Shown piece by piece: positions 1 to 64,000 of a stretch of DNA of 64,000 nucleotides. The notes below the pieces were generated by a model. The model saw only the letters and a program-made list of their open reading frames with translations. It did no database searches and was not told where the DNA came from. Made by a program: the position numbers and the translations under genes. This DNA comes from a phage. Numbering within the stretch: position 1 is the first letter of the stretch; every line of letters starts with the position of its first letter. The stretch lies in the sequence record PZ445453.1; one strand, written 5' to 3'.

Positions 1-200
1 TCATTACTAAGCTAAATATAATCTATCTAACCTTTAAAACTATAACTATAATCTATCGAATTGTTGCACAAAGTAACTATTAAATTGTTAGTAACATTAC
101 TAAATAATTAATATCCTATCTATTTATGATCTAATCTTTACCTTCCTATCTATTACCTAAATAACCATTTCATACAGAAATCATTTCATACAATAACTAT
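1..200. repeat. AT-rich leader with short direct repeats (CTATCT x4-5; CATTTCATACA x2)
   Basis: Motifs read at ~24-36, 49-61, 113-126, 142-156 and 165-198; no ORF. Confidence 0.5.
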
Positions 201-259
201 AACAAGAAATATAATTAGCAAGCGTATCATTAGCAGCCTATGCCGGACACATAGGCGGC

Positions 260-400
260 TAATAATAACGCAACTACACACCCCACATAATAACCATCAC
301 CGATAGTTATTATTTGTGCTTATGTAGCTTGCAACAATTGCAAGCGCAACAATATACATGGTATATTGTATCCCTTACATTGTTGCGGTGCGTTATTATT
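260..400. repeat. inverted-repeat / palindrome cluster
   Basis: TAATAATAACGCAAC (260-274) vs GTTGCGGTGCGTTATTATT (382-400); internal palindromes TTGCAACAATTGCAA and CAATATAC-ATG-GTATATTG. Confidence 0.5.
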
Positions 401-704
401 AGCTAATATTTGGAACATTGGCTATAATATAAGCTACATATAATAAGCTATTCAATAATAAACATCGTGAACAATGACATTGATGATCATAATGCGCCAC
501 CTTCCAGGGGACGCTATGTGAACACAAAGAAATCTTTCTTGTCAAGAAAAATATCACCATTATTGCGCAAAATTATTTATATCTGAATAGATGGTTTTTC
601 ATACTATTGCCCCATATAACCTATCATTTGTTGAGCCTATTCTCTTAAAAGCGCAATAAATCAGAATTATCTTGATTTTTAGGTAGTTTTATAGTATAGA
701 AAAT

Positions 705-913
705 ATGCAAATGATAATCATTATCAGCTATCTTCCACGGGTGGCACTATTTCACGCCAGATCATTTCATTTGGCAAGGTGTAGATAGATGTTTAGACTT
801 GCCAAGCCATTGATTTACTTAGAATTTATCTGTTTTGTTGTGAGTAGTACCTTTCTTGCTCAGAAAATAATCAAAAGTCTTATAAGTCATTGAATGATAA
901 TGCAAATGATAAT
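705..913. repeat. 14-bp direct repeat ATGCAAATGATAAT (705-718 and 900-913)
   Basis: Exact repeat read in sequence; both copies next to ATGATAAT-like half repeats. Confidence 0.55.
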
Positions 914-1042
914 AATTCTCATTGATATTTGAGGGGGACGGTCGGCAGAAATCGGGGGGCGCTGAAAATCGCGTTAAGCACCTCTCGCAAGCGAGCAGTA
1001 TTTTGCGGCAAGTTATTGATATTATTGGCTTTACGCTTATGA

Positions 1043-1131
1043 AAAGGGGTGTGTCGAAATAAATCGGGTATACCGGAAAATTTTTGTGGTATAGATATTT
1101 ATTTGTCTATATTATGTACAAAGGGGTGTGT
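1043..1131. repeat. direct repeat AAAGGGGTGTGT (1043-1054 and 1120-1131)
   Basis: Exact 12-mer twice, each followed by (C/T)(G/A)AAA(A)TAA, just upstream of the first ORF. Confidence 0.5.
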
Positions 1132-1224
1132 TAAAAATAATAGGTATATATAGAATAATTGATAGGGAAATCCTATACTAATTCCTCCATTAATGATGTT
1201 TCTATGTTACTGTCCTTGTAATAG

Positions 1225-1647
1225 ATGAAAAGACGCTATATGATGTGTGGCATGAAACGTAAATTTATAAAGGAGTCTGATATGTGTGTTCCTCTTAGCA
1301 GTCCACTGCTGTTAGAATTTTACAAAGCATGGATGGAAGATCATTCCTCAATGCATCGTGAGAATGTTGGTTTGTGTAATTGCCTTATGGATTACCTGGC
1401 AACCACTATGTCAAAGAAAAAACCTACGGAAGAAGATATAGAATATTTCAAGATGGTTCGTAGCAAAACGCTGGAAGAGATGAAACTGCAATTCACGTGT
1501 GCTGGGCTATCCTCCTTCCTACCCTTTAATTATGATCTTCTGTGTTATGAAGATGAAGGTAAGACACATTCTTGCCATACCAACCCAAAGAGATTGCAGT
1601 GGGTGAAAGATAGAATCGAAGATGCAAATAATGCTTGCATTGAATAG
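1225..1647 (+). CDS. hypothetical protein, paralog family A member 1
   Basis: 140-aa ORF; shares LLxFY...GLCxCL...PFN...KRxxWVxDR pattern with 3575..3943 and 4567..5151. Confidence 0.55.
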   Translation: MKRRYMMCGMKRKFIKESDMCVPLSSPLLLEFYKAWMEDHSSMHRENVGLCNCLMDYLATTMSKKKPTEEDIEYFKMVRSKTLEEMKLQFTCAGLSSFLPFNYDLLCYEDEGKTHSCHTNPKRLQWVKDRIEDANNACIE

Positions 1648-1717
1648 AAATGTCTGTACACTGTGTTCCATAAGATATGCAATATCGCGCATAACAAACT
1701 ACTAATGAGAGGTGTAA

Positions 1718-2176
1718 ATGAAAACTGTATCTTTGTATCTTGCTAACACGGAGCGTGTACATAATCTTGTAAAAGAATGCGGTGTGAGTGTTCAATTTAA
1801 CATAGGAAAGCCTTCCGTGGTGACAGGCAGTGAGATGTGTGTTATTGATTTCCTCAATGAATATTTTCGTGGAAAACCTATTGCTCGTCACTTCATTCAA
1901 GAAATGCGAGATGTTCTACAGGATTATGAATTCTACCCAGAAATTTGTGAACGCTATGAAACGATTCTTAGTTCTGTAGAAGATCCAGATACTAGTGAAA
2001 CAGGTGCTTCCCACTTGCTGTGGATGTTGAATGAAATTCAGGATGGGTGTAATGGTATGTCTGAAACCAAACGCCATCGTTGGCTAGGCTATATTCAGGG
2101 TGTTATGGTTATGAAAAACCTTATTACAGTGAATGATGAACGTAACGCTACACGCCCCGTCTTTAATGGAGCATAA
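1718..2176 (+). CDS. hypothetical protein
   Basis: 152-aa ORF in co-directional packed block. Confidence 0.55.
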   Translation: MKTVSLYLANTERVHNLVKECGVSVQFNIGKPSVVTGSEMCVIDFLNEYFRGKPIARHFIQEMRDVLQDYEFYPEICERYETILSSVEDPDTSETGASHLLWMLNEIQDGCNGMSETKRHRWLGYIQGVMVMKNLITVNDERNATRPVFNGA

Positions 2177-2177
2177 C

Positions 2178-2393
2178 ATGAAAAGCATTAGGGTGTGTAT
2201 TGAAAATAATTGTGGCTATCTGGGGTTGACACACGTTGCTTTCCCTCTTATATTGGATGCCGATATAGCTTACAGCGGAGTTGCTTATGTGTCATTCAAG
2301 ACAATGAGCCAAGTACCTGGCTGGAATTGGGAAGTAGTTGATGTTGTTGAAGGAGAAGACTATGTTTTCCTTCCACACGAATATACTGTTTAA
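2178..2393 (+). CDS. hypothetical protein
   Basis: ORF trimmed to ATG at 2178 (GGAG 6 nt upstream, directly after upstream stop). Confidence 0.45.
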   Translation: MKSIRVCIENNCGYLGLTHVAFPLILDADIAYSGVAYVSFKTMSQVPGWNWEVVDVVEGEDYVFLPHEYTV

Positions 2394-2408
2394 AGAGAGG
2401 AAAAGAAG

Positions 2409-2591
2409 ATGGATAAACAAACTACCGTGTACTTAGTAACAAAGAATACCCTAGACTGGAACCAATGCAGCACTGTCCCTTACAAGATCTGTGCAACATT
2501 AGAACTAGCACAACGTGCAGAAGCAGAAGTGGATGCCATGCAAATGCAACACAGCTATGGTGAAATCATTCCTTTTACTATTGAACAATAA
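2409..2591 (+). CDS. hypothetical protein
   Basis: 60-aa ORF, RBS-like AGAGG upstream. Confidence 0.45.
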   Translation: MDKQTTVYLVTKNTLDWNQCSTVPYKICATLELAQRAEAEVDAMQMQHSYGEIIPFTIEQ

Positions 2592-2602
2592 GGATTTGTG
2601 TA

Positions 2603-3055
2603 ATGTTTGAAATTGGTAAAGTGTATCGTTTTAAGAACGCATCTTATATCCGTAAGTTTGCTAATGTGTCTGAGTGCAATAGCAGGATTGCTTCTTTCTT
2701 AGGTGATTCCTGTTTTCGTGTATTAGATGTGGATGACTGGTATGGTGTCACTTCTTTGCAATCCTTAGCAGGAGAGCAAGAAATTATCACTCAAAATGAA
2801 GGAGACTTTGTTCTGTGTTACACCTTGCTTGCAGAAGCTGAGTTTGAATACTTTGTAGAAGTATTAGAAGAAGCACCAAAAAGTAAGCATGAAGAGAAAT
2901 ACCTGCTTGTAGTGGATGGAGTTCCAATTGTGGAAACCATCTCCCGTGAGGAAGTTGAAAAAGAGGCAAAACGTTACAAGCTGGATCGTACACAGAGTGT
3001 AGTTGAAGTCTATTCTCTTGTTGGTGTTGCAGATGTTCATGTGAACATTGTATAA
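2603..3055 (+). CDS. hypothetical protein
   Basis: 150-aa ORF. Confidence 0.55.
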   Translation: MFEIGKVYRFKNASYIRKFANVSECNSRIASFLGDSCFRVLDVDDWYGVTSLQSLAGEQEIITQNEGDFVLCYTLLAEAEFEYFVEVLEEAPKSKHEEKYLLVVDGVPIVETISREEVEKEAKRYKLDRTQSVVEVYSLVGVADVHVNIV

Positions 3056-3269
3056 TATGTGTAATGATAGATACATTCTTCGTGTATCTGATAAGTCTCC
3101 TATGTTTGACTGGCGGGGCTGGTGGCTACTAGCTCCGATGCAAGGTCTGACAGACGTGGAAAAGGAGGCTTATGTGTATACAAAAGAAGAGATAGAAGAT
3201 AGCCTTTATTTGACAGATAACATTAAGAATGGTATCTTTGAGTGTAAATTGAAAGGAGAGGAAGAATGA
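3048..3269 (+). CDS. hypothetical protein
   Basis: 73-aa ORF, short overlap with upstream gene. Confidence 0.45.
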   Translation: MYNMCNDRYILRVSDKSPMFDWRGWWLLAPMQGLTDVEKEAYVYTKEEIEDSLYLTDNIKNGIFECKLKGEEE

Positions 3270-3565
3270 CTGTTACAGAAAAACTGCGTTGTATTGCAAA
3301 GCAAAGTGGAGAAGGTTTGTGGTTTCCTATTGATGAAGTTATTCAGGACTGTTACGATCAGGCTAAAACTGGCAAATACTCCAAAGCATTTAAACCATCT
3401 GTTTTCGGTTTGGATGACTATCCGACAAATGAACAAGCAAGGAAACGCCAAGTTGATTTGATTGATCTTGCTATGGAAGCACTACGGGAGCGTGGACTTA
3501 GTAAGGTGTATGCTTTAAACACCAAAGAGGGTTTTGTAGATTCAGTGATCGTAGACTGGCATTAA
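3266..3565 (+). CDS. hypothetical protein
   Basis: 99-aa ORF, ATGA-type overlap with upstream stop. Confidence 0.5.
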   Translation: MTVTEKLRCIAKQSGEGLWFPIDEVIQDCYDQAKTGKYSKAFKPSVFGLDDYPTNEQARKRQVDLIDLAMEALRERGLSKVYALNTKEGFVDSVIVDWH

Positions 3566-3574
3566 GGAGCAGCC

Positions 3575-3943
3575 ATGCAAGAGAATAATAAAGTGTGTAA
3601 CATGAAAAGCAGCCCCTATTTGCTACAATTTTATGAGTGGTGGTTGGAACAAGAAGATACAAACTTTAGCAAAAAGCACTATGGTCTTTGCACGTGTCTT
3701 GTAGACTTCTTATACAACATTGCTTGGATAAAAGATGTTGAAAATGTATCAAAACTCCAATCCTCTGTACGAGAGGAAATGAAGGAACAGTTTAAGAAAG
3801 CGGGTTTGAACCATTTACATCCATTTAATACAGATTTCTCACATTACTTTACAGAAACAGAGTTAGGCATTGCACACCTTAACAAAGAACGTGTACAATG
3901 GGTGATTGATCGTATTCGTGATATGGAGGAATACAATGGTTAA
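3575..3943 (+). CDS. hypothetical protein, paralog family A member 2
   Basis: 122-aa ORF; family A motifs (LLQFYEWW, GLCTCL, HPFN, ERVQWVIDRI). Confidence 0.55.
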   Translation: MQENNKVCNMKSSPYLLQFYEWWLEQEDTNFSKKHYGLCTCLVDFLYNIAWIKDVENVSKLQSSVREEMKEQFKKAGLNHLHPFNTDFSHYFTETELGIAHLNKERVQWVIDRIRDMEEYNG

Positions 3944-4154
3944 GTTTAAAATTTTCTGTGCAATTACTGTTTGTCTTATTCTTGCATACGTATTATTCTC
4001 TAATATCATCCGTTTAGGTGAGTATATGGCAAGAGAAGCTCGTGAAAGCGAAGCTAAAAAAGAACAGTGTATTGTGTTCAAGCATCAAAGAGATGCTGAA
4101 AAGTTTCTCGCACTTGATTGCAATCGTTATGTATCTTATCAAATGTATAAGTAA
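3936..4154 (+). CDS. small membrane protein, paralog family B
   Basis: Start moved to ATG 3936 after GGAGGA; N-terminal hydrophobic helix; C-terminal KHQRDAEKFLALDCNRYVSY resembles 8648..8872. Confidence 0.45.
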   Translation: MVKFKIFCAITVCLILAYVLFSNIIRLGEYMAREARESEAKKEQCIVFKHQRDAEKFLALDCNRYVSYQMYK

Positions 4155-4163
4155 GGAGGATTT

Positions 4164-4388
4164 ATGGTAAAACGTCTGGAATGGGATGCGTGTACTGCTC
4201 ACGCTTGTCACTGCGATATTGTGGAAGATCCTAATGGAGAAATGGTGTATTATGAGGATTACGAAGCATTGCATAATGCTGTGATCGCTTTACTGGATGA
4301 TATTAGCTCTCGCTATCCAGGACAACAATTTACGTGTCCACACATTCAACTGTTAGCTAAACTTACGGAGTATCCAAGTGTTCCATAA
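4164..4388 (+). CDS. hypothetical protein
   Basis: 74-aa ORF with GGAGGA RBS. Confidence 0.5.
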   Translation: MVKRLEWDACTAHACHCDIVEDPNGEMVYYEDYEALHNAVIALLDDISSRYPGQQFTCPHIQLLAKLTEYPSVP

Positions 4389-4389
4389 T

Positions 4390-4557
4390 ATGGGTGTCCC
4401 TGAACAACTCCTCTTTATTGTAGGACTAGTAGGCTTATTGGCGGCTGGCGCTAAAGCCGCTTCTCACACGCATCACATAATGTTAAGATTTCTATTCCTG
4501 CTCCCTTCTATCCTCGTGTTATTAGTCATACTGATCGATAATATTTTGCACAATTAA
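4390..4557 (+). CDS. small hydrophobic protein (sub-threshold ORF)
   Basis: 55-aa ORF not in supplied track; two hydrophobic stretches; fills intergenic gap. Confidence 0.3.
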   Translation: MGVPEQLLFIVGLVGLLAAGAKAASHTHHIMLRFLFLLPSILVLLVILIDNILHN

Positions 4558-4566
4558 GGAGAGGTT

Positions 4567-5151
4567 ATGAGTAAAATTATACCAAGCAGTTATGAATTAT
4601 TACAGTTTTATGTATATTATATAGACTGGGTTACTAGATCAAATGTTAAAGACAATGCGATGTTTAGTAAAAACATCTGTTTAACAGAAAGTATCTTCCG
4701 TTACTGGCACACAGGCAGAAAGTGTACACACAGTGAAGCTATGCGCATTGTAGGTGAATACCTAGAGCAATTGCAAAAAGCAGAACTTCCTGTCCTTCAC
4801 CCATTCAATGAATCTAAAGAAGAATTAGAACAAGAGTGTAGGGAAGGTAAATGCCATTTGAATGAAAAACGTATTGAATGGGTAAGGCAACGTTTAGCCG
4901 ATGCAGGAAAGTCTCCTAGTGACTCTGACTATACGTGGTACGATGTAGAGGGTTTAGTTCAAGGTTTTGAGGCTTGTGCTATAAATAATACCAACTTTGC
5001 CAAAGTTTTATGCGAGGTTTATGACCTGGCAGATAAAATCCGAAATCAAGGATGGAAACAAGAGCATAAAGAATCATATGAACGCCTTGACAAGATTTTC
5101 AAACAGATCTATTCTAACCACAAAGAGATGTTCCAAATGGAGGATGTGTAA
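4567..5151 (+). CDS. hypothetical protein, paralog family A member 3
   Basis: 194-aa ORF; family A motifs (LLQFY, ICLTE, HPFN, EKRIEWVRQRL). Confidence 0.55.
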   Translation: MSKIIPSSYELLQFYVYYIDWVTRSNVKDNAMFSKNICLTESIFRYWHTGRKCTHSEAMRIVGEYLEQLQKAELPVLHPFNESKEELEQECREGKCHLNEKRIEWVRQRLADAGKSPSDSDYTWYDVEGLVQGFEACAINNTNFAKVLCEVYDLADKIRNQGWKQEHKESYERLDKIFKQIYSNHKEMFQMEDV

Positions 5152-5837
5152 TGAAAGAGATTATGTTTGAAGGGCATCGTTACGAAGTTCCAGACAATGC
5201 AAATTTCATGGCTCGTGATATCACTGGGGATGTGTTCTGGTTTGAAGATGAACCTGTGTTTTCTTCGAACAAACACTGGTTTTCACAACAATCTTCTTCG
5301 GAAAATATGACTTTTGGCTACGTAGAGCCTAAAGTACGTTGCAAAGCAGCTTCTTCTTTGGTAAAAATTTCTCAAGATGATCAAGAAAATACTCAAGATG
5401 TTGTTAGTGCACTACTGAAGTACATTGCAGAACTTGAGAAGAAAGTTAAAGAAGCAGAAACTAAAGTGAAAGCACGATCAGCAATCATCGAAACTATGTC
5501 TGAACGTATTTTAGAACTGGAAGATTTGTGTGGAGAGGCTTATCAAGTGGTTGGTGCACTGGCTTGTGAAGCAGAAATGTTTGAAACTTCAGAACAAGTT
5601 TCACATATGTTAGATAATTTAAGTGAATGTAAAATGATTCATGATGATGTATTGCCATTTTGTTGCAATGTTAACAAAACAGAGCAAACAGAAGATTCAG
5701 AAACAGTTTATGTTCCGCTGATGTGTGTTCCAGATCATCTAAAAGGTGTATTCTCTTGTAAATGGTCACTGTTGAGCGTTACCAACTGTGGTGAAAACTA
5801 TTCTGCTAACATTGAATTGCTAAAACACGTTAAATAA
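5151..5837 (+). CDS. hypothetical protein
   Basis: 228-aa ORF; central predicted coiled coil. Confidence 0.55.
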   Translation: MKEIMFEGHRYEVPDNANFMARDITGDVFWFEDEPVFSSNKHWFSQQSSSENMTFGYVEPKVRCKAASSLVKISQDDQENTQDVVSALLKYIAELEKKVKEAETKVKARSAIIETMSERILELEDLCGEAYQVVGALACEAEMFETSEQVSHMLDNLSECKMIHDDVLPFCCNVNKTEQTEDSETVYVPLMCVPDHLKGVFSCKWSLLSVTNCGENYSANIELLKHVK

Positions 5838-5847
5838 GGAGAGTAAG

Positions 5848-6252
5848 ATGTGGTCTGTTAAAATCAAATATAATGCACAGTATTATGGTGGACAACCTTA
5901 TGAAGTTGTTATTTGTGACTGTATCTCTAAAGAAGTTGCACAGCTTTGTGGCGCTGGCGTTAGTGAAGCTATGAACAAAATGCATAACTCGACTGTGCGT
6001 TACCTGGATCAAGATATTCCAGAAGATGTAAATGACTATGCTTACGAAGTTATTTACAGTGAAGGTAAGAAGCTCTCTATTGAAGATGCACTTAAAGCAC
6101 TACCTGCTATGTGCAGCCCAACACCAGAAGCAGTTAAAGAGATTTTACCAGAATCCAACCCCGATGAATATGCCTCTATGGTTGCTTCAGATATGTGGAA
6201 TCTCTGTCGAGAAACTATGATTAAAAATCTTGTGGAAATGGCGCATGAGTAA
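5848..6252 (+). CDS. hypothetical protein
   Basis: 134-aa ORF. Confidence 0.55.
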   Translation: MWSVKIKYNAQYYGGQPYEVVICDCISKEVAQLCGAGVSEAMNKMHNSTVRYLDQDIPEDVNDYAYEVIYSEGKKLSIEDALKALPAMCSPTPEAVKEILPESNPDEYASMVASDMWNLCRETMIKNLVEMAHE

Positions 6253-6463
6253 AACACACTTTATACATCCGTTTGATCCAAAGAACAAGGCTGTTATACA
6301 CCGCCGTTGGACTGAAACGCGCATTACGAAATGTCCTGTGCCAGCAGCACAGGAATATAACAAAACATATAAAGCAGAATTTGTGGAGTACACCTTTATA
6401 AATAACAAAGGGAAGGAGGTTTATGTTCCAGAATACTGCCTTTGGATAAAATGGGAGGAATAA
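6245..6463 (+). CDS. hypothetical protein
   Basis: ORF trimmed to ATG 6245 overlapping upstream stop. Confidence 0.4.
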   Translation: MSKTHFIHPFDPKNKAVIHRRWTETRITKCPVPAAQEYNKTYKAEFVEYTFINNKGKEVYVPEYCLWIKWEE

Positions 6464-6630
6464 TGCAAACATTTTTTATCGACAAGTTCAATAAAAATAT
6501 GAACACGTGGATGGCAACATTCACTATGCAATTTGCGTCGTTTAAAGAAGCTCAAGAATGGTGCGATCAACACAAGGATTTTGATTTTTACTATCAAATC
6601 AATCTGAATCTCTCTCCAGAGGAGAAATAA
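6463..6630 (+). CDS. hypothetical protein
   Basis: ORF trimmed to ATG 6463 after GGGAGG. Confidence 0.4.
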   Translation: MQTFFIDKFNKNMNTWMATFTMQFASFKEAQEWCDQHKDFDFYYQINLNLSPEEK

Positions 6631-6631
6631 T

Positions 6632-6976
6632 ATGTTGGCTGATATTGAAATCCTTATGTACCGACAAGGTATGATCAAAATGTGGCTGGACTCTTTTAGC
6701 AACATATACAGCACAGTGCGATCAGCAGAGGAGCGTAAAACGCTTATTTTATCTGCTATTGTTGATAAACAACGTTTCTTCAAAGAAGTTTTGCAAACAG
6801 GCTTCTCCGATGCAGGAGTAGAGATTGCAACTCTTAGTCTTGGGGTGCTGTCTTACTTGGAGTCCGTTGTTTTATATGTCTTCTCTTTAGAAGAAGACTT
6901 GCAATTTGAAGCATTAAAACTTATCTTAGATGCTGCAATTGACATAGAACAAAATCGAATTGATTCTTTTGAATAA
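6632..6976 (+). CDS. hypothetical protein
   Basis: 114-aa ORF. Confidence 0.5.
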   Translation: MLADIEILMYRQGMIKMWLDSFSNIYSTVRSAEERKTLILSAIVDKQRFFKEVLQTGFSDAGVEIATLSLGVLSYLESVVLYVFSLEEDLQFEALKLILDAAIDIEQNRIDSFE

Positions 6977-6992
6977 AAATAAGGAGAAAACT

Positions 6993-7451
6993 ATGCAAGA
7001 GGTTAAACATTATCCACATGGTCGTAGTTTTGTAGCTGTATGGCATGTTCCTGCTCGTAATGAACTGTTTTGTGCATCTTTTCATTACAAAGATGGACAA
7101 TATTTCACCTATGACGAGACGATGGATGATTTTATCCCAGAGTGCGATCATGGGTATACACCAATGTTCTTTAAACGTATGAAAGCTCGTTTCTTCGTTA
7201 CAGATGTTGATGGTGAACCTACTTGGCACATCGAAGAAGATTGGCAAGATTCTGTGGATATTAAAGAAGCCCCAGAATGGGCTACACTACTGGTACACGT
7301 GAAAACCCCTACCCTTGACATTATGGCGTGGGTTAATCATGATGATACCCATTACCAATACATAAACAGTAGCACAGAGATTTCTGGTGAGATTATTGGT
7401 CGTTGGAAGCCTACGAATCAGGTTGCTATTGTCGGATATAAGGCAGTATAA
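6993..7451 (+). CDS. hypothetical protein
   Basis: Start at ATG 6993 after AAGGAG. Confidence 0.5.
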   Translation: MQEVKHYPHGRSFVAVWHVPARNELFCASFHYKDGQYFTYDETMDDFIPECDHGYTPMFFKRMKARFFVTDVDGEPTWHIEEDWQDSVDIKEAPEWATLLVHVKTPTLDIMAWVNHDDTHYQYINSSTEISGEIIGRWKPTNQVAIVGYKAV

Positions 7452-7452
7452 T

Positions 7453-7647
7453 ATGAAAAGTAGCGTAGATTGGGATGATTTATCCGCTTTTGAAAAATGG
7501 TTCTTAGGTAGTGGTTGTTATGCAGATGGGGATCTCGAAAGAGATCCTTCTGGAAACTACATTATGCCATTAACCCAAGGTTTTTATGAGTGCTGGTGCG
7601 CAGCACAAAACAACGTACTGAATAAGGAGACAACACAATGCAATTAA
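7453..7647 (+). CDS. hypothetical protein
   Basis: ORF trimmed to ATG 7453 directly after upstream stop. Confidence 0.4.
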   Translation: MKSSVDWDDLSAFEKWFLGSGCYADGDLERDPSGNYIMPLTQGFYECWCAAQNNVLNKETTQCN

Positions 7648-7877
7648 ACATCGGACAACCAATTTTTGATGCAGATACTGGTCAATATGCAGTGATTGTT
7701 GCTCGTATGAGCGGTGATGACTTTATTGTTTCAGAACTACTGGAATCAGATCCGCAACTGCGTGTGGTTTGTGACCTATATCTTCGAGACGAAAGTGATC
7801 GCATTGCACTGAAAGAAGATGGTATGCTTTACTACACCTGGACTAGAGATCCTGGTGTAAAGGAGGTAGAGGTATAA
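7638..7877 (+). CDS. hypothetical protein
   Basis: 79-aa ORF with AAGGAG RBS. Confidence 0.5.
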   Translation: MQLNIGQPIFDADTGQYAVIVARMSGDDFIVSELLESDPQLRVVCDLYLRDESDRIALKEDGMLYYTWTRDPGVKEVEV

Positions 7878-8176
7878 TGGTAAGGAATAGGGGTTTACAT
7901 AAAAGAAGACACCTTACTTACTGGCATCGCAAAGTACATGAACCTGTATCAAAGAAAGAATGGCAATACCTGCCTTATGGAAAGGAGCGAAGGAAGTATT
8001 TGTTAGCTCATTTAAGAGTACATGGTTCGCTTCCTGTTAACAGTAAGTGGCAATTGCAAACAGTTTATGACGAAGATATGAAATATCTGTTAAAGAGAGG
8101 CATTATTTGCCTTGTTAAGATAGGACGATGGAAATCTCGTCAATCTTATATCGTACTTAAACAGGAGAAACCATGA
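7877..8176 (+). CDS. hypothetical basic protein
   Basis: 99-aa ORF, Lys/Arg-rich. Confidence 0.5.
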   Translation: MVRNRGLHKRRHLTYWHRKVHEPVSKKEWQYLPYGKERRKYLLAHLRVHGSLPVNSKWQLQTVYDEDMKYLLKRGIICLVKIGRWKSRQSYIVLKQEKP

Positions 8177-8424
8177 ATATCAAAGATGTTGTAGCATATG
8201 TAGAAGATGAAGTTAAAAACCATACAAGTTTACTGAAAGTAATGGTTGTGGTTAAAAATGGCATTGGACAAGTAAACGTACAACATGTCTTATCTGATAC
8301 TGTATATAATGTGTTTGAATGTAAAGACACACCTCATGGAGTACGTGTGGTGTATATTGATAACAATTTCAAAGAATGTGTGAGACATACCTTAGAAAAT
8401 GAACTAAGGATCACAATCTTATGA
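8173..8424 (+). CDS. hypothetical protein
   Basis: 83-aa ORF, ATGA overlap. Confidence 0.5.
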   Translation: MNIKDVVAYVEDEVKNHTSLLKVMVVVKNGIGQVNVQHVLSDTVYNVFECKDTPHGVRVVYIDNNFKECVRHTLENELRITIL

Positions 8425-8594
8425 GTTATTATGTTGTACCCTATGCCAATAAGTGGAGAGTAAGAGAAACTTGTTTTCTATTCTCCTGGTGGGCTACGTT
8501 CGGAGATGGTTGTGGAAATGATACAGGGAAGCCTGTAGAGTATGACACAAAAGAAGAATGTGAACAGTGGATAAAATTAACACAAAGATGTTGA
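8421..8594 (+). CDS. small Cys-containing protein (sub-threshold ORF)
   Basis: 57-aa ORF not in supplied track; ATGA overlap with upstream gene. Confidence 0.3.
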   Translation: MSYYVVPYANKWRVRETCFLFSWWATFGDGCGNDTGKPVEYDTKEECEQWIKLTQRC

Positions 8595-8647
8595 CACGAT
8601 CTTAACTTCTTGTTAGTATCAATATGTACTAACGATAAGGAGGGTTT

Positions 8648-8872
8648 ATGAAGTCTGTAAACAAGTTGCAACAATTTTTGTTATCAACAGCAATCTTTTT
8701 GCTTTTGTTAATTGGTATTCTGTATGGTGCATCTAACTTATACAATCTACACAACAATGTAGAACATAATATAGAGAAGTGCACCATCCTAAAACACAAT
8801 AAACAAGCAGAAGATTTCTTAAAGAATAAGTGTTACAATTACATTGATTATGAGGAGACAAACAATGATTAA
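8648..8872 (+). CDS. small membrane protein, paralog family B
   Basis: N-terminal TM helix; KHNKQAEDFLKNKCYNYIDY resembles 3936..4154. Confidence 0.5.
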   Translation: MKSVNKLQQFLLSTAIFLLLLIGILYGASNLYNLHNNVEHNIEKCTILKHNKQAEDFLKNKCYNYIDYEETNND

Positions 8873-9107
8873 ACAATTAGGGATGCGAGTATACAGTGAG
8901 TGGACTCCAAGCAATGGCCCAGGAGTTGTTGCAGCTAAATGTATCAATGGTCGTATTGAGTACCTGGAAGGTTATGAAGATAATGAAGAGTTAGTAGATT
9001 ATGCTAAATCTTTTATTGAAGATGATACAGACTTTATTGTATTGTATGATACAGGAGAGTTAGAGTATGGATATGATGGAGATGGGGATATCTTTGAACT
9101 TCAATAA
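8865..9107 (+). CDS. hypothetical acidic protein
   Basis: ORF trimmed to ATG 8865 after GAGGAG. Confidence 0.45.
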   Translation: MIKQLGMRVYSEWTPSNGPGVVAAKCINGRIEYLEGYEDNEELVDYAKSFIEDDTDFIVLYDTGELEYGYDGDGDIFELQ

Positions 9108-9125
9108 GAGTAGTAAGTAAGATAT

Positions 9126-9174
9126 AAAGAGTATATAGTTAGTTATAGAGTTAGTAACATTACATATACTCTTT
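9126..9174. repeat. intergenic inverted repeat (AAAGAGTATAT ... ATATACTCTTT)
   Basis: 11-bp arms read at 9126-9136 and 9164-9174. Confidence 0.5.
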
Positions 9175-9314
9175 CCATGTATAACATGGAATATTCTCTA
9201 CCTCGCTATCGCTCGGTATATAAGATTAGGGTAGCATGTTTTTTACGAAAAGTAAAACTGTTTGTACCGATTGATAGCAGGTTTTTAATAGATTTTATCT
9301 ATGAGGAGTAGAAA

Positions 9315-9533
9315 GTGTACAAATTATATAAAGCAAAAGATAAGTTTACGGGTAATACATCTGGTTTCTATGTAACACCACGAGGTGTTGCTGTATTTGA
9401 TTGGATCTCTGGTACTCCAGATCGTGAAATGATCTCTCTTGTAAAACTGTCAGAACAAGAGTACACTTACGGTGACATTACAACATTCTATTCTCGTGCA
9501 GAGAATCCAAAACTGATTGCGGAGTGGGAATAA
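9315..9533 (+). CDS. hypothetical protein (GTG start)
   Basis: 72-aa ORF, GAGGAG RBS upstream of GTG. Confidence 0.45.
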   Translation: MYKLYKAKDKFTGNTSGFYVTPRGVAVFDWISGTPDREMISLVKLSEQEYTYGDITTFYSRAENPKLIAEWE

Positions 9534-9796
9534 TGGTTACACGATATGGTTTAGAGGTGTACAGCCAAGGTGCTGCTGGTCAATGTGATATTGTACCAGA
9601 TCCAGAGGGGGATTATGTTCTTCTTGCTGATTACAATAAGCTAGAAGAAAGACTTCTGGCTGTGTATGCTAAAGAGAACAAAACAATCTGTCCTTATTGC
9701 AGTGGAATGGGTTGGGTGGTTGCAGATGTTGGACAAATGTATGAATGTGTACCTTGTAAAACCACAGGATTTATTGAAAAGGATACTGACAAATGA
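9533..9796 (+). CDS. hypothetical protein with CxxC...CxxC
   Basis: CPYCSGMG...CVPCK zinc-ribbon-like spacing. Confidence 0.45.
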   Translation: MVTRYGLEVYSQGAAGQCDIVPDPEGDYVLLADYNKLEERLLAVYAKENKTICPYCSGMGWVVADVGQMYECVPCKTTGFIEKDTDK

Positions 9797-10041
9797 CTGT
9801 AGCAGATAAAATGAGAGAACTGGCAGAAAACGCAGAACTTAACAAAGCAAAGGAGAGTTTACAAAATATCTACGCGTATATTGAGAGAGCAGCTAAAGAT
9901 GGGGACAGAGAAGTTGCTATATACACGCTTTATCCAACTTTTGTAAAAGTTAGCTTGGATGCTGAAGGTTTTTCAACTTTTATTGATACAGAAACATCTC
10001 ATTACGATGAAAACTTTACTCGAATAGTTATTCGATGGTAA
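9793..10041 (+). CDS. hypothetical protein
   Basis: 82-aa ORF, ATGA overlap. Confidence 0.5.
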   Translation: MTVADKMRELAENAELNKAKESLQNIYAYIERAAKDGDREVAIYTLYPTFVKVSLDAEGFSTFIDTETSHYDENFTRIVIRW

Positions 10042-10146
10042 ATTTCTGACATTTATGCGCCCTGGCTACCTGGGCGTAATAAATTCAGTTTATATTTGAT
10101 CCGCGCCTTCGGCGCTTAGGCAAAGCCACGCCACATAGGAGAGTTT

Positions 10147-10557
10147 ATGTTCAAATGGTTAAAAGGGTTTCTAACATCTTTGGCAGAACCTAAGCAAGAT
10201 GTTATTAAAAGCTCTATCACAGGAAAACCGCTTGTTATCGTTACAGGCGGCTTTGGTCATGGGTTTTCCCTTAAACAAACAGATATAGGTTTACAGGGAT
10301 GTTTGATTAGTTTTAGAATCACTCAATTAGGAGACAACAGACAAACAATCTTAGATCTTTTCAATGGAGAGTTTGATGATTATTTATCTAAGAGTGATAA
10401 AGAACGTCTGATCGAGCATATAAAACACCGCTATGAACGTGGTGGTTACTATCTAGAGACAAAACGTAATTCACAAGGTAATCTTGACATAGTTAGCACA
10501 GCGTGGGATAATGAATTTAAAACTAAACTTGGTAAACTTCTGGAGGAGTTATGGTAA
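10147..10557 (+). CDS. hypothetical protein
   Basis: 136-aa ORF with GGAG RBS. Confidence 0.5.
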   Translation: MFKWLKGFLTSLAEPKQDVIKSSITGKPLVIVTGGFGHGFSLKQTDIGLQGCLISFRITQLGDNRQTILDLFNGEFDDYLSKSDKERLIEHIKHRYERGGYYLETKRNSQGNLDIVSTAWDNEFKTKLGKLLEELW

Positions 10558-10733
10558 ATATTAAAACAGGTGATATTGTACGTCTTGCCAGTGAAGAAAT
10601 GTTAATGACTGTAATGGTATCTACTTATGATACTTGCGAAGTGGTGTGGTTTGATGTTAATGAGCAACTACAGAAAGCTACATTTGATAAACGTATGCTT
10701 CGTAAAGTTGAAGAAGTGAAGGAGGAAGAATAA
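10551..10733 (+). CDS. hypothetical protein
   Basis: 60-aa ORF. Confidence 0.45.
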   Translation: MVNIKTGDIVRLASEEMLMTVMVSTYDTCEVVWFDVNEQLQKATFDKRMLRKVEEVKEEE

Positions 10734-10734
10734 T

Positions 10735-10947
10735 ATGACAATGTTGCTTCGTGTTTTTGTGTTTCTTATGTTCTGGATTATCGTTGGTAACGGTATCGTA
10801 TTTTTGATTTTTCCTGAAGTAATGACAGGTAATGAAAATAAAGCCGTGCCTTACATTATGCTTATTGGTTACGGTATTGGTACACTTGGACTACTGTTTG
10901 CTGATTGGTTGGTCAATACTTTGTTCTCTAAGTACAGGAACAACTAA
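10735..10947 (+). CDS. small two-TM membrane protein
   Basis: 70 aa with two hydrophobic helices. Confidence 0.5.
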   Translation: MTMLLRVFVFLMFWIIVGNGIVFLIFPEVMTGNENKAVPYIMLIGYGIGTLGLLFADWLVNTLFSKYRNN

Positions 10948-10948
10948 T

Positions 10949-11221
10949 ATGTCGGAAAAATTACCTAACGTCTTCTTTTGTTTTGTAGACTGTGTTACAC
11001 AAGAAATTATAGTTGACGAAGAAGGTATGTTTACCTATTTTGCATCTGAAGAAGAGGCAAAACTATCAGCTATGAAATGTATAAGCCAATTGTCAGTACC
11101 TGCTGTCAACAGGTTCGGTATTGCACAGGTGTATAAAACAGTAACAGAGTTTACACCAGAGCGAAAACTAACTTTTCTTAACGTTCACTTTGTTTGTAAG
11201 TTTAGTGAACTACGACATTAA
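10949..11221 (+). CDS. hypothetical protein
   Basis: ORF trimmed to ATG 10949. Confidence 0.4.
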   Translation: MSEKLPNVFFCFVDCVTQEIIVDEEGMFTYFASEEEAKLSAMKCISQLSVPAVNRFGIAQVYKTVTEFTPERKLTFLNVHFVCKFSELRH

Positions 11222-11234
11222 ATCAGGAGTAAAA

Positions 11235-11834
11235 ATGAAAGAATATTGGAGTGGTGAGAAGGGCTTGCTAAAGCCAGGAATGCTTTTGCGAGTAAAGAAC
11301 ATGTTGATCACACAAGATTACATAATGCCTAATCCTGGAACATTAGTAGAATTCCTTACTGCACGAGATCAACCTGGGGTTGGTGAAATGTGGATTGTAA
11401 CATGGATATCTCTCGATGGTAAATTGCGCGTTGCTCCTATTGACCCAAAACACTTGGAATCTCCTTACGCCAGCATTGATTCTCGGATCATAGATTTGGC
11501 TAGAGTTTATAAGGCTAGGACTGGTGTAGAATTAGATGTAGAAATTTTAAATCAATGTATTGACTTCTTACCTGAAAAAGTGCATAATGCACAACAAGAA
11601 GATAGCGGTTTAGAAGTTATTCTTCTGAATGATGGGATGTTCTCTGGTCTGGCATCTGTAGATTTTCCAATAACATTAAGATTGTTACCTGGGGAATACG
11701 TACTGGATGACACTACTATTGCTATATCCTCTAAAATTTTAGAACTCATTCCAGGTGCAAGGTGTGTTGGTGATACATCTTCCTTGCTGTTTACCCTGAA
11801 TGAAGAAGCCATTATAGTTAAAAAGGAGAAGTAA
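11235..11834 (+). CDS. hypothetical protein
   Basis: Start at ATG 11235 after CAGGAG. Confidence 0.5.
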   Translation: MKEYWSGEKGLLKPGMLLRVKNMLITQDYIMPNPGTLVEFLTARDQPGVGEMWIVTWISLDGKLRVAPIDPKHLESPYASIDSRIIDLARVYKARTGVELDVEILNQCIDFLPEKVHNAQQEDSGLEVILLNDGMFSGLASVDFPITLRLLPGEYVLDDTTIAISSKILELIPGARCVGDTSSLLFTLNEEAIIVKKEK

Positions 11835-11990
11835 ATGATGACGTTTATTGTTGGTGTTGTTGTTGGTTATTTTGGTCACAAGTACCAAGATGTTATCATC
11901 GCTAAAGTTGACGAAGTAATCGAAAAATTTAAACACTAATTTTCTAAAAGGCTGTACTATTGTGCAGCCTATCTTTCAAAGGAGAGTAAA

Positions 11991-12164
11991 ATGTTCAAAG
12001 ATACCAATTATAAATGTGTACATTGTGGTAAATCTTTTGGTGATCACCAAGCTAAAACATTCAATTGTCCACGAAAAGGGCGAGGTAGCTTTAAAGGTTT
12101 TAATCCATCCCACGTTTATTCTCCCAACTACGAGAAACCAGAAGAAGAAAAATTTGTAATCTGA
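11991..12164 (+). CDS. small C2C2 zinc-finger protein (sub-threshold ORF)
   Basis: 57-aa ORF not in supplied track; AAGGAGAG RBS; KCVHCGK...FNCPRKG. Confidence 0.35.
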   Translation: MFKDTNYKCVHCGKSFGDHQAKTFNCPRKGRGSFKGFNPSHVYSPNYEKPEEEKFVI

Positions 12165-12173
12165 GGAGGCAAT

Positions 12174-12461
12174 ATGGAACTAGTACAAGAAGTTTATGAA
12201 AAACTAAAAGAAGAGAATCTTGATTGGCCTGAACATGCTCTTATTGTCGTCAAAGATACTAATGGTGAAATAAAATTCTCAAGTGTAAGTGAAGATGATG
12301 TTGTTTTAAGTCCTACAGGATATTATATGAGAGGTGTTACGTGCCTATTCAACACCAAAGTGTATCCTGAAATTAAACTTAGTTACGGGGAACCTGATCA
12401 TCCAGAAATCGTTACACGTAATGAATATGAAAATTATTATTTTGCTCGTGAAAGCAAATAA
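12174..12461 (+). CDS. hypothetical protein
   Basis: 95-aa ORF with GAGGAGG RBS. Confidence 0.5.
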   Translation: MELVQEVYEKLKEENLDWPEHALIVVKDTNGEIKFSSVSEDDVVLSPTGYYMRGVTCLFNTKVYPEIKLSYGEPDHPEIVTRNEYENYYFARESK

Positions 12462-12469
12462 GGAAAACT

Positions 12470-12793
12470 ATGCAAAAAATAAACACTGGTTCTCGTCCTA
12501 AACAGAAGCAAACAAAAGCAAGGGTATCTTATGTTGATAACTCTTGTTATAATTTCAAAAATGTTAAAGAAGTTGTCATTGATGAAAAAGAAGGTTTGAT
12601 TCACATTTCATCTGAACGTTTGAAAGGTAGTGTTACTCTTCGTGAGAATGTATCTATACCTATGAAAGTTGTGGTTACACTTTGTGTTGATAAGCCAGAT
12701 GTTGTTAACTATTATGTGTTCCGTGATAGTTGTATTTCATCTCATAATAAGATTTTTAAATCTTCGCACGTTAAAACAAAACACATTGTATAA
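12470..12793 (+). CDS. hypothetical protein
   Basis: 107-aa ORF followed by terminator. Confidence 0.5.
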   Translation: MQKINTGSRPKQKQTKARVSYVDNSCYNFKNVKEVVIDEKEGLIHISSERLKGSVTLRENVSIPMKVVVTLCVDKPDVVNYYVFRDSCISSHNKIFKSSHVKTKHIV

Positions 12794-12798
12794 CACAT

Positions 12799-12822
12799 AA
12801 ACCCGCTTCGGCGGGTTTTCTT
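12799..12822 (+). terminator. intrinsic terminator
   Basis: CCCGC-TTCG-GCGGG hairpin then TTTTCTT. Confidence 0.7.
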
Positions 12823-12878
12823 GTATGTATGCTCTTCATCTGTTATAAACACTTTTAGCATAAACAATAGGAGGTATT

Positions 12879-13100
12879 ATGTCTGTAGTTGTAGAAGGTA
12901 GTATTGGTTTCTTAGTAGATAACCCTCACCCTTTCGTGGTTAAGGTTCATATTCAAGAAAAGGTAAGCAACAATACGTGGCTGTGCTTGTTAGATAGTAA
13001 GATACACTCTTATACAGAGGTTTATCTTCACACTTGGCAAATTGGTACGATAACAGCAGAGGATGAATTGATAATTGAACTATATGAACGAGATCTATAG
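12879..13100 (+). CDS. hypothetical protein
   Basis: 73-aa ORF with AGGAGG RBS. Confidence 0.45.
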   Translation: MSVVVEGSIGFLVDNPHPFVVKVHIQEKVSNNTWLCLLDSKIHSYTEVYLHTWQIGTITAEDELIIELYERDL

Positions 13101-13180
13101 ATGACTTTATTAGAGAGTATTGTAGTGTTAATCATCTTTATCATTGTTGTCATAGGATATTTTACAGAAGACTAAAATAA

Positions 13181-13213
13181 AGCCCCTAGAATCGCTTCTA
13201 GGGGCTTTTGTTT
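13181..13213. terminator. bidirectional intrinsic terminator at strand-switch
   Basis: 11-bp stem AGCCCCTAGAA/TTCTAGGGGCT flanked by A-run and T-run. Confidence 0.7.
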
Positions 13214-13275
13214 GCATAAGGTAGGGAAACGTATTACTAAAATAAAAAGTGCGTTAGAATGCGTTACAGGAGGTT

Positions 13276-13533
13276 TTAGGAATGCATAAAATCTTCTTCA
13301 GGACAGGTTGAGAGATAAGAAATGCACGTTGGGACAACAACAACATTATCTTTAAGGTTTGCAACCAAACCTTTTGTAATCCCAGCTACTGCCCCGTTAA
13401 TATCTGCTTGACGGATACCAAAACCTTGTTGTGCGGATAGATAACAAAATCCCTCACCTTTCTGTTGATTATTATTGAAGTAATAAACGTAGTGCATCAT
13501 AAAATGGTCTTTAACGATTTGTTCTGTGGTCAT
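13276..13533 (-). CDS. hypothetical protein
   Basis: 85-aa ORF. Confidence 0.5.
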   Translation of the reverse strand: MTTEQIVKDHFMMHYVYYFNNNQQKGEGFCYLSAQQGFGIRQADINGAVAGITKGLVANLKDNVVVVPTCISYLSTCPEEDFMHS

Positions 13534-13544
13534 AATATTCTCCT

Positions 13545-13570
13545 ATAAGAAAAGGGGCTTTCGCCCCCTT
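13545..13570 (-). terminator. intrinsic terminator
   Basis: GGGGC-TTTC-GCCCC hairpin; T-run on minus strand. Confidence 0.6.
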
Positions 13571-13577
13571 GGTTAAG

Positions 13578-14390
13578 TTATTTAGTCAAATGATCTTCTA
13601 TCATTTTTATGAAAGCAGGATTGCTAAAAGCATCTGCGGCCTTTTCTCGATAAACAAAGACTCCTCTATCTTCGTAAAGAAGAGTTTCTTCGTAATTAAT
13701 TCCTGGGTTAACAACGATCATTTTTGTACCCATATTAAGTGCAGGGAATAATTCCCAATTAAAATTGATAACTTGGTTTGAACATCCTACTACTACAACC
13801 AAATCTTGCATGGTTAAAGTATCAAACAAGTGAGCCATATCTGCATACAAAGGTGCAGCCTCACCAAAAAATACAACATTAGGCTTCACCCAGTTATAAT
13901 CATCTATGTTTATACTGCTGTAACCAATATCTACCAGTGTCTTGTAATCTCCAGGATGCATACGATAAACTATTTCAGGAAGATATCCGTGCACGTGAAT
14001 AACAGAATCCCTGTCTACACCTGCTCGCTCTAGTAGATCATCGACGTTTGTTGTCAAGTTTACTACTTGGTTAGGATATTCCTTAAACCACTTTGCTATT
14101 TGAATATGTGCAGCATTAGGTTGTACATCTTTAAGCTCAACACGTCTTTTGTTATAAAATTCGTGTGTTTTGGCATACAAATCCATACCGTTCTCGTCTA
14201 CACCACCAACCACGGGAAGATCTGGAGATGTTCTAACACGATAACCTGCTTGGAAAGCTCCAATATCGCAGACCTCTTGTAAATCATATTCCTCCCATAA
14301 GGCACGACCACTATCTGTGTCTGTTCGGAATGTTCGAATCCCACTGTCTGCACTTAAACCAGCGCCACTGACAAAAATTACTCTTCGCAT
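13578..14390 (-). CDS. Sir2-family (sirtuin-like) NAD+-dependent enzyme lacking Zn-ribbon
   Basis: GAGLSADSGIRTFR, TTNVDDL and VHG motifs; no CxxC...CxxC module. Confidence 0.8.
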   Translation of the reverse strand: MRRVIFVSGAGLSADSGIRTFRTDTDSGRALWEEYDLQEVCDIGAFQAGYRVRTSPDLPVVGGVDENGMDLYAKTHEFYNKRRVELKDVQPNAAHIQIAKWFKEYPNQVVNLTTNVDDLLERAGVDRDSVIHVHGYLPEIVYRMHPGDYKTLVDIGYSSINIDDYNWVKPNVVFFGEAAPLYADMAHLFDTLTMQDLVVVVGCSNQVINFNWELFPALNMGTKMIVVNPGINYEETLLYEDRGVFVYREKAADAFSNPAFIKMIEDHLTK

Positions 14391-14947
14391 TCAATATCCT
14401 CTTCGTAATCATCATCCCAAGAAGATGCATCGTAACGCTCTTCCTCTTCGAAATCCCAATTAATTTCTACTCCAAAATCTAAAAACAATTTAACAATGTT
14501 TTCTGTAGAATAGTATTTATCATAAGCGTTAGCTAGTTCCCAATACTTGTCACTCAATTTTTTATAAGTAGGATCATTATAGTCATAATCTACTTTATAA
14601 CCATAGTCATACATCTCTTGTTCAGCTTTAAGCATAGCTTCTGGTGTAAGAAGATTAGGGAACGGACGATTTCTTTCTTTTAACTTAGAAGCGATCCAGT
14701 TTGCAACATTCGCCACTTCACCATCTCGATTATCACCTAAACAACTTGCATAATCTCCATCTTCGTAAGTGCCTAAATCCCCACTCACTTCATGTACAAT
14801 AGATGAATACGATCCACACGTTTCACAATCTGAAAAAGTGTCTACTGTTGTAATATCAATAGATAAAACTGGTAAAGCCATAGCTTCTTTCACACAAGCC
14901 TCCTCATATAATAACATGTCATCAAAACCCATATATCCTCCAGACAA
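14378..14947 (-). CDS. highly acidic hypothetical protein co-transcribed with Sir2-like gene
   Basis: 189 aa, Asp/Glu/Tyr-rich C-terminus; 13-nt overlap with Sir2 start. Confidence 0.55.
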   Translation of the reverse strand: MSGGYMGFDDMLLYEEACVKEAMALPVLSIDITTVDTFSDCETCGSYSSIVHEVSGDLGTYEDGDYASCLGDNRDGEVANVANWIASKLKERNRPFPNLLTPEAMLKAEQEMYDYGYKVDYDYNDPTYKKLSDKYWELANAYDKYYSTENIVKLFLDFGVEINWDFEEEERYDASSWDDDYEEDIECEE

Positions 14948-14968
14948 ATAAAGCCCCTGTTTGGGGCT
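14944..14968 (-). terminator. intrinsic terminator / 5' leader hairpin
   Basis: AGCCCC-TGTTT-GGGGCT hairpin; T-run on minus strand. Confidence 0.55.
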
Positions 14969-14985
14969 TTGGTTAAGTTTTACGG

Positions 14986-15015
14986 ATTATACCAGACTTT
15001 TAAGGTACTTGTCAA
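14986..15015 (-). promoter_or_regulatory. sigma70-consensus promoter (TTGACA-N18-TATAAT) on minus strand
   Basis: Reverse complement reads cccTTGACAagtaccttaaaagtctggTATAATccg. Confidence 0.55.
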
Positions 15016-15262
15016 GGGCTTCTTGATCACCTTGACAAACATAGCAACGGAAGTCTTGAGCAGAAGGTTCTTTGTCCTCGTCCCAATAGACAGTACCTTT
15101 ATAGCGTGAGCCTGGGAACTCGAAGTATGCCACATGAGTAATATGGTGTGGGCCACCCCAAAACTCTGTAAAAGTAAATTGAGGATACGCTGCTTTAACT
15201 GTATTTTCAAACCAAGTTTTACGATCTAATGCTTCGTTTATAAAATAAGCATGGCGTTCCAT
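14987..15262 (-). CDS. hypothetical protein
   Basis: 91-aa ORF. Confidence 0.5.
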   Translation of the reverse strand: MERHAYFINEALDRKTWFENTVKAAYPQFTFTEFWGGPHHITHVAYFEFPGSRYKGTVYWDEDKEPSAQDFRCYVCQGDQEALDKYLKSLV

Positions 15263-15311
15263 TTCATCCCAATCTTTCCAAACGCATCTACAAAGTTAAA
15301 CTCTAAACCTT

Positions 15312-15836
15312 TCATACAACCTCCTCGTAATTGTTATTGTGTTTTACTGTCTCAACATACAATAAAGATTCCATCTGTAATACATTACCAGAAATAATAA
15401 ACCCATAAGCCATTTCAGATGTGTCTATATCATATGCCCCGTCTTCCGGTTTAGCAAAGTGTAAAATTATTTCATCTGGGTTTTCTTCATCCCATATTTT
15501 AGAAATTTTCCGAACCAGAATATTAGCTAAAATAGTTGACATTCGGGATAAAGCTGTATCCTCATATCTTTTAAAACCTAACCAATAGAGGTTAAGAATT
15601 TCTACTTCTTCTTGTGTTAAGTTTTTGTCTAAAGTAATCAGATCTGTAGGATACATCGTTTCTGTTGAACCTACTATTACAAAACCTGGAGTGTTATGAA
15701 AAACAATCTTAACTTTATCACGTATGAAGTTTAAACCTTGTGCCTCAACTATATATTGTATTGTAGGTACAATATCGTTTGTTACATCAATAAAGCTATC
15801 TTTAATGACACTTATATTATTTCTGGACAAGACCAT
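15312..15836 (-). CDS. hypothetical protein
   Basis: 174-aa ORF. Confidence 0.5.
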   Translation of the reverse strand: MVLSRNNISVIKDSFIDVTNDIVPTIQYIVEAQGLNFIRDKVKIVFHNTPGFVIVGSTETMYPTDLITLDKNLTQEEVEILNLYWLGFKRYEDTALSRMSTILANILVRKISKIWDEENPDEIILHFAKPEDGAYDIDTSEMAYGFIISGNVLQMESLLYVETVKHNNNYEEVV

Positions 15837-16395
15837 TCTCCTCTAAAATAGGTTTAATAAATTCGAAGATTTGTTTTTTACTTTTACCTCGAATATTAAA
15901 ACAAGGAACATTAAACTTTTTAGCCAACATCCAAGCTGTTCTTGTACCACCTAAAGGATCTCCATTTTTATCTGTATTTGCACAAGCTAAAAGAAAACAA
16001 GATGGTTTTGGATTCTCAAGATCTCTGCCAAGAACTTGGTGGATATTTCTTTGATGTAATTTTTTAGCACCTTGAGATAATCTGTCCCAAGCTGGATGCA
16101 ATTCTTTTGCATATTGCAAGGTTAGAGCATAGTTTACACTATCTGGTCTGTCAAGAACAATAACCTCTCCCTCTATCTCATTACCTTTAAACGAAGGCCA
16201 AGGAATGTATATTTCTTTCTTTGTATTGTTTCCACTATCATACACCCCGCATTCAAATGCGGAATCTGCACCTTCTGCTTTACCAGATCGTAAAATGAAC
16301 CATGTAGATAACCATTTTGCAACAGCTACCATAGTGTCCCATTCTTCGTCTGTAATATCTCTGCTACCAACACCTGTGTAGAATAAATCGCTCAT
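15817..16395 (-). CDS. SLOG/DprA-like Rossmann-fold protein
   Basis: YTGVGSRDIT ... SGKAEGADSAFECG pattern; start set to ATG 16395 with AAGGAG RBS, the 38-aa extension in the track rejected. Confidence 0.5.
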   Translation of the reverse strand: MSDLFYTGVGSRDITDEEWDTMVAVAKWLSTWFILRSGKAEGADSAFECGVYDSGNNTKKEIYIPWPSFKGNEIEGEVIVLDRPDSVNYALTLQYAKELHPAWDRLSQGAKKLHQRNIHQVLGRDLENPKPSCFLLACANTDKNGDPLGGTRTAWMLAKKFNVPCFNIRGKSKKQIFEFIKPILEENGLVQK

Positions 16396-16405
16396 GGTTT
16401 TCTCC

Positions 16406-16726
16406 TTAACAAGTAATATTGGGAATAATACTGGGAGTAACAATTGGAGTAATAGGGTACGTAAACCAAGGGCTTCCAATTTCCCAAGGACTATAAGGTG
16501 TACGAGGATCAAATGGAGGCGTTACTTGAGGCTTTTTCCACATCTCCGCTAGTTGTTTCTTCCATTTATCCCTTGCTGTATCGTTATCTTCATCCAACTG
16601 CTCGTCATTATCTTTTATTTCTGATTTTGGAAATAAAAGCTCTTTGACTAACTCAACGTCTTCCGTTTCAATAGTAGTTTCTTTCGTAATATTCCCTACC
16701 GTCTCTTTAATTGTGACTTTATACAT
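16406..16726 (-). CDS. hypothetical protein
   Basis: 106-aa ORF with GAGGAGG RBS. Confidence 0.45.
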   Translation of the reverse strand: MYKVTIKETVGNITKETTIETEDVELVKELLFPKSEIKDNDEQLDEDNDTARDKWKKQLAEMWKKPQVTPPFDPRTPYSPWEIGSPWFTYPITPIVTPSIIPNITC

Positions 16727-17472
16727 TAGTCCTCCTCTAAAGTAGAATAAAATTGTAACGTATTTGAATCATCAAAATATGCAAAGGTTAAATTACCATT
16801 GAAGCAAGATCCTGTATCCATATATACCCTATTACTGCTAATTACAGGTTTAGGAACATAAGAATGCCCGTGAAATACATAATCTACTCCTGAAACTCTA
16901 GGAAGAAGAATTCCTTCAAGTGCGCAATCTATCATATCACGATCCCACATTAAAGATTCTGTGAATCGAGATACTTGTTCTTTATTCATATTCGAACAAA
17001 ATGGCAAAACTTCCGTCACTGGCAGATGTTCCAAAACTGAAGGATATCCTCCGTGAATAAAGCCTAGTTTCATATTACGATAATTGACAACAAGTACAAC
17101 AGGTAAGTCTTCTAGCATCAAAGCAAGAGCAGTTGCACCTTCTTCTCCACACTCGTTTAAAACTGTATGGCCTCCGTTCTGAAACCAACATTCGTAATAT
17201 CGCCTATCACCTTCTAGCAACCCTTTAATCATCATATCTTCGTGGTTCCCACGGATACCATAACGATTTAGCTTTCTGGTGAATTCAACAACACAACGAA
17301 AATTCTGCTTGCCGCGATCTGTAAGATCTCCTAAAGATACAACAACATCTTGATCTCGGATACCTAAAGTATTAACACCTTTCTGGTACAAATCAAAGCA
17401 ACCATGTAAATCACCAATAATAAACAGGTCTTGATCATCTTTTACACTAATTTCTTGATATACTAGCATCAA
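16726..17472 (-). CDS. Ser/Thr protein phosphatase (calcineurin-like metallophosphoesterase)
   Basis: GDLHGCFD, GDLTDRG, GNHE motifs in order. Confidence 0.85.
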   Translation of the reverse strand: MMLVYQEISVKDDQDLFIIGDLHGCFDLYQKGVNTLGIRDQDVVVSLGDLTDRGKQNFRCVVEFTRKLNRYGIRGNHEDMMIKGLLEGDRRYYECWFQNGGHTVLNECGEEGATALALMLEDLPVVLVVNYRNMKLGFIHGGYPSVLEHLPVTEVLPFCSNMNKEQVSRFTESLMWDRDMIDCALEGILLPRVSGVDYVFHGHSYVPKPVISSNRVYMDTGSCFNGNLTFAYFDDSNTLQFYSTLEED

Positions 17473-17795
17473 CTCTCCTCAAAATCCATAAGTATAAAGA
17501 TATTAACTTTACCTTCTATATTATGTTCTACAACAAGATCTGCAAATTCTTTGTAGGCTTTTTCTTCTATTTGTTCAATGTGAGACGCTACATCTTTGTA
17601 TATAGCGTCACCATCTACTTTAACAAGGAGGAATAGAGATCTTACTTCAATCTCTTTATTTTTGCGGGGTAGAAAATCGACGGCTTCTTGTATACGCCAG
17701 CCGAGATACCCTGGAGTCCTTTGAATATCCTCCAAATGACTTTCTAAGATTTCCCTTCCTTTGTCTATTAAAGCCTGTTCTGTCGTTATTTTCAT
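17469..17795 (-). CDS. hypothetical protein
   Basis: 108-aa ORF, ATGA overlap. Confidence 0.5.
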   Translation of the reverse strand: MKITTEQALIDKGREILESHLEDIQRTPGYLGWRIQEAVDFLPRKNKEIEVRSLFLLVKVDGDAIYKDVASHIEQIEEKAYKEFADLVVEHNIEGKVNIFILMDFEES

Positions 17796-17805
17796 CCCCT
17801 TCTCC

Positions 17806-18378
17806 TTAATGTGTTAATGAAACTGCGTAACTAAACACAGGTTCAGATATTACATCGGCTACAGTAATAAAAACGTCCTCATCTTGCGTTGTTTCTACAC
17901 GACATACAGTTACACCATTTACTACAAATTCAACGCAATGAGGAATATCTTCACAAACGAATGTAGTGTAAGTAACACCCAAAGCATCATACAAAGATTT
18001 AACAGTGTTTGCAAGTGCCGCAGTTTCTTCTTTTTCTGAGACAATGAATGCTGTAACAACAAGATTGTTTGCATAGTTTAGACTGTCCTCTATAGCCAAT
18101 GATTTACAAGGTAGTAATGCAAAATATTTACCTGGTTTAATCAGACCTGCTTCCCATTGATTCAAAATTGCTTGGGATGGTTTAGTAATATAAAACAGAT
18201 TTTCGCTTGGATTATCAATATTACTTCTGGCGATACAACGTGAAGGATTATTAATATCAAACACATGATCAAAATCTACACAAACTGGTAAACTGAAAGG
18301 TGTGAATTTTTTATCTAATAATCCTACTGCTGACAATATGTTTGCTGTGCTTATCTTCCCGTTAAAAGCTAAACGCAT
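17806..18378 (-). CDS. hypothetical protein
   Basis: 190-aa ORF. Confidence 0.5.
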   Translation of the reverse strand: MRLAFNGKISTANILSAVGLLDKKFTPFSLPVCVDFDHVFDINNPSRCIARSNIDNPSENLFYITKPSQAILNQWEAGLIKPGKYFALLPCKSLAIEDSLNYANNLVVTAFIVSEKEETAALANTVKSLYDALGVTYTTFVCEDIPHCVEFVVNGVTVCRVETTQDEDVFITVADVISEPVFSYAVSLTH

Positions 18379-18389
18379 ATTTAACTCCT

Positions 18390-18593
18390 TTAACTAGCAA
18401 CCGTAACTTCCGAACTTTCTTCTTTCGTACTGTCTACGATATGCCTGGTGGCAATATACGAGACTTGCCAGTTACCATCTGGTGTAGTCTCAATAAGTAC
18501 CCTATCTACTTCGAGAAAATGCAAAAATTCAACCATCGCTCGCTTCGATAGGAATTGTTTTTTAACAGTCTCCTCAAAAGATTGAACTGCCAT
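18390..18593 (-). CDS. hypothetical protein
   Basis: 67-aa ORF. Confidence 0.45.
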   Translation of the reverse strand: MAVQSFEETVKKQFLSKRAMVEFLHFLEVDRVLIETTPDGNWQVSYIATRHIVDSTKEESSEVTVAS

Positions 18594-18602
18594 GTTTCCT
18601 CC

Positions 18603-19265
18603 TTATTTAATATTCAATTTTGCACAAAGACGTTGTACCGCTTTGGCATCGAACAAACTCCCACGAATAGTTCTCTTTCCTGATTCATTCAGATGCTTTG
18701 CAATCGTCATATATGGCGTTTTACAAGCCCTGTATGCAACTAAAGAATCTTTTAAAGAAAGCGCAAACTCTTTTGAGCGTTTTGCTTCTTCCGTTTTCGT
18801 ATAATCTGTTCTTTTGTATTTAGGGTTTGCTGCACCAAGAAGCGTTCCCTTCGCTTTTGCTACCTTAAGGCTCTTCTTAACACGATCAGATATTGCACGA
18901 GCCTCTTCTTCTGCCAGAACTGCTAAAATATTTATTATCATATTTTCAGCGGAGGGCATCGTTGCTATTCGTACATTAATCATCTCTAACAAGGTTGCAA
19001 CAGAAGCTGTGTTACGTCCAAGACGGTCAACCTTAGCAACAACAAGTGTAGCACCTGTTTCTTTGCAAAGATTAACAGCTTTTACAAGCTCTCTACGTTG
19101 CTTCCAATCGCCTTTACCAGAATAAAACTCTGCAAAGCTACCTACAATAGTATAATTTTCTTGTGAATCCAGGAAGCGTTGGATATCTGCTTCCTGTGAT
19201 TCTATACCATACTGGTTGCCTTGTTGTTTCTTCTTAGAAAGTCGATGATACAGTACAAACTTCAT
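18603..19265 (-). CDS. serine recombinase (resolvase/invertase family)
   Basis: N-terminal YHRLS...Q with Ser nucleophile, VDRLGRN motif, C-terminal HTH-like segment. Confidence 0.75.
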   Translation of the reverse strand: MKFVLYHRLSKKKQQGNQYGIESQEADIQRFLDSQENYTIVGSFAEFYSGKGDWKQRRELVKAVNLCKETGATLVVAKVDRLGRNTASVATLLEMINVRIATMPSAENMIINILAVLAEEEARAISDRVKKSLKVAKAKGTLLGAANPKYKRTDYTKTEEAKRSKEFALSLKDSLVAYRACKTPYMTIAKHLNESGKRTIRGSLFDAKAVQRLCAKLNIK

Positions 19266-19322
19266 AATACCCTCCTGTTCTGTTACAGGAAGTATGCACT
19301 ACCTTAACGTTAAAGTCAACAG

Positions 19323-19538
19323 TTAAGTAGTGGTAATATCATCTTCTTGAATATCAGGATCAACTTCTGCAAAGATAGCTTCTACAGGAATTTCTTCACC
19401 TGCTATTCTAGAAAGAAGCACTGAACCAATAGCTTTTGCGTGTTCTTCGGATTCCGCATAAACATTAGTCCCTGTGTCTTTTTTCTTAGTTTCGTTAAAA
19501 TATACCAGATAGTAATTGTATGCCATTATTCTTCCCAA
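19323..19538 (-). CDS. hypothetical protein
   Basis: 71-aa ORF. Confidence 0.45.
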   Translation of the reverse strand: MGRIMAYNYYLVYFNETKKKDTGTNVYAESEEHAKAIGSVLLSRIAGEEIPVEAIFAEVDPDIQEDDITTT

Positions 19539-19777
19539 TCGTTGTTACGAGCATTTTCAAGAACCTTGACAACTTCTGCATACTCTACAGCTAAACCAGC
19601 ACACACTTCAGCTTGTTTTGCAATTGCTTGTTTAAAGAACATAGCGATTGCAACACTCTGTGTTGTGTGAATGTTATCTGCTTTAGTTGATACGTGAAGA
19701 TCAAAATCTTCTTCATCAAAGGTGAGTTCCATAGTAACAATAAATTTCTCGGTCATAAAAATGCTCCTCTTAAACAA
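19526..19777 (-). CDS. hypothetical protein
   Basis: 83-aa ORF. Confidence 0.45.
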   Translation of the reverse strand: MFKRSIFMTEKFIVTMELTFDEEDFDLHVSTKADNIHTTQSVAIAMFFKQAIAKQAEVCAGLAVEYAEVVKVLENARNNDWEE

Positions 19778-20279
19778 AATAGAAAGGTTGAGTTAAACCC
19801 AGCCTGTTTTTTGGGTCGTAGACGTACCAAGCATATGCTGTCTTATCAGTACCACCTGCAACAAAAGATGGTCGTTCAGAAAGAACAATCAAATTTGTTG
19901 GTGGATTCTGTTTATGGAATTCCCTTCGTTTAATAGACTCTAGGAACCCAAGACGCAACAAGTATATGCAAACGTCTGCTTCTTTTAAGCTCTTTTGCAA
20001 GAACTCAAGTGCAAGTCTGAATGGTGGATTTGTGATTATAATATCCGGCTTAGTATGCCATTCGTGGTTAAAATAATCCTTCCCTTCTTCTAACTCACAA
20101 TATTCTGATCCTTCTGGAAAATGTTGATAAATTGCAGCAGCAGCGCCTTTACACGGTTCTGCAAAAATAAAACCTTCTTCTTTAAGGTTATTAAAATCTA
20201 TTACACTAAATAATGCATTTATACATTTTTGTGGAGTAGGATAGTAATCAGTTGGTGGACGATCATACTTATTTGCCAC
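19770..20279 (-). CDS. putative DNA N6-adenine methyltransferase (small)
   Basis: IITNPPF (motif IV N/DPPF/Y) and EPCKGAAA (SAM-binding-like). Confidence 0.55.
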   Translation of the reverse strand: MANKYDRPPTDYYPTPQKCINALFSVIDFNNLKEEGFIFAEPCKGAAAAIYQHFPEGSEYCELEEGKDYFNHEWHTKPDIIITNPPFRLALEFLQKSLKEADVCIYLLRLGFLESIKRREFHKQNPPTNLIVLSERPSFVAGGTDKTAYAWYVYDPKNRLGLTQPFYFV

Positions 20280-20697
20280 TACTTAAAATCTCCTCTTTTG
20301 TGATTTCAGGGTTTTCTTCAAAAACCATAATATCTCTTAAGAACGTTAATTCTTCCATAGATACTGGTATTGTATCTTCTTCTGTTTTTCGTTTACATAA
20401 ATCGTCAAGAAAGTTTTTAATGTTTTCTGACACATCGTAAAATTTCAACAGTTGATAATCACAGGAGGAGATCCTATCTAGTTCTAACATCCTTTCTAAG
20501 ATATTTTCTGTGTTGCCGTACAACACACGAACTTCTCCGAAAGGGTTGACTAAATATTGTGAATTTCTAAACCATCCCTTTTTAGATACAGTGTAACGCT
20601 GTTCTGCTAAACTTTCAATAAAATTTTTAGCTCTTTTACAGTTTTGTTCTAAAGAGTAGTAGGCTTTTTCTACAAATATTACAGGTACTGGTAACAT
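20269..20697 (-). CDS. hypothetical protein
   Basis: 142-aa ORF; GGAGGA RBS. Confidence 0.5.
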   Translation of the reverse strand: MLPVPVIFVEKAYYSLEQNCKRAKNFIESLAEQRYTVSKKGWFRNSQYLVNPFGEVRVLYGNTENILERMLELDRISSCDYQLLKFYDVSENIKNFLDDLCKRKTEEDTIPVSMEELTFLRDIMVFEENPEITKEEILSSGK

Positions 20698-20737
20698 ATC
20701 TCCTCCTAATAACCCCCTTAAGGGGGTTTATGATAGA

Positions 20738-21391
20738 TTAATTATCAGAGGATACTTTATCAAGTTTTTCAGAGACTGTCAATACTTTTTCTTGTGATTC
20801 TTTCATTTCTGCTAAAATACTTTCAGCTTCATCACTATCAGGATCACCAGTCAACAGCATACTAATTAGTTGCTCCTTGCTGAAGTTGAGAATATCTTCC
20901 GCTGTTAACTCCAGTTGTTCTTCGATCTCTTCGATAAAAGTTTCACCGCCTGAAAAAGCATCTCGTAGTTTTGCAACTTCCATCGCTTCTTCTGGGGTTG
21001 CCCCAGCATCTAAAGCTGCTAAAGCAAAATCTGCCCCACTACCAACTGCATAATAATCTTCAGTTAAAGGATATGCTCGCGTTGGATTATTACCCTCGTG
21101 CATATAAATTTTACCGTCAGGGTGAACAACCAATGCCACAAACTCTTCATCTTCTTTATCAGGATCTGACTGGATCACCAAACCTGGGATTGTCTCTTGT
21201 GCTGCCTGGCATTGTAAGTTTTGTTCAAACCAAGAAAAGAAAGTCAGGATAGAAGATAGACGTCCTGCACCACCAACGAGGTAGTCCCCAATTTTACGCA
21301 CTTTCTTGAAATTTAAAGTGTCTACACGACTACCTACTGTTACTTTACCATCAGACAGAATTTTGTTACGTGTTGCAATAATTGTTGTCAT
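20738..21391 (-). CDS. hslV: HslV-like Ntn-hydrolase peptidase with C-terminal acidic extension
   Basis: M-TTIIA N-terminus (Thr nucleophile), KVRKIGDYLVGGAG, AVGSGADFALAAL align to HslV TTIVS / KVRRL...AGFAGG / AIGSGG blocks. Confidence 0.65.
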   Translation of the reverse strand: MTTIIATRNKILSDGKVTVGSRVDTLNFKKVRKIGDYLVGGAGRLSSILTFFSWFEQNLQCQAAQETIPGLVIQSDPDKEDEEFVALVVHPDGKIYMHEGNNPTRAYPLTEDYYAVGSGADFALAALDAGATPEEAMEVAKLRDAFSGGETFIEEIEEQLELTAEDILNFSKEQLISMLLTGDPDSDEAESILAEMKESQEKVLTVSEKLDKVSSDN

Positions 21392-21882
21392 TATACTTCC
21401 TCCTGTAGTGTTTTAAGGACTGCTTTACCACCGCTTACATATTTACGGAGATAATCAATAGCTCTTAGTGTTTCTTTATCCACAAGAATTTTATTAGTTC
21501 TTGTTAGTGGATGATTTAGTAAATCACTGCAATTTCTTACTAACATAGATTTCTTGTGAAAGATGCTGCTAAGAAAAAGAAGTTTACAATCTTCTTCATC
21601 AATTAGGAGTAATTCTGAATTAGACCCAGCTACATTTATTATACACTCAAACAAGCCTTCTTGACTATCAGATAATTCCTGGTAATATTTAGTTAGCCAA
21701 TCCTCTCCTTTCAACCAACTAAAAAACATCTGAACTTTTTGCAAAGTTGTCATGTTCTCTAAACGAAGAGATATTTCTTTTTCAATCTTGTCAATATAAA
21801 TCTGTCTAAACTCATTCGGCTTAACTAAGCCAGCTTGATAGCATTCATCAATACCATTGCGATCAATCTCAATTAGCGTCAT
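21391..21882 (-). CDS. hypothetical protein
   Basis: 163-aa ORF, ATGA overlap with HslV-like gene. Confidence 0.5.
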   Translation of the reverse strand: MTLIEIDRNGIDECYQAGLVKPNEFRQIYIDKIEKEISLRLENMTTLQKVQMFFSWLKGEDWLTKYYQELSDSQEGLFECIINVAGSNSELLLIDEEDCKLLFLSSIFHKKSMLVRNCSDLLNHPLTRTNKILVDKETLRAIDYLRKYVSGGKAVLKTLQEEV

Positions 21883-21918
21883 TTAACCTCCATAACAGGC
21901 ATCCTTGCCTTGTAATTA

Positions 21919-22671
21919 TTAATATACTTCCGTGATGAACTGAGACAAACGGGAACGTTGGTTATCAGCAGTTGTCATTTCAACATAACCAATAAAATCT
22001 ACAATAGCTTCCCTTTCTCCTTCTTCGTTAATAGGAACAACACGATCTAACAAATCACCTAACCCATTAGCTCTTCGTTTAATTGCATATGTTTGATTAA
22101 CATCGCCCATAATGACAATACGTGTATTAAGACCTGCTCGCTCAAGGAGAAGTTTTACTGTATTTGGTGACATAAGTTGAACTTCATCAATAAGAATAAT
22201 GCTGTTATCCCACGTAGCACCTAGTGCATAGTTTGGAATATTAAGTTCAATTTTGCCACTTGCAATATCGTTTTCCAATTTATTTGCAGTCATAAACTGT
22301 TGGAAAATTCTTTTAGTTGATTCGTAGTGTGCTGCTAGTTTATCAGTCTTATCTCCAGATAAGAAACCAATCTGATCATCACCTACTTCTGTCGGGTTTT
22401 TAAGGAAAATCAACTTTCTGAAGTCACCAGCTTTAAGCATTTGCAATGCTTTCCATAGTGCTGTTGTTGTTTTTCCTGTTCCTGCTGGGGCATTAACAAT
22501 GGTTAAATCATTCCAAACCATGCTTCTTACAATAGCTTCTTGATTCCCAACAGGGGTAAATTCATCAAGACGGTAATCATCATTTCCTACTGCTTTAGCC
22601 GCATAACGACTGGCACGTTTGTCATCATTGGCTGCTGATTGACGACGAGCCTTTGCGGTTTTATTTCCCAT
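21919..22671 (-). CDS. phoH: PhoH-like ATPase
   Basis: Walker A NAPAGTGKTTTAL and PhoH-like context. Confidence 0.85.
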   Translation of the reverse strand: MGNKTAKARRQSAANDDKRASRYAAKAVGNDDYRLDEFTPVGNQEAIVRSMVWNDLTIVNAPAGTGKTTTALWKALQMLKAGDFRKLIFLKNPTEVGDDQIGFLSGDKTDKLAAHYESTKRIFQQFMTANKLENDIASGKIELNIPNYALGATWDNSIILIDEVQLMSPNTVKLLLERAGLNTRIVIMGDVNQTYAIKRRANGLGDLLDRVVPINEEGEREAIVDFIGYVEMTTADNQRSRLSQFITEVY

Positions 22672-22685
22672 GTTTGCACTCCTTA

Positions 22686-22708
22686 TAAAAGGGGCTTTCG
22701 CCCCTTTG
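22686..22708 (-). terminator. intrinsic terminator (bidirectional-looking)
   Basis: AGGGGC-TTTC-GCCCCT hairpin with T-runs on both sides. Confidence 0.6.
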
Positions 22709-22709
22709 T

Positions 22710-23210
22710 TTAGTTATAAGCGTCTAATGTTCCAGTTTTAAGTACCTGAATTACACGCTCTGCGCGATTAGGCGTTTGGCGATACCATTTACTTTTACGT
22801 AAATTTATAGAGGCTTGAGTATAATATGAATTACTCACTAAAGTCAAGCTATTTTTGAAAGATTCTGCACCTTTCAATCCCATTTGAAATACCATATTAA
22901 TAATAGCCATTTTACGATTAGGACTTACTTTATCGTAAATAGGAGATAATATGGTACTTGAATGGATTTGTTGTATCGCTTTCTTTACGTCACTCTCAAA
23001 GATTTTTCTAGCTTCCGCTTCAGTAATAACTCCATTGGTTTTTCTACCTACTAAGTTATCAAGAATGCGTATAGCTTCTGCTTTATCTTTGAGTTTTGTC
23101 AGAAGGTGTCCAATACCAACTGTCCAATACCCTTCGGTATCAGGATATACAGTTAGCTTTAGTCCTTCATCAAAACGTAACATATCAAACACATCAACTA
23201 CTTTAGCCAT
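22710..23210 (-). CDS. endolysin, T4 e-type lysozyme
   Basis: Near-collinear with T4 lysozyme: DEGLKLTVYPDTEGYWTVGIGHLLTK, INMVFQMG, SRWYRQTPNRAERV. Confidence 0.9.
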   Translation of the reverse strand: MAKVVDVFDMLRFDEGLKLTVYPDTEGYWTVGIGHLLTKLKDKAEAIRILDNLVGRKTNGVITEAEARKIFESDVKKAIQQIHSSTILSPIYDKVSPNRKMAIINMVFQMGLKGAESFKNSLTLVSNSYYTQASINLRKSKWYRQTPNRAERVIQVLKTGTLDAYN

Positions 23211-23222
23211 GTTTTCCTTATA

Positions 23223-23366
23223 TTAGTCGCCCTCCCCATGATCTAGCTCTTGAAACAGTAGGTGTTCAGGAGACATTTCACGTTTAGGCTTCGTCTTTTT
23301 AGTTTGGGACTTAAGCTCTGTTGCCAAAGCACGAGAAAAGATCTTACGTTTTTGTTTACCTTTCAT
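23223..23366 (-). CDS. small basic protein (sub-threshold ORF)
   Basis: 47-aa Lys-rich ORF not in supplied track. Confidence 0.3.
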   Translation of the reverse strand: MKGKQKRKIFSRALATELKSQTKKTKPKREMSPEHLLFQELDHGEGD

Positions 23367-23370
23367 ATTG

Positions 23371-23637
23371 TTACTCCGCAATCTGAGCCATGAATTCACG
23401 TAGTTCAGAAAAACCTCCTACGTGGGTTAGCTGTTCACCATCTTCCACAAAAATCTGAGGGAATGTGCGTGGTAGAACACCTGTTTTCTCTAAAACCAGA
23501 TTCTGAATCTGATCTAAAGAATAGTCTTCATCTAAGGTAAGGTATTTAAAATCCTGTTCACGCTGTTCTAGTAGAATCTTAGCGTTAGTGCAGAAAGGAC
23601 AATTTGGTTTACCGTAGATAATAAAATTCATTTTCAC
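23371..23637 (-). CDS. glutaredoxin/NrdH-like redoxin
   Basis: CPFC active site near N-terminus, ~88 aa. Confidence 0.75.
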   Translation of the reverse strand: MKMNFIIYGKPNCPFCTNAKILLEQREQDFKYLTLDEDYSLDQIQNLVLEKTGVLPRTFPQIFVEDGEQLTHVGGFSELREFMAQIAE

Positions 23638-24464
23638 TCCTTGTTTAAAAGTATAGTTAAAGTTCTTACAATACCGCTGTCAACACTTCGCGGATTTAAA
23701 GTAGGATCTGTTTTTAAATAAGATGTTGCTGGTCTGACTGCTTTGGAATTATAGGTTGAAGCAGACACAGGATTAACTGTAACAGATAAATCTATAACAA
23801 GAAATATCTTTCGTGCAAAATCATACCAAGAAATATAATCTGCACCTGCATAGTGTACAATTTTACTGTTTACACCATCTTTTACAAGTTTAAAAATTGT
23901 TTCTGCAAGATCAGGTGCATAAGTAGGACATGATAAATGATCACATACTACATTAAATTCTTTTTGACCACCGTTGTAGCGTTCCAACATAGTTTTCAAA
24001 AAGTTATGTCCAAATTCACTATAAACAGAAGCTGTTCTGATAATAAGTGCTGTAGGACAAACTGTTTGTACTAAAGTTTCACCTAATTGTTTACTGTAAC
24101 CGTAGATGTTCAAGGGGTTTGTTTTACTGTCTTCTGTGCCAGCAACATTCCCATCAAAAACATAGTCTGTTGAAATATGTACAAACTGTATCAGTAAATC
24201 ATTACATGCTTTGGCAATGTTTGTTGCACCGTATGCATTAACATTTATACAGGTGTTAACATCTTCTTCAGCTTTATCTACTGCCGTGTAAGCCGCACAA
24301 TTCACAACAACATCAGGCATATGCTGTACAAGACTATCCATAACATCTTTAAAGTTGGTAATGTCTACATCACTTGCTTCAATCAAAATAACATCTTCGG
24401 GCGCAACTTTTGCCAAAGACTGTCCTAATTGACCTTTTGAACCAAAGACTAAAAATTTTGTCAA
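23634..24464 (-). CDS. rmlD: dTDP-4-dehydrorhamnose reductase
   Basis: N-terminal FGSKGQLG Rossmann motif, YxxxK, ~276 aa, directly downstream of rmlC. Confidence 0.8.
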   Translation of the reverse strand: MTKFLVFGSKGQLGQSLAKVAPEDVILIEASDVDITNFKDVMDSLVQHMPDVVVNCAAYTAVDKAEEDVNTCINVNAYGATNIAKACNDLLIQFVHISTDYVFDGNVAGTEDSKTNPLNIYGYSKQLGETLVQTVCPTALIIRTASVYSEFGHNFLKTMLERYNGGQKEFNVVCDHLSCPTYAPDLAETIFKLVKDGVNSKIVHYAGADYISWYDFARKIFLVIDLSVTVNPVSASTYNSKAVRPATSYLKTDPTLNPRSVDSGIVRTLTILLNKE

Positions 24465-25015
24465 AATATGATCTCCTTTAGTGTTTTGGCTTCCTGATCT
24501 TTTTGTGACAAGATAGGTTTAAAATTAATATCATTAAAGATTAAATCAAAACCCCAATCTATATTGATATCTGGATCATTCCACGCAAGACTACACTCTG
24601 AAGTCGGATCGTAATATTCTGTACATTTGTATTCAAAATCAGCAATATCGCTAATCACAACAAAGCCATGAGCGAAACCAGGAGGAATCCAAAATTGTGT
24701 TTTATTCTTTTCAGATAAGAGAACACCTACCCATTCTCCAAATGTTGGACTACCAACCCTAATATCTACAGCAACATCATAAACTTCACCACGAACACAA
24801 CGTACTAACTTCCCTTGTGGGTTTTTCTTTTGAAAATGAAGCCCACGTAGAACTCCTCGGATAGAACGTGAATGGTTATCTTGGACAAAGTTTTGTTTAC
24901 CTATGTATTGATCATATAAAGCCTGATTAAAACTTTCTAAGAAAAAGCCACGTTCATCTCCATAAACGTCAGGTTGAATGATCAACAAGTCTTCGATTTT
25001 TGTTGCTTGAATCAT
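24461..25015 (-). CDS. rmlC: dTDP-4-dehydrorhamnose 3,5-epimerase
   Basis: RGLHFQ cupin motif, ~184 aa. Confidence 0.85.
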   Translation of the reverse strand: MIQATKIEDLLIIQPDVYGDERGFFLESFNQALYDQYIGKQNFVQDNHSRSIRGVLRGLHFQKKNPQGKLVRCVRGEVYDVAVDIRVGSPTFGEWVGVLLSEKNKTQFWIPPGFAHGFVVISDIADFEYKCTEYYDPTSECSLAWNDPDINIDWGFDLIFNDINFKPILSQKDQEAKTLKEIIF

Positions 25016-25026
25016 TTAATTCCCCT

Positions 25027-25896
25027 TTATTTTAATTTAAGTAAATACTTACCGTAGTCTGTTTTACTTAAAACCTCTCCAGAACTTTTTACAGAATCTA
25101 AAGTAATCCATTCATTTTTAAAAGCAATCTCTTCCAGGCATGCAACCTTCATACCTTGTTGCTTCTCTATTGCATGAACAAATTGAGATGCTTCCATAAG
25201 ACTTTCATGTGTTCCTGTATCCAACCAAGTGAAACCTCTTCCTAGTTTACAGACACGTAAAGTCTTTTCTTTCCGGTACATCTCATTTATATCTGTAATC
25301 TCTAACTCCCCTCTAGCAGAAGGTTTAACGCTTTTAGCTTTCTGTATAACAGAATTATCGTAAAAGTACAAGCCTGTAACTGCATAATTGCTTTTTGGTG
25401 TTTTTGGTTTTTCTTCAATACTCACCACTGTACCTTCAGAATCAAACTCAACAACACCAAATCTTTCAGGATCATTTACGTGATACCCAAAGATATTAGC
25501 TCCACCATTCTTTTCAATATGTTCTTTAGCAGAATCTAAAATGCTACCAAAACTCTGACCAAAGAATAAATTATCACCTAGCACAAGTGCTACAGAATCT
25601 TCACCAATAAAGTTCTCACCAATAATAAATGCTTCTGCTAAACCTTTTGGGCTATTCTGTACTGCATACTGTAGGGAAATACCAAAAGAAGAACCATCAC
25701 CTAGAAGATTTACAAAATTAATTTGATCTTCTGGTGTTGTAATTATTAGTATTTCCCTAATTCCAGAAAGCATTAGGACAGAGAGTGGATAATAAATCAT
25801 AGGCTTATCATAAATTGGTAATAGTTGTTTACTAATCCCTTTAGTAACTGGGTAAAGTCTTGTTCCACTACCACCTGCTAAGATAATACCTTTCAT
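25027..25896 (-). CDS. rmlA: glucose-1-phosphate thymidylyltransferase
   Basis: [19 protein letters not shown]-terminus, ~289 aa. Confidence 0.9.
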
Positions 25897-25904
25897 ACTC
25901 CTCC

Positions 25905-26894
25905 TTAAACTTTATTTTCCCACCACTCTTTGTTATCTACATACCAATCAATGGTTGAATAAAGTTTTTCTTCAAATGTGCCTTTAGCTTTCCACCCTAA
26001 TTCCTTTTCAATCTTATAAGGATTCACTTCGTATCTTAAATCATGTCCAGGTCTATCTGTAACCATCTCAATAAGGCTACAAGCATCTGTTTCAGATGGA
26101 TACACCGCATCCATATAATCACAAATCATATAGATTACATCAATATTAGTTCTAGGGTTTCTGCTCCCAATATTATATGTTTCTCCAGATTTGCCTTTAG
26201 TTACTACTAGGTGTAATGCTTCTGCGTGATCGTCAACGTATAACCAATCTCTTACTTGAAGACCATTGCCATAAACAGGGATTGGTTTATGCATCAAGAT
26301 ATTTGTTATCGTTTTAGGTATTAGTTTTTCTGGATGATGATATGCTCCAAAATTATTTGAACAATTTGTTATAACTGTCGGAATACCATAAGTACGATGC
26401 CACGCTCTTACCAAATGGTCGCTTGCAGCTTTAGATGCAGCATATGGACTACTTGGCTTATAAGGATTCTGTTCTGTAAACGGATAATCCCCTTCTTCCA
26501 TATCACCATACACTTCATCTGTTGAAATATGATGAAACATTTTAAGATTTGATTTATCTCCCATTAAACGAACAGCTTCTAGAAGATTAAATGTTCCAAC
26601 AATATTTGAATTTATAAAAACACTCGGTGATGCTATTGAATTATCTACGTGACTTTCTGCTGCAAGATGCATTATATAATCTGGATTAACATCTGCCACA
26701 ATCTTAGCAGTTAACTGAGCATTTGTCAAGTCAACACGACAAAACTTTACATTAGGTGTTTCTGATAAATTTCTAGGGTCTGAAGCGTAACCCCATTTAT
26801 CTATAACGTAAATATCATTCTTAGTGTTTTTAGCCAGGAAACGAACTACCGCACTTCCAATAAAGCCTAAACCACCTGTTACTAAGTATTTCAT
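25905..26894 (-). CDS. rmlB: dTDP-glucose 4,6-dehydratase
   Basis: [23 protein letters not shown] (YxxxK), RPGHDLRY. Confidence 0.9.
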
Positions 26895-27088
26895 TTAGTC
26901 TCCTTCCAATTATTCCCTTCAGTAAAAACAATACCTTCATAAAATAACCATCTGGAACCTTTTTTAACAGGAACAGGAAGCTCTTCTTCAGTAAAGTTAT
27001 AAACCTCTCTAGCATCTTCTAAAAGTGATGCAAATGTTTTTGGACTTACTGTTACGCGAGGAGCATTGATCAGTTGATCTAGCATCAT
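26891..27088 (-). CDS. hypothetical protein
   Basis: Start trimmed to ATG 27088 preceded by AGGAGG. Confidence 0.4.
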   Translation of the reverse strand: MMLDQLINAPRVTVSPKTFASLLEDAREVYNFTEEELPVPVKKGSRWLFYEGIVFTEGNNWKETK

Positions 27089-27101
27089 TCTACTATCCTC
27101 C

Positions 27102-27428
27102 TTACCAAACGTGTTGAGAAATAATAGTTTCCGTTTCAATGTTATATTTTTCAAGAAGTTGTGCATAGGCTTCTTTTGCATTCTTATTTAGTTGCTCAAG
27201 ATCTACAGCTATACTTCCTTCGCCACCTTCTAAATAAATCCCATATATGCAATAAGATGCATCAGCGTCATAGAAAGGTGAGATACGGCTTAAATCAAGA
27301 CCTTCTTGTAAGAACCAATTAAAATCTCCATCAAATTCTTCTTCAATTCTAGGATCTTCTCCTACAGCCTCTTCCCATTTATTAAAAGGTGCACCCTGTA
27401 ACATACGCCATGCAATATCAACTCCCAC
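27102..27428 (-). CDS. hypothetical acidic protein
   Basis: 108-aa ORF. Confidence 0.5.
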   Translation of the reverse strand: MGVDIAWRMLQGAPFNKWEEAVGEDPRIEEEFDGDFNWFLQEGLDLSRISPFYDADASYCIYGIYLEGGEGSIAVDLEQLNKNAKEAYAQLLEKYNIETETIISQHVW

Positions 27429-27564
27429 TATCTTCCTCCTCTTCTTTTTCTTCTGTATGAACGAAACCTAAGCCGTTACAATTCCAACAAGGAATAAATT
27501 GTTCCATACTAACAATAAAATTCCCAGTACCACCGCAGATAGGACAAATGCTTACATCATCCAT
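27418..27564 (-). CDS. small zinc-ribbon protein (sub-threshold ORF)
   Basis: 48-aa ORF not in supplied track; CPICGG...CWNCNG. Confidence 0.3.
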   Translation of the reverse strand: MDDVSICPICGGTGNFIVSMEQFIPCWNCNGLGFVHTEEKEEEEDSGS

Positions 27565-27566
27565 TA

Positions 27567-27773
27567 TTAAAGCTCCTCAATCTTTTCTAACATCTGTTTT
27601 AACTCATTCTCTGTTAACAGAATTTCTGTGATACCATCATAAGTTTCTACCATCAGAGTAAAACATTTCTCTCCATCTGAACACACAAAAGCACCACCTT
27701 CATCTTCTGTTAAGTCAGAATTAATATCTACATCAACAAAATCAATCATCTTTTTCTCCTTTGATAATTTCAA
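27567..27773 (-). CDS. hypothetical protein
   Basis: 68-aa ORF. Confidence 0.45.
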   Translation of the reverse strand: MKLSKEKKMIDFVDVDINSDLTEDEGGAFVCSDGEKCFTLMVETYDGITEILLTENELKQMLEKIEEL

Positions 27774-27960
27774 ACTTGGCTACACCATTAACTATAATAT
27801 GACCGCAAGACATAACTCCTAGCCAATGATCACCATTCTTTTTTAAACGTTTACCGTAAACATCACAGAAACCATTCTGTAATTCGGAAGCCTCATAAGA
27901 GGCTCCCTTTTCGAAAACGTCTTTGAAGTCAGAAATTAATCCAACACAAAGTAGTTTCAT
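27742..27960 (-). CDS. hypothetical protein
   Basis: 72-aa ORF. Confidence 0.45.
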   Translation of the reverse strand: MKLLCVGLISDFKDVFEKGASYEASELQNGFCDVYGKRLKKNGDHWLGVMSCGHIIVNGVAKFEIIKGEKDD

Positions 27961-29045
27961 TAAAAGTCTAACTCCTCGTCATCACTTACATCTTTATTTG
28001 CTGAATTCAGTTTGTAAGCTGTAATTTGGATCTCCTGTGCTGCTGCTTGGATTTGATCTGGATTTAACCAAACATCCATCCAAGGCAGTGGACTTTTCTT
28101 CGGTGCACGGAATTTGTGTTTCATTTTCAGTCTGCGATAGATAGGAGCAGCATTGAAGTAAACCCAAAGTTTGAACAACTCTGCGTTACCACCAACGATA
28201 ATCCTTCCTTCACTAAACAGATAGTCACACCAATCTTCCTCTTGTCCAACTACCGTGTCAAGAATTTCTGTCAGAACGTCGATATTATCTTCGTATACTT
28301 TTCTCCAGACAGGATCTTTCAGCAGTGCATCAATAATAGCATAATCCATTTTAACGTGCAATAGTTCATCCAACATAATTTTTTGAATGAGTTTAGCTGC
28401 ACCTACAAACAGTTGCTGCTCTGCTAAGGCAAATGTTGCAGCAAAAGAGGATATGAATTGAATGCCTTCCAGACCGATAAGTGCAATCATGCCTTTCAGG
28501 ATCAGTAGACGAAGGTTATCATCCTTCTCAATCAGACCTAGAGCATATTTATGTCCTGCCTCTGCCAGATCACTCATTATCTCTTCAACTATACCCATCC
28601 TCTGGAAGATTCTTTCGTTCTCCATAATCTGATCGATAACTTCATTTGGATTAGGGATACACTGACGAATAATTTCAGAATATGTCAAAGCGTGTAAAAC
28701 TTCCATTTCTGATTGCTTCATCATCATTGCACATGCTTCGTTGTTGCTTAAAAATGGTGCAAACAAAGTGATGATTGATTTAGCAAGTGAATCATTTTCC
28801 CATTGGAAAGATAGGTTTTTGATCATAACATCATAGTTGCTTTTAGAACAAGCTACGAAATCTTTTCGTGTCTGATCTAAGTTTACTTCGTTTTCATCCC
28901 AATCTTGCTGTTTTTGTAGTTTGTACAGACGATGCATTTCTGGGTATGTTACATTAATAGAATCAAAAATACCTAACTGTTCTCCCAAAAATACAGGGTA
29001 GAAACCTTCTTTGTAAGTGTCGTTGTATAAGTTAATTGCTGCCAT
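27960..29045 (-). CDS. nrdB: ribonucleotide reductase class Ia small subunit
   Basis: Ferritin-like di-iron R2 pattern, 361 aa, adjacent to nrdA. Confidence 0.88.
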   Translation of the reverse strand: MAAINLYNDTYKEGFYPVFLGEQLGIFDSINVTYPEMHRLYKLQKQQDWDENEVNLDQTRKDFVACSKSNYDVMIKNLSFQWENDSLAKSIITLFAPFLSNNEACAMMMKQSEMEVLHALTYSEIIRQCIPNPNEVIDQIMENERIFQRMGIVEEIMSDLAEAGHKYALGLIEKDDNLRLLILKGMIALIGLEGIQFISSFAATFALAEQQLFVGAAKLIQKIMLDELLHVKMDYAIIDALLKDPVWRKVYEDNIDVLTEILDTVVGQEEDWCDYLFSEGRIIVGGNAELFKLWVYFNAAPIYRRLKMKHKFRAPKKSPLPWMDVWLNPDQIQAAAQEIQITAYKLNSANKDVSDDEELDF

Positions 29046-29367
29046 TTAAATCCTCCACAATATCACACATTGCTTTTATTGTATCAATGTGTTCTCTCTC
29101 CATACCATCCTCTAGGTAAGCCTTCTCTAATGCGTCCCATACACTCTTTGTGAGTAGTATAGTAACCTCTCCCTCATACCTTGCTCTGGTTAAAGCATAC
29201 CAGGTAGCTATGGGATCATTGGAAGCCCATATTTCAACACTGGAAAATTGAAAACCTGCAATATAATGACAACACCAATCGAATGTAAAATCTTTACTAT
29301 CTACCAGTGTATAATTTCCCCAGCGTCTTTGTGGTGTTGCTCCAGGTAATACAACTAATGTAGGCAT
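29032..29367 (-). CDS. hypothetical protein
   Basis: Start set to ATG 29367 preceded by AAGGAGGA, downstream of nrdA terminator. Confidence 0.45.
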   Translation of the reverse strand: MPTLVVLPGATPQRRWGNYTLVDSKDFTFDWCCHYIAGFQFSSVEIWASNDPIATWYALTRARYEGEVTILLTKSVWDALEKAYLEDGMEREHIDTIKAMCDIVEDLNGSN

Positions 29368-29382
29368 ATTCCTCCTTAAGAA

Positions 29383-29401
29383 AGGGGGACAAAGCCCCCT
29401 A
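29383..29401 (-). terminator. intrinsic terminator after nrdA
   Basis: GGGGG-ACAAAG-CCCCC hairpin; T-run on minus strand. Confidence 0.6.
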
Positions 29402-29407
29402 GTTTCA

Positions 29408-31669
29408 TTACATCTTACAAGCCTCACAACCGGATTCTTCATCCTCTTGAGCGAGGGAGGTTGCCGATTTTGTTCTGCTATTTAGATAATACAAAGATTT
29501 ACCACCAAGTTTTGCAAACTGAAGGATATATTGCATTTCTGATTTAATGGATAAACGACCACCTTCCATCTTAGAATAGTCAATCCACTTATCACATGAT
29601 GCACCTTGATCTAAGAATTTAGTCAATAGTCCATATGCTTCAGCCATATCTTTATCTGGCGTATCCCAAGCCGATTGGTAAATATCTTTTAGTTTATCGT
29701 AATCTGGCACAATAAACAGGACATTACCTTTTTGGCTTTGTTTATAAACTATAGTATCACGTACAGGATACACAGAGTTAGTCGTATTACTTACAAGACT
29801 ACTGGACTCATTTGGAGCAATAGCTGCTAATACGCTATTTCGGATACCACCTTGTGCAATGATATCTTGTCGTAAACCTTCCCAATCCATTTTAAGTTTA
29901 AAATTGCCAATATCGTCTACAGCTTTAGCGTAGGTATCAATAGGCAACCATCCTTCAGGCCATTTGGTTTTATGCATCCATTCTGCATTACCTTTCTCTT
30001 TTGCCAAACGAAGAGAAGCTCTTGCTAACCAATAATAATGTCTTTCTGCTAATTCGTGAATTAGTTTTTTGCCGTAAGGATCTGAATAAGTAACAAAATT
30101 ACTTGCCAGATAATGTGCAAGGTTTGTAATACCTACACCGATAGACCTACGTGCTTTAGCAGTGATTTCGTTATGTTTAAACGGATACTGCATTGTTTCA
30201 ATAACATTATCAATAGTTAGAACGGTATAATATGCAACATCTTCATATTCTTCTGGTGTAACACGACCAGCTACAATAGAAGACAGGAAGCATAATGCCA
30301 ATTCTTGATCTTCTGTATTCTCACCTGTGAAAAGATCAGTCATATTGTGAAATGCTTTCGTAGGTAAGAAAATTTCTTGGCACAAGTTTGACTGGTAAAT
30401 AACATCCTTAAACGGAGTATGCTTATTAGCATTATCCGCAAAGAACATATAAATACGTCCTGTCTCTGCTCTTTGTGTAATAATTTCTGCCAGAAGATCT
30501 CGTGCTTTTACAAACTTCTTCTTAATTCGTTTGCGACTAACTTTTTCATATACTTCTTCAAACTCTTCCTCGCTTTTATAAAGCGCCTCATAGAGTTCTG
30601 GTGCTTCGTCATAACTGACTAGCATCCAATCTTTACCTTTTGCTGCACGACGCAGGAAAGCATTGTTTACTACGATAGAGTAATCAAGTTTATCTACTCG
30701 TTTTTCACTAACAGTAGTTGGGTTTTTCAAACGTACCAGATCTTCAAAATCAGGTTCTAATATTGTAAACGTTACTGTTGCACTTCCACCACGACTTGCT
30801 TGTTTTGATGCTCCAACACTTGTCTCCATCCATTTCAGGTATGGTAAAAGACCACCGTGAACGATACGGTTATTCTTAACACCTTGTCCTGTAGCACGGG
30901 TTTGGAGGTTAACACCAATACCTGCATTATTCAATGTATATTCATGAGCAAGATAGTTAGCAATTGCTAAAGATTCTGCTGTATCATCTGCTCTAAACAG
31001 ACAACAAGAAGCACTACCTTTAATCTTAGTACGCAAAGTTGTTAAATAAGGCGATGGTAAATTAATCTTGAGATCACTTACGTAGGTATATAGACGTTTA
31101 ATGTCTTCTACTCTGCGATCTTTTGGTTGAATTTCCATTACCTTCATTGCTACACCAATGAATAAAAACTGTGGTGATTCAAAAACAACATCATTGATCG
31201 CATCTTTCACAAGATACTTATCAACCATCTGGCGCAGTACGGAATAACCATAAGTTAGGTTTTTATCGTGATTGACAATTTTACCAATCTCAATAATTTC
31301 TTCTTCTGTATAATCCATTTTTCCCCAATAGCCTTTACTTACAGACATATTGTAGAAATCCAGGAGGGAGGGGATATTATGATATCCCCCATGAGCCTGT
31401 TTATAAATCATACCAAGAAGTAACCGACCTGCCATATCACTATATGCCTGATCTTTCTTATCAATACATGCTGCTATCATAGCTTTATGTAAATCACGAG
31501 TAGGCACACCGTCGTAACAACGTTTAACAGCTTCGAGTTCAATTTCAGACCAATTTAATTTACCAGCAGCAAACTCTGACCATTTACGAAGTTTTTCTGG
31601 ATTAAATTCTTCTTTCTTGCCGTTTGTTTTTGTTACATAACGGATAGATTTGCTTAGATACTGAGTCAC
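29408..31669 (-). CDS. nrdA: ribonucleotide reductase class Ia large subunit
   Basis: 753 aa, N-terminal ATP-cone-like region, C-terminal CEACKM redox cysteines. Confidence 0.9.
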   Translation of the reverse strand: MTQYLSKSIRYVTKTNGKKEEFNPEKLRKWSEFAAGKLNWSEIELEAVKRCYDGVPTRDLHKAMIAACIDKKDQAYSDMAGRLLLGMIYKQAHGGYHNIPSLLDFYNMSVSKGYWGKMDYTEEEIIEIGKIVNHDKNLTYGYSVLRQMVDKYLVKDAINDVVFESPQFLFIGVAMKVMEIQPKDRRVEDIKRLYTYVSDLKINLPSPYLTTLRTKIKGSASCCLFRADDTAESLAIANYLAHEYTLNNAGIGVNLQTRATGQGVKNNRIVHGGLLPYLKWMETSVGASKQASRGGSATVTFTILEPDFEDLVRLKNPTTVSEKRVDKLDYSIVVNNAFLRRAAKGKDWMLVSYDEAPELYEALYKSEEEFEEVYEKVSRKRIKKKFVKARDLLAEIITQRAETGRIYMFFADNANKHTPFKDVIYQSNLCQEIFLPTKAFHNMTDLFTGENTEDQELALCFLSSIVAGRVTPEEYEDVAYYTVLTIDNVIETMQYPFKHNEITAKARRSIGVGITNLAHYLASNFVTYSDPYGKKLIHELAERHYYWLARASLRLAKEKGNAEWMHKTKWPEGWLPIDTYAKAVDDIGNFKLKMDWEGLRQDIIAQGGIRNSVLAAIAPNESSSLVSNTTNSVYPVRDTIVYKQSQKGNVLFIVPDYDKLKDIYQSAWDTPDKDMAEAYGLLTKFLDQGASCDKWIDYSKMEGGRLSIKSEMQYILQFAKLGGKSLYYLNSRTKSATSLAQEDEESGCEACKM

Positions 31670-31680
31670 TTCCTCTCCTA

Positions 31681-31941
31681 TTAATTGTGCATGTTTAGAA
31701 CATCTACATCATAACCGCCACGCATCTCATTATATAAGCCATTTGCGTATAGAAAACCTTCAAAATGATCTATACCTTCAAAACCTTTTGCCTTTGCTTT
31801 GCGGTCTGCTTCTTGTCTTTTTGGGGATAATCTTTTAGATGTATCAAGGATAACTGTTACATTGCAACCTAATGTTTCATCAAAATAGACTTCAATTTCA
31901 CAGCCTTCATATTTATTACTTTCTGTCATTTGGCCTCTCAA
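31681..31941 (-). CDS. hypothetical protein
   Basis: 86-aa ORF. Confidence 0.5.
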   Translation of the reverse strand: MRGQMTESNKYEGCEIEVYFDETLGCNVTVILDTSKRLSPKRQEADRKAKAKGFEGIDHFEGFLYANGLYNEMRGGYDVDVLNMHN

Positions 31942-32352
31942 TTAGAATTCAGAATCATCATCTCGTGATGGATCATGTTCATTTCCGAAGTCTTCCATTT
32001 TGATATGAGAGCTACCCCAACCTGTAAAATCTTCTTCTCCAAAGTGCAAAATATCTACACCTTGATAGATTCGTTTATATTTATAGTCCTGTCGAACTGG
32101 GAAAGTATACAATGTAGTATTTGCAAACACCACACGTCGATTGTTGTTACTACGAATATTAACACCACGTTCTACTGTATAATGTCCATCGGTAGACATA
32201 CCAAGCATTACTAATGCTGCTCGCAATGTAGTGTTATGATATTCGTGAGGAATTTTTCCTCCGTGTTTTTTAGCCATTTCTTTCCAGATCGGTGTAGCCT
32301 TAATGGTAGACATACTTACGGTCGCCCAAATGGTTGTATTAATTAGTGACAT
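31942..32352 (-). CDS. hypothetical protein
   Basis: 136-aa ORF. Confidence 0.5.
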   Translation of the reverse strand: MSLINTTIWATVSMSTIKATPIWKEMAKKHGGKIPHEYHNTTLRAALVMLGMSTDGHYTVERGVNIRSNNNRRVVFANTTLYTFPVRQDYKYKRIYQGVDILHFGEEDFTGWGSSHIKMEDFGNEHDPSRDDDSEF

Positions 32353-32449
32353 AAATTCTCCTTCTCTCTTTTAAGGAGAGCATAGCTCTCCTAACGTTAG
32401 CCTATACTACACGAATCTCAATTAAAAGTCAACTATAATTTTAAGTTGA

Positions 32450-33421
32450 TCACCATTTTGTATGGTTAGTCAAAAGTTGACGATGTTGAATCCAACCACA
32501 GAAGTTTCCACTCCACAAACGATGTTTACGATCCATATGTGTAATACCTTCTTCCCAAGAGGAAGGGAACGGAGGAATATTAATACCACCTTTCTGTTGT
32601 TTTAATCCTGACAAATCCATTTCTTTCATTGGCGTTGCCTGGTGTTCAAACGGAGATGCATGTACCTTTTGTCCAGACAGCAAACGAGAATAGATATCCA
32701 ATGCTTTATCTTTAGTATCATTCAACTTACGATAACTTACCTGAGCGCAACAAGAAGCTGAAATAGCTTTTGCTTCATCTTCTGTCAACATTTTCTCGTT
32801 GGAGAAGGTTTCACCCAAGAAATAACGGATCATACCAGTTTCTGGATCTCGATCACGATTAACGTAAGGTGTATGCCACTCCCCTGGGAAAAGAAGATAT
32901 GGTTCAGAAGATTCATACAGTTTTTTAATTTCTTTAGCAAGAGCCTCAATAGTAGGATCTGCATCAGCATCTACACGCAACCACAAGAAGTTTTCTAATT
33001 CTGTAGTGGTTACTACAGTCTTCATACGCTGGAATGGTTCTAGTAGTCGGTTTGCAACCTGTTTATGATAACCAGCAAGGGCAAACTCTTCTGCAAAACG
33101 TGCAGCACTTAGCGCAGCCAAGTCCCACCATTCTTTTGCAGTGTAACCTGCATCAATCAGGGCATCGTGATCTGTGCCTTTATCTTGCATACCTGGTTGG
33201 TTAGCACCAAAACGATAAGGACGTGCTGGAGATTGCCGTACCATTTCAATTAGAGTTTTAACAGGGATAGCTCGACTTGATGCAGCATTACGAGAAAACA
33301 AACGATGCGTCATCAATTCAGAGTGAATGATTCGAGGATATTCAAGTTCAAAGGTAACAATATCCTTACCTTCAGATGTTTGAGAGTGTGCAATAATTTT
33401 TGCTGAAATAGAATCTGTCAT
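32450..33421 (-). CDS. thyX: flavin-dependent thymidylate synthase (ThyX-like)
   Basis: MTHRLFSRNAASSRA resembles ThyX RHR...S.R signature. Confidence 0.65.
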   Translation of the reverse strand: MTDSISAKIIAHSQTSEGKDIVTFELEYPRIIHSELMTHRLFSRNAASSRAIPVKTLIEMVRQSPARPYRFGANQPGMQDKGTDHDALIDAGYTAKEWWDLAALSAARFAEEFALAGYHKQVANRLLEPFQRMKTVVTTTELENFLWLRVDADADPTIEALAKEIKKLYESSEPYLLFPGEWHTPYVNRDRDPETGMIRYFLGETFSNEKMLTEDEAKAISASCCAQVSYRKLNDTKDKALDIYSRLLSGQKVHASPFEHQATPMKEMDLSGLKQQKGGINIPPFPSSWEEGITHMDRKHRLWSGNFCGWIQHRQLLTNHTKW

Positions 33422-33430
33422 TATTTCTCC

Positions 33431-34021
33431 TTAAGGTAGTAAAATACTTTCAATTTCTTCCCACTGATTATCTAAACCAGTGATAATTACATTAGGAAGT
33501 TTCTTTAACTCTTCCAAGTATGGATCTTCATAAATAGTGTTGAAATATATTTTCAACGTTTCATCTGGAAACAGGACAAGATTTTCAGCCCTATCATCAA
33601 TAGTTACGTCGCAAGGCAATAAGTATTTTTCTTTTGTTGCGAAAAAACCATTACCAGATGTTCTACTAAAATCCACTTTATCTAAAGACCGTGTTACGTG
33701 TCTATATTTAGAACTAAGGTGTCCACCCTTAGTGTGGCTTGCTATAGATATATTAGCTCCATTTGCAATTATACGATGAACAACATCTGTACTATTAGGT
33801 ACTACTCCCATAGTATCATATAGATGTTGGTTATCCCAAAAAGAGTAAGGATCTACACCAAATTGCTTTTTAAAATCAGGGAAATATTTCGTAATATCAT
33901 AATGCACAGTTTTATGTGTATTATCAAATTTGATATTAGATCTACTTACCGCATTTAACCAATTTAACCACTCTATATCCGCAGGAGCTATTACTAAATC
34001 CCAATCACATACTAGACGCAT
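33431..34021 (-). CDS. HAD-family nucleotidase-like protein
   Basis: Start set to ATG 34021 (AGGAG RBS) giving N-terminal MRLVCDWDLV = HAD motif I (DxDx[TV]). Confidence 0.45.
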   Translation of the reverse strand: MRLVCDWDLVIAPADIEWLNWLNAVSRSNIKFDNTHKTVHYDITKYFPDFKKQFGVDPYSFWDNQHLYDTMGVVPNSTDVVHRIIANGANISIASHTKGGHLSSKYRHVTRSLDKVDFSRTSGNGFFATKEKYLLPCDVTIDDRAENLVLFPDETLKIYFNTIYEDPYLEELKKLPNVIITGLDNQWEEIESILLP

Positions 34022-34568
34022 TATTTCTCCTGTTATAACATTTTCTACACATTGTTTCGTAAATGTCTTCTCCCCCAATAACAATCTGTTCTTTAGAGTC
34101 GATAAGTCTAGCATTGAAAATAGCTTTTCTTCCACATTTACAAATGCTTTTCAATTCTGTAATTGAATCTGCTATGGCTAATAACCGTTCAGAACCTTCA
34201 AACAATTCTGTAGCAAAATCTGTTTTAAGTCCATAGCAGAATACAGGAATATCGTAATTATCTACCACATCTCCAAGAATGTCAACCATATCTTTAGTTA
34301 GGAATTGTGATTCATCTACAAATACTGCATCTACTGGATTTTCTTTAAGCTGTGTATAAATTTCCAGCATATCTTCTTTTGTTTTAACTGGTTTTGCTTC
34401 CTCTTTAATACCTAGCCTAGAAGCAATAGCACAACCAGATCTGGTATCTAAAGCTGAAGTTAAAAGAAGAACTTTCATATTTCTTTCTTTATAGTTCCAA
34501 GCTGTTTGTAGAAGATGTGTGCTTTTACCACTGTTCATCGGACTATATCGGAAATAAAGTTTAGCCAT
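34005..34568 (-). CDS. tdk: thymidine kinase
   Basis: MAKLYFRYSPMNSGKSTHLLQ P-loop, VDESQFL, C-terminal CxxC...CRKCY; collinear with E. coli Tdk. Confidence 0.9.
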   Translation of the reverse strand: MAKLYFRYSPMNSGKSTHLLQTAWNYKERNMKVLLLTSALDTRSGCAIASRLGIKEEAKPVKTKEDMLEIYTQLKENPVDAVFVDESQFLTKDMVDILGDVVDNYDIPVFCYGLKTDFATELFEGSERLLAIADSITELKSICKCGRKAIFNARLIDSKEQIVIGGEDIYETMCRKCYNRRNNASSM

Positions 34569-34613
34569 ATTTTCTCCTCTAACGCTCCCGTTTGTGGGAG
34601 CGATAATACTTTA

Positions 34614-35189
34614 TTATTTCTCTTCGTCAAGAAGAATTTTTACTATTTGTTTTCTTCGCTTACTTACTGTACTTTCTGGTGAAATTCCGCGCTTCGTTAG
34701 CCAATTTTTATCCTTTTTAGACTGGCATAAAGCTATCGCTTCCTTCTCCGCTTTTGCTTCCCTGAATGTCATATCGTGCTTGTCAGCATAAGCCAGGATA
34801 GCGTTACACTGCTTACAAACTACACGCAGGTCGTCTTCTGTTACATACAATAGGCGTAAAACAAAACTTGGGATATCTTCATAACAGGTTAATGTACCTG
34901 CTGCATTGATATGGTCTACTTGAAAGTCTTTCATACCTCCTGTGTGTCCACACAATTCACACTTACAATTCCAAACCTGTTTCGGTTTGCCTGTTTTCTT
35001 ATCTAAAACTACATTGCCATCTTTGTCCAACCTATCGGCTTTAAATCGTACAGATTGGATCTTTTTTATCTTATTTGGGTGTCTCACCCATGCTTTCCTT
35101 AAGCAACCCCTTAAATATGTATAAAAGGCTGCTTGAGTTTTCCAAGGTGTTCCATCTCCCCAAATAACTTTAGGTTCTTTATTTTCCAA
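34614..35189 (-). CDS. HNH endonuclease (free-standing)
   Basis: CKCELCGHT...QVDHINA...CKQCN. Confidence 0.55.
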   Translation of the reverse strand: MENKEPKVIWGDGTPWKTQAAFYTYLRGCLRKAWVRHPNKIKKIQSVRFKADRLDKDGNVVLDKKTGKPKQVWNCKCELCGHTGGMKDFQVDHINAAGTLTCYEDIPSFVLRLLYVTEDDLRVVCKQCNAILAYADKHDMTFREAKAEKEAIALCQSKKDKNWLTKRGISPESTVSKRRKQIVKILLDEEK

Positions 35190-35373
35190 TAGTGCTCACC
35201 TTTTTAGCTACATAATCTCCAGGTGGGATGTTATATTTAAAGAAAAGCATACGGTCTAAACCAGCCTTACACATGTTTTCTGGGATTGTGATTGTATATA
35301 GGAGTTTATCTCCACGCTTATTGTATATTTTATATACTTCACCCTCTCCGTATTGTTTACCGTGAGAAGCCAT
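35179..35373 (-). CDS. hypothetical protein
   Basis: 64-aa ORF. Confidence 0.45.
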   Translation of the reverse strand: MASHGKQYGEGEVYKIYNKRGDKLLYTITIPENMCKAGLDRMLFFKYNIPPGDYVAKKVSTIGK

Positions 35374-35758
35374 CTACACTCTCCTTCAATTGTTCAATAG
35401 CATCTGCTGCTTCAATGTACTTACCTTTATACATTGCTTTTAAAGCCTTACGAACAAGATCATCGTCTGTGTATAAATCAATTAGCTGATTAGCTAACTC
35501 AATTTTTACAGGGTTTTTTAGATTAGGGTAGGCTTCATACAACATATTGTAATACTTATCACTCAATTCTTTTTCAATATGAATAACGTGAATCGCTTTG
35601 TTTAGGTTGATCACACGATCACCTTTGTTTCGACAAGCATACTTAGCTAACTTAGTGAAACAAGGAGTTGCACCAATTAGATATGCAAGTTCCAAAGGTT
35701 GCATACGCATACGTTTGTAGTGATCACCATCAATTTGAATATCCAGTGCTGTAGTCAT
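35357..35758 (-). CDS. hypothetical protein
   Basis: 133-aa ORF with GGAGGA RBS. Confidence 0.5.
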   Translation of the reverse strand: MTTALDIQIDGDHYKRMRMQPLELAYLIGATPCFTKLAKYACRNKGDRVINLNKAIHVIHIEKELSDKYYNMLYEAYPNLKNPVKIELANQLIDLYTDDDLVRKALKAMYKGKYIEAADAIEQLKESVDGFSR

Positions 35759-35773
35759 AAATCCTCCAAAAAT

Positions 35774-35796
35774 AAAGGGGCTTTCGCCCCTTTTTA
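35774..35796. terminator. bidirectional intrinsic terminator
   Basis: GGGGC-TTTC-GCCCC hairpin flanked by A-run and T-run. Confidence 0.65.
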
Positions 35797-36759
35797 TTAA
35801 ATTCCAATAACAGTGTTTACACGCTTCTCTTTGCTACGCAAATTAACACGTCCACGAGACAGGCTATTACATGATGTGCATCTTAGCACTTGGAATGTAC
35901 TAACCGCTGTTGTGTAAACCTTACCAGGAACAACTTCAAGGTGCTCTTTACCGCAACGAGGACAACGAAGTTTTTCATCGTCATAGAATGCAGATACGTT
36001 AGGATGCTGTGGAATCCACGCACGAAGTTTGATGTAAAGATCTCTAAGAGAAACAACATCACCATCGTTGTATGTTTGCATACGGAAGAAGGCGTGTCTG
36101 TCTCCTTCACAACATGCTTTCCACAAAGGAAAACCTTCATTGTCAAGTTTAAAGTTTTCTGTATCAAAATACAAACACATTTCTTTAAGCGCATTAGAAG
36201 GTAGTGCAAACTGCTTCTTAGCTGCCTTGAGTGTATCAATTACAACATAGTGTGATGGTGGCTCCATACCGTGAAAAGCAAAACGTTGGTTAATATAAGC
36301 CTTATCAAACTTAATACCGTTGTGTGCGATCACAATATCTGCATCGTCAAGCAAGTGCCACAGATCTTGACATAATTCCCAATCATCTGTATGATCTATG
36401 TCAAACAGAGGGTAATTGCTAAGGTTCTTACCTTCTACTTCTCCTGTTTCTAAATCAGCAGATGAATAGGAGAGCAAGTAACCTCGACGAATAACTTGTT
36501 CAGGTGCAATAAAGGCTTTGAAACGTGAGAAGCTATACACAATCTCCGGTGCTGTCTCTACGTCAATAATTTTAATTACTGGCCCACCTTTATCTTGCGG
36601 AGCACCGCGATGTGGTGAATTTACACGAGCTAAGTAATCATTTACTGTGCTCTTCTTACTAGAACTTCCCAACACCTCTTGTGCAATCTTACGCGAAGAA
36701 TAACCTTGTGCTTTCATAGATACAATCAAGGCTTTCTGTTCGTCTGTTAATTTACTCAA
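35797..36759 (-). CDS. DEDD-family 3'-5' exonuclease with N-terminal HTH and C-terminal Zn-ribbon
   Basis: IIDVETAP (Exo I), IAHNGIKFD (Exo II), CPRCGK...CTSCN. Confidence 0.55.
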   Translation of the reverse strand: MSKLTDEQKALIVSMKAQGYSSRKIAQEVLGSSSKKSTVNDYLARVNSPHRGAPQDKGGPVIKIIDVETAPEIVYSFSRFKAFIAPEQVIRRGYLLSYSSADLETGEVEGKNLSNYPLFDIDHTDDWELCQDLWHLLDDADIVIAHNGIKFDKAYINQRFAFHGMEPPSHYVVIDTLKAAKKQFALPSNALKEMCLYFDTENFKLDNEGFPLWKACCEGDRHAFFRMQTYNDGDVVSLRDLYIKLRAWIPQHPNVSAFYDDEKLRCPRCGKEHLEVVPGKVYTTAVSTFQVLRCTSCNSLSRGRVNLRSKEKRVNTVIGI

Positions 36760-36880
36760 TGTTCCTCCTGCTCTGAAATATATGCTTGTAGCATACTTTC
36801 AAAAGTTGTTTCATCATTCGCCCAACGTTTCATATATACCAACTGAAAAATTGTCTCTATCCATTCGTCAGTTGTCATCT

Positions 36881-37873
36881 CTACTTCTTCACCATCCCAA
36901 GAAGTAAATTTAACGCCATCTGGGAACCATCATAATACTGATCTTTAACTGTCTGAAAAAGTTCAGCCTGTGTTTTACATTTGGAAATAAGATTAAAGCA
37001 AGTAATATCTCCAAACTTAACATCGAAATCTTGGTAAGGTCGAATACTATCTGTCTTATCGCCCATTAGCATTTGATAAGCTAACCAGTAACTACCCCAG
37101 CCCTTAATTTCTTTTTTCTTACCTTTTTCTACGATCCAGATATCGCCGATAGATTCATCAATCAGAATAATACAAGGATTTTTATAAACACCATCCTCTT
37201 TATAAAAGTTAAAGAGTAAACTCGGTGTGTGCAAGCTATCTTTGTCGATAGATGCTACAATATGAGAAAACTTACCAGTTTCCTTGTAGGCTTTATACCC
37301 TGCATATCCATAGATTTCTAAAGCATCATCTGCCTCAATACCAGTAACAACGTCACCGTTATGTTTTTCAACTAGATAATCTTTAGTATCTGATAAATGG
37401 ATTGGTCTTAAATCTGATCGTTCTGATTTATATTCTTTTGGCATTTTGAAAGAATGCCGGAAGGTTTTTCCTACCCCGATGACACCGCAATACTTTTGAA
37501 GTTTTAGGTGATCCATCATCTGGGTTATTTTTGTCTTTGCAGCTTGAAACGTAAAAGAAATATTGTCTGGGACTATTTGAACGTCTTTTATTTCAAAATC
37601 TTCTCTAGAGAACAACTTCTTACCAGCAGCTTCGCGTTGCGCGTTAAGTGCTCCTAGCCATCCTCCAATATTTTTTGAAGATTTACCCCAAAAATCTGTT
37701 CTTGTTTCAAACTCTTTTACATTACCGGAAGCCTTGTGTACAGCGTGGATTTTTCTTTGTTCTAAAGCTGAAGACGCTTGGAACGCCACTTGATCGTAGT
37801 CTATTGCAAGAATTGTGTTCTCGTCAACATATTTGTGCAGGTCTTCCGGTTGGATTAAAATGTAGCCGCTAAT
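36881..37873 (-). CDS. T4-type RNase H / 5'-3' flap endonuclease, non-canonical start
   Basis: GIEADDALEI, SIDKD, GDKTDSIRP align to T4 RNase H; conserved N-terminal block ILAIDYDQVAFQ lies upstream of the GTG used by the ORF track, so CDS extended to an in-frame ATT. Confidence 0.65.
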   Translation of the reverse strand: MSGYILIQPEDLHKYVDENTILAIDYDQVAFQASSALEQRKIHAVHKASGNVKEFETRTDFWGKSSKNIGGWLGALNAQREAAGKKLFSREDFEIKDVQIVPDNISFTFQAAKTKITQMMDHLKLQKYCGVIGVGKTFRHSFKMPKEYKSERSDLRPIHLSDTKDYLVEKHNGDVVTGIEADDALEIYGYAGYKAYKETGKFSHIVASIDKDSLHTPSLLFNFYKEDGVYKNPCIILIDESIGDIWIVEKGKKKEIKGWGSYWLAYQMLMGDKTDSIRPYQDFDVKFGDITCFNLISKCKTQAELFQTVKDQYYDGSQMALNLLLGMVKK

Positions 37874-37881
37874 ATTACCTC

Positions 37882-38094
37882 CTATTCATCATCTGAACTC
37901 TCTGTTGAGAATGTTCGTGTGTAGGGACACTGACGACTTGCAGAAACCTCTATAACCTTGTCGTACATACCGTTAGAGTAAAAACAGTATTTTGTACTTC
38001 CAGAAACTTGTTCTCCAGAATTAATTAAAGTTATTTGACCAGCATAAGAATAAGAACTGATTACTAAAAGTAAACCGACAAGAAGTTTTTTCAT
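37882..38094 (-). CDS. small secreted/lipoprotein-like protein
   Basis: MKKLLVGLLLVISSYSYAG signal-peptide-like N-terminus. Confidence 0.5.
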   Translation of the reverse strand: MKKLLVGLLLVISSYSYAGQITLINSGEQVSGSTKYCFYSNGMYDKVIEVSASRQCPYTRTFSTESSDDE

Positions 38095-38168
38095 GGTGTG
38101 TCTCCTTAAAAGCCCACCTAACTAAGTAGGTAGGCATATTAACACATATTAAATTAGTAAGTCAAGTA

Positions 38169-39074
38169 TTATTTTTGAATAGTTGACTTGATAAGGTCTT
38201 GCATAATACCACGGATTTCATTAAAGCACAGAAGGACAGATGCTTCAAAAGATCCTTCTTCATCGTTAAAGTATTTAGGGAATTTAATACCACTCAACTT
38301 AAATTCTTTATCGACAATAAAGTTAACGAAACCGTCATATTCCAGGCCAATGGCAACAACGTGCTTACCATCTTCCATAAGTTCTACTGCACGAGATTCA
38401 TAAAGGGACTCTTTACTCCATACAACCACACCTTCCGAATCTTCAAGTTTAATATAATTACCCAGGGTCAGTCGTTCAGCCTCATGTTCTTCTAAGATGG
38501 TATCAAAACCTTTAATAATGGCTTCTTCGTGTACACTAAACGGCAGAACTGGGAAAGTACCCAACACCTCACGAAGAAATACAGCAATATCTTCACTAAT
38601 TTTCTTAGAACCATTAAGAACATAGGTAATACTGTTTTCAGTGTCTACAACAACATAGTTATAGAAATCATCTGCTTCTGTTTCTGGGAGCAGAGAAAAC
38701 ACGATATCAGCCTCAATTGCTTTTTTACTTTCTTTGTCCAAGAAGAATTCTTTAGTAGGATTTGCAGCAATAAACTCTTGTTCCATCTCCTGGAGTTTTT
38801 CATTAAGAATGCGTTTAACTTTCTTCTTGTTAACTTTCTTAACAGACTGCCCTACTTTAATAACCTCTAAACCAGAGAACACTTTTACATAGGAACCATC
38901 ATCTTCAAAACGAACAAGACCAATGGTATGTGCTTGTTGCCCCTGTGCCACAACAAAATCCAGCGGTTTGTCTGTTACTGTGTTCAGTGCTGAAATAGAC
39001 AGACCATCACCAGAAATCAGGGTTACGCAAGATTTGAAATTTTTAGCAAACATAGTTTTCTCCTCAAATAACAA
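38169..39074 (-). CDS. hypothetical protein (possibly RdgC-like)
   Basis: 301-aa ORF; only weak size/composition resemblance. Confidence 0.5.
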   Translation of the reverse strand: MLFEEKTMFAKNFKSCVTLISGDGLSISALNTVTDKPLDFVVAQGQQAHTIGLVRFEDDGSYVKVFSGLEVIKVGQSVKKVNKKKVKRILNEKLQEMEQEFIAANPTKEFFLDKESKKAIEADIVFSLLPETEADDFYNYVVVDTENSITYVLNGSKKISEDIAVFLREVLGTFPVLPFSVHEEAIIKGFDTILEEHEAERLTLGNYIKLEDSEGVVVWSKESLYESRAVELMEDGKHVVAIGLEYDGFVNFIVDKEFKLSGIKFPKYFNDEEGSFEASVLLCFNEIRGIMQDLIKSTIQK

Positions 39075-39342
39075 CTACAAAATATTTTACACCATCATAT
39101 TCGACAATATGATCAGGATATTTAAATCCTTTATAAGATTTACCAAACAGACTAACAGCCTCATTAGCTTTGTTTTGCGGATTACTCAACCACTGTTCTT
39201 CTGTGTAAAACTTAAATTCTGTTCTCTTACCTTCTTTTTCTAAACCAACAATTTCCTGTGTGATATCTTCAATACCTGCATTCTTCAAGGATTTGATCAC
39301 CTGACGCAAACCATGTTTAAAGATATCTTCTGCTGTTAACAT
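39064..39342 (-). CDS. hypothetical protein
   Basis: 92-aa ORF. Confidence 0.5.
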   Translation of the reverse strand: MLTAEDIFKHGLRQVIKSLKNAGIEDITQEIVGLEKEGKRTEFKFYTEEQWLSNPQNKANEAVSLFGKSYKGFKYPDHIVEYDGVKYFVVVI

Positions 39343-39378
39343 AATACCTCCAATAAGCCCCAGAAGGGGCTTTATTTC

Positions 39379-40101
39379 TTAAGCAATGATTGCTGCGATA
39401 TTAGGTTTAACAAAGGTAGATGGTTTCATAATTTTACCTTTGTCATCAAAGAATACGTATACCTTTTGAACTTCGTTATATACAGCGTGTACCCCAGTAT
39501 AAGAACCTTCTGCACGATCTTTGCTTCGCATCTCGATAGCATCACATTCTTTTTCGAGAGCTTCAATAATATCCTTAGTTTCCCAAATAGCCAGGAGTTG
39601 CTTCTTGGTAGGATACTTGGACTCATTGCTATTCAACACTTCACGCATAACCTTCTTCTCGTTATAAACAGAACGTACCAAAGTATCTCGTGCCATACGT
39701 GTAAGTGTAAGAGACATTAGGGCAAATTGCAAGTCATTTTCTACCATTTTATCAAATTCAATGATAACATCGTAGATGTTTTCTGCCAGAACATCTCCTG
39801 TCGGCATTTCCAGAGCTTTATCAACACCTTCTTTACCAAAGAACATAAACGCCAGGTAGGATGCTACCACAAAAATATCTGCTGCTGCATCAAGTAATTC
39901 AACGTGATCATTTTCCTGTGCTGCTGCTTGGAACTCTTTAAGTTCTTCTCGTACAAAAGAAAGTTGAGCTTCAAACATCTCTTGAGTAAATTCTGGAGTT
40001 ACTCCACCACGTGCCTTAGCATTCCAAGCAACAATTTGATCGGCAGCTTTGATAAAGAAGCTATTGTCCACTTTTACTTGTTTGAAAAAATTCTCGATCA
40101 T
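39379..40101 (-). CDS. MazG-like nucleotide pyrophosphohydrolase
   Basis: REELKEF ... DHVELLDAAADIFVVASYLA matches ExxE...ExxD all-alpha NTP-PPase signature. Confidence 0.5.
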   Translation of the reverse strand: MIENFFKQVKVDNSFFIKAADQIVAWNAKARGGVTPEFTQEMFEAQLSFVREELKEFQAAAQENDHVELLDAAADIFVVASYLAFMFFGKEGVDKALEMPTGDVLAENIYDVIIEFDKMVENDLQFALMSLTLTRMARDTLVRSVYNEKKVMREVLNSNESKYPTKKQLLAIWETKDIIEALEKECDAIEMRSKDRAEGSYTGVHAVYNEVQKVYVFFDDKGKIMKPSTFVKPNIAAIIA

Positions 40102-40110
40102 TGTTTCTCC

Positions 40111-40290
40111 TTATTTAAAATATTGTTCTAACAAAACACTAATGCGAACTACCGATTCGCCCATATATGCCCCAGCACAGAGGAAAACAACAAATCTACA
40201 AAAATTGCAGTACCATTTGTCCACTGGAAACGAGGCTAACATTATAATTGCAATAGCAATTAACATCATAAGAACTGTTGCTAATACCAT
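40111..40290 (-). CDS. small membrane protein (sub-threshold ORF)
   Basis: 59-aa ORF not in supplied track; GAGGTAGGT RBS; hydrophobic N-terminus. Confidence 0.35.
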   Translation of the reverse strand: MVLATVLMMLIAIAIIMLASFPVDKWYCNFCRFVVFLCAGAYMGESVVRISVLLEQYFK

Positions 40291-40299
40291 ACCTACCTC

Positions 40300-41415
40300 T
40301 TACTCTGCTGGTTCCCAAGTACCTGGAATCATCTTACGTACACGTACCCCAACAGGTTTGGTAGGAATACCTTCGTCTGAAAATTCTTCGTACTCTATTT
40401 CAACAAATTGACCAATAAGTGTCAAAGCATTTTCTTCTTTACGATAGTTAATGGTTTCATCTGAATCCTTACGCATCAGGAATTCGACTACTTTACCATT
40501 TTCCATCTCGCCTGTCAATACCCCGTCACCATTTTTATCACGTTTTGCACTGACTACCTTAACTTCAAGAGTCTGCCGTGGTTTACGTTTAATAACATCA
40601 TAAGAACGTTTATCAAACTCGTAAACACCTTGTGCGTTACGATACACCACACCTTCCGCTTTTTCACGTAGAGCCTTTGCATAGAATTCATCAAACTGCT
40701 CTTGGTTTTCAATGTATTCTGTATGTACTACACAAATAAGTTCATCTAAACCTTTATCTTCAACAACTTCTTTTAGAGCAGCTAAAACTTGAACCCTCTT
40801 CTCAAATGGTACAGATGGCACAGGAACATCATATACATAGTATTTAAGAAGCGGAGTGTTAGCATTATGCTTTTTCCACGCACTATTAATTTGTTGAAGG
40901 CTAAGGACACCCAAGCCAGCAAAAACTTCACCGTCAAGAGGATGACCAACTACTTCTTTAATGAAGGTTGGAATTTCTTTCCAGTGAGGTGGAAGTTTAT
41001 ATACCTCCCCAGCTTTAGATAAACATTCACCTTGCATGTTAATCATTGAACGTAGACCATTCAATTTATATTGTGCATAACCTGGGAACAAAACACGATC
41101 AGCATAATCTTTATAATCCTGACATTTCATGGGTGTGGAAGGAACATGGTTTTCAGCTTCCTCTTTTGTTTTATAATACCCATTCTTAAGTTGCTTTGTC
41201 CATTTGGCAAGAGCTTCTATTTCAGCTTGTTCTTCTGCTGTTGTTTCATTTGAGCGACCAATATTTTTAGGTTCTGCTGTATAAGATTTGCTAGTAATCT
41301 TTCCACCTAATTGACCATGAGCAACAGTTACAACACTACCTTCGGTATAGACTGACCACTGTTTAATTTTACCTGTAGAAGTTTTACCATATAATGTAGG
41401 ATTAGTTTGTTTCAT
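40300..41415 (-). CDS. ATP-dependent DNA ligase
   Basis: Motif I KLNGLR, III DGEVF, IV EGVVYR, V VIKRK; start trimmed to ATG 41415 with GGAGG RBS. Confidence 0.85.
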   Translation of the reverse strand: MKQTNPTLYGKTSTGKIKQWSVYTEGSVVTVAHGQLGGKITSKSYTAEPKNIGRSNETTAEEQAEIEALAKWTKQLKNGYYKTKEEAENHVPSTPMKCQDYKDYADRVLFPGYAQYKLNGLRSMINMQGECLSKAGEVYKLPPHWKEIPTFIKEVVGHPLDGEVFAGLGVLSLQQINSAWKKHNANTPLLKYYVYDVPVPSVPFEKRVQVLAALKEVVEDKGLDELICVVHTEYIENQEQFDEFYAKALREKAEGVVYRNAQGVYEFDKRSYDVIKRKPRQTLEVKVVSAKRDKNGDGVLTGEMENGKVVEFLMRKDSDETINYRKEENALTLIGQFVEIEYEEFSDEGIPTKPVGVRVRKMIPGTWEPAE

Positions 41416-41605
41416 CTTTAACCTCCAGTTGCGAAAGAACCCATTTAGCCATTTCAATTTCACCGTGTAGTCTGCCTAGTTCATAGGCATCATCAATATT
41501 ACCACCAGTGTAATCATCCACCATAAAGTAAGGATCTTCGCTACTGTTAGGTGCGTTTGCAATTCTCGTTAGTTCTTCAATAAATGTCATAGTTACCCTT
41601 ACCAA
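41402..41605 (-). CDS. hypothetical protein
   Basis: 67-aa ORF. Confidence 0.45.
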   Translation of the reverse strand: MVRVTMTFIEELTRIANAPNSSEDPYFMVDDYTGGNIDDAYELGRLHGEIEMAKWVLSQLEVKDETN

Positions 41606-41823
41606 TTATACACAAGAGTTTGAATCTCTTCCATCAAGTCTTCAAGATCTGTATCAACGTATTCAGAAGATGTTGCCATAAAGTATGTAATCATTGTGAA
41701 CCCTTCCGAAGAAAGGGCATCAAGGATATCATTAAACATATCTTCCATTTCAGTATTCTCACCAAATGAGAATAACATTTGTTGATCTTCGCTTACACCT
41801 TTAACATAGATAGCTGTACTCAT
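41599..41823 (-). CDS. hypothetical acidic protein
   Basis: 74-aa ORF, very acidic. Confidence 0.45.
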   Translation of the reverse strand: MSTAIYVKGVSEDQQMLFSFGENTEMEDMFNDILDALSSEGFTMITYFMATSSEYVDTDLEDLMEEIQTLVYNW

Positions 41824-41826
41824 ATA

Positions 41827-42147
41827 TTAATCCTTAAGACGTTCATTTAAATCTGCAATAACATCACCTAAATCTTCACATTCCAGTGTTAATTCTGAAA
41901 CTTGTCCACTCAAATAACAAACTTCTTCATTTAGATCTGAAATAATGTTTTCTAATGAATCTACTTGGTCATCATATGAACGTTTTGTTTCTTCAAGTTC
42001 TTCCGTAAGATCATTAATCAAATGGAGCAAAGATAAGATATAACCGTCTCCTGTCTCGTTCCTCCACTCACTTCCGTAGCGATAAATAATAATTTCACCA
42101 TTATCGACTACTGTAAAATACTTACCTTCACCAGAATAAATTTCCAT
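41827..42147 (-). CDS. hypothetical coiled-coil protein
   Basis: 106-aa ORF. Confidence 0.5.
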   Translation of the reverse strand: MEIYSGEGKYFTVVDNGEIIIYRYGSEWRNETGDGYILSLLHLINDLTEELEETKRSYDDQVDSLENIISDLNEEVCYLSGQVSELTLECEDLGDVIADLNERLKD

Positions 42148-42156
42148 ACACTCTCC

Positions 42157-42561
42157 TTATTGTAGCTTAAGTGAACTGCGAAGACGTTTCTCTTGCTGAT
42201 CACGAATATGTTGTGGAACCTCATGAATTGAGTCGTTACCGTGCCTATTTTCAACAACTAAAGAGATAACTTGATAACCAAACTCTTCAGCAAGAGTAAA
42301 ATAAGGTTTAAGTTCTTTCTCTGTGGTTGAAGTGTTAGAGACAATAATCTTTTTAATATTAGATGCCATAGCATCACGAACAATACTCTGACACCATGCG
42401 TGTGCTTTACCTACATTCTCTGGCTTCCAATCGTAAACACCACTTTCTGTGTAATGATATTGATCTGCCTCACAGATAGGCCAATAACCTTCAGAAATAA
42501 TTTCTGCTACTGTAGATTTACCTGCACCTGAAACACCACGTAAAATGATAAGTTGTTTCAT
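42157..42561 (-). CDS. P-loop kinase (polynucleotide-kinase-like)
   Basis: ILRGVSGAGKST Walker A at N-terminus, 134 aa. Confidence 0.6.
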   Translation of the reverse strand: MKQLIILRGVSGAGKSTVAEIISEGYWPICEADQYHYTESGVYDWKPENVGKAHAWCQSIVRDAMASNIKKIIVSNTSTTEKELKPYFTLAEEFGYQVISLVVENRHGNDSIHEVPQHIRDQQEKRLRSSLKLQ

Positions 42562-43494
42562 TTAACCCCCAAAGAAGTTTTCTATTTCTTTACGTCGCTC
42601 TTGTGGATCTAGAGCAGCCCATTGAACCTTCGTAAAATTATTTCGAAGCCATTCTAGCAAAGTATAATATTCTTCGTCAACAATTTGTTTAGCATTTTTT
42701 GGGTTGTCCCAAATCATATCCCACTTCTTATTGCCACCACGCATAAGGAACTTCTTAGCAAGATAGTATGGTGACTTAATCTTTAAGAGTAAGTTAAACG
42801 GATAGTTTGTTTCACGAACAACAAAGCCTTCGTGTCTACAATGTTTAGACATTTCAACAACATCTGAAAATTTAATCATCGGATAAACTTCAGGACGTTT
42901 AAACTTTGCAACAGATGCAATCCCATCAAGAACACCTTCAGGTAACATGAAACTTGTCCCATCAAGATTTTGAATTCTTGCTCCAATTAAGTATGCGCCT
43001 GGTTCTTCTTCGACAATATGTGGATCAGAAGGATCACAGATTTCAAAAAGGAAAGTTGCTTTTGCACTTTCTGTCCACTTAATGAAATACTCTATGTCGT
43101 CACACTCGGAAACAATACGGTTCTTTGCCATAATTGCAAAATCTGATTCTAGGCTCCCTGTTGTTGATACAACAAGTTTCCCTTTGTACACACCTACAGA
43201 TGCCATAAAACCGTTTACTTTACGGACAGCATCTACAAGTTCATCTGCTGGAAGATCTGTACCATTCTCAAAACGATTAAAGATTTTAGTAAAAGGCCAA
43301 ATAACAACATTGTCTTCTGAGTCAACAACCAACCCACGACAATCTAGAAGTCGTTTGTCAACGTTCCACAAATTATCCCAGAATACATTGTTTTTGTATT
43401 TAAGTACAGCAAGACCAGCATACTCTCCAGATTTAACTTCTTTTTTATGCACTAAACCTTTTGCAATCAGGTCATCACAATTGAACTTAGCCAC
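42562..43494 (-). CDS. RNA-ligase-like nucleotidyltransferase
   Basis: Motif I RKVNGFM, III FLFEICDP, IV HEGFVVRE, V LLLKIKSP. Confidence 0.6.
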   Translation of the reverse strand: MAKFNCDDLIAKGLVHKKEVKSGEYAGLAVLKYKNNVFWDNLWNVDKRLLDCRGLVVDSEDNVVIWPFTKIFNRFENGTDLPADELVDAVRKVNGFMASVGVYKGKLVVSTTGSLESDFAIMAKNRIVSECDDIEYFIKWTESAKATFLFEICDPSDPHIVEEEPGAYLIGARIQNLDGTSFMLPEGVLDGIASVAKFKRPEVYPMIKFSDVVEMSKHCRHEGFVVRETNYPFNLLLKIKSPYYLAKKFLMRGGNKKWDMIWDNPKNAKQIVDEEYYTLLEWLRNNFTKVQWAALDPQERRKEIENFFGG

Positions 43495-43495
43495 C

Positions 43496-44047
43496 TTAAT
43501 CTCCTTTGATTATCTTATGATGGTCTACAACAACAATATCACGTTTATCCATAATAGAGATGATTTCGTCAAAATGCAAGATTTTTCCGTGTGCATCCCA
43601 ACCAACATCCAACATTTTCCCATACAAATGATCAGGGAATGATCCGTGAGAGTGTCCGTGTAGCATGATTGATCCATGCCCTTGTTTATTCCAGGCAGCC
43701 ATAGGGTAATGGCTTAAGACGAAAAACAGCTTCTGATATTTCACTTCGTCATAATAAACCACTTCTCCATACTCTGCAAGCACTTTTCGGTGTTTGCTGT
43801 AATCATGGTTCCCAACACAATAAGTAATATCCCCTTGGAGGCGGGAAGCAATCTTACGGGTATCTTCTTCAGTCCCGAAACAGAAGTCCCCAAGATGGTA
43901 CATCTTTACTCCTGGTGTTGTGGCACATTTGTTCCATGCTTCGATCAGTGCTTCTGTCATATGCTCCATATCTTCCCACGGTCGATATTCAGGAGCAAAC
44001 TCTCGAATACGTTTGTGCATAAAATGCAAATCACTTGTAATAAACAT
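43496..44047 (-). CDS. calcineurin-like metallophosphoesterase
   Basis: SDLHF, LGDFCFG, GNHD, HGHSH motifs. Confidence 0.7.
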   Translation of the reverse strand: MFITSDLHFMHKRIREFAPEYRPWEDMEHMTEALIEAWNKCATTPGVKMYHLGDFCFGTEEDTRKIASRLQGDITYCVGNHDYSKHRKVLAEYGEVVYYDEVKYQKLFFVLSHYPMAAWNKQGHGSIMLHGHSHGSFPDHLYGKMLDVGWDAHGKILHFDEIISIMDKRDIVVVDHHKIIKGD

Positions 44048-44409
44048 TAGTATAATCCCTCGCTGAATAGTTCACTATCGTGACCATTTCTTTCATAGTT
44101 AATTTGTTTGGCGTTATCTGCAATGATATAAGCATCTTTGCGACTCCACCAATTATAATACTGATCAATAAACCCTTGATTATCAGGTAAGCAAAACAGT
44201 TTATCGATCAATCCTGCATCTTTTAAAACATTAAGTTGTGCAGATAGTACAGGATTTGCATGCCTAACACAAGGAATAATTAACTCTTCGCCATTGTTGA
44301 GAATATACTTATTCGCAGCGCAGACTATAACACGTTGAGCATAGTGATCCTCACCAATCCAGGTAAGAGGTTGGTAACAAATATCATGTTGATTAGTAGC
44401 GCACATCAA
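44047..44409 (-). CDS. hypothetical protein
   Basis: 120-aa ORF, ATGA overlap. Confidence 0.5.
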   Translation of the reverse strand: MMCATNQHDICYQPLTWIGEDHYAQRVIVCAANKYILNNGEELIIPCVRHANPVLSAQLNVLKDAGLIDKLFCLPDNQGFIDQYYNWWSRKDAYIIADNAKQINYERNGHDSELFSEGLY

Positions 44410-44564
44410 TTTTCTCCATACTCTTTTAATTTATCAGCGAAAAAACTGTAATCAGGAAGTAAAAGATCATTACTCGTATCGCTCCAGTTTTCTTCCTCTC
44501 TATAGATAAAATGCCCTTCATCCTCTTCTTGCTCTGACCAAACTGAATAATGCATAATACCTAC

Positions 44565-44939
44565 TTAATAGTTAACACGTTTAATTTCAACACCATAGGA
44601 TGAAATAAAATTTTCCTTAGCTAACATATATTTACCAGCAGCAGAAGGGTTTGATGTATGGACATAGATAGTTTTAAGAGCATCCCATTCACCCGCATAC
44701 AACATACATTCTACGTCTAAGAATGCATGATATCCTTCCTGATCTTCTCCAAGATCATTATCGAAGTGTATCTCTGAGATATTATTGAAATTATCTTCAT
44801 CTGAAACAAAAGATAACCAATCCTCAAAAGATTTTAACCAAATAGCATCCTCATAACCATAATCTTTAGGATCTCTTAAATCGTCTAACCAAAGAATTTT
44901 AGCCACTATCAACCCCCTTCCTGTTTCTCTTCTTTCCAA
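44565..44939 (-). CDS. hypothetical protein
   Basis: 124-aa ORF. Confidence 0.5.
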   Translation of the reverse strand: MERRETGRGLIVAKILWLDDLRDPKDYGYEDAIWLKSFEDWLSFVSDEDNFNNISEIHFDNDLGEDQEGYHAFLDVECMLYAGEWDALKTIYVHTSNPSAAGKYMLAKENFISSYGVEIKRVNY

Positions 44940-45100
44940 GTTTTACCATTATCTACCAACTTCTTAGAAACAGCAAATCTTTCTCCATTGATATAAAACA
45001 AATAAAGAATAAAGGATTTTCCTATAGTTACAGTATCTGCTACTTCTACACGCTTTACACCTTGCATGTATTTGGCTTTACCTGAATAAATAAGGAACAT
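44909..45100 (-). CDS. hypothetical protein
   Basis: 63-aa ORF, ATGA overlap with upstream gene. Confidence 0.4.
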   Translation of the reverse strand: MFLIYSGKAKYMQGVKRVEVADTVTIGKSFILYLFYINGERFAVSKKLVDNGKTWKEEKQEGG

Positions 45101-45378
45101 TACTTATTCCTTTTGTTGTTGATCACATCTAAAGCTGTGTAAGGTTTGTTTGTACCACTGTATTCAAGAATAATTGGTACATATTCATAGACCAACTCAA
45201 AAGTACCATACACAGAATCTGCAACTGAAATAAGCATTTCAGTGCCTTCATCGTTCTTGATTAATGAAAATCTTGCGCCTGGTTTATTGAGCACTTCATA
45301 TTTCTTACCTGCTGTCAGCAAACCTGAATACCATTCATTTTGCACAACAGACAAACACTTCAGATAAGTTTTTCTCAT
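45100..45378 (-). CDS. hypothetical protein
   Basis: 92-aa ORF. Confidence 0.5.
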   Translation of the reverse strand: MRKTYLKCLSVVQNEWYSGLLTAGKKYEVLNKPGARFSLIKNDEGTEMLISVADSVYGTFELVYEYVPIILEYSGTNKPYTALDVINNKRNK

Positions 45379-45716
45379 TTCTTTTTGCTCCTTCTTTTAG
45401 GCTTCTCGTATAAACCTAACACAGCAGACTCTTTTGCACAAATAGGAACTGACTTCATTCCTCGTTTTTTAGCTTCTGGTAGATTCAAAACCCACCAGCC
45501 AAACCAATACAATTCATCTTCTGTGAAAGGATCTGCCATAGGATCTGCATCACGTTCTTCAAATTTAGCAAGAGCTTCTTCTATCTTTTCTATTGGAGTA
45601 TCAAAGACAAAAGCCTCTGTGTCAAATTTTTGTTTCTTAGGAGCGGCTTTTGCCGCCCCATCTTTAGATGCGCGCTTTGTTACGGATCGCTTCTTCGGTG
45701 TTTTCGCCATCAACAA
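45375..45716 (-). CDS. hypothetical basic protein
   Basis: 113-aa ORF with Lys-rich termini. Confidence 0.5.
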   Translation of the reverse strand: MLMAKTPKKRSVTKRASKDGAAKAAPKKQKFDTEAFVFDTPIEKIEEALAKFEERDADPMADPFTEDELYWFGWWVLNLPEAKKRGMKSVPICAKESAVLGLYEKPKRRSKKK

Positions 45717-45903
45717 CCTCCATGCGGTGTAAGAAATCTTGCTGGAATCGCCAATACTGTTGACCAGTCCTTACATCTTCGTAGATCACAACAGGATCAA
45801 ATACTTTAGATACACCTGCTGGTTTAGGAAAGCCAACTACACGATATAAACCGCCTTTGCTAATACAAGAATATGTTACATCAGTTAAAATTTCTTTTTT
45901 CAT
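45664..45903 (-). CDS. hypothetical protein
   Basis: 79-aa ORF. Confidence 0.4.
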   Translation of the reverse strand: MKKEILTDVTYSCISKGGLYRVVGFPKPAGVSKVFDPVVIYEDVRTGQQYWRFQQDFLHRMEVVDGENTEEAIRNKARI

Positions 45904-46097
45904 TTCTTAATAAACTCCAATACAGGTACGTGATCAGCAGTTAAAGTTACACAATTGTAACTCACCTTTTCAACTTCAGAGAATGCTTCAACCCACAGCA
46001 AGAAATTCTCTTTAGCTTCTTCATAATTCAATGTTGACTTAACAACATGGAACTCACCAAGGATGACTCTATAGATTGTTTGCATAGTTTGATTCAT
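45900..46097 (-). CDS. hypothetical protein
   Basis: 65-aa ORF. Confidence 0.45.
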   Translation of the reverse strand: MNQTMQTIYRVILGEFHVVKSTLNYEEAKENFLLWVEAFSEVEKVSYNCVTLTADHVPVLEFIKK

Positions 46098-46163
46098 TTA
46101 TTTTTCCTTTGTTTAAAATGTGTTAAACAATCGCAAATGCTTGTGACGCACTTTGTGATTCCA

Positions 46164-46532
46164 CTAATTAATGTCAGCACTATGATTGTTGAGAGTATAG
46201 GATACTCCATCGCCCAAGTCAACATGAATCTCAACTCCTAACTGTCTTTCTAATGGTAAACGTTTTGAGAATTGATAATTACAAAGTTTACAGTCTAAGT
46301 CAAGCAACTCATGTTTGCTTAAACCTGCAACGATAACTTTGCTTCCCACTGTCCACTCAATACCTTCAAAGTTATCTCTTCTTTTCAAAATGTCAAGTAA
46401 GAAGATGATTTGTTGCCATTCCATAGACAAGTCTTCTTCATAGAACGCAGAACAAAAAGTTTTATCATCGTAGAAAGCATACATTATGCCTCCATCTATT
46501 GTTTCACTTCTAACGTAACGTGTGACCCTCAT
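46164..46532 (-). CDS. hypothetical protein (first gene of minus block)
   Basis: 122-aa ORF. Confidence 0.5.
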   Translation of the reverse strand: MRVTRYVRSETIDGGIMYAFYDDKTFCSAFYEEDLSMEWQQIIFLLDILKRRDNFEGIEWTVGSKVIVAGLSKHELLDLDCKLCNYQFSKRLPLERQLGVEIHVDLGDGVSYTLNNHSADIN

Positions 46533-46873
46533 TATTCCCTCCTGTATGGCTCTGTAACGAGCTAATCGCCTTTAAGATATGCAATCACCTTACCTCACAG
46601 TAAAACTCGTTACAATCGTTTTTAGGAGGTTTAGGTTGTACTTAAAAATAATCCAAAAAGGTGTTGACAAACGCAAAAAAGTATGCTACCCTAACCCCCG
46701 AAAAACGCCGAGCGCAGCGAGGGGGTGTTATCTAATCTTGTGATACATGATCTAACAGACAACTGAGTAGTCTACATATAGCACTATGTTATGTCTCTAA
46801 TACTAACATACATACTCTATACTAACAATAGATTCTTTATTAATTTTATTATTAATTAAATAATAAATATTTA

Positions 46874-46902
46874 TTGACTTTAGATCTATCTGTAGGTAGA
46901 GT
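46874..46902 (+). promoter_or_regulatory. sigma70-like promoter TTGACT-N17-TAGAGT
   Basis: Read upstream of prs. Confidence 0.5.
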
Positions 46903-46941
46903 AGAGAACATAAAGTCCTAACTCAACTAAGGAGATAAAGA

Positions 46942-47835
46942 ATGAAAGTTAGTATTCTACATGGTGTTGACTGTTATGTTACTGATGTAGACGTTAAAGT
47001 GTTTACATTCTCTGGTGGAGAACAACATGTTCAATTAGATACGAACCTGTCAGGTTTCAATCATGCTACAGACAGAATCTTACTCACTTTAGAAGTAAGA
47101 TCTGCTAAAGACTTGATGACTTTGGTTATGACTAAGAATGCATTGGACAATATGCTGTATCATAAACCATATTGTGTTGATTTACTCATGTTGTATGTAC
47201 CGTATGCACGACAAGACAGAGTGTGTGAGCCTGGGGAAGCATTCGGAGTTAAAGCATTTGCTTCTATAATTAATTCATTAAATTTCTCACGTGTTATCGT
47301 TGCTGATCCACATAGTGATGTTACTCCAGCAGTGTTTGACAGACTTTGTGTAATACCTCAAGAAGAGATTGCTTACGAAACTTTAAAATGGAAGTTACGT
47401 ATGGAGAATTTTGCTCTTGTTAGCCCTGATGGTGGTGCTCTTAAGAAAATATTTAAATTATCTAAGAAAATGGCTTTAGATGTGTTCTGTGCAGAGAAGG
47501 TTAGAGATACCGCAACAGGTGCTATTGTTCGTACAGACATTTCTGTACAGGATTTCAATAAGCGTAACCTGATGATCGTAGATGATATCTGTGATGGTGG
47601 TAGAACTTTTATTGAGTTGGCTAAAGTGCTACGTGCTCGTAACGCAGGTAAGATTGAGTTGTATGTTACACACGGTATCTTTTCTAAAGGTCTTAAAGAG
47701 TTAAGTGAGCACTTTGACTGCATTCATTCTCTTAATGTGTGGGAAGATAACATCCAAGAAGATTCCGGTGTTCTTGTTAAGAATCAGTCAGATTTGCAGC
47801 AACAAATTGTATCTCCATACGTGTGGAATTTTTAA
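46942..47835 (+). CDS. prs: ribose-phosphate pyrophosphokinase (PRPP synthetase)
   Basis: MIVDDICDGGRTF PRPP-binding loop, ~297 aa. Confidence 0.8.
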   Translation: MKVSILHGVDCYVTDVDVKVFTFSGGEQHVQLDTNLSGFNHATDRILLTLEVRSAKDLMTLVMTKNALDNMLYHKPYCVDLLMLYVPYARQDRVCEPGEAFGVKAFASIINSLNFSRVIVADPHSDVTPAVFDRLCVIPQEEIAYETLKWKLRMENFALVSPDGGALKKIFKLSKKMALDVFCAEKVRDTATGAIVRTDISVQDFNKRNLMIVDDICDGGRTFIELAKVLRARNAGKIELYVTHGIFSKGLKELSEHFDCIHSLNVWEDNIQEDSGVLVKNQSDLQQQIVSPYVWNF

Positions 47836-47845
47836 ATAATAAGTG

Positions 47846-47874
47846 TTGACAATAGGGAGTATGCTTAGTAAGAT
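47846..47874 (+). promoter_or_regulatory. sigma70-like promoter TTGACA-N17-TAAGAT
   Basis: Read upstream of Nampt gene. Confidence 0.55.
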
Positions 47875-47906
47875 ACTCCCACACTAACAAACAAGGAGAC
47901 ATAACT

Positions 47907-49640
47907 ATGAATATTTTTGCACCTTTTGCTACTGATTGGTATAAACCTGGTCACAAGCAGATGTACAACCAAAATACAAAACTCATTTTCTCTAATTTAA
48001 CTCCTCGTAATGATAAAAACTTTGCACACTATGCAGATCGTGAAGCACGTGGTGTCATTGTTTTAGGTATTCGTCGAGCAGTAACCGATGCTCTTGTAAC
48101 TATGTGGGACGGCTTCTTTAAAATGTCTCGTAGTGCAGCAGTAAATAAATTTTATCGTATGTCTAAGAATGCATTAGGTGCTTCTGCTCCTTCTGCTGAG
48201 TGTTGGGGTGAATTGCACGATTTAGGTTATCTTCCGCTGGAAGTTCGATCTCTGCCGGAAGGTGTTTTGTGTCCTATTGGTGTTCCTGTGTTTACTGTGC
48301 ATAATACTTTAGAAAAATTCTTTTGGTTAACTAACTATGTGGAAACACTGTTGTCAGATGAAACTTGGAAGACAATGACTAATGCCACAGCAGCTTTTCA
48401 GTATAAGCGTATCGCTATGGCATATGCGATGGCAACGTGTGATAATATTGATCACGTTAACTTCCAGTGTCATGATTTTAGCCTACGTGGTTTAAGCAAT
48501 ATCGAAGATGGTTATAAGAGTGGTATCGCTCATTTGGCATCTTTCACAGGAACAGATAATATTCTGGCTATTGAAACTGTGCATGATTATTATGGTATTG
48601 ATTATGATCAGTTTGTTGCAGGTTCTATTCCGGCAACAGAACATTCAGTAGCAACAACTAACATTGGAGCTATTGTTGAAGATCTGAAGAAACATTTCCC
48701 ACATCTTAAAGATGATGTAGATGGGCTTCGTTATGTAGCAGAAAAAGAGTTTCTTCGTCGTTATATCGAAGAAATTGTTCCAGAAGGTTTTTGTTCATAT
48801 GTAGCAGACTCTTATGACTATTGGGCTGTATTGACTCGCATTCTGGTAGAATTGAAAGATTCCATTATGTCACGAAATGGTCGTCTTGTTATTCGTCCAG
48901 ATTCAGGAGATCCGGTTAAAGTTGTTGCAGGATACAATGTTGAATCTTTTGATAACTATGAAGACCTCTTAAATAATGGTATTGCGACAGCCACTGAAGT
49001 AGTTCATTTGGCTGATGTTAATAAGTATTACAATGTTCTTCAGGATTGCAGCGTTGCTGATTGTATTGACGAAACTTATGAGATTCCTTATTGTGAAGCA
49101 GTAGGTTCTATTCAAATCCTTTGGGAAGTGTTTGGTGGTACTATCAACCGAAAAGGCTACAAGGTTCTTGATCAGCATATCGGTATGATTTATGGCGATT
49201 CTATTACTGTTGAACGAGAACACGAAATCTTACGCCGACTGAAGAAGAAAGGTTTTGCAGCTTCCAATATTGTATTTGGTGTTGGTAGTTATACTTATCA
49301 GTTCAATACACGAGATACTTTTGGTTTTGCTGTTAAAGCAACAGGTAGTATTATCGGTGAACACGAGATTTTGGTAAGTAAAGAGCCTAAAACTGATCCT
49401 GGTAAACGCTCTGCAAAAGGTTTTATTAAGGTTGTTAAGGATGCCAATGGTAATCTCTCTCTTGTAGATAATCTTTCTTTTAAAGATATCCAGGATGAAG
49501 ACAATGAATTACAAGTTATCTTCAAGGATGGTAAGGTTATTATACCACAAGTAGAAGGACGTGATGAAACATTCACTGATATCCGCAACCGTGTTGACGT
49601 AGAGGTTCTTCGTACTATGGGAACCATCCAGGTTGACTAA
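47907..49640 (+). CDS. nadV: nicotinamide phosphoribosyltransferase (Nampt)
   Basis: N-terminal TDWYKPGHKQMY resembles Nampt DSYKVTHYKQYP; SFTGTDN block. Confidence 0.88.
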   Translation: MNIFAPFATDWYKPGHKQMYNQNTKLIFSNLTPRNDKNFAHYADREARGVIVLGIRRAVTDALVTMWDGFFKMSRSAAVNKFYRMSKNALGASAPSAECWGELHDLGYLPLEVRSLPEGVLCPIGVPVFTVHNTLEKFFWLTNYVETLLSDETWKTMTNATAAFQYKRIAMAYAMATCDNIDHVNFQCHDFSLRGLSNIEDGYKSGIAHLASFTGTDNILAIETVHDYYGIDYDQFVAGSIPATEHSVATTNIGAIVEDLKKHFPHLKDDVDGLRYVAEKEFLRRYIEEIVPEGFCSYVADSYDYWAVLTRILVELKDSIMSRNGRLVIRPDSGDPVKVVAGYNVESFDNYEDLLNNGIATATEVVHLADVNKYYNVLQDCSVADCIDETYEIPYCEAVGSIQILWEVFGGTINRKGYKVLDQHIGMIYGDSITVEREHEILRRLKKKGFAASNIVFGVGSYTYQFNTRDTFGFAVKATGSIIGEHEILVSKEPKTDPGKRSAKGFIKVVKDANGNLSLVDNLSFKDIQDEDNELQVIFKDGKVIIPQVEGRDETFTDIRNRVDVEVLRTMGTIQVD

Positions 49641-49711
49641 ATAAAAACTTCGTGATAAGATTAAGGTAAGGAGAGCCTGCAACTGCCCTGGATGGGCTTC
49701 ACGAAGGATTT

Positions 49712-49933
49712 ATGAAACAACATAATTTTTATTTTCGTTGCCGAGCCTGTAACAGACACTTGACTAATCATTCCCGTAGAGACAGGAATGGTAATATTCA
49801 AGAGTCGGATCTATGCTCGATTTGTACAAGTTTGGCATTCGACGACAGTCCCGAAAGGGTTTATCAACATCAAAGTGTAACTGATCTTCTTCTAAATTAC
49901 ACAGCACCAGAGGAGGAATTAGATTTCACATAA
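49712..49933 (+). CDS. small zinc-ribbon protein
   Basis: CRACNRH...CSIC. Confidence 0.5.
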   Translation: MKQHNFYFRCRACNRHLTNHSRRDRNGNIQESDLCSICTSLAFDDSPERVYQHQSVTDLLLNYTAPEEELDFT

Positions 49934-50053
49934 TTAAGGAAACAGTATGTCTACAGAAATTATTTTTGGCTTATCTGTTTTTATTGCTCTTGTATCTTTT
50001 GTATGCGGTTATACATTAGGTTACAGATCAAGAAAAAATATTGTAAAAACTAG

Positions 50054-50083
50054 TTGACAACATAGCTAGTTATTTGCTAAGAT
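50054..50083 (+). promoter_or_regulatory. sigma70-like promoter TTGACA-N18-TAAGAT
   Basis: Read upstream of 50114 ORF. Confidence 0.5.
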
Positions 50084-50113
50084 AAGCCCAAGTTAAACAA
50101 AAAGGAGAAAACT

Positions 50114-50380
50114 ATGACAGAACGTACTTATGGTAAAGAATTGATTGAGAAGCACGTATTGATTGATAATAAAGGTGGAGCAATCTTTATTTTTGAACCT
50201 GAATCAGTTCTTACTGAAAACGAAAATGGTAGCGTTAGCCTTAAAACAGAAAGTTTGGTAATTGACTTCCTTGCTCTTCTGGATGAAATGGGGCTTCCTC
50301 ACGAAGAAGAAGCAGCTATTGCTTTGATTACAGTTCTTCTGGAGAAACGCGAAGCTGGTGAAATGACCCAGTATGCTTAA
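50114..50380 (+). CDS. hypothetical protein
   Basis: 88-aa ORF with AAGGAG RBS. Confidence 0.5.
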   Translation: MTERTYGKELIEKHVLIDNKGGAIFIFEPESVLTENENGSVSLKTESLVIDFLALLDEMGLPHEEEAAIALITVLLEKREAGEMTQYA

Positions 50381-50387
50381 TATTCAA

Positions 50388-50463
50388 GGTTCCATAGCTC
50401 ACTGACGAGAGCGCACACCTCATAAGTGTCGAGGGCAGGGATTGTAACCCTGGGGAACCACCA
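50388..50463 (+). tRNA. tRNA-Met/Ile2-type (anticodon CAT), non-canonical T-loop
   Basis: Acceptor GGTTCCA/GGGAACC, D-stem GCTC/GAGC, anticodon loop CTCATAA, T-stem CAGGG/CCCTG with loop ATTGTAA, encoded CCA. Confidence 0.5.
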
Positions 50464-50494
50464 TTTAAAAGGAGGTGCTATGCATCTCCTATAT

Positions 50495-50580
50495 GCAAGT
50501 GTGGTGGAATTGGTGATACACATTGTGCTTAAAACGCAACGCTTAAATGATTGAGGGTTCGAATCCCTCCACTTGCACCA
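50495..50580 (+). tRNA. tRNA-Leu (anticodon TAA), type II
   Basis: Perfect 7-bp acceptor, anticodon stem TTGTG/CGCAA loop CTTAAAA, 13-nt variable arm, T-arm GAGGG-TTCGAAT-CCCTC, CCA. Confidence 0.75.
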
Positions 50581-50621
50581 ATCTAGGCTTCAATTTAAAT
50601 AATATTTTTAGTAAAAATATC

Positions 50622-50650
50622 TTGACATCTACTTAGTTTTTTGTTATAGT
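50622..50650 (+). promoter_or_regulatory. sigma70-like promoter TTGACA-N17-TATAGT
   Basis: Read upstream of tRNA-like gene at 50662. Confidence 0.55.
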
Positions 50651-50661
50651 TATTGTGAAAA

Positions 50662-50743
50662 CGGGGTGTATCTCACCTGACTTCTAATCAGGCGTTAACC
50701 GAGTAATTGGAGTATGCAGGTTCGAATCCTGTCACCCCGACCA
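50662..50743 (+). tRNA. tRNA-like gene with Arg(TCT) anticodon arm, atypical
   Basis: Acceptor CGGGGTG/CACCCCG, T-arm GCAGG-TTCGAAT-CCTGT and CCA are canonical, but only 7 nt separate acceptor from anticodon stem and a 23-nt variable region follows. Confidence 0.4.
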
Positions 50744-50761
50744 AAAAGTTTTAAAAACTAC

Positions 50762-50791
50762 TTGACAAGCAAGATAGTTTTATGTTAGAGT
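50762..50791 (+). promoter_or_regulatory. promoter TTGACA-N18-(TG)-TAGAGT
   Basis: cTTGACAagcaagatagttttaTGtTAGAGT. Confidence 0.45.
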
Positions 50792-50806
50792 TAAAATATG
50801 ATAACG

Positions 50807-50896
50807 GGAAGGTAGGGCGCAGCGGTGCGCAACCAGGTTTGAACCCTGGCCCATTGTAGCGATACGGTGATGGTTCGACTCCATTATCTTCCTCCA
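50807..50896 (+). tRNA. tRNA-Ser (anticodon TGA), type II
   Basis: Acceptor GGAAGGT/ATCTTCC, anticodon stem CCAGG/CCTGG loop TTTGAAC, long variable arm, T-loop TTCGACT, CCA. Confidence 0.7.
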
Positions 50897-50941
50897 AATT
50901 CAATTAGTAACAGATTCAGGTTGTTTTGAATAATTAAAAAC

Positions 50942-51027
50942 GGTAGATTGGTGAAATGGTAGCCACAACAGTTTGCTAAACTGTCGTCGGAAACGGCGTG
51001 TAGGTTCAAGTCCTACATCTACCGCCA
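50942..51027 (+). tRNA. tRNA-Ser (anticodon GCT), type II
   Basis: Acceptor GGTAGAT/ATCTACC, anticodon stem ACAGT/ACTGT loop TTGCTAA, variable hairpin, T-arm GTAGG-TTCAAGT-CCTAC, CCA. Confidence 0.75.
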
Positions 51028-51166
51028 AGTTATCTTTAATGTAGCTTGTACTCTTACTTTAGCAGAGTAAATCTTCGGCAAGTGGCAGTAACCACTTTAC
51101 CGATATCCCATAGTCAAGTGCCGCAAACACTGGCTATTTTAAAGATAATTTATACGAGGAGGATGT

Positions 51167-51547
51167 ATGCCAAGTAATGATTATATGCGGGAATACATGA
51201 AAACTCGGTGGCAGAAGCGAAGAGCTTCCGCAATCCTCCAGCTTGGAGGTAAATGTGTTAATTGTGGGTCTGTAGATGACTTGGAATTTGATCATAAAGA
51301 TTCAAGCGAGAAGAAGTTTTATATTAGTCGAATGAGTTCATGTTCGGAGGCTAAATGGCAAGAAGAACTTGCCAAATGTCAACTTTTGTGTCATGCTTGT
51401 CACATGAAGAAGACAAGAATTTCCCAAGACATGGGAAACAGAATTAGAACCACGGTGTGTGTTTGCGGAGCAGTATTCCATAGTACAAAGGCTTATGCTG
51501 GACATACACGGTGGTGTAAAGAGTATGCATCGTTAGCCAAGCGGTAA
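51167..51547 (+). CDS. HNH homing-type endonuclease inside tRNA cluster
   Basis: CVNCGS...EFDHKD...LLCHACH; last 21 nt overlap the start of tRNA-Lys. Confidence 0.7.
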   Translation: MPSNDYMREYMKTRWQKRRASAILQLGGKCVNCGSVDDLEFDHKDSSEKKFYISRMSSCSEAKWQEELAKCQLLCHACHMKKTRISQDMGNRIRTTVCVCGAVFHSTKAYAGHTRWCKEYASLAKR

Positions 51548-51601
51548 GGCACTTGACTTTTAATCAAGGGAGCGAAGGTTCGAATCCTTCACGATGTACC
51601 A
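51527..51601 (+). tRNA. tRNA-Lys (anticodon TTT)
   Basis: Acceptor GCATCGT/ACGATGT, anticodon stem CTTGA/TCAAG loop CTTTTAA, T-arm GAAGG-TTCGAAT-CCTTC, CCA. Confidence 0.75.
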
Positions 51602-51606
51602 AACAC

Positions 51607-51693
51607 GTAGGTATCGCATAGCGGCAATTGCTGGAGACTGTAAATCTCTTGCCCTTCGGGGCTTCGTTGGTTCGAGTCCAACTACCTGCACCA
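51607..51693 (+). tRNA. tRNA-Tyr (anticodon GTA), type II
   Basis: Acceptor GTAGGTA/TACCTGC, anticodon stem GGAGA/TCTCT loop CTGTAAA, long variable arm, T-loop TTCGAGT, CCA. Confidence 0.7.
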
Positions 51694-51700
51694 AATTAAA

Positions 51701-51785
51701 GATGGATTGGCCTAGTGGTTGGGCGACGGACTGTTAATCCGTGAACGAAAGTTCTAGCAAGGTTCAAATCCTTGATCCATCGCCA
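51701..51785 (+). tRNA. tRNA-Asn (anticodon GTT) with unusually long variable arm
   Basis: Perfect acceptor GATGGAT/ATCCATC, anticodon stem ACGGA/TCCGT loop CTGTTAA, ~15-nt variable hairpin GAAC-GAAA-GTTC, T-arm CAAGG-TTCAAAT-CCTTG, CCA. Confidence 0.6.
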
Positions 51786-51864
51786 AATAGTGCTTGTAGA
51801 GTTAATAGAAACCTCTAGAATTTTCTAGAATTGTAGGTATCAAATCCTACCAAGCAAATATTTT

Positions 51865-51939
51865 GCTCCTATCGTATAACGGCTATTACGGTTGCCTTGT
51901 AAGCAACTTATCAGGGTTCGAGTCCTTGTGGGAGCACCA
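51865..51939 (+). tRNA. tRNA-Thr (anticodon TGT)
   Basis: Acceptor GCTCCTA/TGGGAGC, anticodon stem GTTGC/GCAAC loop CTTGTAA, T-loop TTCGAGT, CCA. Confidence 0.75.
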
Positions 51940-51962
51940 ATTTTAACTCTAAAGGAGTATAT

Positions 51963-52286
51963 GTGACAGAAAAAGAGTTAGAGAAATATTTTAATATCAA
52001 TGTTTTCGATGGTTTTGATGACATTGAAGATGTTGAAAGATATTATGAAGTAGAGTTAGATAAGGATAACATTGTAATTCTTTCTGCCACTTATGATTGT
52101 GCATATTATGAAGGTGAATCTCACGTTTATTTTTATGATATGAAAACATCTTTGTTTTATGAAGTACACGCATATCATTGTTCTTGTTATGGCTTAGAAG
52201 GTCAGTGGGAACCTGAAGAAATAGGTGATTTGGACTTCACTGTTGCATATCTAAACAGACGTGGTGCATCTACTATTTTAAAATAA
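51963..52286 (+). CDS. hypothetical protein inside tRNA cluster
   Basis: 107-aa ORF with AAGGAG RBS. Confidence 0.5.
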   Translation: MTEKELEKYFNINVFDGFDDIEDVERYYEVELDKDNIVILSATYDCAYYEGESHVYFYDMKTSLFYEVHAYHCSCYGLEGQWEPEEIGDLDFTVAYLNRRGASTILK

Positions 52287-52300
52287 ATATCAAAAGCCTC

Positions 52301-52330
52301 TTGACAAAGGGGCTAATAATATGTTAGAGT
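52301..52330 (+). promoter_or_regulatory. promoter TTGACA-N18-(TG)-TAGAGT
   Basis: cTTGACAaaggggctaataataTGtTAGAGT upstream of tRNA-Gly. Confidence 0.45.
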
Positions 52331-52341
52331 AATATTGTTAA

Positions 52342-52416
52342 GCGGGTATAGTGTTAATGGTAGCATATGAGGTTTCCACCCTCCAGGTGCAGGTTCAAGT
52401 CCTGTTACTCGCTCCA
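52342..52416 (+). tRNA. tRNA-Gly (anticodon TCC)
   Basis: Acceptor GCGGGTA/TACTCGC, anticodon loop TTTCCAC, T-arm GCAGG-TTCAAGT-CCTGT, CCA. Confidence 0.65.
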
Positions 52417-52515
52417 AGATTATTTAAATGGAATCGCTAGAGAAAATTTCTCTTTTCGCTCATGGTTTTCTCCTTCAAACTCTAGCGGTTCTTTTTAAGT
52501 GATTTTTAGTTTTAT

Positions 52516-52590
52516 TGGAGATTAGCCTAGTGGGAAGGCAACGGCCTTTGAAGTCGTGATGACTAGGTTCGATTCCTAGATCTCCAGCCA
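52516..52590 (+). tRNA. tRNA-Gln (anticodon TTG)
   Basis: U1-A72 acceptor TGGAGAT/ATCTCCA, anticodon stem ACGGC/GTCGT loop CTTTGAA, T-arm CTAGG-TTCGATT-CCTAG, CCA. Confidence 0.75.
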
Positions 52591-52597
52591 AGATTTA

Positions 52598-52673
52598 CAG
52601 TGCGTAGCGCAGTTGGTAGCGTGGGAGCTTTGGACGCTTCAGGTCGCAGGTTCGAGTCCTGCCGCACTGACCA
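52598..52673 (+). tRNA. tRNA-Pro (anticodon TGG)
   Basis: Acceptor CAGTGCG/CGCACTG, D-arm GCGC-AGTTGGTA-GCGT, anticodon loop TTTGGAC, T-arm GCAGG-TTCGAGT-CCTGC, CCA. Confidence 0.78.
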
Positions 52674-52678
52674 AATTT

Positions 52679-52753
52679 GCAGAGATAGCTGAGACGGATT
52701 AGTGCTACCCTGAAAAGGTAGAAAGGATGGATCGTTACCATCTCTCTGCACCA
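52679..52753 (+). tRNA. tRNA-Phe (anticodon GAA), atypical T-loop
   Basis: Acceptor GCAGAGA/TCTCTGC, anticodon stem CTACC/GGTAG loop CTGAAAA, T-arm GATGG-ATCGTTA-CCATC, CCA. Confidence 0.65.
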
Positions 52754-52830
52754 AATAACACCATCCAAGGAGTAGACTTGGTTAACTGTCAATAGCACAT
52801 TGAGGCTTCTTACAGTGGTGTACTTATTAT

Positions 52831-52915
52831 GGCTAAGTGGTGGAATGGTATACACGATACGCTTAGAACGTATTGCCCCAAGGGATTGTGAGTTCGAGTC
52901 TCACCTTAGCTACCA
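52831..52915 (+). tRNA. tRNA-Leu (anticodon TAG), type II
   Basis: Acceptor GGCTAAG/CTTAGCT, anticodon stem ATACG/CGTAT loop CTTAGAA, 14-nt variable arm, T-arm GTGAG-TTCGAGT-CTCAC, CCA. Confidence 0.75.
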
Positions 52916-53003
52916 TATCTAAGAGATATCATAGGGTTTGCAACGGATATCTACCGTCCTGTTAAGGATACCACGCCAAGACGGGTTATAAAGGGTTAGC
53001 CAT

Positions 53004-53079
53004 TGATAGTGTGAAGCTGGCGTTTCGAGTGCTTTCATAAGGCATTGCGAGAAGAGTTCGATTCTCTTACTATCAACCA
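53004..53079 (+). tRNA. tRNA with CAT anticodon (Met or Ile2-lysidine type)
   Basis: Acceptor TGATAGT/ACTATCA, anticodon loop TTCATAA, T-arm AAGAG-TTCGATT-CTCTT, CCA. Confidence 0.55.
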
Positions 53080-53094
53080 AATTACTACAGATTG

Positions 53095-53173
53095 CGCGGG
53101 ATAGAGGAGTCTGGTCGTCCTCGCCAGTTTCATATGCTGGAGATCGTAGGTTCAAATCCTACTCCCGCCTCCA
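53095..53173 (+). tRNA. tRNA with CAT anticodon and unpaired 1:72
   Basis: Acceptor CGCGGGA/TCCCGCC with C1xC72 mismatch, D-stem GAGG/CCTC, anticodon stem CCAGT/GCTGG loop TTCATAT, T-arm GTAGG-TTCAAAT-CCTAC, CCA. Confidence 0.55.
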
Positions 53174-53231
53174 ATAAATACCTCCCTTCTGGTGTAATGA
53201 TTAAGTTACATTGACACTTCAAGGAACTCAT

Positions 53232-53314
53232 AGCCGGGTAGATTTAAAAGAGTATGGTACTCAATATGGCTCCAAACCATAGATCAAGGGGTTCGATTCC
53301 TCACCTTGCTGCCA
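53232..53314 (+). tRNA. tRNA-Trp (anticodon CCA); 5' boundary uncertain
   Basis: Perfect anticodon arm TATGG-CTCCAAA-CCATA (53265-53281), T-loop TTCGATT, 3' acceptor CCTTGCT + G + CCA; best 5' partner AGCCGGG at 53232 implies ~7 extra nt in D region. Confidence 0.45.
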
Positions 53315-53319
53315 ATTAT

Positions 53320-53395
53320 TGTGGTATCGTACAGATGGTTAGTACACTCGACCGATAATCGAGAAACAACGGTTCGACTCCGTTTACCACGACCA
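53320..53395 (+). tRNA. tRNA-Ile (anticodon GAT)
   Basis: Acceptor TGTGGTA/TACCACG, D-arm GTAC-AGATGGTTA-GTAC, anticodon stem CTCGA/TCGAG loop CCGATAA, T-arm AACGG-TTCGACT-CCGTT, CCA. Confidence 0.7.
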
Positions 53396-53506
53396 AACTC
53401 CGTGCCAGCGGTGTCTTCGAAGAACAAGCCTAGTTCCTTCTGAGATGGAGGGGTGCGACTCCTTAACGCACATACTACTACTACTAAATACTTATCAGGA
53501 GATATT

Positions 53507-53776
53507 ATGTATACTTTAAAAGTAATTCGCAAGTTTCCTCAAGAAGAGGAAGTAAGAATTTATAACACTGTACCATTCGTAGTAAATGAAGAAGAATTCT
53601 TTTATTGCTTAGAAGATGAAGTGATTATTCAATATCATTGGGAAGGTTATGACAGACCAGATGGTGTTGTAGCTTCTGTGATTGCTGGTGAAAGAGTGTT
53701 ATTCATTCACAAAACTGAATCAGCATATTTAATGAATGATAAAGGACAAACTGTTAAAGTAATTAACAGACCATAA
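53507..53776 (+). CDS. hypothetical protein
   Basis: Start set to ATG 53507 after CAGGAG; followed by terminator. Confidence 0.5.
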   Translation: MYTLKVIRKFPQEEEVRIYNTVPFVVNEEEFFYCLEDEVIIQYHWEGYDRPDGVVASVIAGERVLFIHKTESAYLMNDKGQTVKVINRP

Positions 53777-53788
53777 AGAATTTTATAA

Positions 53789-53812
53789 AAGCCTCCTTTT
53801 TGGAGGTTTTTT
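53789..53812 (+). terminator. intrinsic terminator
   Basis: CCTCC-TTTTT-GGAGG hairpin then T-run. Confidence 0.65.
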
Positions 53813-53882
53813 ATTATCTATAAAATAAAGATCTTTACAAAACGTATAAAATATGTTATCCTTAAGTAAGGAGGTGCATATT

Positions 53883-54173
53883 ATGCCTAAATTGAAAAGA
53901 GGTCGAGGTAGACCTACAGCCGAAATGCAACAGATTTATGCTATGGATGCTGCACAGGCGCAAGTAAAAGAAATTTTTGCTGGTCGTTATTTAGATGCTA
54001 TGCGTTACATTGCAGATCTTGTTGTAGATGAAAAGGCTTCTGCTAATATTAAGTTGACTGCTTCTAAGATCATCAAAGAACAAGTAGAAGAATGGCTGGA
54101 AGAACATTATGAATCTATGGAAGAAGAAGATATTCTTCCAGAAAATTCTCCCCCTCAAAAAATCGTTATCTAA
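53883..54173 (+). CDS. DNA-binding protein with AT-hook (candidate small terminase)
   Basis: Start at ATG 53883 after AAGGAGG; N-terminal MPKLKRGRGRPT; upstream of large terminase. Confidence 0.4.
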   Translation: MPKLKRGRGRPTAEMQQIYAMDAAQAQVKEIFAGRYLDAMRYIADLVVDEKASANIKLTASKIIKEQVEEWLEEHYESMEEEDILPENSPPQKIVI

Positions 54174-54218
54174 TTCTCCTCTCTTGGGAACTTTGTTCCC
54201 CCTCTCCTTGTTAATTAA

Positions 54219-54250
54219 CACCCCTTTCCGAAAGGTTAGGGGGTTTTTTA
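54219..54250 (+). terminator. intrinsic terminator
   Basis: CCCCTTTCC-GAAA-GGTTAGGGGG hairpin then TTTTTTATTT. Confidence 0.6.
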
Positions 54251-54519
54251 TTTATACCTATTGCTTTTATATATGTTTTTATGATATGATTAATACAGGA
54301 GGACTATAAAATGAGAAACTATGTAGCTAAACACGATTTCAATAGGGCTTCTTATCACAGAGATAAGAAGAACGGTTATTCGCGTAAATGGGATCTGGAG
54401 GAAGAGTTAGATTATGATTACAGAAGAACAATGGAAGGAGATTTTGGAGAATGCACAACCGATGGTAGTGAAGAAGATAGTTAATAATTCACCAAGTCTC
54501 CCTAAAGTAAAATTTAAAG

Positions 54520-54951
54520 ATGATGATACTGACTATGTTAATAAACCTACTGAAGAATAAATGGGTTAGGTATCTTGTTCTTATTATAGCACTGTTTAGT
54601 GGTTTGTATATTGGTTTAAACAAATTACACGACGATGTGTATACACAAGGCTACAACGCAGGTGTTGCTAAACAAGAACAAATATTACAGCAAAACCAAA
54701 TTAAAGCAAAACAGCAATTCGATATCTTACAAGCAAAAGCAGATTCAGAAAGATCTAAGTTGAATGAAAAAATTCATTCATTAACGAAAGAAAGAAATGA
54801 TCTTCTTACACAACTGGATAAGAAGAGTAATAACATAACACAAGAGAGAATAGATTATGCGAAAACATCTTCTGGCGCTATGTCTTGTTTTAGCCCTAAT
54901 GATGACGGGTTGCGCATCATCAACAACAGCTTCCCAGCCTCTGCTGATTGA
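54520..54951 (+). CDS. Rz-like inner-membrane spanin (i-spanin)
   Basis: N-terminal TM helix followed by long coiled coil, 143 aa. Confidence 0.55.
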   Translation: MMILTMLINLLKNKWVRYLVLIIALFSGLYIGLNKLHDDVYTQGYNAGVAKQEQILQQNQIKAKQQFDILQAKADSERSKLNEKIHSLTKERNDLLTQLDKKSNNITQERIDYAKTSSGAMSCFSPNDDGLRIINNSFPASAD

Positions 54952-55186
54952 GCAGTGTAAAGCCATAGCAACACAACAAATTAAAGCCCCTGATTCTGTC
55001 AGTATGGAGAAACCATCTACCCCTGTTTTATATACTCCTAATCAAATAAAGAAAGGAGTTACAAGATCAGAGGTAGTTGATAATCAAACTTTAAACAACG
55101 CTTTGTGGGAAAAAGATAGGATAAAACTTATCAGTTTGCAAAATTATATTAAAACATTACAAAGTGAAGGAATAATTTCTAATTAG
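54857..55186 (+). CDS. Rz1-like outer-membrane lipoprotein spanin (o-spanin)
   Basis: MRKHLLALCLVLALMMTGC lipobox; starts in alternate frame inside the 3' end of the Rz-like gene. Confidence 0.55.
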   Translation: MRKHLLALCLVLALMMTGCASSTTASQPLLIEQCKAIATQQIKAPDSVSMEKPSTPVLYTPNQIKKGVTRSEVVDNQTLNNALWEKDRIKLISLQNYIKTLQSEGIISN

Positions 55187-55194
55187 GAGGAGAT

Positions 55195-64000: not shown

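What the first reader, a model, noticed from the sequence alone, without database searches (positions are those of the whole stretch)
1..1224. 1.2-kb non-coding leader with iteron-like repeats, palindromes and a GC-rich island
Upstream of the first early ORF there is no coding potential. Instead there are four to five CTATCT(A) copies and two CATTTCATACA copies in the first 200 nt, a large inverted-repeat and palindrome cluster at 260-400, an 8-bp inverted repeat TTGGCAAG/CTTGCCAA around 771-805, the 14-mer ATGCAAATGATAAT twice, AAAGGGGTGTGT twice, and a GC-rich patch at 935-1015 containing the small hairpin CTCGC-AA-GCGAG. This is consistent with an origin, a packaging site, clustered early promoters, or a genome terminus.
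Basis: seen in the sequence. Interest (0 to 1): 0.45.

Follow-up and report, generated by a model that had tools for sequence, protein, structure and literature searches.

The report
Phage genome-end region with terminal repeat
This gene-free stretch is where the linear DNA of a phi92-like E. coli phage begins and ends: it holds the ~343-bp terminal repeat (already annotated in phi92), bracketed by a conserved cut-site motif and preceded by a conserved multi-hairpin element for which I found no published description.

Summary
The window is Escherichia phage JohannJBalmer (Justusliebigvirus, phi92-like). The listed features are real, and the gene-free gap is larger than reported: about 1.7 kb, window −453 to 1281.

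Main result: phi92's annotated 343-bp direct terminal repeat (DTR) maps without gaps to window 634–976. The ends of BME3, PD06 and, in a second genus, Mt1B1_P17 fall within 1 nt of the same positions. Both boundaries carry the same motif, GTTR^AGCM-N2-3-TCTC. It occurs only twice in the 144.8-kb genome.

Covariation across four lineages supports it strongly, and it matches no Rfam family. rV5-like phages carry an analogous nested-hairpin element about 210 bp from their DTR.

The "ATGCAAATGATAAT" repeats belong to Fur-box-like palindromes, one a perfect 7-1-7 Fur box.

The CTATCT "iterons" lie in the least conserved segment. Only its AT-rich, G-poor composition is conserved.

I found no DnaA boxes, no conserved promoter and no skew signal for an origin.

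Verdict: this is the terminus and concatemer-junction region of a DTR phage, a known kind. The roles of its sub-elements are inferred, not shown.

The parts
1..215 (.). AT-rich, G-depleted tract (continues upstream to about window -125). It contains lineage-specific short repeats: CTATCTA at 23, 116 and 146, and CATTTCATACA at 166 and 182.
   Evidence: GC 22% and G only 4.9% on the + strand. The same skewed composition (GC 19-31%, G 5-12%) is present in all clades, although the sequence does not align (identity 0-0.15). The repeats are locally above chance.
234..405 (.). Conserved hairpin cluster. P0 hairpin: 236-242/250-256. It is followed by a four-way junction closed by the 15-bp stem P1 (258-272/389-403). 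The junction contains P2 (274-278/323-327) with hairpin P2b (290-298/302-310), the invariant palindromic hairpin P3 GCTTGCAA-NNN-TTGCAAGC (327-334/338-345), and P4 (345-353/379-387). Whether it acts as RNA or DNA, and on which strand, is undetermined.
   Evidence: Fold z is -5.5, -7.8 and -7.1. In 16 sequences of four lineages, 97.4% of cells are paired and 12 pairs show double compensatory changes. The covariation score is 0.240 vs 0.080 in shuffles (0/500 reach it) and 0.014-0.054 in slid controls. A within-genus compensatory change occurs in P1 (arall). The element is single-copy in the genome. No Rfam match.
406..629 (.). Variable spacer between the hairpin cluster and the DTR. It includes the spurious annotated ORF bas62_0142 (467-586).
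   Evidence: Low cross-clade identity, 0.20-0.50. The ORF is frameshifted in arall and broken in other clades, and has no PHROG hit.
630..644 (+). Left DTR boundary motif GTTG^AGCCTATTCTC. The inferred cut lies between 633 and 634 and creates the left physical end.
   Evidence: TGTTGAGC is invariant in 12 phages. phi92 DTR-L starts at the base matching window 634. The PD06 record ends at 633. The Mt1B1_P17 left end starts right after TGTTG.
634..976 (.). Homolog of the 343-bp direct terminal repeat (DTR). It is present once here because the assembly is collapsed and permuted.
   Evidence: 97.4% identical, without gaps, to phi92's annotated DTR-L/DTR-R. BME3 has a 342-bp DTR by PhageTerm (PMC12210895), and its record end matches window 975. 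Motif-to-motif spacing is conserved at 329-353 bp in nearly all lineages.
707..726 (.). Fur-box-like palindrome. It matches the 19-bp E. coli consensus at 17/19 (707-725) and is a perfect 7-1-7 box, TGATAATCATTATCA (712-726).
   Evidence: Unique in 64 kb, expected 0.04. It is the only perfect 7-1-7 box in the genome. The core AATGATAATCATT occurs 3 times in the genome, all within this gap.
771..815 (.). 8-bp inverted repeat TTGGCAAG (771-778) / CTTGCCAA (798-805), overlapping an IHF-consensus site (803-815, - strand).
   Evidence: A 7-bp version, TTTGGCA/TGCCAAA, is kept in the Klebsiella clade; only the right arm is kept in Phapecoctavirus.
886..930 (.).
   Evidence: Cross-clade identity is 0.74-0.78. 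ATTGAAT and TTGATATTTG are invariant. It is a relaxed 7-1-7 match.
973..996 (+). Right DTR boundary motif GTTA^AGCACCTCTC (inferred cut 976/977, or 975/976), followed by the small hairpin CTCGC-AA-GCGAG (985-996).
   Evidence: CGCGTT-AGCA is invariant. phi92 DTR-R ends at 976. BME3 and Mt1B1_P17 end 1 nt earlier. GTT[AG]AGC[AC]N2-3TCTC occurs exactly twice in the 144.8-kb genome, at 630 and 973, both on the + strand.
977..1281 (+). Leader between the DTR and the first gene. It holds AAAGGGGTGTGT at 1043 and 1120, an IHF-consensus site (1009-1021, - strand) and a conserved box at 1133-1171 (…AAAAATAAT.GGTATATAT.G.ATAATTGATAGG).
   Evidence: No sigma70 promoter is conserved in position. The first real gene is annotated from 1282, and its product matches phrog_2510 of unknown function.

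Best explanation
Window 1-1281, plus about 450 nt upstream of the window, is the terminus (concatemer-junction) region of a phi92-like myovirus that packages unit-length DNA with short direct terminal repeats.

Shown by homology: window 634-976 is the about 343-bp DTR. In virion DNA it would be present at both ends, so the left physical end starts at 634 and the right physical end stops at 976.

Inferred: the packaging nuclease cuts inside the same directly oriented motif, GTTR^AGCM-N2-3-TCTC, at both boundaries. One cut starts a genome and the other finishes it after one full length plus the repeat.

Inferred with lower confidence: the flanking conserved non-coding elements act in cis on this process. 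These are the four-way hairpin cluster 230 bp upstream, the G-poor AT-rich tract, the Fur-like and IHF-like sites and other palindromes. They could mark the junction for terminase and host factors. They could also provide a fold-back or priming structure in single-stranded DNA that allows the single junction copy of the repeat to be duplicated, as has been proposed for T7.
For: Identity and context
- 100% identity to JohannJBalmer.
- The gap is gene-free in 12 relatives of three clades and aligns throughout.

DTR
- phi92 annotates DTR-L and DTR-R. They map without gaps to 634-976 at 97.4% identity.
- BME3 has a 342-bp DTR by PhageTerm (PMC12210895), and its record end matches window 975.
- The PD06 record ends at 633.
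- FKP3 has short DTRs by PhageTerm, lying inside the same interval.
- Mt1B1_P17, in a different genus, has a 328-bp DTR whose ends sit at the same positions in the motif.
- PMC12695924 states that Stephanstirmvirinae genomes end in DTRs.

Cut motif
- It occurs exactly twice in the genome, at the two boundaries and in the same orientation.
- It is invariant across the 12 aligned phages, and the motif pair recurs in the other loci scanned.
- Spacing is conserved at 329-353 bp in nearly all of them.

Hairpin cluster
- Strong covariation and single copy.
- rV5-like LL12 has a nested-hairpin element (z -12.5) about 210 nt from its mapped DTR, although its flanking genes are oriented differently. 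That element is conserved in about 120 records.
Against: - No read or end data exist here for JohannJBalmer itself. The DTR is inferred by homology.
- FKP3's PhageTerm boundaries lie 13-14 nt inside the motif positions on both sides, and the right end differs by 1 nt between records. The exact cut chemistry is therefore unsettled.
- The core GTTRAGCM alone is too short to be unique; TGTTGAGC occurs 3 times in the genome. The extended pattern was derived after seeing the two sites.
- Some lineages carry extra upstream TGTTGAGC copies.
- Nothing tested here links the hairpin cluster, the Fur-like sites or the AT-rich tract to packaging. The cluster could instead be an RNA or an origin element.
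- Two records may have been oriented after phi92, so they may not be fully independent.
Confidence: 0.85

Rival explanations
1. The hairpin cluster (234-405) is a gene for a structured non-coding RNA on one strand, for example a packaging, regulatory or priming RNA, rather than a DNA-level element.
For: The long-range stem P1 encloses about 116 nt, so it can only form in a single strand, and it covaries. The - strand folds better in 16/16 (P2b) and 14/16 (P4) copies, with z -7.8 vs -5.5. About 5 single-sided changes give A·C on + (G·U on -), against about 2 that give G·T on +.
Against: No Rfam match. No promoter or terminator is conserved next to it on either strand. Helices P0, P1 and P3 are 100% Watson-Crick in 16 sequences with no wobble intermediates, which fits a constraint on DNA or on both strands. 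The P3 stem is invariant, like a protein-binding palindrome. The 5-to-2 strand bias is not significant. A structurally analogous element in rV5-like phages keeps its distance to the DTR even though the neighbouring genes are oriented differently.
Confidence: 0.2
2. The region is, or also contains, the origin of replication. The AT-rich tract would be the unwinding element, the short repeats and palindromes the initiator sites, and the hairpin cluster a single-strand priming signal.
For: The architecture resembles origins: a 340-nt tract of 22% GC, locally repeated 7-mers, several conserved palindromes upstream and a conserved structure that needs single-stranded DNA.
Against: There are no DnaA boxes. 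Cumulative GC skew has its extremes 12 and 127 kb from the DTR, not here; in rV5 skew changes also track transcription direction (PMC3606486). The repeats are 7-mers at irregular spacing (93 and 30 nt) and are not conserved between genera. No initiator gene is identified next to the region. This reading does not exclude the terminus explanation.
Confidence: 0.15
3. The conserved palindromes are operators of a transcription switch. Host Fur, or a phage repressor with a similar specificity, would bind the four TGAKAAT-N-ATTMTYA sites and control promoters in and around the DTR.
For: One site is a perfect 7-1-7 Fur box and a 17/19 match to the 19-bp consensus, unique in the genome. The 13-nt Fur core occurs 3 times in the genome, all here. 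The sites are conserved in position in other genera. The site at -151 abuts a weak promoter-like match.
Against: No promoter is conserved across clades at any of these sites. The most conserved site (907) tends towards a symmetric variant, TGAGAAT-N-ATTCTCA, in the Klebsiella clade, which suggests a different binding protein. LL12 has none of these sites. I found no paper on Fur sites in lytic phage termini. Binding was not tested.
Confidence: 0.25
4. The hairpin and palindrome region is a DNA-entry control signal like the injection-stop signal of phage T5. It would act when the end carrying it enters the cell.
For: T5's signal lies in a 1.66-kb non-coding, highly conserved region full of nested inverted repeats and palindromes near a terminal repeat boundary (bioRxiv 10.1101/866236). 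Here the right end of the genome is lined with small genes that each have a strong sigma70 promoter, like a first-entering early region.
Against: The paired DnaA boxes that characterise the T5 region are absent. Two-step injection is not known for this group. Which end enters first is unknown. Nothing here tests entry.
Confidence: 0.07

Closest known systems
phi92 direct terminal repeats (RefSeq NC_023693 features PHI92_DTR-L and PHI92_DTR-R) and the PhageTerm-mapped DTR of BME3
   Same: Same genus, same syntenic gene-free gap. 97.4% identity over all 343 bp, with the same boundary sequences.
   Different: The JohannJBalmer record is permuted, holds one copy and annotates nothing here except a spurious 39-aa ORF. 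The boundary motif, the hairpin cluster and the Fur-like sites are not annotated in the phi92 features I retrieved for this region. The phi92 paper was not available to read.
Concatemer junction of phage T7/T3 (short DTR, exact ends, repeat duplication)
   Same: Short DTR with sequence-specific ends. A DNA hairpin containing the repeat is reported during T7 infection and is used in models of repeat duplication (as summarised in PMC4281155). From my own recollection, not checked here: T7 has arrays of short 7-bp repeats next to the repeat, and an inverted repeat to the left of the junction.
   Different: This is a myovirus of 145 kb with an unrelated sequence. Both boundaries carry the same directly oriented motif. 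The structure is a covarying four-way junction of about 170 nt rather than a simple palindrome. No phage RNA polymerase pause site is involved.
Injection-stop (iss) region of phage T5
   Same: A non-coding stretch of over 1 kb near a terminal repeat boundary, conserved better than the neighbouring genes, with nested inverted repeats, palindromes and sites for a host DNA-binding protein.
   Different: The T5 region lies mostly inside a 10-kb repeat and carries paired DnaA boxes. Here the repeat is 343 bp, DnaA boxes are absent, and the host-factor-like sites resemble Fur and IHF sites.
Non-coding DTR region of rV5-like phages (Vequintavirinae; LL12)
   Same: A large gene-free region (2.5 kb) around a mapped 459-bp DTR, with a G-poor tract beside the DTR and a nested long-range hairpin element about 210 nt from a DTR boundary. 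The rV5 genome map marks a 'non-coding' box without assigning a function.
   Different: No detectable sequence similarity. The flanking genes are convergent, the element lies on the other side of the DTR in the record's orientation, and there are no Fur-like boxes. The core is invariant, so it gives no covariation information.
E. coli Fur box (19-bp consensus GATAATGATAATCATTATC; 7-1-7 form TGATAATnATTATCA)
   Same: 17/19 match and a perfect 7-1-7 at 707-726, plus three related sites.
   Different: The sites are in a lytic phage's terminal region, with no demonstrable promoter overlap. Binding by Fur was not tested.

Membership tests
Short direct-terminal-repeat (DTR) genome terminus | The same sequence is present at both physical ends of virion DNA. 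| not testable with these tools
   No reads or virion DNA for JohannJBalmer. Shown for relatives: phi92 annotation, BME3 by PhageTerm, and the Mt1B1_P17 record, which has identical 328-bp ends.
Short direct-terminal-repeat (DTR) genome terminus | A homologous repeat sequence at the syntenic position. | tested here: met
   The phi92 DTR maps to window 634-976, 343/343 nt aligned at 97.4%, in the same gene-free gap.
Short direct-terminal-repeat (DTR) genome terminus | Fixed, sequence-specific ends rather than permuted ends. | tested here: met
   The ends of phi92, BME3, PD06 and Mt1B1_P17 fall within 1 nt of the same positions in an invariant motif. FKP3 ends are 13-14 nt inside.
Iteron-type replication origin | Several direct repeats of about 17-22 bp at regular spacing, conserved with their initiator. 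| tested here: not met
   The repeats are 7-mers at spacings of 93 and 30 nt. They lie in the least conserved segment and are replaced by other short words in other genera.
Iteron-type replication origin | DnaA boxes, or a skew or strand switch marking the origin. | tested here: not met
   0 DnaA boxes in the gap. There is no cumulative GC-skew extremum here.
Iteron-type replication origin | An AT-rich unwinding element. | tested here: met
   A tract of about 340 nt with 22% GC. The low-GC composition (19-31%) is conserved in all clades.
Known structured RNA family (Rfam 15) | Match to a curated covariance model. | tested here: not met
   Only two chance-level hits at E 0.08-0.5, neither on the element. 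Nothing on the LL12 element.
Fur-regulated operator | Match to the Fur-box consensus. | tested here: met
   17/19 at 707-725 with 0.04 expected, and a perfect 7-1-7 at 712-726.
Fur-regulated operator | Overlap with a promoter. | tested here: inconclusive
   Only weak single-genome promoter-like matches; none is conserved across clades.
Fur-regulated operator | Binding by Fur and iron-dependent regulation. | not testable with these tools
   This needs a gel shift or footprint and infection of a fur mutant.
T5-type injection-stop region | A conserved non-coding region with nested inverted repeats near a terminal repeat boundary. | tested here: met
   compared with the description.
T5-type injection-stop region | Paired DnaA boxes within the inverted repeats. 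| tested here: not met
   No DnaA boxes.
T7-type concatemer junction | An inverted repeat or hairpin next to the junction, used in repeat duplication. | tested here: inconclusive
   A covarying hairpin cluster lies 230 bp upstream of the DTR. Its use in duplication is untested. The T7 details come from PMC4281155 and from my own recollection.

The most novel reading that the evidence does not exclude
The covarying four-way hairpin junction about 230 bp from the DTR, together with its structural counterpart about 210 bp from the DTR of rV5-like phages, may be a previously undescribed class of cis-acting terminus element in large DTR myoviruses. It would work in single-stranded form, as fold-back DNA or as an RNA, to duplicate or process the terminal repeat. 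Host Fur (and IHF) may be recruited to the phage ends as architectural or regulatory factors.
Probability: 0.3. Interest if true: 0.6.

Novelty: new member of a known kind. Interest (0 to 1): 0.42.

Why it matters
- **Physical ends.** It fixes the likely physical ends of a BASEL-collection phage whose public record is arbitrarily permuted.
- **Predicting termini from sequence.** Paired GTTRAGC boundary motifs 329–353 bp apart give a sequence-only rule. It could predict the termini of well over a hundred phi92-like and phAPEC8-like genomes, many of them therapy candidates. Correct ends matter for genome rebooting, engineering and comparative annotation.
- **Over-annotation.** Some records place up to nine "hypothetical proteins" on this non-coding DNA.
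- **Testable leads.** How short terminal repeats are duplicated is poorly understood outside T7. The hairpin cluster and the Fur-like sites are concrete places to start.

Tried and rejected
- **Rfam.** Scans of window 1–3000 and of the LL12 region found nothing relevant.
- **GC-rich patch as a structured element.** Rejected, z +0.65.
- **ATTAGCA as a shared recognition word.** Rejected, 11 copies vs 13.6 expected.
- **CTATCTA as a genome-wide motif.** Not enriched.
- **Strict-register boundary pattern GTTRAGCMNNTCT.** It matched only the right boundary. A 2–3-nt variable spacer was needed.
- **Promoters.** Single-genome predictions are at chance level, 24 found vs 20.9 expected, and none is conserved across clades.
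- **AAAGGGGTGTGT and TAATTGATAG as recurring promoter motifs.** They do not recur elsewhere in the genome.
- **Origin.** No DnaA boxes and no skew extremum.
- **Small ORFs.** Not conserved and no PHROG hits.
- **More diverse copies of the hairpin cluster.** IMG/VR gave only 4. Metagenomes gave 11 hits, of which 3 were chance.
- **Covariation in the rV5-type element.** Impossible, because its core is invariant.
- **Literature.** No phage transcriptome was found for this group, nothing on Fur sites in lytic phages, and the phi92 genome paper is not held.
- **RNA strand.** G·U versus A·C counts are about 5 vs 2, too few to decide.
Full report
**Identity and context.** Window 1–1300 is 100% identical to Escherichia phage JohannJBalmer (MZ501084.1, from position 90312). 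This phage belongs to Stephanstirmvirinae, genus Justusliebigvirus, the phi92-like phages. The window continues across the ends of that permuted record. Genes on both sides of the region are on the + strand. The last solid upstream gene (bas62_0140) ends at window −454 and is followed by an intrinsic terminator at −438 to −420. The first downstream gene is annotated from 1282. The gene-free stretch is therefore about 1.7 kb, not 1.2 kb, and the window cuts it.

Two tiny ORFs are annotated inside it: bas62_0141, and bas62_0142 at 467–586. These and four other ORFs of 34–53 aa checked in the gap are interrupted by stops or frameshifts in other clades. Several are broken even within the genus. 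The four that were searched hit no PHROG family. The claim of no coding potential holds.

**Check of the listed features.** All are present where stated.
- CTATCTA has 3 exact copies in the first 152 nt plus one variant. It is not enriched genome-wide (13 vs 9.8 expected). It is enriched within the tract even given the local composition.
- CATTTCATACA has two copies, the only ones in the genome.
- AAAGGGGTGTGT has two copies against 0.26 expected.
- The 8-bp inverted repeat at 771/798 is weak on its own.
- The "GC-rich island" is about 41% GC in a 31% background and is not structured (z +0.65).
- The palindrome cluster is far beyond chance.

**What the region is.** The phi92 RefSeq record annotates 343-bp left and right direct terminal repeats. 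The two copies are identical, and they map without gaps to window 634–976 at 97.4% identity. Several other lines support this:
- BME3 (same genus) has 342-bp DTRs by PhageTerm (PMC12210895). Its record end corresponds to window 975.
- The PD06 contig ends exactly at window 633.
- FKP3, a divergent Klebsiella phage, was reported as linear with short DTRs (PMC11663894). Its 317-bp repeat aligns inside the same interval.
- Mt1B1_P17, from the genus Phapecoctavirus, carries identical 328-bp ends.
- A recent paper states that Stephanstirmvirinae genomes end in DTRs (PMC12695924).

The window holds a single copy because the assembly is collapsed. The region is thus the genome terminus, which in replicating concatemers is the junction between successive genomes.

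**Cut sites.** In a 12-phage alignment of the whole gap, TGTTGAGC is invariant at the left boundary and CGCGTT-AGCA at the right.
- The phi92 and Mt1B1_P17 left ends start right after GTTG.
- The phi92 right end stops after GTTA. BME3 and Mt1B1_P17 stop one base earlier.
- Both boundaries therefore carry GTTR^AGC in the same orientation and are cut at the same place.
- The extended pattern GTT[AG]AGC[AC]N2–3TCTC occurs exactly twice in the 144.8-kb genome, at 630 and 973.
- Motif-to-motif spacing is 343–344 bp in Justusliebigvirus and the Klebsiella clade, 329–332 bp in Phapecoctavirus, and 343–353 bp in most metagenomic relatives.

Caveats: the pattern was derived from the two sites themselves. 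FKP3's boundaries lie 13–14 nt inside on both sides, possibly a library effect. Some lineages have extra upstream TGTTGAGC copies.

**Conservation map.** Conservation peaks across clades are:
- −203 to −129;
- the hairpin cluster (222–396);
- both DTR boundaries (622–696 and 947–1021);
- 797–821;
- 872–921;
- 1147–1171.

Its composition, however, is conserved: 200–350 nt, 19–31% GC, and only 5–12% G on the + strand in every clade. Each clade has its own short repeated words.

**The hairpin cluster (234–405).** It consists of a hairpin (P0) followed by a four-way junction. The junction is closed by a 15-bp stem (P1) that encloses 116 nt.
- In 16 distinct sequences from four lineages, including a new metagenomic lineage, 97.4% of cells are paired.
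- 12 pairs show double compensatory changes. The covariation score is 0.240, against 0.080 in shuffles (0 of 500 reach it) and 0.014–0.054 in slid controls.
- P0, P1 and P3 are 100% Watson-Crick.
- arall carries a within-genus compensated change in P1.
- The P3 stem GCTTGCAA/TTGCAAGC never varies while its loop does, as expected of a protein-binding palindrome.
- The element is single-copy and matches no Rfam family.

Because P1 spans 116 nt, the structure must form in a single strand, either RNA or single-stranded DNA. The − strand folds better throughout. Single-sided changes favour G·U on the − strand by about 5 to 2, which is too few to decide. No promoter or terminator is conserved beside the element.

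rV5-like phages give an independent hint that the element belongs to the terminus rather than to gene expression. LL12 has a 2.5-kb gene-free region around its mapped 459-bp DTR (PMC6658697). That region has a G-poor tract beside the DTR and a nested hairpin element (two perfect 18-nt long-range stems, z −12.5) about 210 nt from a DTR boundary. Yet the flanking genes there are convergent. The element is conserved in about 120 records, and its core is invariant. The rV5 paper shows a "non-coding" box without giving it a function (PMC3606486).

**Protein-site candidates.**
- The site at 707–726 matches the E. coli Fur box 17/19 (0.04 expected). It is the only perfect 7-1-7 Fur box in the genome.
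- The 13-nt Fur core occurs three times in the genome, all in this gap.
- The sites are conserved in position in other genera.
- Two of the genome's 15 IHF-consensus sites lie at 803 and 1009.
- A conserved palindrome, TATGCA-N-TGCATA, sits between the two upstream Fur-like sites.

Whether host Fur or IHF bind was not tested.

**What is not supported.**
- *Origin:* no DnaA boxes, and no skew extremum at the region.
- *Clustered early promoters:* promoter-like matches are at chance level, and none is conserved in position. By contrast, the small genes upstream each have a near-consensus TTGACA-17-TAnAAT promoter followed by a conserved stem-loop.

**Mechanism proposed.**
- *Shown by homology:* window 634–976 is the terminal repeat, and the ends lie in a conserved motif.
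- *Inferred:* one nuclease specificity serves both boundaries. A genome is started at the left motif and finished at the right motif of the next junction.
- *Inferred, about 0.3–0.4:* the hairpin cluster and neighbouring sites act in cis. They would either assemble the packaging complex with host factors, or provide a fold-back or priming structure that lets the single junction copy of the repeat be duplicated. A hairpin containing the repeat is reported in T7 infection (as summarised in PMC4281155). Further T7 details are my own recollection.

The T5 injection-stop region is the closest described example of a large, conserved, non-coding, nested-palindrome region near a terminus (bioRxiv 10.1101/866236). 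Its hallmark DnaA boxes are absent here.

**Verdict.** The finding is real, and it is explained as the DTR terminus region of a phi92-like phage. That is a known kind, already annotated in phi92. Three things appear new: the shared boundary motif, the covarying hairpin junction with its counterpart in rV5-like phages, and the Fur-like sites. They are worth testing, but their functions are inferred.

Noticed in passing
L001 368-5184 (JohannJBalmer record 82.7-87.5 kb, upstream of the window): Almost every small gene in the roughly 8-kb block before the gap has its own 81-91-nt spacer. Each spacer holds a near-consensus sigma70 promoter (TTGACA-17-TAnAAT) followed by a conserved stem-loop (ATAGGGCGG..AAT.G..CCGCC). 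The phAPEC8 record annotates the same two parts as a 'host promoter' and a 'PHIRE promoter'. They look like mobile promoter-plus-stem-loop cassettes in front of early genes.
   Followed up: partly
L033 3137-3320 (phage LL12, MH491969 105636-105819): rV5-like phages carry a very stable nested-hairpin element: two perfect 18-nt long-range stems plus a 9-bp hairpin, with DNA fold z -12.5. It lies about 210 nt from the mapped 459-bp DTR inside a 2.5-kb gene-free region. It is unannotated in nearly all of the 25 records listed (one labels it 'terminator'), out of about 120 with a match. Its core is invariant in 5 divergent phages.
   Followed up: partly
window -204, -146 (L001 7796, 7854), 712-726, 907-921: Four Fur-box-like palindromes lie in the terminal region of a lytic phage, one of them a perfect 7-1-7 Fur box. 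They are conserved in position in other genera. I found no literature on this.
   Followed up: partly
window 803-815 and 1009-1021 (- strand): Two of the genome's 15 matches to the IHF consensus WATCAANNNNTTR lie here, one inside the DTR and one just after it. Both are in conserved blocks that share an ATTGAT word, which recurs at 808, 920, 1013 and 1159 (with ATTGAA at 888).
   Followed up: no
L009 2580-3396 (FKP3 record PP895363 1-817): The FKP3 record contains its 317-bp DTR at positions 1-317 and again at 501-817, as well as at the far end. This looks like an artefact of rearranging the assembly rather than a real tandem copy.
   Followed up: partly
Hits H4-H7, H45-H46, H88 and H102: Many GenBank records named 'Campylobacter phage' (MG0656xx, host C. 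jejuni, unannotated) are about 95-99% identical to these E. coli phages over the queried regions. This suggests mislabelled or contaminant genomes.
   Followed up: no
window 1225-1647, 3575-3943, 4567-5151: Three genes just after the DTR encode paralogous proteins that share an N-terminal motif (…LLEFYKAWMED…GLCNCL…, …LLQFYEWWLEQ…GLCTCL…, …LLQFYVYYIDW…). The inny record assigns the corresponding genes to one VOG (VOG7392). The first matches phrog_2510, of unknown function.
   Followed up: no
window 50388-53395: A cluster of 16 tRNA genes on the + strand, including three tRNA-Met.
   Followed up: no
Records VivaForever, 92CQ, J-01, Eryne, Nernie, Antha and others: Several relatives annotate 7-9 'hypothetical proteins' across this non-coding terminus region. 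Comparison shows no conserved ORF, so these are probably over-annotations.
   Followed up: partly

What the first reader, a model, noticed from the sequence alone, without database searches (positions are those of the whole stretch)
1225..5151. Triplicated early-gene paralog family A
ORFs 1225-1647, 3575-3943 and 4567-5151 share ordered motifs: LL(E/Q)FY, GLC(N/T)CL or ICLTE, (L/H)PFN, and (N/E)(K/P)(E/K)R(L/V/I)(Q/E)WV.DRI. Three diverged copies in the early block suggest a host-takeover or anti-defence family under diversifying selection.
Basis: seen in the sequence. Interest (0 to 1): 0.5.

Follow-up and report, generated by a model that had tools for sequence, protein, structure and literature searches.

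The report
Three old early-gene paralogs, function unknown
Three small genes in the early-type gene block of E. coli phage JohannJBalmer are true, anciently diverged relatives in a large, uncharacterised phage-only protein family (which includes phage N4 gp3) that has a predicted helical fold unlike any solved structure; they are conserved rather than fast-evolving, and their function is still unknown.

Summary

Interpretation partly supported. The copies are not a recent triplication: each has closer relatives in other phages than in its own genome. They are under purifying selection (dN/dS 0.07-0.25, like their neighbours). Turnover occurs at the gene level: 2-4 copies within the genus, 10 domains in Citrobacter phage Tr1, and ORF1 here is a chimera left by a deletion between two tandem paralogs. 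A host-directed early accessory role is the best inference. It is untested, and no mechanism can be assigned by homology.

The parts
1282..1647 (+). Family member 1 (bas62_0143, 121 aa). One domain. It is a chimera: the body is orthologous to outra_170, while the last ~11 codons and the 3' flank come from the adjacent paralog outra_171.
   Evidence: Deposited CDS; AAGGAG Shine-Dalgarno 7 nt before ATG 1282; phrog_2510 E 8.6e-23; family HMM E 2.8e-37; chimera shown.
1225..1281 (+).
   Evidence: No Shine-Dalgarno sequence before ATG 1225. The deposited start and the ortholog starts are at the MCVPLSS methionine. The family domain begins at SSPLLLEFY.
1597..1611 (+). Recombination junction inside ORF1 (CAGTGGGTGAAAGAT, coding QWVKD). 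Upstream the sequence follows outra_170; downstream it follows outra_171.
   Evidence: Three-way DNA alignment A3 and protein comparison.
3575..3943 (+). Family member 2 (bas62_0150, 122 aa; ortholog of Phi92_gp006). One domain; this is the copy that was modelled.
   Evidence: TAAGGAG 5 nt before the ATG; phrog_2510 E 1.4e-25; AlphaFold2 with a 124-sequence alignment gives pLDDT 89.1, pTM 0.81 and six helices; named Phi92_gp006 in a related record.
4567..4941 (+). Family member 3 (bas62_0154, 194 aa in all): the N-terminal family domain.
   Evidence: TAAGGAG 5 nt before the ATG; phrog_27059 E 3e-139 and phrog_2510 E 3.5e-17; family HMM E 3e-35 over residues 3-121.
4942..5151 (+). C-terminal extension of member 3 (~70 aa) that the other two copies lack; no known family.
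   Evidence: Alignment A1; matches only positions 126-194 of phrog_27059.
1..12818 (+). Co-oriented block of about 40 small, mostly unannotated genes that holds the three members. It ends at a bidirectional terminator-like hairpin at 12799-12818.
   Evidence: Deposited annotation; terminator scan; the GC skew changes sign after about 13 kb.

Best explanation
The three genes are separately maintained, anciently diverged members of a large phage-specific protein family. The family corresponds to PHROG 2510/27059/6418 and pVOG 7392, and includes the ortholog of phage N4 gp3. Its unit is an acidic domain of about 110 aa predicted to form a compact six-helix bundle with no solved relative. SHOWN: homology of the three copies; family size and breadth; the predicted fold; lack of any known-family match; purifying selection; gene-level turnover by tandem duplication, fusion and unequal recombination; stand-alone organisation without a conserved partner gene; recurrent location in early or accessory regions of unrelated phages. 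INFERRED: the proteins are made early in infection. Each is taken to act alone as a dispensable, host-directed accessory factor that binds a host component conserved across Proteobacteria (a protein or small ligand, not DNA). Binding would use the conserved surface formed by the A-G-L-x4-P-F-N loop and the polar residues C39, E68, Q72, H101, N103 and R106 (ORF2 numbering). Several diverged copies would be kept because each has its own target variant or specificity. Whether the outcome is host takeover or counter-defence cannot be decided from sequence.
Against: There is no expression-timing data for any Justusliebigvirus, so 'early' rests on position and analogy. The sigma-70 promoter scan of the block shows no enrichment (52 found, 51.8 expected). 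No interaction, toxicity or knockout data were found for any member. The conserved polar residues (E68, Q72, R106, N103) lie on helix faces next to the hydrophobic core positions, so they may be a buried structural network rather than a binding site; I could not inspect model coordinates. Such strong sequence conservation across very different hosts is unusual for inhibitors of fast-evolving defence proteins.
Confidence: 0.55

Rival explanations
1. The domain is a small enzyme, or a small-molecule binder or sponge, rather than a protein-protein inhibitor. A Cys at the N-terminus of helix 3 (C39), together with H101, N103 or E94, Q72 and R106, would form a catalytic or ligand-binding centre that modifies a host target or binds or destroys a metabolite or signalling nucleotide.
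For: C39 occurs in 123 of 124 sequences, R106 in 124, Q72 in 119, E68 in 115, N103 in 113, H101 in 98, E94 in 97 and N85 in 90, across sequences only 30-45% identical. That much polar conservation over alpha-, beta- and gamma-proteobacterial phages suits a universal ligand better than a variable host protein. Tandem two- and three-domain fusions (P0003, P0005, P0013, P0126) suggest the unit works as an oligomer, as known phage nucleotide sponges do.
Against: H101 is replaced in 21% of members. There is no structural similarity to any enzyme or to the solved sponges. The domain is small and the conserved polar residues may be structural. No Fic/Doc (HxFx[DE]GNGR) or HEPN (Rx4-6H) motif is present.
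Confidence: 0.22
2. One reading: a locally triplicated family evolving under diversifying selection in an arms race with host defences.
For: Copy number varies: 2-4 places per Justusliebigvirus genome, 10 domains in Citrobacter phage Tr1 and 7 places in a Pseudomonas phage. Outra carries a fourth copy and ORF1 is a recombinant. The location is of the early type.
Against: dN/dS is 0.25, 0.07 and 0.09, no higher than the neighbours. Each copy has closer relatives outside the genome than inside it, so the copies are old. About 25 positions are conserved family-wide. dN/dS was gene-wide and pooled over four non-independent pairs at 2-5% divergence, so positive selection at a few sites is not excluded.
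Confidence: 0.1
3. The proteins serve the phage's own programme, for example as transcription or replication cofactors or DNA-binding regulators, rather than targeting the host.
Against: The family is acidic (median pI 5.5, net charge -4). The model has no beta-wing or strand. There is no HTH family hit. Variable copy number, and presence in phages with entirely different transcription and replication strategies, argue against a core role.
Confidence: 0.1
4. ORF2 is a Crl-like protein that binds a host sigma factor.
For: Weak matches of ORF2 residues 8-75 to Crl in two libraries: Pfam PF07417 E 0.09, 13.1 bits; NCBIfam NF008217 E 0.012, 15.5 bits.
Confidence: 0.02

Closest known systems
Phage N4 gp3 (seen here through its ortholog in Enquatrovirus Jura)
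   Same: Same family: hhalign probability 99.3%, E 1.7e-20 against the 124-sequence profile, with the GLC, PFN and HLN..R..W motifs present. It is a single-domain protein of 104 aa located in the N4 early region between gp2 and the RNAPII genes.
   Different: Only 24-28% identical to the window copies. One copy per genome instead of three. N4 gp3 itself has no described function in the papers I could search.
PHROG families 2510, 27059 and 6418, and pVOG VOG7392 (automatically built clusters of unknown function)
   Same: The three ORFs match these profiles (E 1e-17 to 3e-139). The outra annotation assigns the ORF2 and ORF3 orthologs, and the gene that is the ORF1 ortholog (outra_170), to VOG7392.
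   Different: The catalogues split one homologous domain into several clusters and give no function, structure or description. The link between the clusters, N4 gp3 and the prophage fusions is made here.
Mosaic early-left 'ea' region proteins of lambdoid and P22-like prophages (neighbours: Ead/Ea22-like PF13935, DUF551 PF04448)
   Same: In a P22-like prophage the domain is embedded in a 402-aa mosaic protein between erf/abc2 and int, flanked by Ead/Ea22-like and DUF551 genes. That is the classical non-essential accessory region expressed early from PL.
   Different: The window proteins are stand-alone domains in a virulent myovirus. They match neither PF13935 nor PF04448. The fused modules are other PHROGs of unknown function.
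Small early accessory proteins of virulent phages such as T7 class I genes (Ocr, gp0.7) or N4 gp8
   Same: Similar genomic position (the first-entering or early end), small size, acidic character, and apparent dispensability as judged by variable copy number.
   Different: No sequence or structural similarity to any of them. The comparison is by analogy only.

Membership tests
Uncharacterised phage family PHROG 2510/27059/6418 = pVOG 7392 (includes N4 gp3) | Significant full-domain match to the family profile | tested here: met
   phrog_2510 E 8.6e-23, 1.4e-25 and 3.5e-17; phrog_27059 E 3e-139 for ORF3. The 124-sequence family HMM gives E 2.8e-37, 1.1e-39 and 3e-35.
Uncharacterised phage family PHROG 2510/27059/6418 = pVOG 7392 (includes N4 gp3) | Ordered motif set L..FY / GLC / E...QF..AGL / PFN / H.N..R..WV | tested here: met
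   All are present in ORF1-3. Column frequencies across 124 members are; ORF3 has NIC for GLC and QL for QF.
Uncharacterised phage family PHROG 2510/27059/6418 = pVOG 7392 (includes N4 gp3) | Six-helix all-alpha domain of about 110 aa | tested here: met
   AlphaFold2 model of ORF2, pLDDT 89.1. BFVD models of family members superpose with TM 0.55-0.73. ORF1 and ORF3 were not modelled separately.
Crl sigma-factor-binding protein (PF07417 / NF008217) | Score above the curated cut-off | tested here: not met
   13.1 bits against 27, and 15.5 bits against 117, for ORF2 only. No Crl chain is found by the family profiles in the PDB.
Crl sigma-factor-binding protein (PF07417 / NF008217) | Crl fold | tested here: not met
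Ead/Ea22-like (PF13935) and DUF551 (PF04448) | Pfam match | tested here: not met
   No hit for ORF1-3, nor for the downstream genes 5151-5837 and 5848-6252 that one related record labels this way. BLASTP against the prophage Ead and DUF551 proteins is negative.
Fic/Doc | Core motif HxFx(D/E)GNGRxxR on an all-helical fold | tested here: not met
HEPN | Rx4-6H motif on a four-helix bundle | tested here: not met
Winged-helix transcription regulators (MarR/PadR) | HTH plus beta-wing, basic DNA-binding surface, family HMM match | tested here: not met
Known anti-phage defence proteins (PADLOC-DB) | Profile match | tested here: not met
   The only hit is a spurious Cas12d match, E 0.006 and 12.6 bits, for ORF2.
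Known anti-defence proteins (Acr, Ocr, Ard, Tad, Acb, Gad and others) | Sequence or structural homology to a characterised member | tested here: inconclusive
   No dedicated anti-defence library was available. Members with solved structures would have been reachable through the PDB sequence and fold searches, which found nothing.

The most novel reading that the evidence does not exclude
The domain is a previously undescribed fold that defines a broad class of early phage effectors, from N4 gp3 to P22-like prophage 'ea' proteins. It would carry a conserved Cys/His/Asn/Arg/Glu/Gln site that binds or modifies a component universal to Proteobacteria, for instance a signalling nucleotide or a core host machine. 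The several copies in each large phage genome would then represent different specificities, making this a new counter-defence or host-takeover mechanism family.
Probability: 0.25. Interest if true: 0.65.

Novelty: new member of a known kind. Interest (0 to 1): 0.35.

Why it matters
The family is common: 763 clusters at 50% identity, in many phage families that infect alpha-, beta- and gamma-proteobacteria. It is found in virulent and temperate phages alike, sits where phages keep their host-manipulation genes, and has no Pfam entry, no solved structure and no published description. Its members include a gene of a classical model phage (N4 gp3) and genes of the BASEL collection phages Bas60 and Bas62, both genetically tractable on E. 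coli K-12. A function found for one member would therefore annotate many 'hypothetical' early genes at once. For this window alone the result is modest: the paralogy is real, but it is ordinary phage dark matter rather than a fast-evolving arms-race locus.

Tried and rejected
1. Crl lead: weak hits in two libraries, rejected by profile and fold tests.

2. Conserved neighbourhood with Ead/Ea22 and DUF551: suggested by the JLBYU50 annotation and prophage locus L002. Pfam and BLASTP do not support it for the window genes, and no neighbour family recurs across 9 lineages.

4. The word-indexed protein search gave almost nothing; the exhaustive HMMER search was needed.

5. The search for related loci with the 124-sequence alignment failed because no stretch was conserved enough. 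The afdb50 fold library was unavailable.

6. Plasmid leading-region hypothesis: only 1 plasmid record matches.

7. A near-identical prophage copy in complete E. coli genomes: none found.

8. Literature: no paper mentions the PHROG ids or accession numbers. The PhageMaP Bas63 map does not apply, because Bas63 is an 87 kb Felixounavirus. The retron Eco2 paper, the machine-learning anti-defence preprint, the N4 RNAP review and the Achromobacter N4-like paper say nothing about the family. The accessory-gene screen supplements contain no family motif.

9. The single-sequence AlphaFold model was poor (pLDDT 50) and was not used.

10. The sigma-70 promoter scan of the block is uninformative. There are no Rfam matches in 1-13500.
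Full report
IDENTITY OF THE WINDOW. The first 8 kb are 100% identical to Escherichia phage JohannJBalmer (BASEL Bas62, MZ501084.1; Stephanstirmvirinae, Justusliebigvirus, phi92-like). Window position 1 is record position 90312. The window runs over the end of the linear record at about 54520 into the spanin, terminase and capsid genes. The three ORFs are bas62_0143, bas62_0150 and bas62_0154, all deposited as 'hypothetical protein'.

THE OBSERVATION. All three ORFs are present.
- BLASTP with compositional adjustment gives E 5e-26 (ORF1/ORF2, 40% identity over 115 aa), 3e-11 (ORF2/ORF3) and 3e-8 (ORF1/ORF3).
- Local-alignment scores lie 34.5, 15.0 and 12.0 standard deviations above composition-preserving shuffles. 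None of 2000 shuffles reaches the observed score, and unrelated neighbouring proteins score at background.
- The ordered motifs are there.
- Profile searches of all six frames find exactly three copies in the 64 kb.
- Each gene has a canonical (T)AAGGAG site 5-7 nt before its ATG. For ORF1 that is ATG 1282, not 1225.

THE FAMILY. Pfam, NCBIfam and PADLOC give nothing significant, and none of 124 diverse members hits Pfam. PHROGs place the proteins in phrog_2510, phrog_27059 and phrog_6418, all of unknown function. The annotation of phage outra places the family in pVOG VOG7392.

An exhaustive HMMER search of 1.84 billion representatives finds 763 clusters at E<=1e-3 and 176 at E<=1e-10. Most are stand-alone proteins of 100-125 aa. 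Some carry two or three tandem domains, and some embed the domain in longer mosaic proteins.

tblastn finds the domain in 178-219 phage records, and BFVD adds further phages. These include:
- Stephanstirmvirinae;
- N4-like Schitoviridae;
- Autographiviridae of Rhizobium and Burkholderia;
- Ounavirinae;
- Akiravirus;
- a P22-like Salmonella phage;
- a 366 kb Erwinia phage.

Only one of 72,556 plasmid records matches. Every named member is 'hypothetical', and no paper in the library mentions the family identifiers.

STRUCTURE. With the 124-sequence alignment, AlphaFold2 gives a confident model of ORF2 (pLDDT 89.1, pTM 0.81). It has six helices and no strands. The searches for relatives gave:
- Foldseek against the PDB: nothing better than E 1.9.
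- PDB sequence-profile searches: empty.
- BFVD: only uncharacterised phage proteins.

The fold therefore has no solved relative. The family is acidic, with median pI 5.5 and net charge about -4, which argues against DNA binding.

CONSERVATION. Pairwise identities to ORF2 are mostly 30-45%, yet about 25 positions are held in 70-100% of the 124 sequences.
- Hydrophobic core: L16, F19, Y20, W23, L38, L42, F73, L78, F84, W109, V110.
- Loop: A76-G77-L78-x4-P83-F84-N85.
- Polar set: S13, C39 (123/124), E68 (115), Q72 (119), Y91, E94, H101 (98), N103 (113), R106 (124).

All three window copies keep this set. It is either a functional site or a buried polar network. I could not inspect coordinates, so this remains open.

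WHERE THE GENES SIT.
- In the window they lie in a co-oriented block of about 40 small genes (1 to about 12800) that ends at a bidirectional terminator-like hairpin.
- In Enquatrovirus Jura the member is the ortholog of N4 gp3. It lies between gp2 and the RNAPII genes, directly after an annotated terminator, and its membership is secure (hhalign 99.3%, E 1.7e-20). In N4, gp1, gp2 and RNAPII are early products made by the injected virion RNA polymerase (PMC4496689). That gp3 is early is my inference from its position between them.
- In Achromobacter N4-like phage Axy11 the member is 2.9 kb from the left end.
- In Rhizobium podophage TM33 two members lie within 1.5 kb of the record start.
- In Salmonella phage Akira the member is within 2 kb of the terminus.
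- In a T7-like contig two adjacent copies follow the lysis genes, which is the permuted early end.
- In a P22-like prophage the domain is part of a 402-aa mosaic protein between erf/abc2 and int, next to Ead/Ea22-like and DUF551 genes.

No neighbouring gene family recurs across nine lineages, so the domain is a stand-alone module.

EVOLUTION. The 'diversifying selection' idea fails at the gene level. Pooled Nei-Gojobori dN/dS against four congeners is 0.25 (ORF1), 0.07 (ORF2) and 0.09 (ORF3), against 0-0.29 for the other genes of the block.

The copies are old. Each has closer relatives in other phages than in its own genome.

Change happens by gain, loss and recombination of whole genes:
- Justusliebigvirus genomes show 2-4 places by tblastn.
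- Citrobacter phage Tr1 has 9 genes with 10 domains within 12 kb, several of them adjacent.
- Phage outra has a fourth copy next to the ORF1 ortholog.

ORF1 of this window is a chimera. It follows outra_170 (92% identity over residues 1-115) up to the QWVKD-coding motif at 1597-1611. From there it follows the tail and 3' flank of outra_171. This is the signature of a deletion by unequal recombination between tandem paralogs at their most conserved motif.

LEADS THAT FAILED.
- The weak Crl hits did not survive profile and fold tests.
- The Ead/Ea22 and DUF551 labels that one related record gives to the two genes downstream of ORF3 are not supported.
- The Bas63 essentiality map concerns an unrelated phage.
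- Other papers and the screen supplements were silent.

VERDICT.

My best explanation (confidence 0.55) is an early-expressed, stand-alone, host-directed accessory protein that acts by binding a host factor conserved across Proteobacteria. The main rival (0.22) is a small enzyme or ligand binder built around C39/H101/N103/R106.

This is a new, unusually broad but otherwise ordinary member of the class of uncharacterised early phage gene families. Its main value is as a tractable entry point (Bas62, N4 gp3) into a family that is widespread and entirely undescribed.

Noticed in passing
window 586-1281 (sites at 474-510, 705-741, 900-936; 931-955, 1043-1067, 1120-1144): The ~700-nt gene-poor leader upstream of ORF1 holds a Fur-box-like site, GCAAATGATAATCATTATC, at 707-725. 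It has 2 mismatches to the consensus GATAATGATAATCATTATC, with 0.04 matches expected by chance in the window. The site lies inside a three-copy 37-nt direct repeat, and there is a second three-copy 25-nt repeat, AAAGGGGTGTGT.... This may be a regulatory or promoter region at the head of the small-gene block. The Fur consensus is from my own knowledge.
   Followed up: partly
window 5848-6252 (C-terminus) and proteins P0102, P0120, P0129: The protein just downstream of the Ea22-labelled gene ends with ...DMWNLCRETMIKN.... This resembles the ...WNACRAAMLNGGKS C-termini of the prophage mosaic proteins that carry the family domain. I saw it by eye. BLASTP found no significant similarity and I did not test the motif.
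   Followed up: no
window 5151-5837 and 5848-6252: The related record JLBYU50 labels the orthologs 'ead/Ea22-like family protein' and 'DUF551 domain-containing protein'. Pfam does not support either label for the window proteins. The same record also carries other implausible names on small ORFs, such as DNA polymerase III alpha and ABC transporter.
   Followed up: yes
window ~46940-49640 (+ strand): Adjacent genes are annotated as phosphoribosylpyrophosphate synthetase and nicotinamide phosphoribosyltransferase. From memory this pair resembles the phage NAD+ reconstitution pathway NARP1, a known counter-defence. A sirtuin-family gene lies at about 13580-14390 on the - strand. I did not test either.
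   Followed up: no
window ~23630-26900 (- strand): A four-gene dTDP-rhamnose biosynthesis set (rmlA/B/C/D-like) is annotated among the nucleotide-metabolism genes. Its role in the phage is unclear.
   Followed up: no
GenBank records MG065639, MG065656, MG065645, MG065689, MG065650: Five records named 'Campylobacter phage' with host C. jejuni match this E. coli phage group. Four (A150, C3, A145, A110a) are about 96% identical to the window over 8 kb; the fifth (B15) carries a family member by tblastn at 37% identity. The host labels are probably wrong.
   Followed up: no
window ~54520: The window continues from the last base of the linear GenBank record into its first base (i-spanin, terminase), so it was cut from a circularised or permuted form. 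A one-base offset relative to the record accumulates somewhere between 12.7 and 54.5 kb.
   Followed up: partly
L012 (Citrobacter phage Tr1) 18318-30664: This is the largest expansion seen: 9 genes with 10 family domains in 12 kb, including adjacent pairs and one two-domain fusion. It would be a good genome for studying how the copies diverge.
   Followed up: partly

What the first reader, a model, noticed from the sequence alone, without database searches (positions are those of the whole stretch)
3936..8872. Second small paralog pair: membrane-anchored proteins with a conserved C-terminal Cys motif
ORFs 3936-4154 and 8648-8872 each have one N-terminal hydrophobic helix and a matching tail (C.I(V/L)KH(Q/N)..AE.FL...C(N/Y).Y(V/I).Y). 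They may be membrane-targeted effectors such as superinfection-exclusion or lysis-timing factors.
Basis: seen in the sequence. Interest (0 to 1): 0.4.

Follow-up and report, generated by a model that had tools for sequence, protein, structure and literature searches.

The report
Paralogous small phage membrane proteins
Two small genes in the early region of a phi92-like E. coli phage are true, diverged copies of one phage-only family of about 70-residue membrane-anchored proteins with an invariant cysteine pair; the family is real and uncharacterised, and its function is only inferred.

Summary
The window is Escherichia phage JohannJBalmer (Bas62, Justusliebigvirus). ORFs 3936-4154 and 8648-8872 are the annotated genes bas62_0151 and bas62_0166, the orthologues of phi92 gp007 and gp022.

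Their tails match far beyond chance: BLASTP E 2e-7, 0 of 20,000 shuffles, hhalign 95.6% probability. The match is in register, with Cys45 and Cys62 in both proteins.

They belong to one small family (phrog_15662 plus phrog_23204). An exhaustive profile search of 1.84 billion proteins found only 18 clusters. All examined loci are unidirectional arrays of small ORFs, and where the contig is long it is a ~150 kb phage genome or contig.

Every tabulated member is 61-80 aa, with one N-terminal hydrophobic helix, a charged linker, and a ~28-residue module with invariant E-x-C...L...C (C-x16-C). Copy number per genome ranges from 1 to 3.

No Pfam, NCBIfam, PADLOC, PDB sequence or PDB fold relative was found.

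My best reading is an early-expressed bitopic inner-membrane protein, N-in and C-out, carrying a disulfide-stapled periplasmic helical hairpin that binds an envelope target. Superinfection exclusion or modulation of a host membrane protein (as MgrB does) are the likeliest roles. Topology and function are inferred, not shown. This is an ordinary but genuine orphan family of modest interest.

The parts
3936..4154 (+). ORF A, 72 aa (bas62_0151; orthologue of phi92 gp007; phrog_15662). It starts at an ATG 6 nt after GGAGG (3925-3929) and overlaps the stop of the upstream gene by 8 nt.
   Evidence: phrog_15662 E 1.6e-37; dN/dS 0.08-0.29 against phi92 and PD06, from few substitutions
3951..4010 (+). 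ORF A residues 6-25: the single uncharged hydrophobic segment, a predicted transmembrane helix.
   Evidence: Kyte-Doolittle 2.41; uncharged run of 20 residues; helical in the AlphaFold model, with pLDDT block means of 92 and 86 for residues 11-30
4062..4139 (+). ORF A residues 43-68: conserved C-terminal module E-x-C45...L58...C62...Y68.
   Evidence: invariant and near-invariant columns in A2 and A3; the model shows the end of the long helix, a turn, then helix 54-59
8648..8872 (+). ORF B, 74 aa (bas62_0166; orthologue of phi92 gp022; phrog_23204). It starts at an ATG 4 nt after AGGAGG (8638-8643).
   Evidence: phrog_23204 E 6e-51; dN/dS 0-0.21; the phi92 record annotates a SignalP 3.0 signal peptide of 27 residues
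8666..8731 (+). ORF B residues 7-28: hydrophobic segment, either a signal anchor or a signal peptide.
   Evidence: Kyte-Doolittle 2.41 at residues 10-28; two Lys before it and no Lys or Arg for 15 residues after it
8774..8851 (+). ORF B residues 43-68: conserved C-terminal module, in register with that of ORF A (Cys45, Cys62).
8591..8619 (+). Sigma-70-like promoter site TTGACA-17-TAGTAT with TG upstream of the -10 hexamer. It lies in the 53-nt gap before ORF B. It is a consensus match only; activity has not been shown.
   Evidence: The scan as a whole finds no more promoter-like sites than shuffled sequence does (51 found, 50.6 expected), so the site's weight comes only from its position in the gap.
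3575..3943 (+). Context only: the upstream gene (phi92 gp006 family, phrog_2510) overlaps the ORF A start. The same adjacency occurs in Phapecoctavirus Schickermooser. Its function is unknown.

Best explanation
ORF A and ORF B are two diverged copies (about 21-28% identity over the full length, 41% in the tail) of a phage-specific family of roughly 61-80-residue single-pass membrane proteins.

Shown: they are real genes under purifying selection. They share one architecture, consisting of a short N-terminus that usually carries Lys or Arg, one hydrophobic helix of about 20 residues, a variable charged helical linker, and a conserved module of about 28 residues with invariant Glu-x-Cys, Leu and a second Cys exactly 17 positions later. 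Every locus examined places the gene in a unidirectional array of small genes; in phi92 that array begins next to the genome's left terminal repeat.

Inferred, step 1 (about 0.65): host RNA polymerase transcribes them early, and they insert N-in and C-out into the inner membrane.

Inferred, step 2 (about 0.6): DsbA oxidises the two cysteines, stapling the end of the long helix to the short helix that follows. This gives a mini-domain too small to fold stably otherwise.

Inferred, step 3 (about 0.5 that the target is an envelope component): this tethered periplasmic hairpin binds a component at the outer face of the inner membrane. I give about 0.25 each to two roles: (a) blocking genome entry or tail-lysozyme action of superinfecting phages, and (b) modulating a host inner-membrane protein, as MgrB does with PhoQ.

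The copy number varies from 1 to 3, and the linkers diverge around a fixed module. That pattern fits diversification against variable partners.
For: Identity of the window and its genes.

Paralogy. A bridging member, P0035, matches A at E 1e-10 and B at E 4e-10.

Family definition: the exhaustive profile search found 18 clusters among 1.84e9 proteins. All are 54-83 aa except one 131-aa probable chimera. All 22 aligned members hit phrog_15662 and 21 hit phrog_23204.

Invariant features: E43, C45, L58 and C62. All 17 tabulated members have exactly two tail cysteines at a spacing of 17.

Selection: dN/dS 0-0.29, and the motif is retained at about 40% identity across genera.

Fold: AlphaFold pLDDT 79, helix 2-50, turn, helix 54-59. 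The B-type protein of phage VEcB superposes at TM 0.92.

Context: all loci are long unidirectional arrays of small ORFs, and where the contig is long it is a ~150 kb phage genome or contig. phi92's terminal repeat maps to window 634-976. A promoter-like site precedes B.

Topology hints: B has two Lys before the helix and none for 15 residues after it. The third copy in L008 has a 15-residue N-tail with Lys and Arg and an acidic C-flank. P0044 has an acidic C-flank with 6 acidic and 1 basic residue. From the flank counts, net charge is more positive on the N side in 14 of 17 members.

Precedent: MgrB is a bitopic N-in/C-out protein with two essential periplasmic cysteines (PMC10576120).
Against: No experiment bears on expression time, topology, disulfide formation or target.

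Counting Lys and Arg alone (von Heijne's positive-inside rule), most members have more positive residues in the 15 residues after the helix (2-5) than before it (0-2). Two members have no charged N-terminus at all. A C-in orientation therefore cannot be excluded.

I could not read model coordinates, so Cys45-Cys62 proximity is not verified.

The promoter scan finds no more sites than shuffled sequence does.

The fold is too simple for a structure search to say anything about function.

The conserved neighbour, gp006, gave no functional lead.
Confidence: 0.45

Rival explanations
1. The architecture is as described, but the orientation is opposite (N-out, C-in). The conserved module would then be a cytoplasmic, membrane-tethered peptide. 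Its two cysteines would be reduced, or would bind a metal across a dimer (2 x 2 Cys). It would act on a cytoplasmic host target at the membrane, such as a division, protease or transport component.
For: Most members have more Lys and Arg in the 15 residues after the helix than before it. Whole-tail Lys+Arg counts run from 5 to 10. P0037 and the Schickermooser protein have no charged N-terminus.
Against: His50 is replaced by Tyr, Gln or Lys in many members, so a monomer has no four-ligand metal site. ORF B, P0044, P0042 and the L008 third copy have acidic or uncharged C-flanks and a basic N-flank. Net charge difference favours N-in in 14 of 17 members (from the counts). The same phage's annotated i-spanin also carries a highly charged tail after an N-terminal anchor; its N-in/C-out orientation is assumed from what is known of Rz-type i-spanins and was not tested here.
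Confidence: 0.25
2. Lysis-timing factors: antiholins of the T4 RI type. Their periplasmic domain would bind the holin and delay lysis.
For: The general shape is the same as RI: small, with an N-terminal anchor and a C-terminal soluble domain containing cysteines. RI's properties are from my own knowledge of T4.
Against: There is no sequence or fold similarity to any holin or antiholin family. The genes lie in the leftmost early-type array, about 46-50 kb from the annotated spanins, which are the only lysis genes I identified and sit just upstream of the terminase gene. I did not identify the holin of this phage.
Confidence: 0.07
3. Membrane-damaging toxins or pore formers in the manner of Hok/Gef or holins, used to shut down the host.
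For: Small single-pass proteins with a cysteine-containing tail resemble Hok/Gef in outline. This comparison is from my own knowledge.
Against: There is no match to the Hok/Gef Pfam model or to any toxin model. The strongly conserved part is the soluble module and not the helix, which is the opposite of what is expected for a pore former. Early collapse of the membrane potential would harm the phage; this last point is inference.
Confidence: 0.08
4. The tail similarity is chance or compositional convergence between two unrelated short hydrophobic ORFs.
For: Only 27-33 residues align. Both ORFs are short and AT-rich.
Against: Shuffle p is about 2e-7. hhalign gives 95.6% probability. Cross-PHROG hits are significant. 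The register and Cys positions are identical. Intermediate sequences link the two. The AlphaFold models share a fold.
Confidence: 0.01

Closest known systems
PHROG families phrog_15662 and phrog_23204 (unknown function)
   Same: ORF A and ORF B are full-length members (E 1.6e-37 and 6e-51). Every family member tested hits phrog_15662 and all but one hit phrog_23204.
   Different: PHROGs keeps them as two separate families with no annotation. Here they are shown to be one superfamily with a common module.
MgrB of Enterobacterales (47-aa inhibitor of the sensor kinase PhoQ)
   Same: [quoted passage not shown] Two conserved cysteines in that tail are essential and proposed to form a disulfide (PMC10576120). 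It is a model for how the family could work.
   Different: No sequence relationship was found: no Pfam hit at E <= 0.1-1. The cysteine spacing differs (C-x10-C against C-x16-C). MgrB is host-encoded. The tail here is longer and predicted helical. PhoQ binding was not tested.
T4 superinfection-exclusion proteins Imm and Spackle, and the T4 antiholin RI
   Same: All are small early-expressed phage proteins that act at the inner membrane or in the periplasm. Spackle and RI are exported. These properties are from my own knowledge and were not tested here.
   Different: There is no sequence or fold similarity. Imm has two membrane spans. Spackle has a cleaved signal peptide and a larger domain. No exclusion or lysis-inhibition phenotype is known for phi92-like phages.
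HK97 gp15-type single-pass inner-membrane exclusion proteins
   Same: These are about 60-70-residue single-pass inner-membrane phage proteins that block DNA entry. This is from my own knowledge.
   Different: No homology was detected in any library. gp15 is a prophage moron, not an early gene of a virulent myovirus.
i-spanins (Rz type)
   Same: They have an N-terminal anchor and a charged helical periplasmic tail with cysteines. The phage's own annotated i-spanin, at window 54520-54951, has this shape.
   Different: i-spanins are twice as long and sit in the lysis and late region with an embedded o-spanin. Neither A nor B has such a partner or location.

Membership tests
phrog_15662 / phrog_23204 superfamily (this family) | Full-length match to the family profile | tested here: met
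   A: phrog_15662 E 1.6e-37. B: phrog_23204 E 6e-51. Cross hits 1e-5 and 4e-6. 22 of 22 and 21 of 22 aligned members match the two PHROGs.
phrog_15662 / phrog_23204 superfamily (this family) | One N-terminal hydrophobic helix plus an E-x-C...L...C module with C-x16-C spacing | tested here: met
   all 17 tabulated members, including A and B, have this.
MgrB (Pfam MgrB model) | Sequence match to the family model | tested here: not met
   No MgrB hit for A or B at E <= 1, or for 22 members at E <= 0.1.
MgrB (Pfam MgrB model) | N-in/C-out bitopic topology with a periplasmic disulfide | not testable with these tools
   Charge tallies are ambiguous. PhoA/GFP fusions and thiol trapping are needed.
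T4 Imm / Spackle / RI and other annotated exclusion or antiholin families | Sequence match to the family model (Pfam, PHROGs) | tested here: not met
   Only unannotated PHROGs match. One member touches Pfam SieB at E 0.076, which is chance level.
T4 Imm / Spackle / RI and other annotated exclusion or antiholin families | Structural similarity to a solved structure | tested here: not met
   Foldseek against the PDB gave 0 matches at E <= 10. The PDB sequence profile gave nothing better than E 0.007, to L-selectin, which is spurious. The fold is very simple, so this test is weak.
T4 Imm / Spackle / RI and other annotated exclusion or antiholin families | Exclusion of superinfecting phage, or delay of lysis | not testable with these tools
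   Plating and lysis-curve experiments are needed.
Hok/Gef type I toxins | Sequence match to the Pfam Hok/Gef model | tested here: not met
   No hit.
Phage lipoproteins (Llp/Cor type, o-spanin) | Lipobox [LVI][ASTVI][GAS]C at the end of the signal sequence | tested here: not met
   B has no cysteine before residue 45. A has KIFC and ITVC inside the helix, and neither fits a lipobox.
Spanins | Location in the lysis cassette with a partner spanin | tested here: not met
   The annotated i- and o-spanin are at window 54520-55186. A and B lie in the left early-type array.
Known anti-phage defence proteins (PADLOC) | Match to a PADLOC model | tested here: not met
   No hits at E <= 1.

The most novel reading that the evidence does not exclude
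The family is a previously unrecognised class of early phage effectors. It is a membrane-tethered, disulfide-stapled periplasmic hairpin that binds a specific envelope machine from the periplasmic side. Candidates are the channel or tail lysozyme used by incoming myoviruses, a host sensor kinase, or a membrane-bound defence sensor. On this reading, the recurrent expansion to 2-3 diverged copies per genome reflects an arms race with variable targets.
Probability: 0.25. Interest if true: 0.55.

Novelty: new variant of a known kind. Interest (0 to 1): 0.3.

Why it matters
Small single-pass proteins in the early arrays of large virulent phages are almost entirely uncharacterised. The few that have been studied (T4 Imm, Spackle, RI, HK97 gp15) control who can enter or when the cell bursts.

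This family is compact and easy to synthesise. It has an obvious mutational handle in its two invariant cysteines and one invariant glutamate. It occurs in phi92-like and phAPEC8-like phages that are being developed for therapy because of their broad host range.

If it excludes other phages, it would matter for cocktail design. If it targets a host sensor or defence protein, it would add a new phage counter-measure.

The practical result here is smaller: two PHROGs should be merged, the family is now defined, and a clear experimental plan exists.

Tried and rejected
- Word-indexed protein searches with A and with B found only close Justusliebigvirus relatives. The exhaustive profile search was needed to find the wider family.
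- Pfam, NCBIfam and PADLOC gave nothing for A or B.
- The PDB sequence profile returned only spurious weak hits. Foldseek against the PDB returned 0 hits. BFVD returned only the family's own members.
- P0040, which has the B N-terminus fused to an unrelated tail, looked like a domain swap that might have revealed topology. It comes from a 920-nt scaffold and its tail matches no PHROG, so I treat it as a probable assembly chimera.
- Literature searches on phi92, Justusliebigvirus, Phapecoctavirus and early genes or exclusion found no study of these genes. The phi92 genome paper is not held.
- A lipoprotein reading was rejected because there is no lipobox.
- A conserved signal-peptidase site was rejected because the end of the hydrophobic segment is not conserved across members. 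An uncleaved anchor is therefore the default, although phi92 gp022 carries a SignalP 3.0 annotation.
- A monomeric zinc site was rejected because His50 is not conserved.


Full report
**Where the window comes from.** Window bases 3500-9200 are 100% identical to Escherichia phage JohannJBalmer (Bas62, MZ501084.1). This is a Justusliebigvirus of the Stephanstirmvirinae from the BASEL collection. The same stretch is 96-98% identical to 55 further records, including phi92. The two ORFs coincide with the annotated CDSs bas62_0151 and bas62_0166, both labelled 'hypothetical protein'. They correspond to phi92 gp007 and gp022. The phi92 record gives gp022 a SignalP 3.0 signal peptide of 27 residues.

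**Position in the genome.** phi92's left end, including its 343-nt terminal repeat, maps to window 634-1195. ORF A lies about 3.3 kb and ORF B about 8 kb into the leftmost array, roughly 1225-13100, where all genes are small and on the + strand. The window wraps the GenBank record. The annotated spanins and the terminase gene are at window 54520-57279.

- The ORFs translate to 72 and 74 residues. Each has a strong Shine-Dalgarno sequence (GGAGG, AGGAGG) and one hydrophobic segment of about 20 residues.
- BLASTP aligns residues 43-69 of one to 43-69 of the other without gaps, with 11/27 identities and E 2e-7.
- The Smith-Waterman score of 71 was never reached in 20,000 shuffles (mean 21-23, sd 4.3, maximum 56). 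The Gumbel p is about 2e-7.
- In a database of the 39 genes of the array the E-value is 8e-6.
- Each protein hits the other's PHROG.
- Subfamily profiles align at 95.6% probability, E 1.3e-8, columns 38-70 to 38-70.
- Both proteins have their tail cysteines at positions 45 and 62.
- No third copy is present in the window.

**They are genes.** Codon comparisons among JohannJBalmer, phi92 and PD06 give dN/dS of 0-0.29, though the counts are small. More tellingly, the protein motif survives at about 40% identity in Phapecoctavirus (Schickermooser gp016) and in a Klebsiella Stephanstirmvirinae phage.

**The family.** Word-indexed searches found only close relatives. An exhaustive profile search of 1.84 billion representative proteins found only 18 clusters at E <= 1e-3. 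These are 54-83 residues long, apart from one 131-residue sequence from a 920-nt scaffold that I treat as a chimera.
- In a 22-sequence alignment the invariant positions are Glu43, Cys45, Leu58 and Cys62. Lys49, Ala54 and Phe57 are nearly invariant.
- All 17 members tabulated have exactly two cysteines after the hydrophobic segment, always 17 positions apart.
- All 22 aligned members hit phrog_15662 and 21 hit phrog_23204. The two PHROGs are therefore one superfamily.
- P0035 bridges the two subtypes, matching A at E 1e-10 and B at E 4e-10.

**Context and copy number.** Every locus I retrieved is a long unidirectional array of small ORFs. Where the contig is long it is a ~150 kb phage genome or contig; the remaining loci are shorter fragments of 3-53 kb.
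- Justusliebigvirus genomes carry two copies.
- Phapecoctavirus genomes mostly carry one.
- One metagenomic contig (L008) carries three copies within 13 kb, two of them in tandem.
- The upstream gene (gp006 family, phrog_2510, three paralogues in this window) overlaps the start of ORF A by 8 nt. The same adjacency occurs in Schickermooser but not in the more distant loci.
- A further paralogue pair exists: gp008 at 4164-4388 and gp025 at 9533-9796. The order is gp006-A-gp008 ... B-three genes-gp025, which hints at an old segmental duplication.

**Structure.** AlphaFold2 on the family alignment gives mean pLDDT 79. It predicts one long helix over residues 2-50 (membrane segment, linker and the first half of the module), a turn, and a short helix at 54-59 followed by Cys62 and an extended aromatic tail.
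- The BFVD model of the B-type protein from phage VEcB superposes at TM 0.92, and a Phapecoctavirus member at 0.74.
- Nothing in the PDB resembles it by fold or by sequence profile.
- Pfam, NCBIfam and PADLOC have no model for it.

**Mechanism: what is shown and what is inferred.** The architecture, family, conservation pattern and genomic setting are shown. Everything that follows is inferred.
- **Early expression.** The genes sit in the left array next to the terminal repeat. A TTGACA-17-TAGTAT site with an upstream TG fills the only sizeable gap before ORF B. The scan as a whole is no richer in such sites than shuffled sequence, so only the site's position gives it weight.
- **N-in, C-out orientation.** I put this at about 0.65. 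ORF B, P0042, P0044 and the third L008 copy have basic N-flanks and acidic or uncharged C-flanks. From the flank counts, net charge difference favours N-in in 14 of 17 members. Against this, Lys+Arg counts alone favour the opposite orientation in most members, and two members have no charged N-terminus. The phage's annotated i-spanin also carries a highly charged tail after an N-terminal anchor. If it has the N-in/C-out orientation known for Rz-type i-spanins, such a tail can be exported; I did not test that.
- **A disulfide staple.** A conserved module of about 28 residues is too small to fold alone. It has exactly two invariant cysteines at a fixed spacing that would flank the predicted hairpin. 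His50 is not conserved, so a monomeric metal site is unlikely. I could not read coordinates to check the Cys-Cys distance.
- **The target.** The conserved face (Glu43, Lys49, aromatic tail) on a membrane tether suggests binding to something at the outer face of the inner membrane. Two precedents frame the likely roles. One is early phage exclusion proteins (T4 Imm and Spackle, HK97 gp15; from my own knowledge). The other is MgrB, a bitopic protein whose two periplasmic cysteines are essential for inhibiting PhoQ (PMC10576120).

**Rival readings.**
- A C-in orientation with a cytoplasmic target remains a serious rival, at about 0.25.
- A lysis-timing role is unlikely. There is no similarity to holins or antiholins. 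The genes are about 46-50 kb from the annotated spanins, the only lysis genes I identified.
- A pore-forming toxin is unlikely, because the soluble module is the conserved part and the helix is not.
- Chance similarity is excluded.

**Comparison with known families.** The pair belongs only to the two unannotated PHROGs. It fails the sequence test for MgrB, Hok/Gef, SieB, every annotated PHROG and every PADLOC model. It also fails the fold test against the PDB, although that test is weak for so simple a fold. It has no lipobox and is not in a lysis cassette. It may well work like MgrB or like an exclusion protein, but it is not a member of any of those families.

**Verdict.** This is a genuine paralogue pair and a genuine orphan family. 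It is small and narrowly distributed, found in Stephanstirmvirinae and related ~150 kb phages of Enterobacterales. It was already catalogued without function, and it has a clear, testable architecture. It is of modest interest: useful for annotation and as a tractable candidate for early envelope-directed phage functions, but nothing here is surprising to a specialist.

Noticed in passing
window 634-1195: phi92's left genome end (nt 1-565, including the 343-nt direct terminal repeat) maps here at 97% identity. The physical end of phi92-type genomes therefore lies inside the window. Window 1196-2408 is replaced relative to phi92 nt 566-1152.
   Followed up: partly
window 1282-1647, 3575-3943, 4567-5151: Three paralogues of the phi92 gp006 family (phrog_2510 / phrog_27059), with E 1e-24 and 5e-10 between them. 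The third has a C-terminal extension of about 75 residues. They are predicted all-helical with no informative fold match.
   Followed up: yes
window 4164-4388 and 9533-9796: Another paralogue pair (phi92 gp008 and gp025, E 3e-5) sharing CDIV.DP.G...DY..L. gp008 has a weak hit to a Lar-like restriction-alleviation PHROG (E 9e-4). The gene order gp006-A-gp008 ... B-three genes-gp025 hints at an old segmental duplication.
   Followed up: partly
window 4378-4557 (annotated 4390-4557): Another small, very hydrophobic ORF two genes after ORF A (phi92 gp009, given a signal peptide in the phi92 record). It may be a further membrane protein of the early array.
   Followed up: no
L008:2917-3129, 9146-9388, 9388-9600: A 13-kb contig assembled from a public sequencing run (Logan SRR13494276) carries three copies of the family, two of them in tandem. 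The copy at 9146-9388 has a 15-residue N-terminal tail.
   Followed up: yes
phage records MG065639, MG065645, MG065650, MG065689: Records named 'Campylobacter phage' A150, A145, B15 and A110a encode A- and B-type proteins 95-96% identical to those here (B15 is the phAPEC8 type), and four such records are among the >=95% DNA matches. The host label looks doubtful.
   Followed up: no
window 54520-55186; about 50500-53400: The window wraps the GenBank record: record position 1 is window 54520. The i-spanin and embedded o-spanin lie just before the terminase gene (55195-57279). A cluster of about 14 tRNA genes with a homing endonuclease lies upstream. No holin is annotated next to the spanins.
   Followed up: partly
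L012 (ENA scaffold, 920 nt): P0040 joins the first 43 or so residues of the B-type protein to an unrelated 88-residue tail with no PHROG match. It is probably an assembly chimera and not a natural domain swap.
   Followed up: yes

Follow-up and report, generated by a model that had tools for sequence, protein, structure and literature searches.

A zinc-less phage sirtuin encoded with an acidic protein in Escherichia phage Bas62 and its possible role as a lysine deacylase

In a 2016 in-silico study of KVP40-like phages, the Sir2 protein was independently read as a deacetylase, its zinc site was found to be missing, and its co-occurrence with NAD+ salvage was pointed out (PMC5107563); zinc loss and NAD+-salvage co-occurrence of phage sirtuins have thus been known since 2016. 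For the phage sirtuin clade, Iyer, Burroughs, Anantharaman & Aravind (2022) proposed a role in RNA repair (examples in their section 3.7.3: rV5, Mydo, SP15 and Serratia phage BF), and they also described sirtuins as being able to ADP-ribosylate (PMC9503650). A literature search found no experimental study on any member of this clade. NARP1 (Adps plus Namat; Osterman et al., Sorek lab) is a counter-defence pathway that was shown in experiments with phage Bas63 to restore NAD+, with ADPR and nicotinamide as starting compounds, the activity leading from ADPR via ADPR-PP to NAD+ having been published for Bas63 and SPbetaL1 only (bioRxiv 10.1101/2024.02.11.579819).

The window considered here, i.e., the whole 64,000 nucleotides analysed from sequence record PZ445453.1, derives from Escherichia phage JohannJBalmer (BASEL Bas62, Justusliebigvirus), a phi92-like E. 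coli phage. A first-pass annotation based on the letters alone had drawn attention to a Sir2-like gene with an acidic partner and a nearby SLOG-like gene, and all the sequence features it listed were recovered in place. In a PHROG profile search, each gene of the locus matched a PHROG family at E ≤ 1e-41, which excludes chance ORFs. The Sir2 gene of Bas62 is already annotated, and its family is known from about a thousand phage genomes. The features are:

13179..13208, minus strand: strong intrinsic terminator with a 13-bp stem (-22.1 kcal/mol, z -6.6), ending the leftward block
13276..13533, minus strand: small conserved ORF, 85 aa (PHROG 15991 at 4.3e-52), last gene of the leftward block
13552..13570, minus strand: terminator-like hairpin with U-tract (-15 kcal/mol), immediately 3' of the Sir2 stop codon
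13578..14390, minus strand: zinc-less sirtuin, 270 aa (Pfam SIR2, PHROG 2162; CobB the best solved relative)
14378..14932, minus strand: acidic partner protein, 184 aa (PHROG 9509 at 1e-66)
14950..14970, minus strand: GC-rich hairpin with a weak U-tract (-14.6 kcal/mol), between promoter and partner start
14986..15015, minus strand: sigma-70 consensus promoter, TTGACA-18-TATAAT, TG-extended, before the partner-Sir2 pair
14987..15262, minus strand: truncated remnant, 91 aa, of a gene of about 203 aa (PHROG 8514 positions 112-202 of 204)
15312..15836, minus strand: hypothetical protein, 174 aa (PHROG 8569 at 9.4e-57), flanked by the SLOG-like gene and the deletion scar
15817..16395, minus strand: stand-alone SLOG-superfamily protein, 192 aa (PHROG 768 at 2.3e-60)
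16726..17472, minus strand: calcineurin-like (NinI-like) phosphoesterase (Pfam Metallophos 1.8e-13; PHROG 246 4.8e-76)
46942..47835, plus strand: Prs-like protein (Adps, ADPR pyrophosphokinase), first gene of the NARP1-type operon (Pfam, PHROG 619)
47907..49640, plus strand: Nampt-like protein (Namat), second gene of the NARP1-type operon (Pfam NAPRTase 6.3e-38)

The Sir2 protein matches the Pfam family SIR2 (PF02146, E = 3.1e-22, 79.8 bits at a cutoff of 24) and, over its full length, PHROG 2162 (6.5e-105), to which the "T5 Sir2-like protein" belongs. Phage records of this clade number 976, among them T5-like, rV5-like and KVP40-like phages, and the Bas62 protein is 48-60% identical to its rV5-like and T5-like members (48% to rV5 ORF84) and 39% to that of KVP40. 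In a PDB profile comparison CobB of E. coli comes out as the nearest solved relative (1s5p, 4.7e-18), and the best 60 PDB matches are classical deacylases throughout, with CobB coming first. The motifs GAGLS, FR, F78-Y79-N-K-R82-R83, TTNVDD, H133-G, FFGE, GCSN and VNP can all be found, as can those named in the first-pass annotation (GAGLSADSGIRTFR, TTNVDDL and VHG). In the alignment with CobB, GAGLSADSGIRTFR lies opposite GAGISAESGIRTFR, TTNVDDL opposite TQNIDNL, IHVHG opposite IHMHG, KPNVVFFGE opposite RPHVVWFGE, VGCSNQV opposite IGTSGHV, and the class III signature FY-x-x-RR opposite FYNARR. Among 120 phage homologs every one of these motifs, FYNKRR among them, is conserved to at least 95%, which argues for a conserved enzymatic activity. 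In class III sirtuins such as SIRT5 and CobB, the Tyr/Arg pair serves as the binding site for the carboxylate of succinyl-lysine or malonyl-lysine.

While the phage protein thus resembles CobB and SIRT5-like class III enzymes in GAGxS..GIRTFR, the catalytic HG, FGE and FY-x-x-RR, it differs from CobB in being phage-encoded, in having TTN where the canonical sirtuin motif is TQN, in a variable insertion of about 20 aa ahead of FYNKRR, and in lacking the zinc-binding cysteines. In particular, no cysteine is present in residues 134-176, the segment between HG and FGE, in contrast to the aligned segment of CobB, nor is there a Cys-rich column in this segment across the 120 homologs, other than 23% Cys at position 168. 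The segment has about the length of its CobB counterpart, and the loss seen, from sequence alone, is that of the zinc ligands. The earlier remark that the Zn-ribbon of classical deacetylases is missing therefore holds for the Cys4 ligands of the small domain, and the same loss had been reported for the KVP40 group (PMC5107563). In addition, the scores of the Bas62 protein fall far short of the NCBIfam cutoffs for the CobB equivalog and subfamily (84.9 versus 320 for NF040867, and 105.7 versus 243 for NF001753). It comes close to the ordinary CobB-type deacetylase that the first-pass annotation had set against its own proposal, as CobB is its nearest solved relative and FY-x-x-RR is kept, but it is zinc-less and below the CobB equivalog cutoff. 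With its full-length match to PHROG 2162 and its missing zinc site it groups with the T5 Sir2-like protein, rV5 ORF84 and the Sir2/CobB of KVP40/phiSt2 in a phage-specific zinc-less clade that most probably goes back to CobB-type (class III) sirtuins. From these phage proteins it differs by being paired with an acidic partner.

SIR2 domains of the ThsA type in defence systems are likewise not known to have a Cys4 zinc site, and the Sir2 superfamily fold is shared with ThsA, DSR1/DSR2, SIR2-HerA and SPARSA. However, the proposed likeness to the NAD+-consuming SIR2 domains of such systems was not borne out: the PADLOC models of ThsA, DSR and SIR2-HerA did not match the ORF, its sole PADLOC match being to PDC-S65 (13.7 bits, 37 residues), and neither did Pfam SIR2_2, even at E ≤ 10. 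Unlike the defence NADases, the Bas62 protein stands alone with no fused or operonic sensor (SLOG, HerA, pAgo, TIR), and it keeps the deacylase-type FGE and GxS..N motifs. With CobB as nearest solved relative and FY-x-x-RR kept, the Sir2 protein does not resemble a defence-type NADase.

The partner and Sir2 genes are preceded by the sole perfect match to TTGACA-18-TATAAT within the window; its -10 hexamer and the stop codon of the preceding ORF overlap. This promoter is identical in PaulScherrer and reads TTGACA-18-TATAGT at the equivalent site in phAPEC8. As noted earlier, the pair is bracketed by hairpins (14970 to 14950 and 13570 to 13552), both of which have an equivalent in phAPEC8, and the former may be either a terminator of the upstream genes or a 5'-UTR stem-loop. 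The conservation of this promoter-hairpin layout in another genus argues for partner and Sir2 as a putative transcription unit of their own. In PaulScherrer and phAPEC8 a small ORF likewise lies downstream of Sir2, compared by position alone.

Two start codons come into question for the partner, the ATG at 14932 (184 aa), which has GGAGGA upstream and is also the GenBank start, and the TTG at 14947 (189 aa), the former being more likely. Of the "very acidic 189-aa protein" announced before, the acidity (pI 4.05, net charge -32) hence remains, while the length is more probably 184 aa. The description of Sir2 as translationally coupled to the partner agrees with a 13-nt overlap of the two genes (ATGCGAAGAGTAA) and with a GAGGA Shine-Dalgarno sequence before the Sir2 ATG. 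The partner has an acidic tail that is disordered, besides the conserved motifs CETCG and GDLG, and matched no family in Pfam or NCBIfam; its AlphaFold2 model (pLDDT 82.5) matched nothing informative among PDB folds. Its homologs amount to 17 cluster representatives (E ≤ 0.001) among 1.84 billion, are confined to Stephanstirmvirinae, and occur in 137 phage records as compared to 976 for Sir2; beside the Sir2 genes of the Klebsiella relative 05F01, a T5-like phage and rV5 the partner is absent. A toxin-antitoxin-like obligate pair was rejected because the partner is missing from most Sir2-bearing phages, and the partner is a rare orphan rather than a general requirement of the Sir2 enzyme.

The SLOG-like gene, placed by the first-pass annotation about 1.5 kb upstream, is situated 1.43 kb upstream of the Sir2 start and codes for a protein with the motifs YTGVGSR, LRSGKAxGxD, IHPAW, LHxRNxxQVLG and GGTRTAW. 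The AlphaFold2 model (pLDDT 96.8) has a confidently predicted SLOG fold with the glycine-rich GxGSR, SGxAxGxD and GGT loops of the superfamily, in line with the earlier assignment as a SLOG/DprA-like Rossmann protein. Foldseek matches comprise DprA (that of H. pylori at the top, 1.8e-5), the Moco carrier protein, the ThsA SLOG domain, ShosA, YpsA and LOG, with a probability of 1.0 for DprA, the Moco carrier protein, ThsA SLOG and LOG; the proposed structural comparison with ThsA thus did find its SLOG domain. However, TM scores towards solved SLOG proteins are only about 0.5 at 10-18% identity, a PDB profile search gave E = 0.24 across 45 residues, and the family, with 1246 records from phages only, has an invariant polar set of its own (H100, H114, R116, N117, Q120). 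The Bas62 protein matched no Pfam family, DprA included, and weak matches to DNA_processg_A were found in 22 of 40 homologs (best 3.6e-6). Being a single 192-aa domain that lacks the flanking domains of the multi-domain DprA architecture, it was rejected as a plain DprA. At the site of the remnant at 14987..15262 relatives have 2149 extra bases, corresponding to a 2.15-kb deletion in Bas62 that, according to the gene map of PaulScherrer, took out a Dcm-like methyltransferase and its neighbours. The 1.4-kb distance between Sir2 and the SLOG-like gene is therefore in part due to this deletion.

The Nampt and Prs genes noted before at 46942-49640 were both confirmed by Pfam and PHROGs. They are adjacent, and the encoded proteins show 34% (Prs-like) and 39% (Nampt-like, E = 2e-135) identity to the respective proteins of a Felixounavirus, i.e., of a phage from the same genus as the tested Bas63, and the pair has the two-gene architecture of NARP1. 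Compared with NARP1 and NARP1-AP, this candidate pathway has no Macro (Adpp) gene annotated next to it. Of the suggested NAD+/ADP-ribose-centred counter-defence, the NARP1-type pair thus stands, but a coupled Sir2-SLOG-NARP1 module does not, as Sir2 is found without the partner, the counts of SLOG records diverge from those of Sir2, and the operon is 33 kb away from the Sir2 gene.

It is accordingly very unlikely that Sir2 as an NADase-like enzyme, its partner, a SLOG protein sensing or processing a nucleotide signal, and NAD+ salvage act as one counter-defence module. All parts do reside in a single genome; phosphatase, SLOG and Sir2 follow in the same order throughout Stephanstirmvirinae, even in the divergent 05F01 from Klebsiella; in the Pseudomonas phages of Pakpunavirus and Otagovirus SLOG homologs adjoin Adps-Namat-Macro(Adpp); and in one case a SLOG homolog carries a fused DUF4326, a domain for which Iyer et al. 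predict the processing of ADPr derivatives and which they see associated with SLOG, Macro and NADAR. However, the linkage of Sir2 and SLOG is restricted to one subfamily (in a Mydovirus 20 kb separate them), and the stretch between them consists of variable cargo with a length of 1 to 4.5 kb. Salmonella phages account for 289 Sir2 but 38 SLOG records, implying many Sir2-bearing Salmonella phages without a SLOG gene, and Pseudomonas is missing among the Sir2 genera listed, implying that its 232 SLOG records come without Sir2. No defence-NADase profile matches Sir2, and an NAD+-destroying enzyme would counteract the phage's own NARP1. More credible, yet doubtful, is that acidic protein and sirtuin share only the promoter and no function, the former being an independent early protein, e.g., a nucleic-acid mimic or anti-restriction factor. 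The extreme acidity with its disordered tail would fit, as would the homing HNH gene inserted between both genes in FKP3 and the 17 representatives, none of which is fused to a sirtuin; the conserved C-terminal Cys of the partner is accounted for by the overlap with the Sir2 ATG-C. However, the overlapping stop and start persist across two genera at 36% partner identity, and the partner model matched no known DNA-mimic fold.

A KptA/Tpt1-like sirtuin might alternatively move ADP-ribose from NAD+ onto the RNA 2'-phosphate left where anticodon nucleases of the host have cut, so that the end could be ligated; adjacent phosphoesterases would then process the ADP-ribose cyclic phosphate. Such a role has been named for this very clade (PMC9503650). 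In rV5, RNA ligase 1 is followed by ORF83 (with a WLDDxR motif read as cREC-like) and then Sir2, with a phosphoesterase close by, the conserved Tyr-x-x-Arg pair could hold phosphate as well as carboxylate, and in Bas62 the calcineurin-like phosphoesterase gene lies two genes upstream of the SLOG-like gene and 2.3 kb upstream of Sir2. Nevertheless, this is improbable for Bas62, where in contrast to rV5 Sir2 does not adjoin an RNA ligase: the RNA ligase, cREC, kinase, MazG or HAD neighbourhood of Iyer et al. 2022 is absent around Sir2, and the cluster of RNA ligase, PNK-like ATPase and phosphoesterase (42157-44047) is 28 kb away. The T5-like IrmaTschudi, which has a Sir2 of the clade, has no RNA ligase annotated in the surrounding 49-kb replication region. 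Moreover, the T4-type Pnk/Rnl1 pathway is not known to leave a 2'-phosphate. Less probable again is the modification of a nucleic acid or of a host protein (e.g., RNA polymerase, translation factors, immune proteins) by ADP-ribosylation, analogous to T4 Alt/ModA/ModB or class M sirtuins, with the acidic protein as specificity or inhibitory subunit. Sirtuins can ADP-ribosylate, expression of Sir2 is predicted to be early and strong, and the tight overlap in two genera would suit a subunit. However, most Sir2-bearing phages lack the partner, no macro-domain partner lies beside Sir2, unlike in SirTM-type systems, and the catalytic His and acyl-lysine tunnel motifs (FGE, GCSN..NF) are kept as in deacylases.

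The reading that we tentatively prefer, with a little less than an even chance, is that of a predicted NAD+-dependent lysine deacylase for host takeover and not of an NAD+-depleting effector. Host RNA polymerase would transcribe Sir2 and the acidic partner from their own strong sigma-70 promoter; Sir2 would bind NAD+ via its GAGxS/FR and TTNVDD motifs and, with His133 as general base, might deacylate lysine residues in proteins of the host or the phage, yielding nicotinamide and O-acyl-ADP-ribose. The Tyr79-x-x-Arg82 pair would favour acidic acyl groups (succinyl, malonyl) besides acetyl, although substrate recognition may differ, because the zinc module that helps to build the peptide-binding cleft of classical sirtuins is without its ligands. 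Substrate class, expression timing and any role of the partner are what we infer within this deacylase reading, and the partner might be a lineage-specific accessory, i.e., a regulator, an adaptor, or merely a co-transcribed early protein. The SLOG-like gene and the NARP1 operon would then represent separate functions in one genome, where NARP1 could regenerate NAD+ from nicotinamide and from ADPR freed by the sirtuin or by host NADases, and the sirtuin itself may serve the phage as an enzyme of host takeover or metabolic reprogramming.

Between bases 13000 and 17000 the window is 100% identical to the genome of Escherichia phage JohannJBalmer (MZ501084.1; BASEL Bas62; Stephanstirmvirinae, Justusliebigvirus) and 97-98% identical to phi92 and around 50 related phages. 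The Sir2 gene, the acidic reading frame next to it, the hairpins, the SLOG-like gene and the Prs-like and Nampt-like genes are all found where the first-pass annotation had placed them, and a promoter match is added here to the list:

13578-14390, minus strand: Sir2 gene, 270 aa, labelled 'sirtuin family protein' in GenBank
14378-14932, minus strand: acidic partner gene, labelled 'putative aminoacyl-tRNA synthetase'
15817-16395, minus strand: SLOG-like gene, 192 aa, labelled 'putative DprA-like recombination protein'
15015->14986, minus strand: sigma-70 promoter match, TTGACA-N18-TATAAT, TG-extended
14970->14950, minus strand: hairpin, -14.6 kcal/mol
13570->13552, minus strand: hairpin, -15 kcal/mol
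46942-47835 and 47907-49640, plus strand: Prs-like and Nampt-like genes

The interpretation that had been attached to these genes, an NAD+/ADP-ribose-centred counter-defence or host-takeover module, is only partly right. As to the record itself, its offset to MZ501084.1 shifts from 90311 at 13 kb to 90312 at 42-47 kb, implying a 1-bp indel, and since the window would overrun the linear 144,831-bp genome by about 9.5 kb it must represent a differently permuted or wrapped version. Several unannotated MG0656xx records of 'Campylobacter phage' (hits H10-H13 and H217-H219) are 97% identical to this phi92-like E. coli phage over the tested regions, and these Campylobacter jejuni phage records are probably mislabelled or contaminant assemblies.

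In profile searches the Sir2 protein matches Pfam SIR2 (3.1e-22) and the phage sirtuin clade PHROG 2162 (6.5e-105), and its closest solved relative is E. coli CobB (PDB 1s5p, 4.7e-18), the best 60 PDB matches listed being all classical deacylating sirtuins. When it is aligned with CobB, the NAD+ loop, the TQN/TTN-x-D motif, the catalytic His-Gly, the FGE loop and the GxS motif are in register, and its FY-x-x-RR lines up with FYNARR of CobB. In SIRT5 and CobB this Tyr/Arg pair, a hallmark of class III sirtuins, holds succinyl- or malonyl-lysine by its carboxylate. The segment from HG to FGE, which contains cysteines in CobB, is of similar length in the phage protein but holds none. When the query is compared with the 120 homologs closest to it, conservation of at least 95% is seen for the motifs GAGxS, FR, FYNKRR, TTNVDDL, HG, KPNVxFFGE, VGCSNxVINFNWELFP and VNP, and no Cys-rich column was found in these sequences at residues 134-176; the loss of zinc is therefore a feature of the clade and not a peculiarity of the Bas62 gene. 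The protein scores far under the NCBIfam CobB equivalog cutoffs. The kinship to defence NADases that had been suggested for it was rejected, as neither the PADLOC defence models nor Pfam SIR2_2, the latter even at E <= 10, gave a match. Judged by its sequence, with CobB-like motifs and no match to a defence model, Sir2 is a divergent, zinc-less descendant of CobB-type sirtuins and not a relative of the defence effectors ThsA, DSR or SIR2-HerA.

According to tblastn the family occurs in 976 phage records. Besides phi92-like phages, phAPEC8-like phages and jumbo phages these include T5-like Demerecviridae, at about 52-60% identity, rV5 and Mydovirus, at 48-58%, and KVP40-like Vibrio phages, at 39%; the rV5 record describes its ortholog as 'similar to phage T5 putative Sir2-like protein'. 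Homologs in T5, SPC35 and GAP32 were listed by Skliros et al. 2016 (PMC5107563), who modelled the Sir2 of the KVP40 group on CobB, found the zinc site missing and the His and the acetyl-lysine tunnel conserved, and described its co-occurrence with NAMPT/NMNAT as well as a transcription peak at 20 min. A KptA-like role in RNA repair was later proposed for phage sirtuins from their gene neighbourhoods (Iyer et al. 2022, PMC9503650). Literature searches returned no experimental characterisation of any phage sirtuin of this known but uncharacterised clade, of which the Bas62 protein is a further member. The T5-like phage IrmaTschudi (locus L016, 20272-22228) encodes a sirtuin of the same clade together with a two-subunit NAD+-dependent DNA ligase, and so at least two NAD+-consuming enzymes in one phage.

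The partner (pI 4.05, net charge -32) overlaps the start of Sir2 by 13 nt, with GAGGA ahead of the Sir2 ATG. Its acidity and close linkage to Sir2 had been correctly recognised; the length of 189 aa assigned to it depends on a TTG start at 14947, and the ATG at 14932 (184 aa, GGAGGA upstream) is more likely. The overlap measures 16 nt in phAPEC8, a phage of a different genus with a partner 36% identical, and in Klebsiella phage FKP3 (L008, 5561-6211) a homing HNH endonuclease gene sits between partner and Sir2 and overlaps both. The partner is absent beside Sir2 in Klebsiella phage 05F01, in a T5-like phage and in rV5; in rV5 its place is taken by a protein with a WLDDxR motif that we read as putatively cREC-like. 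It belongs to PHROG 9509, and Pfam and NCBIfam profile searches found no family for it. Only 137 phage records contain it, essentially those of Stephanstirmvirinae plus weak matches in a few jumbo phages, and when 1.84 billion cluster representatives were searched exhaustively by HMM, 17 homologs came up, all short and stand-alone with the exception of a 1224-aa match in 20 short stretches that looks like a repeat artefact. None of the 17 representatives is fused to a sirtuin in the manner of a Rosetta stone, and the annotation around a remote homolog in Serratia phage BF shows no Sir2 gene up to 7 kb away. The partner is, in short, a rare, lineage-specific orphan.

Its AlphaFold2 model (pLDDT 82.5, core above 90) predicts a sheet of three strands, four helices and one last strand, followed by an acidic tail without order. 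Conserved residues are S-x-CETCG, GDLG and C64, the C-terminal cysteine (C182) being invariant because it overlaps the ATG-C codons of Sir2. That the partner supplies a Cys4 zinc module in trans to the zinc-less Sir2 is unlikely, as only C36, C39 and C64 are independently conserved and most zinc-less phage sirtuins have no partner. Its synthetase label in GenBank rests on a sub-threshold match to PheRS B1 (E 0.02, 15 bits vs a cutoff of 26.8) and was discarded. The gene at 17806-18378, also a 'putative aminoacyl-tRNA synthetase', codes for only 190 aa and matches PHROG 4806 'histidyl tRNA synthetase'; the labels on both genes look unreliable.

Immediately upstream of the partner-Sir2 pair stands the only perfect sigma-70 match of the 64-kb window, followed by the first hairpin, GGAGGA and the partner ATG. 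The arrangement of promoter and hairpin is identical in PaulScherrer, and phAPEC8 (L007, 4925-5015) keeps the layout of promoter, hairpin and SD with TTGACA-18-TATAGT and a stronger U-tract. The 10-mer ACTTAACCAA is present in exactly two copies in the 64 kb (0.22 expected by chance), at 13569-13578 and 14969-14978 on the minus strand, i.e., at the two ends of the cassette, where each precedes a flanking hairpin and is followed by the GC hairpin, a T-rich run, an SD and an ATG. These elements point to a separately promoted unit that would be read by the host RNA polymerase. The terminator-like hairpin about 20 nt past the promoter may attenuate transcription, end read-through or stabilise the 5' end.

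A two-gene operon of Prs-like and Nampt-like genes had attracted attention in four BASEL phages, and Bas63, a Felixounavirus, served for the experiments; in this system, NARP1, Adps pyrophosphorylates ADPR and Namat adds nicotinamide to yield NAD+, by which SIR2-HerA and other NAD+-depleting defences are overcome (bioRxiv 10.1101/2024.02.11.579819). The window proteins have the same architecture and are 34% and 39% identical to the Felixounavirus pair (E 9e-35 and 2e-135). As the pair is also found in EmilieFrey, PaulScherrer and JohannJBalmer, we infer that these three and Bas63 are the four phages of that paper. Homology and shared architecture thus turn what had been annotated as NAD+ salvage, a gene pair that is indeed present, into a known and already published anti-defence system. 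A cluster of RNA ligase, PNK-like ATPase and phosphoesterase genes (42157-44047) lies within 3 kb of the operon (46942-49640), and in Pakpunavirus PAK_P4 (L010, 3118-9479) the RNA-repair cluster and the NARP1 genes, with a Macro/Adpp and a SLOG gene, are directly contiguous; such a neighbourhood of RNA repair and NAD+ reconstitution is recurrent.

The SLOG-like protein matches PHROG 768 ('DprA-like', 2.3e-60) and no model of Pfam or NCBIfam. The best PDB matches of its structure model (pLDDT 96.8) all belong to the SLOG superfamily, among them H. pylori DprA (1.8e-5), a Moco carrier protein, the ThsA SLOG domain with 3'cADPR, YgdH, ShosA, YpsA and LOG, at a TM of only about 0.5 and 10-18% identity. 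Invariant in an alignment of 40 sequences are G10, S11, R12, R36, G38, A40, G42, D44, F69, H114, R116, N117, Q120, G123, S132, G149, G150 and T151. Since the phage protein consists of a single domain, it is a SLOG protein rather than a plain DprA. Its family extends over 1246 phage records from Pseudomonas, Klebsiella, Escherichia, Aeromonas, Vibrio and Acinetobacter phages and N4-like roseophages. One homolog, P0194 (270 aa), carries a C-terminal DUF4326 (Pfam 1.4e-26), a domain for which Iyer et al. predict the processing of ADPr derivatives and which they find associated with SLOG, Macro and NADAR. A fusion to NMN adenylyltransferase suggested by the GenBank annotation of a Mydovirus was rejected, the ORFs showing a stand-alone SLOG protein of 212 aa. 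In the record of Klebsiella phage vB_Kpl_K54lambda1.1.1 (L006, 4995-6255), where most CDS are flagged as pseudogenes, a 'nicotinamide-nucleotide adenylyltransferase' CDS overlaps such a 212-aa ORF, so that the label appears wrong; a PnuC-like transporter gene follows 2.6 kb downstream.

In PAK_P4 the gene order is RNA ligase, AAA_33 ATPase, Prs-like, Nampt-like, Macro (Poa1p-like) and SLOG, and Otagovirus Psxphi15 has the same order with Prs-like, Nampt-like, phosphatase and SLOG. The Prs-like, Nampt-like and Macro trio of PAK_P4 is NARP1-AP (Adps, Namat, Adpp), which counters aRES defence (bioRxiv 10.64898/2026.01.28.702374). No NARP1-type neighbours of SLOG homologs were found in the T4-like Aeromonas and Acinetobacter phages examined. 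The NARP1-AP context is suggestive of an ADPR-related role, and the protein of Bas62 belongs to a phage family that is known but uncharacterised and whose association with NARP1-AP in other phages is of interest.

Within Stephanstirmvirinae the order phosphatase, SLOG, Sir2 is conserved, and the SLOG-Sir2 interval is variable cargo, from about 1 kb in 05F01 up to about 4.5 kb in phAPEC8; in PaulScherrer SLOG and the partner gene are about 3.0 kb apart. JohannJBalmer has lost 2149 bp at window 14987-15330. PaulScherrer, phi92 and most relatives (L009, 2488-4965) still have this stretch, in which a Dcm-like C5 cytosine methyltransferase is encoded along with three further, small genes; the remnant at 14987-15262 encodes a 91-aa C-terminal piece of a roughly 203-aa gene. 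Outside the subfamily Sir2 and SLOG are unlinked (20 kb apart in a Mydovirus), and their counts per genus diverge, with 289 Sir2 vs 38 SLOG records for Salmonella and 232 SLOG records for Pseudomonas, which is absent from the listed Sir2 genera. From the variable interval, the missing linkage and these counts we conclude that Sir2 and SLOG exhibit shared synteny and not a demonstrated functional module.

With respect to mechanism, the motif evidence favours Sir2 as a catalytically active, CobB-like, NAD+-dependent deacylase, a plausible if still tentative assignment. The RNA-repair role is viable but less likely; it is weakened by the distance of 28 kb between Sir2 and the RNA ligase/PNK/phosphoesterase cluster, and by the 49-kb replication region that surrounds the Sir2 of IrmaTschudi, whose annotation lists no RNA ligase. 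That Sir2 acts as an ADP-ribosyltransferase is rather improbable, and an integrated NADase/SLOG counter-defence module, as originally envisaged, is very improbable and the least supported reading. Whichever of these applies, the acidic partner, joined to Sir2 by overlapping reading frames and missing beside it in several phages, may be functionally unrelated to it, a substantial though less probable alternative.

It is also conceivable, albeit quite doubtful, that Sir2 is a counter-defence enzyme and no housekeeping-type deacylase, with the partner as its subunit, and, separately, that SLOG is a previously undescribed NARP1 accessory. An immune or stress protein of the host could then be deacylated or ADP-ribosylated by Sir2, or Sir2 could clear RNA ends that bear a 2'-phosphate, and in phi92-like phages the partner would serve it as a subunit for specificity or regulation. 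SLOG would make ADPR from an immune signal or from a non-canonical product of NAD+ breakdown, e.g., a cyclic ADPR isomer. If true, this conversion would quench the signal and at the same time supply NAD+ reconstitution.

The Bas62 instance by itself adds little, as the sirtuin is already annotated, the loss of zinc and the link to NAD+ salvage are published and the NAD+ operon is the known NARP1, and the recurrence of the SLOG-like family beside NARP1-AP in Pseudomonas phages provides a modest lead. The Sir2 clade, in turn, is present in roughly a thousand phages with known sequence, among them the model phage T5 and several members of the BASEL collection for which E. coli K-12 is a host. NAD+ is a central battleground between phages and bacteria, and a real gap would be closed by learning whether phages deliberately spend it on the deacylation of proteins, on RNA repair or on ADP-ribosylation.
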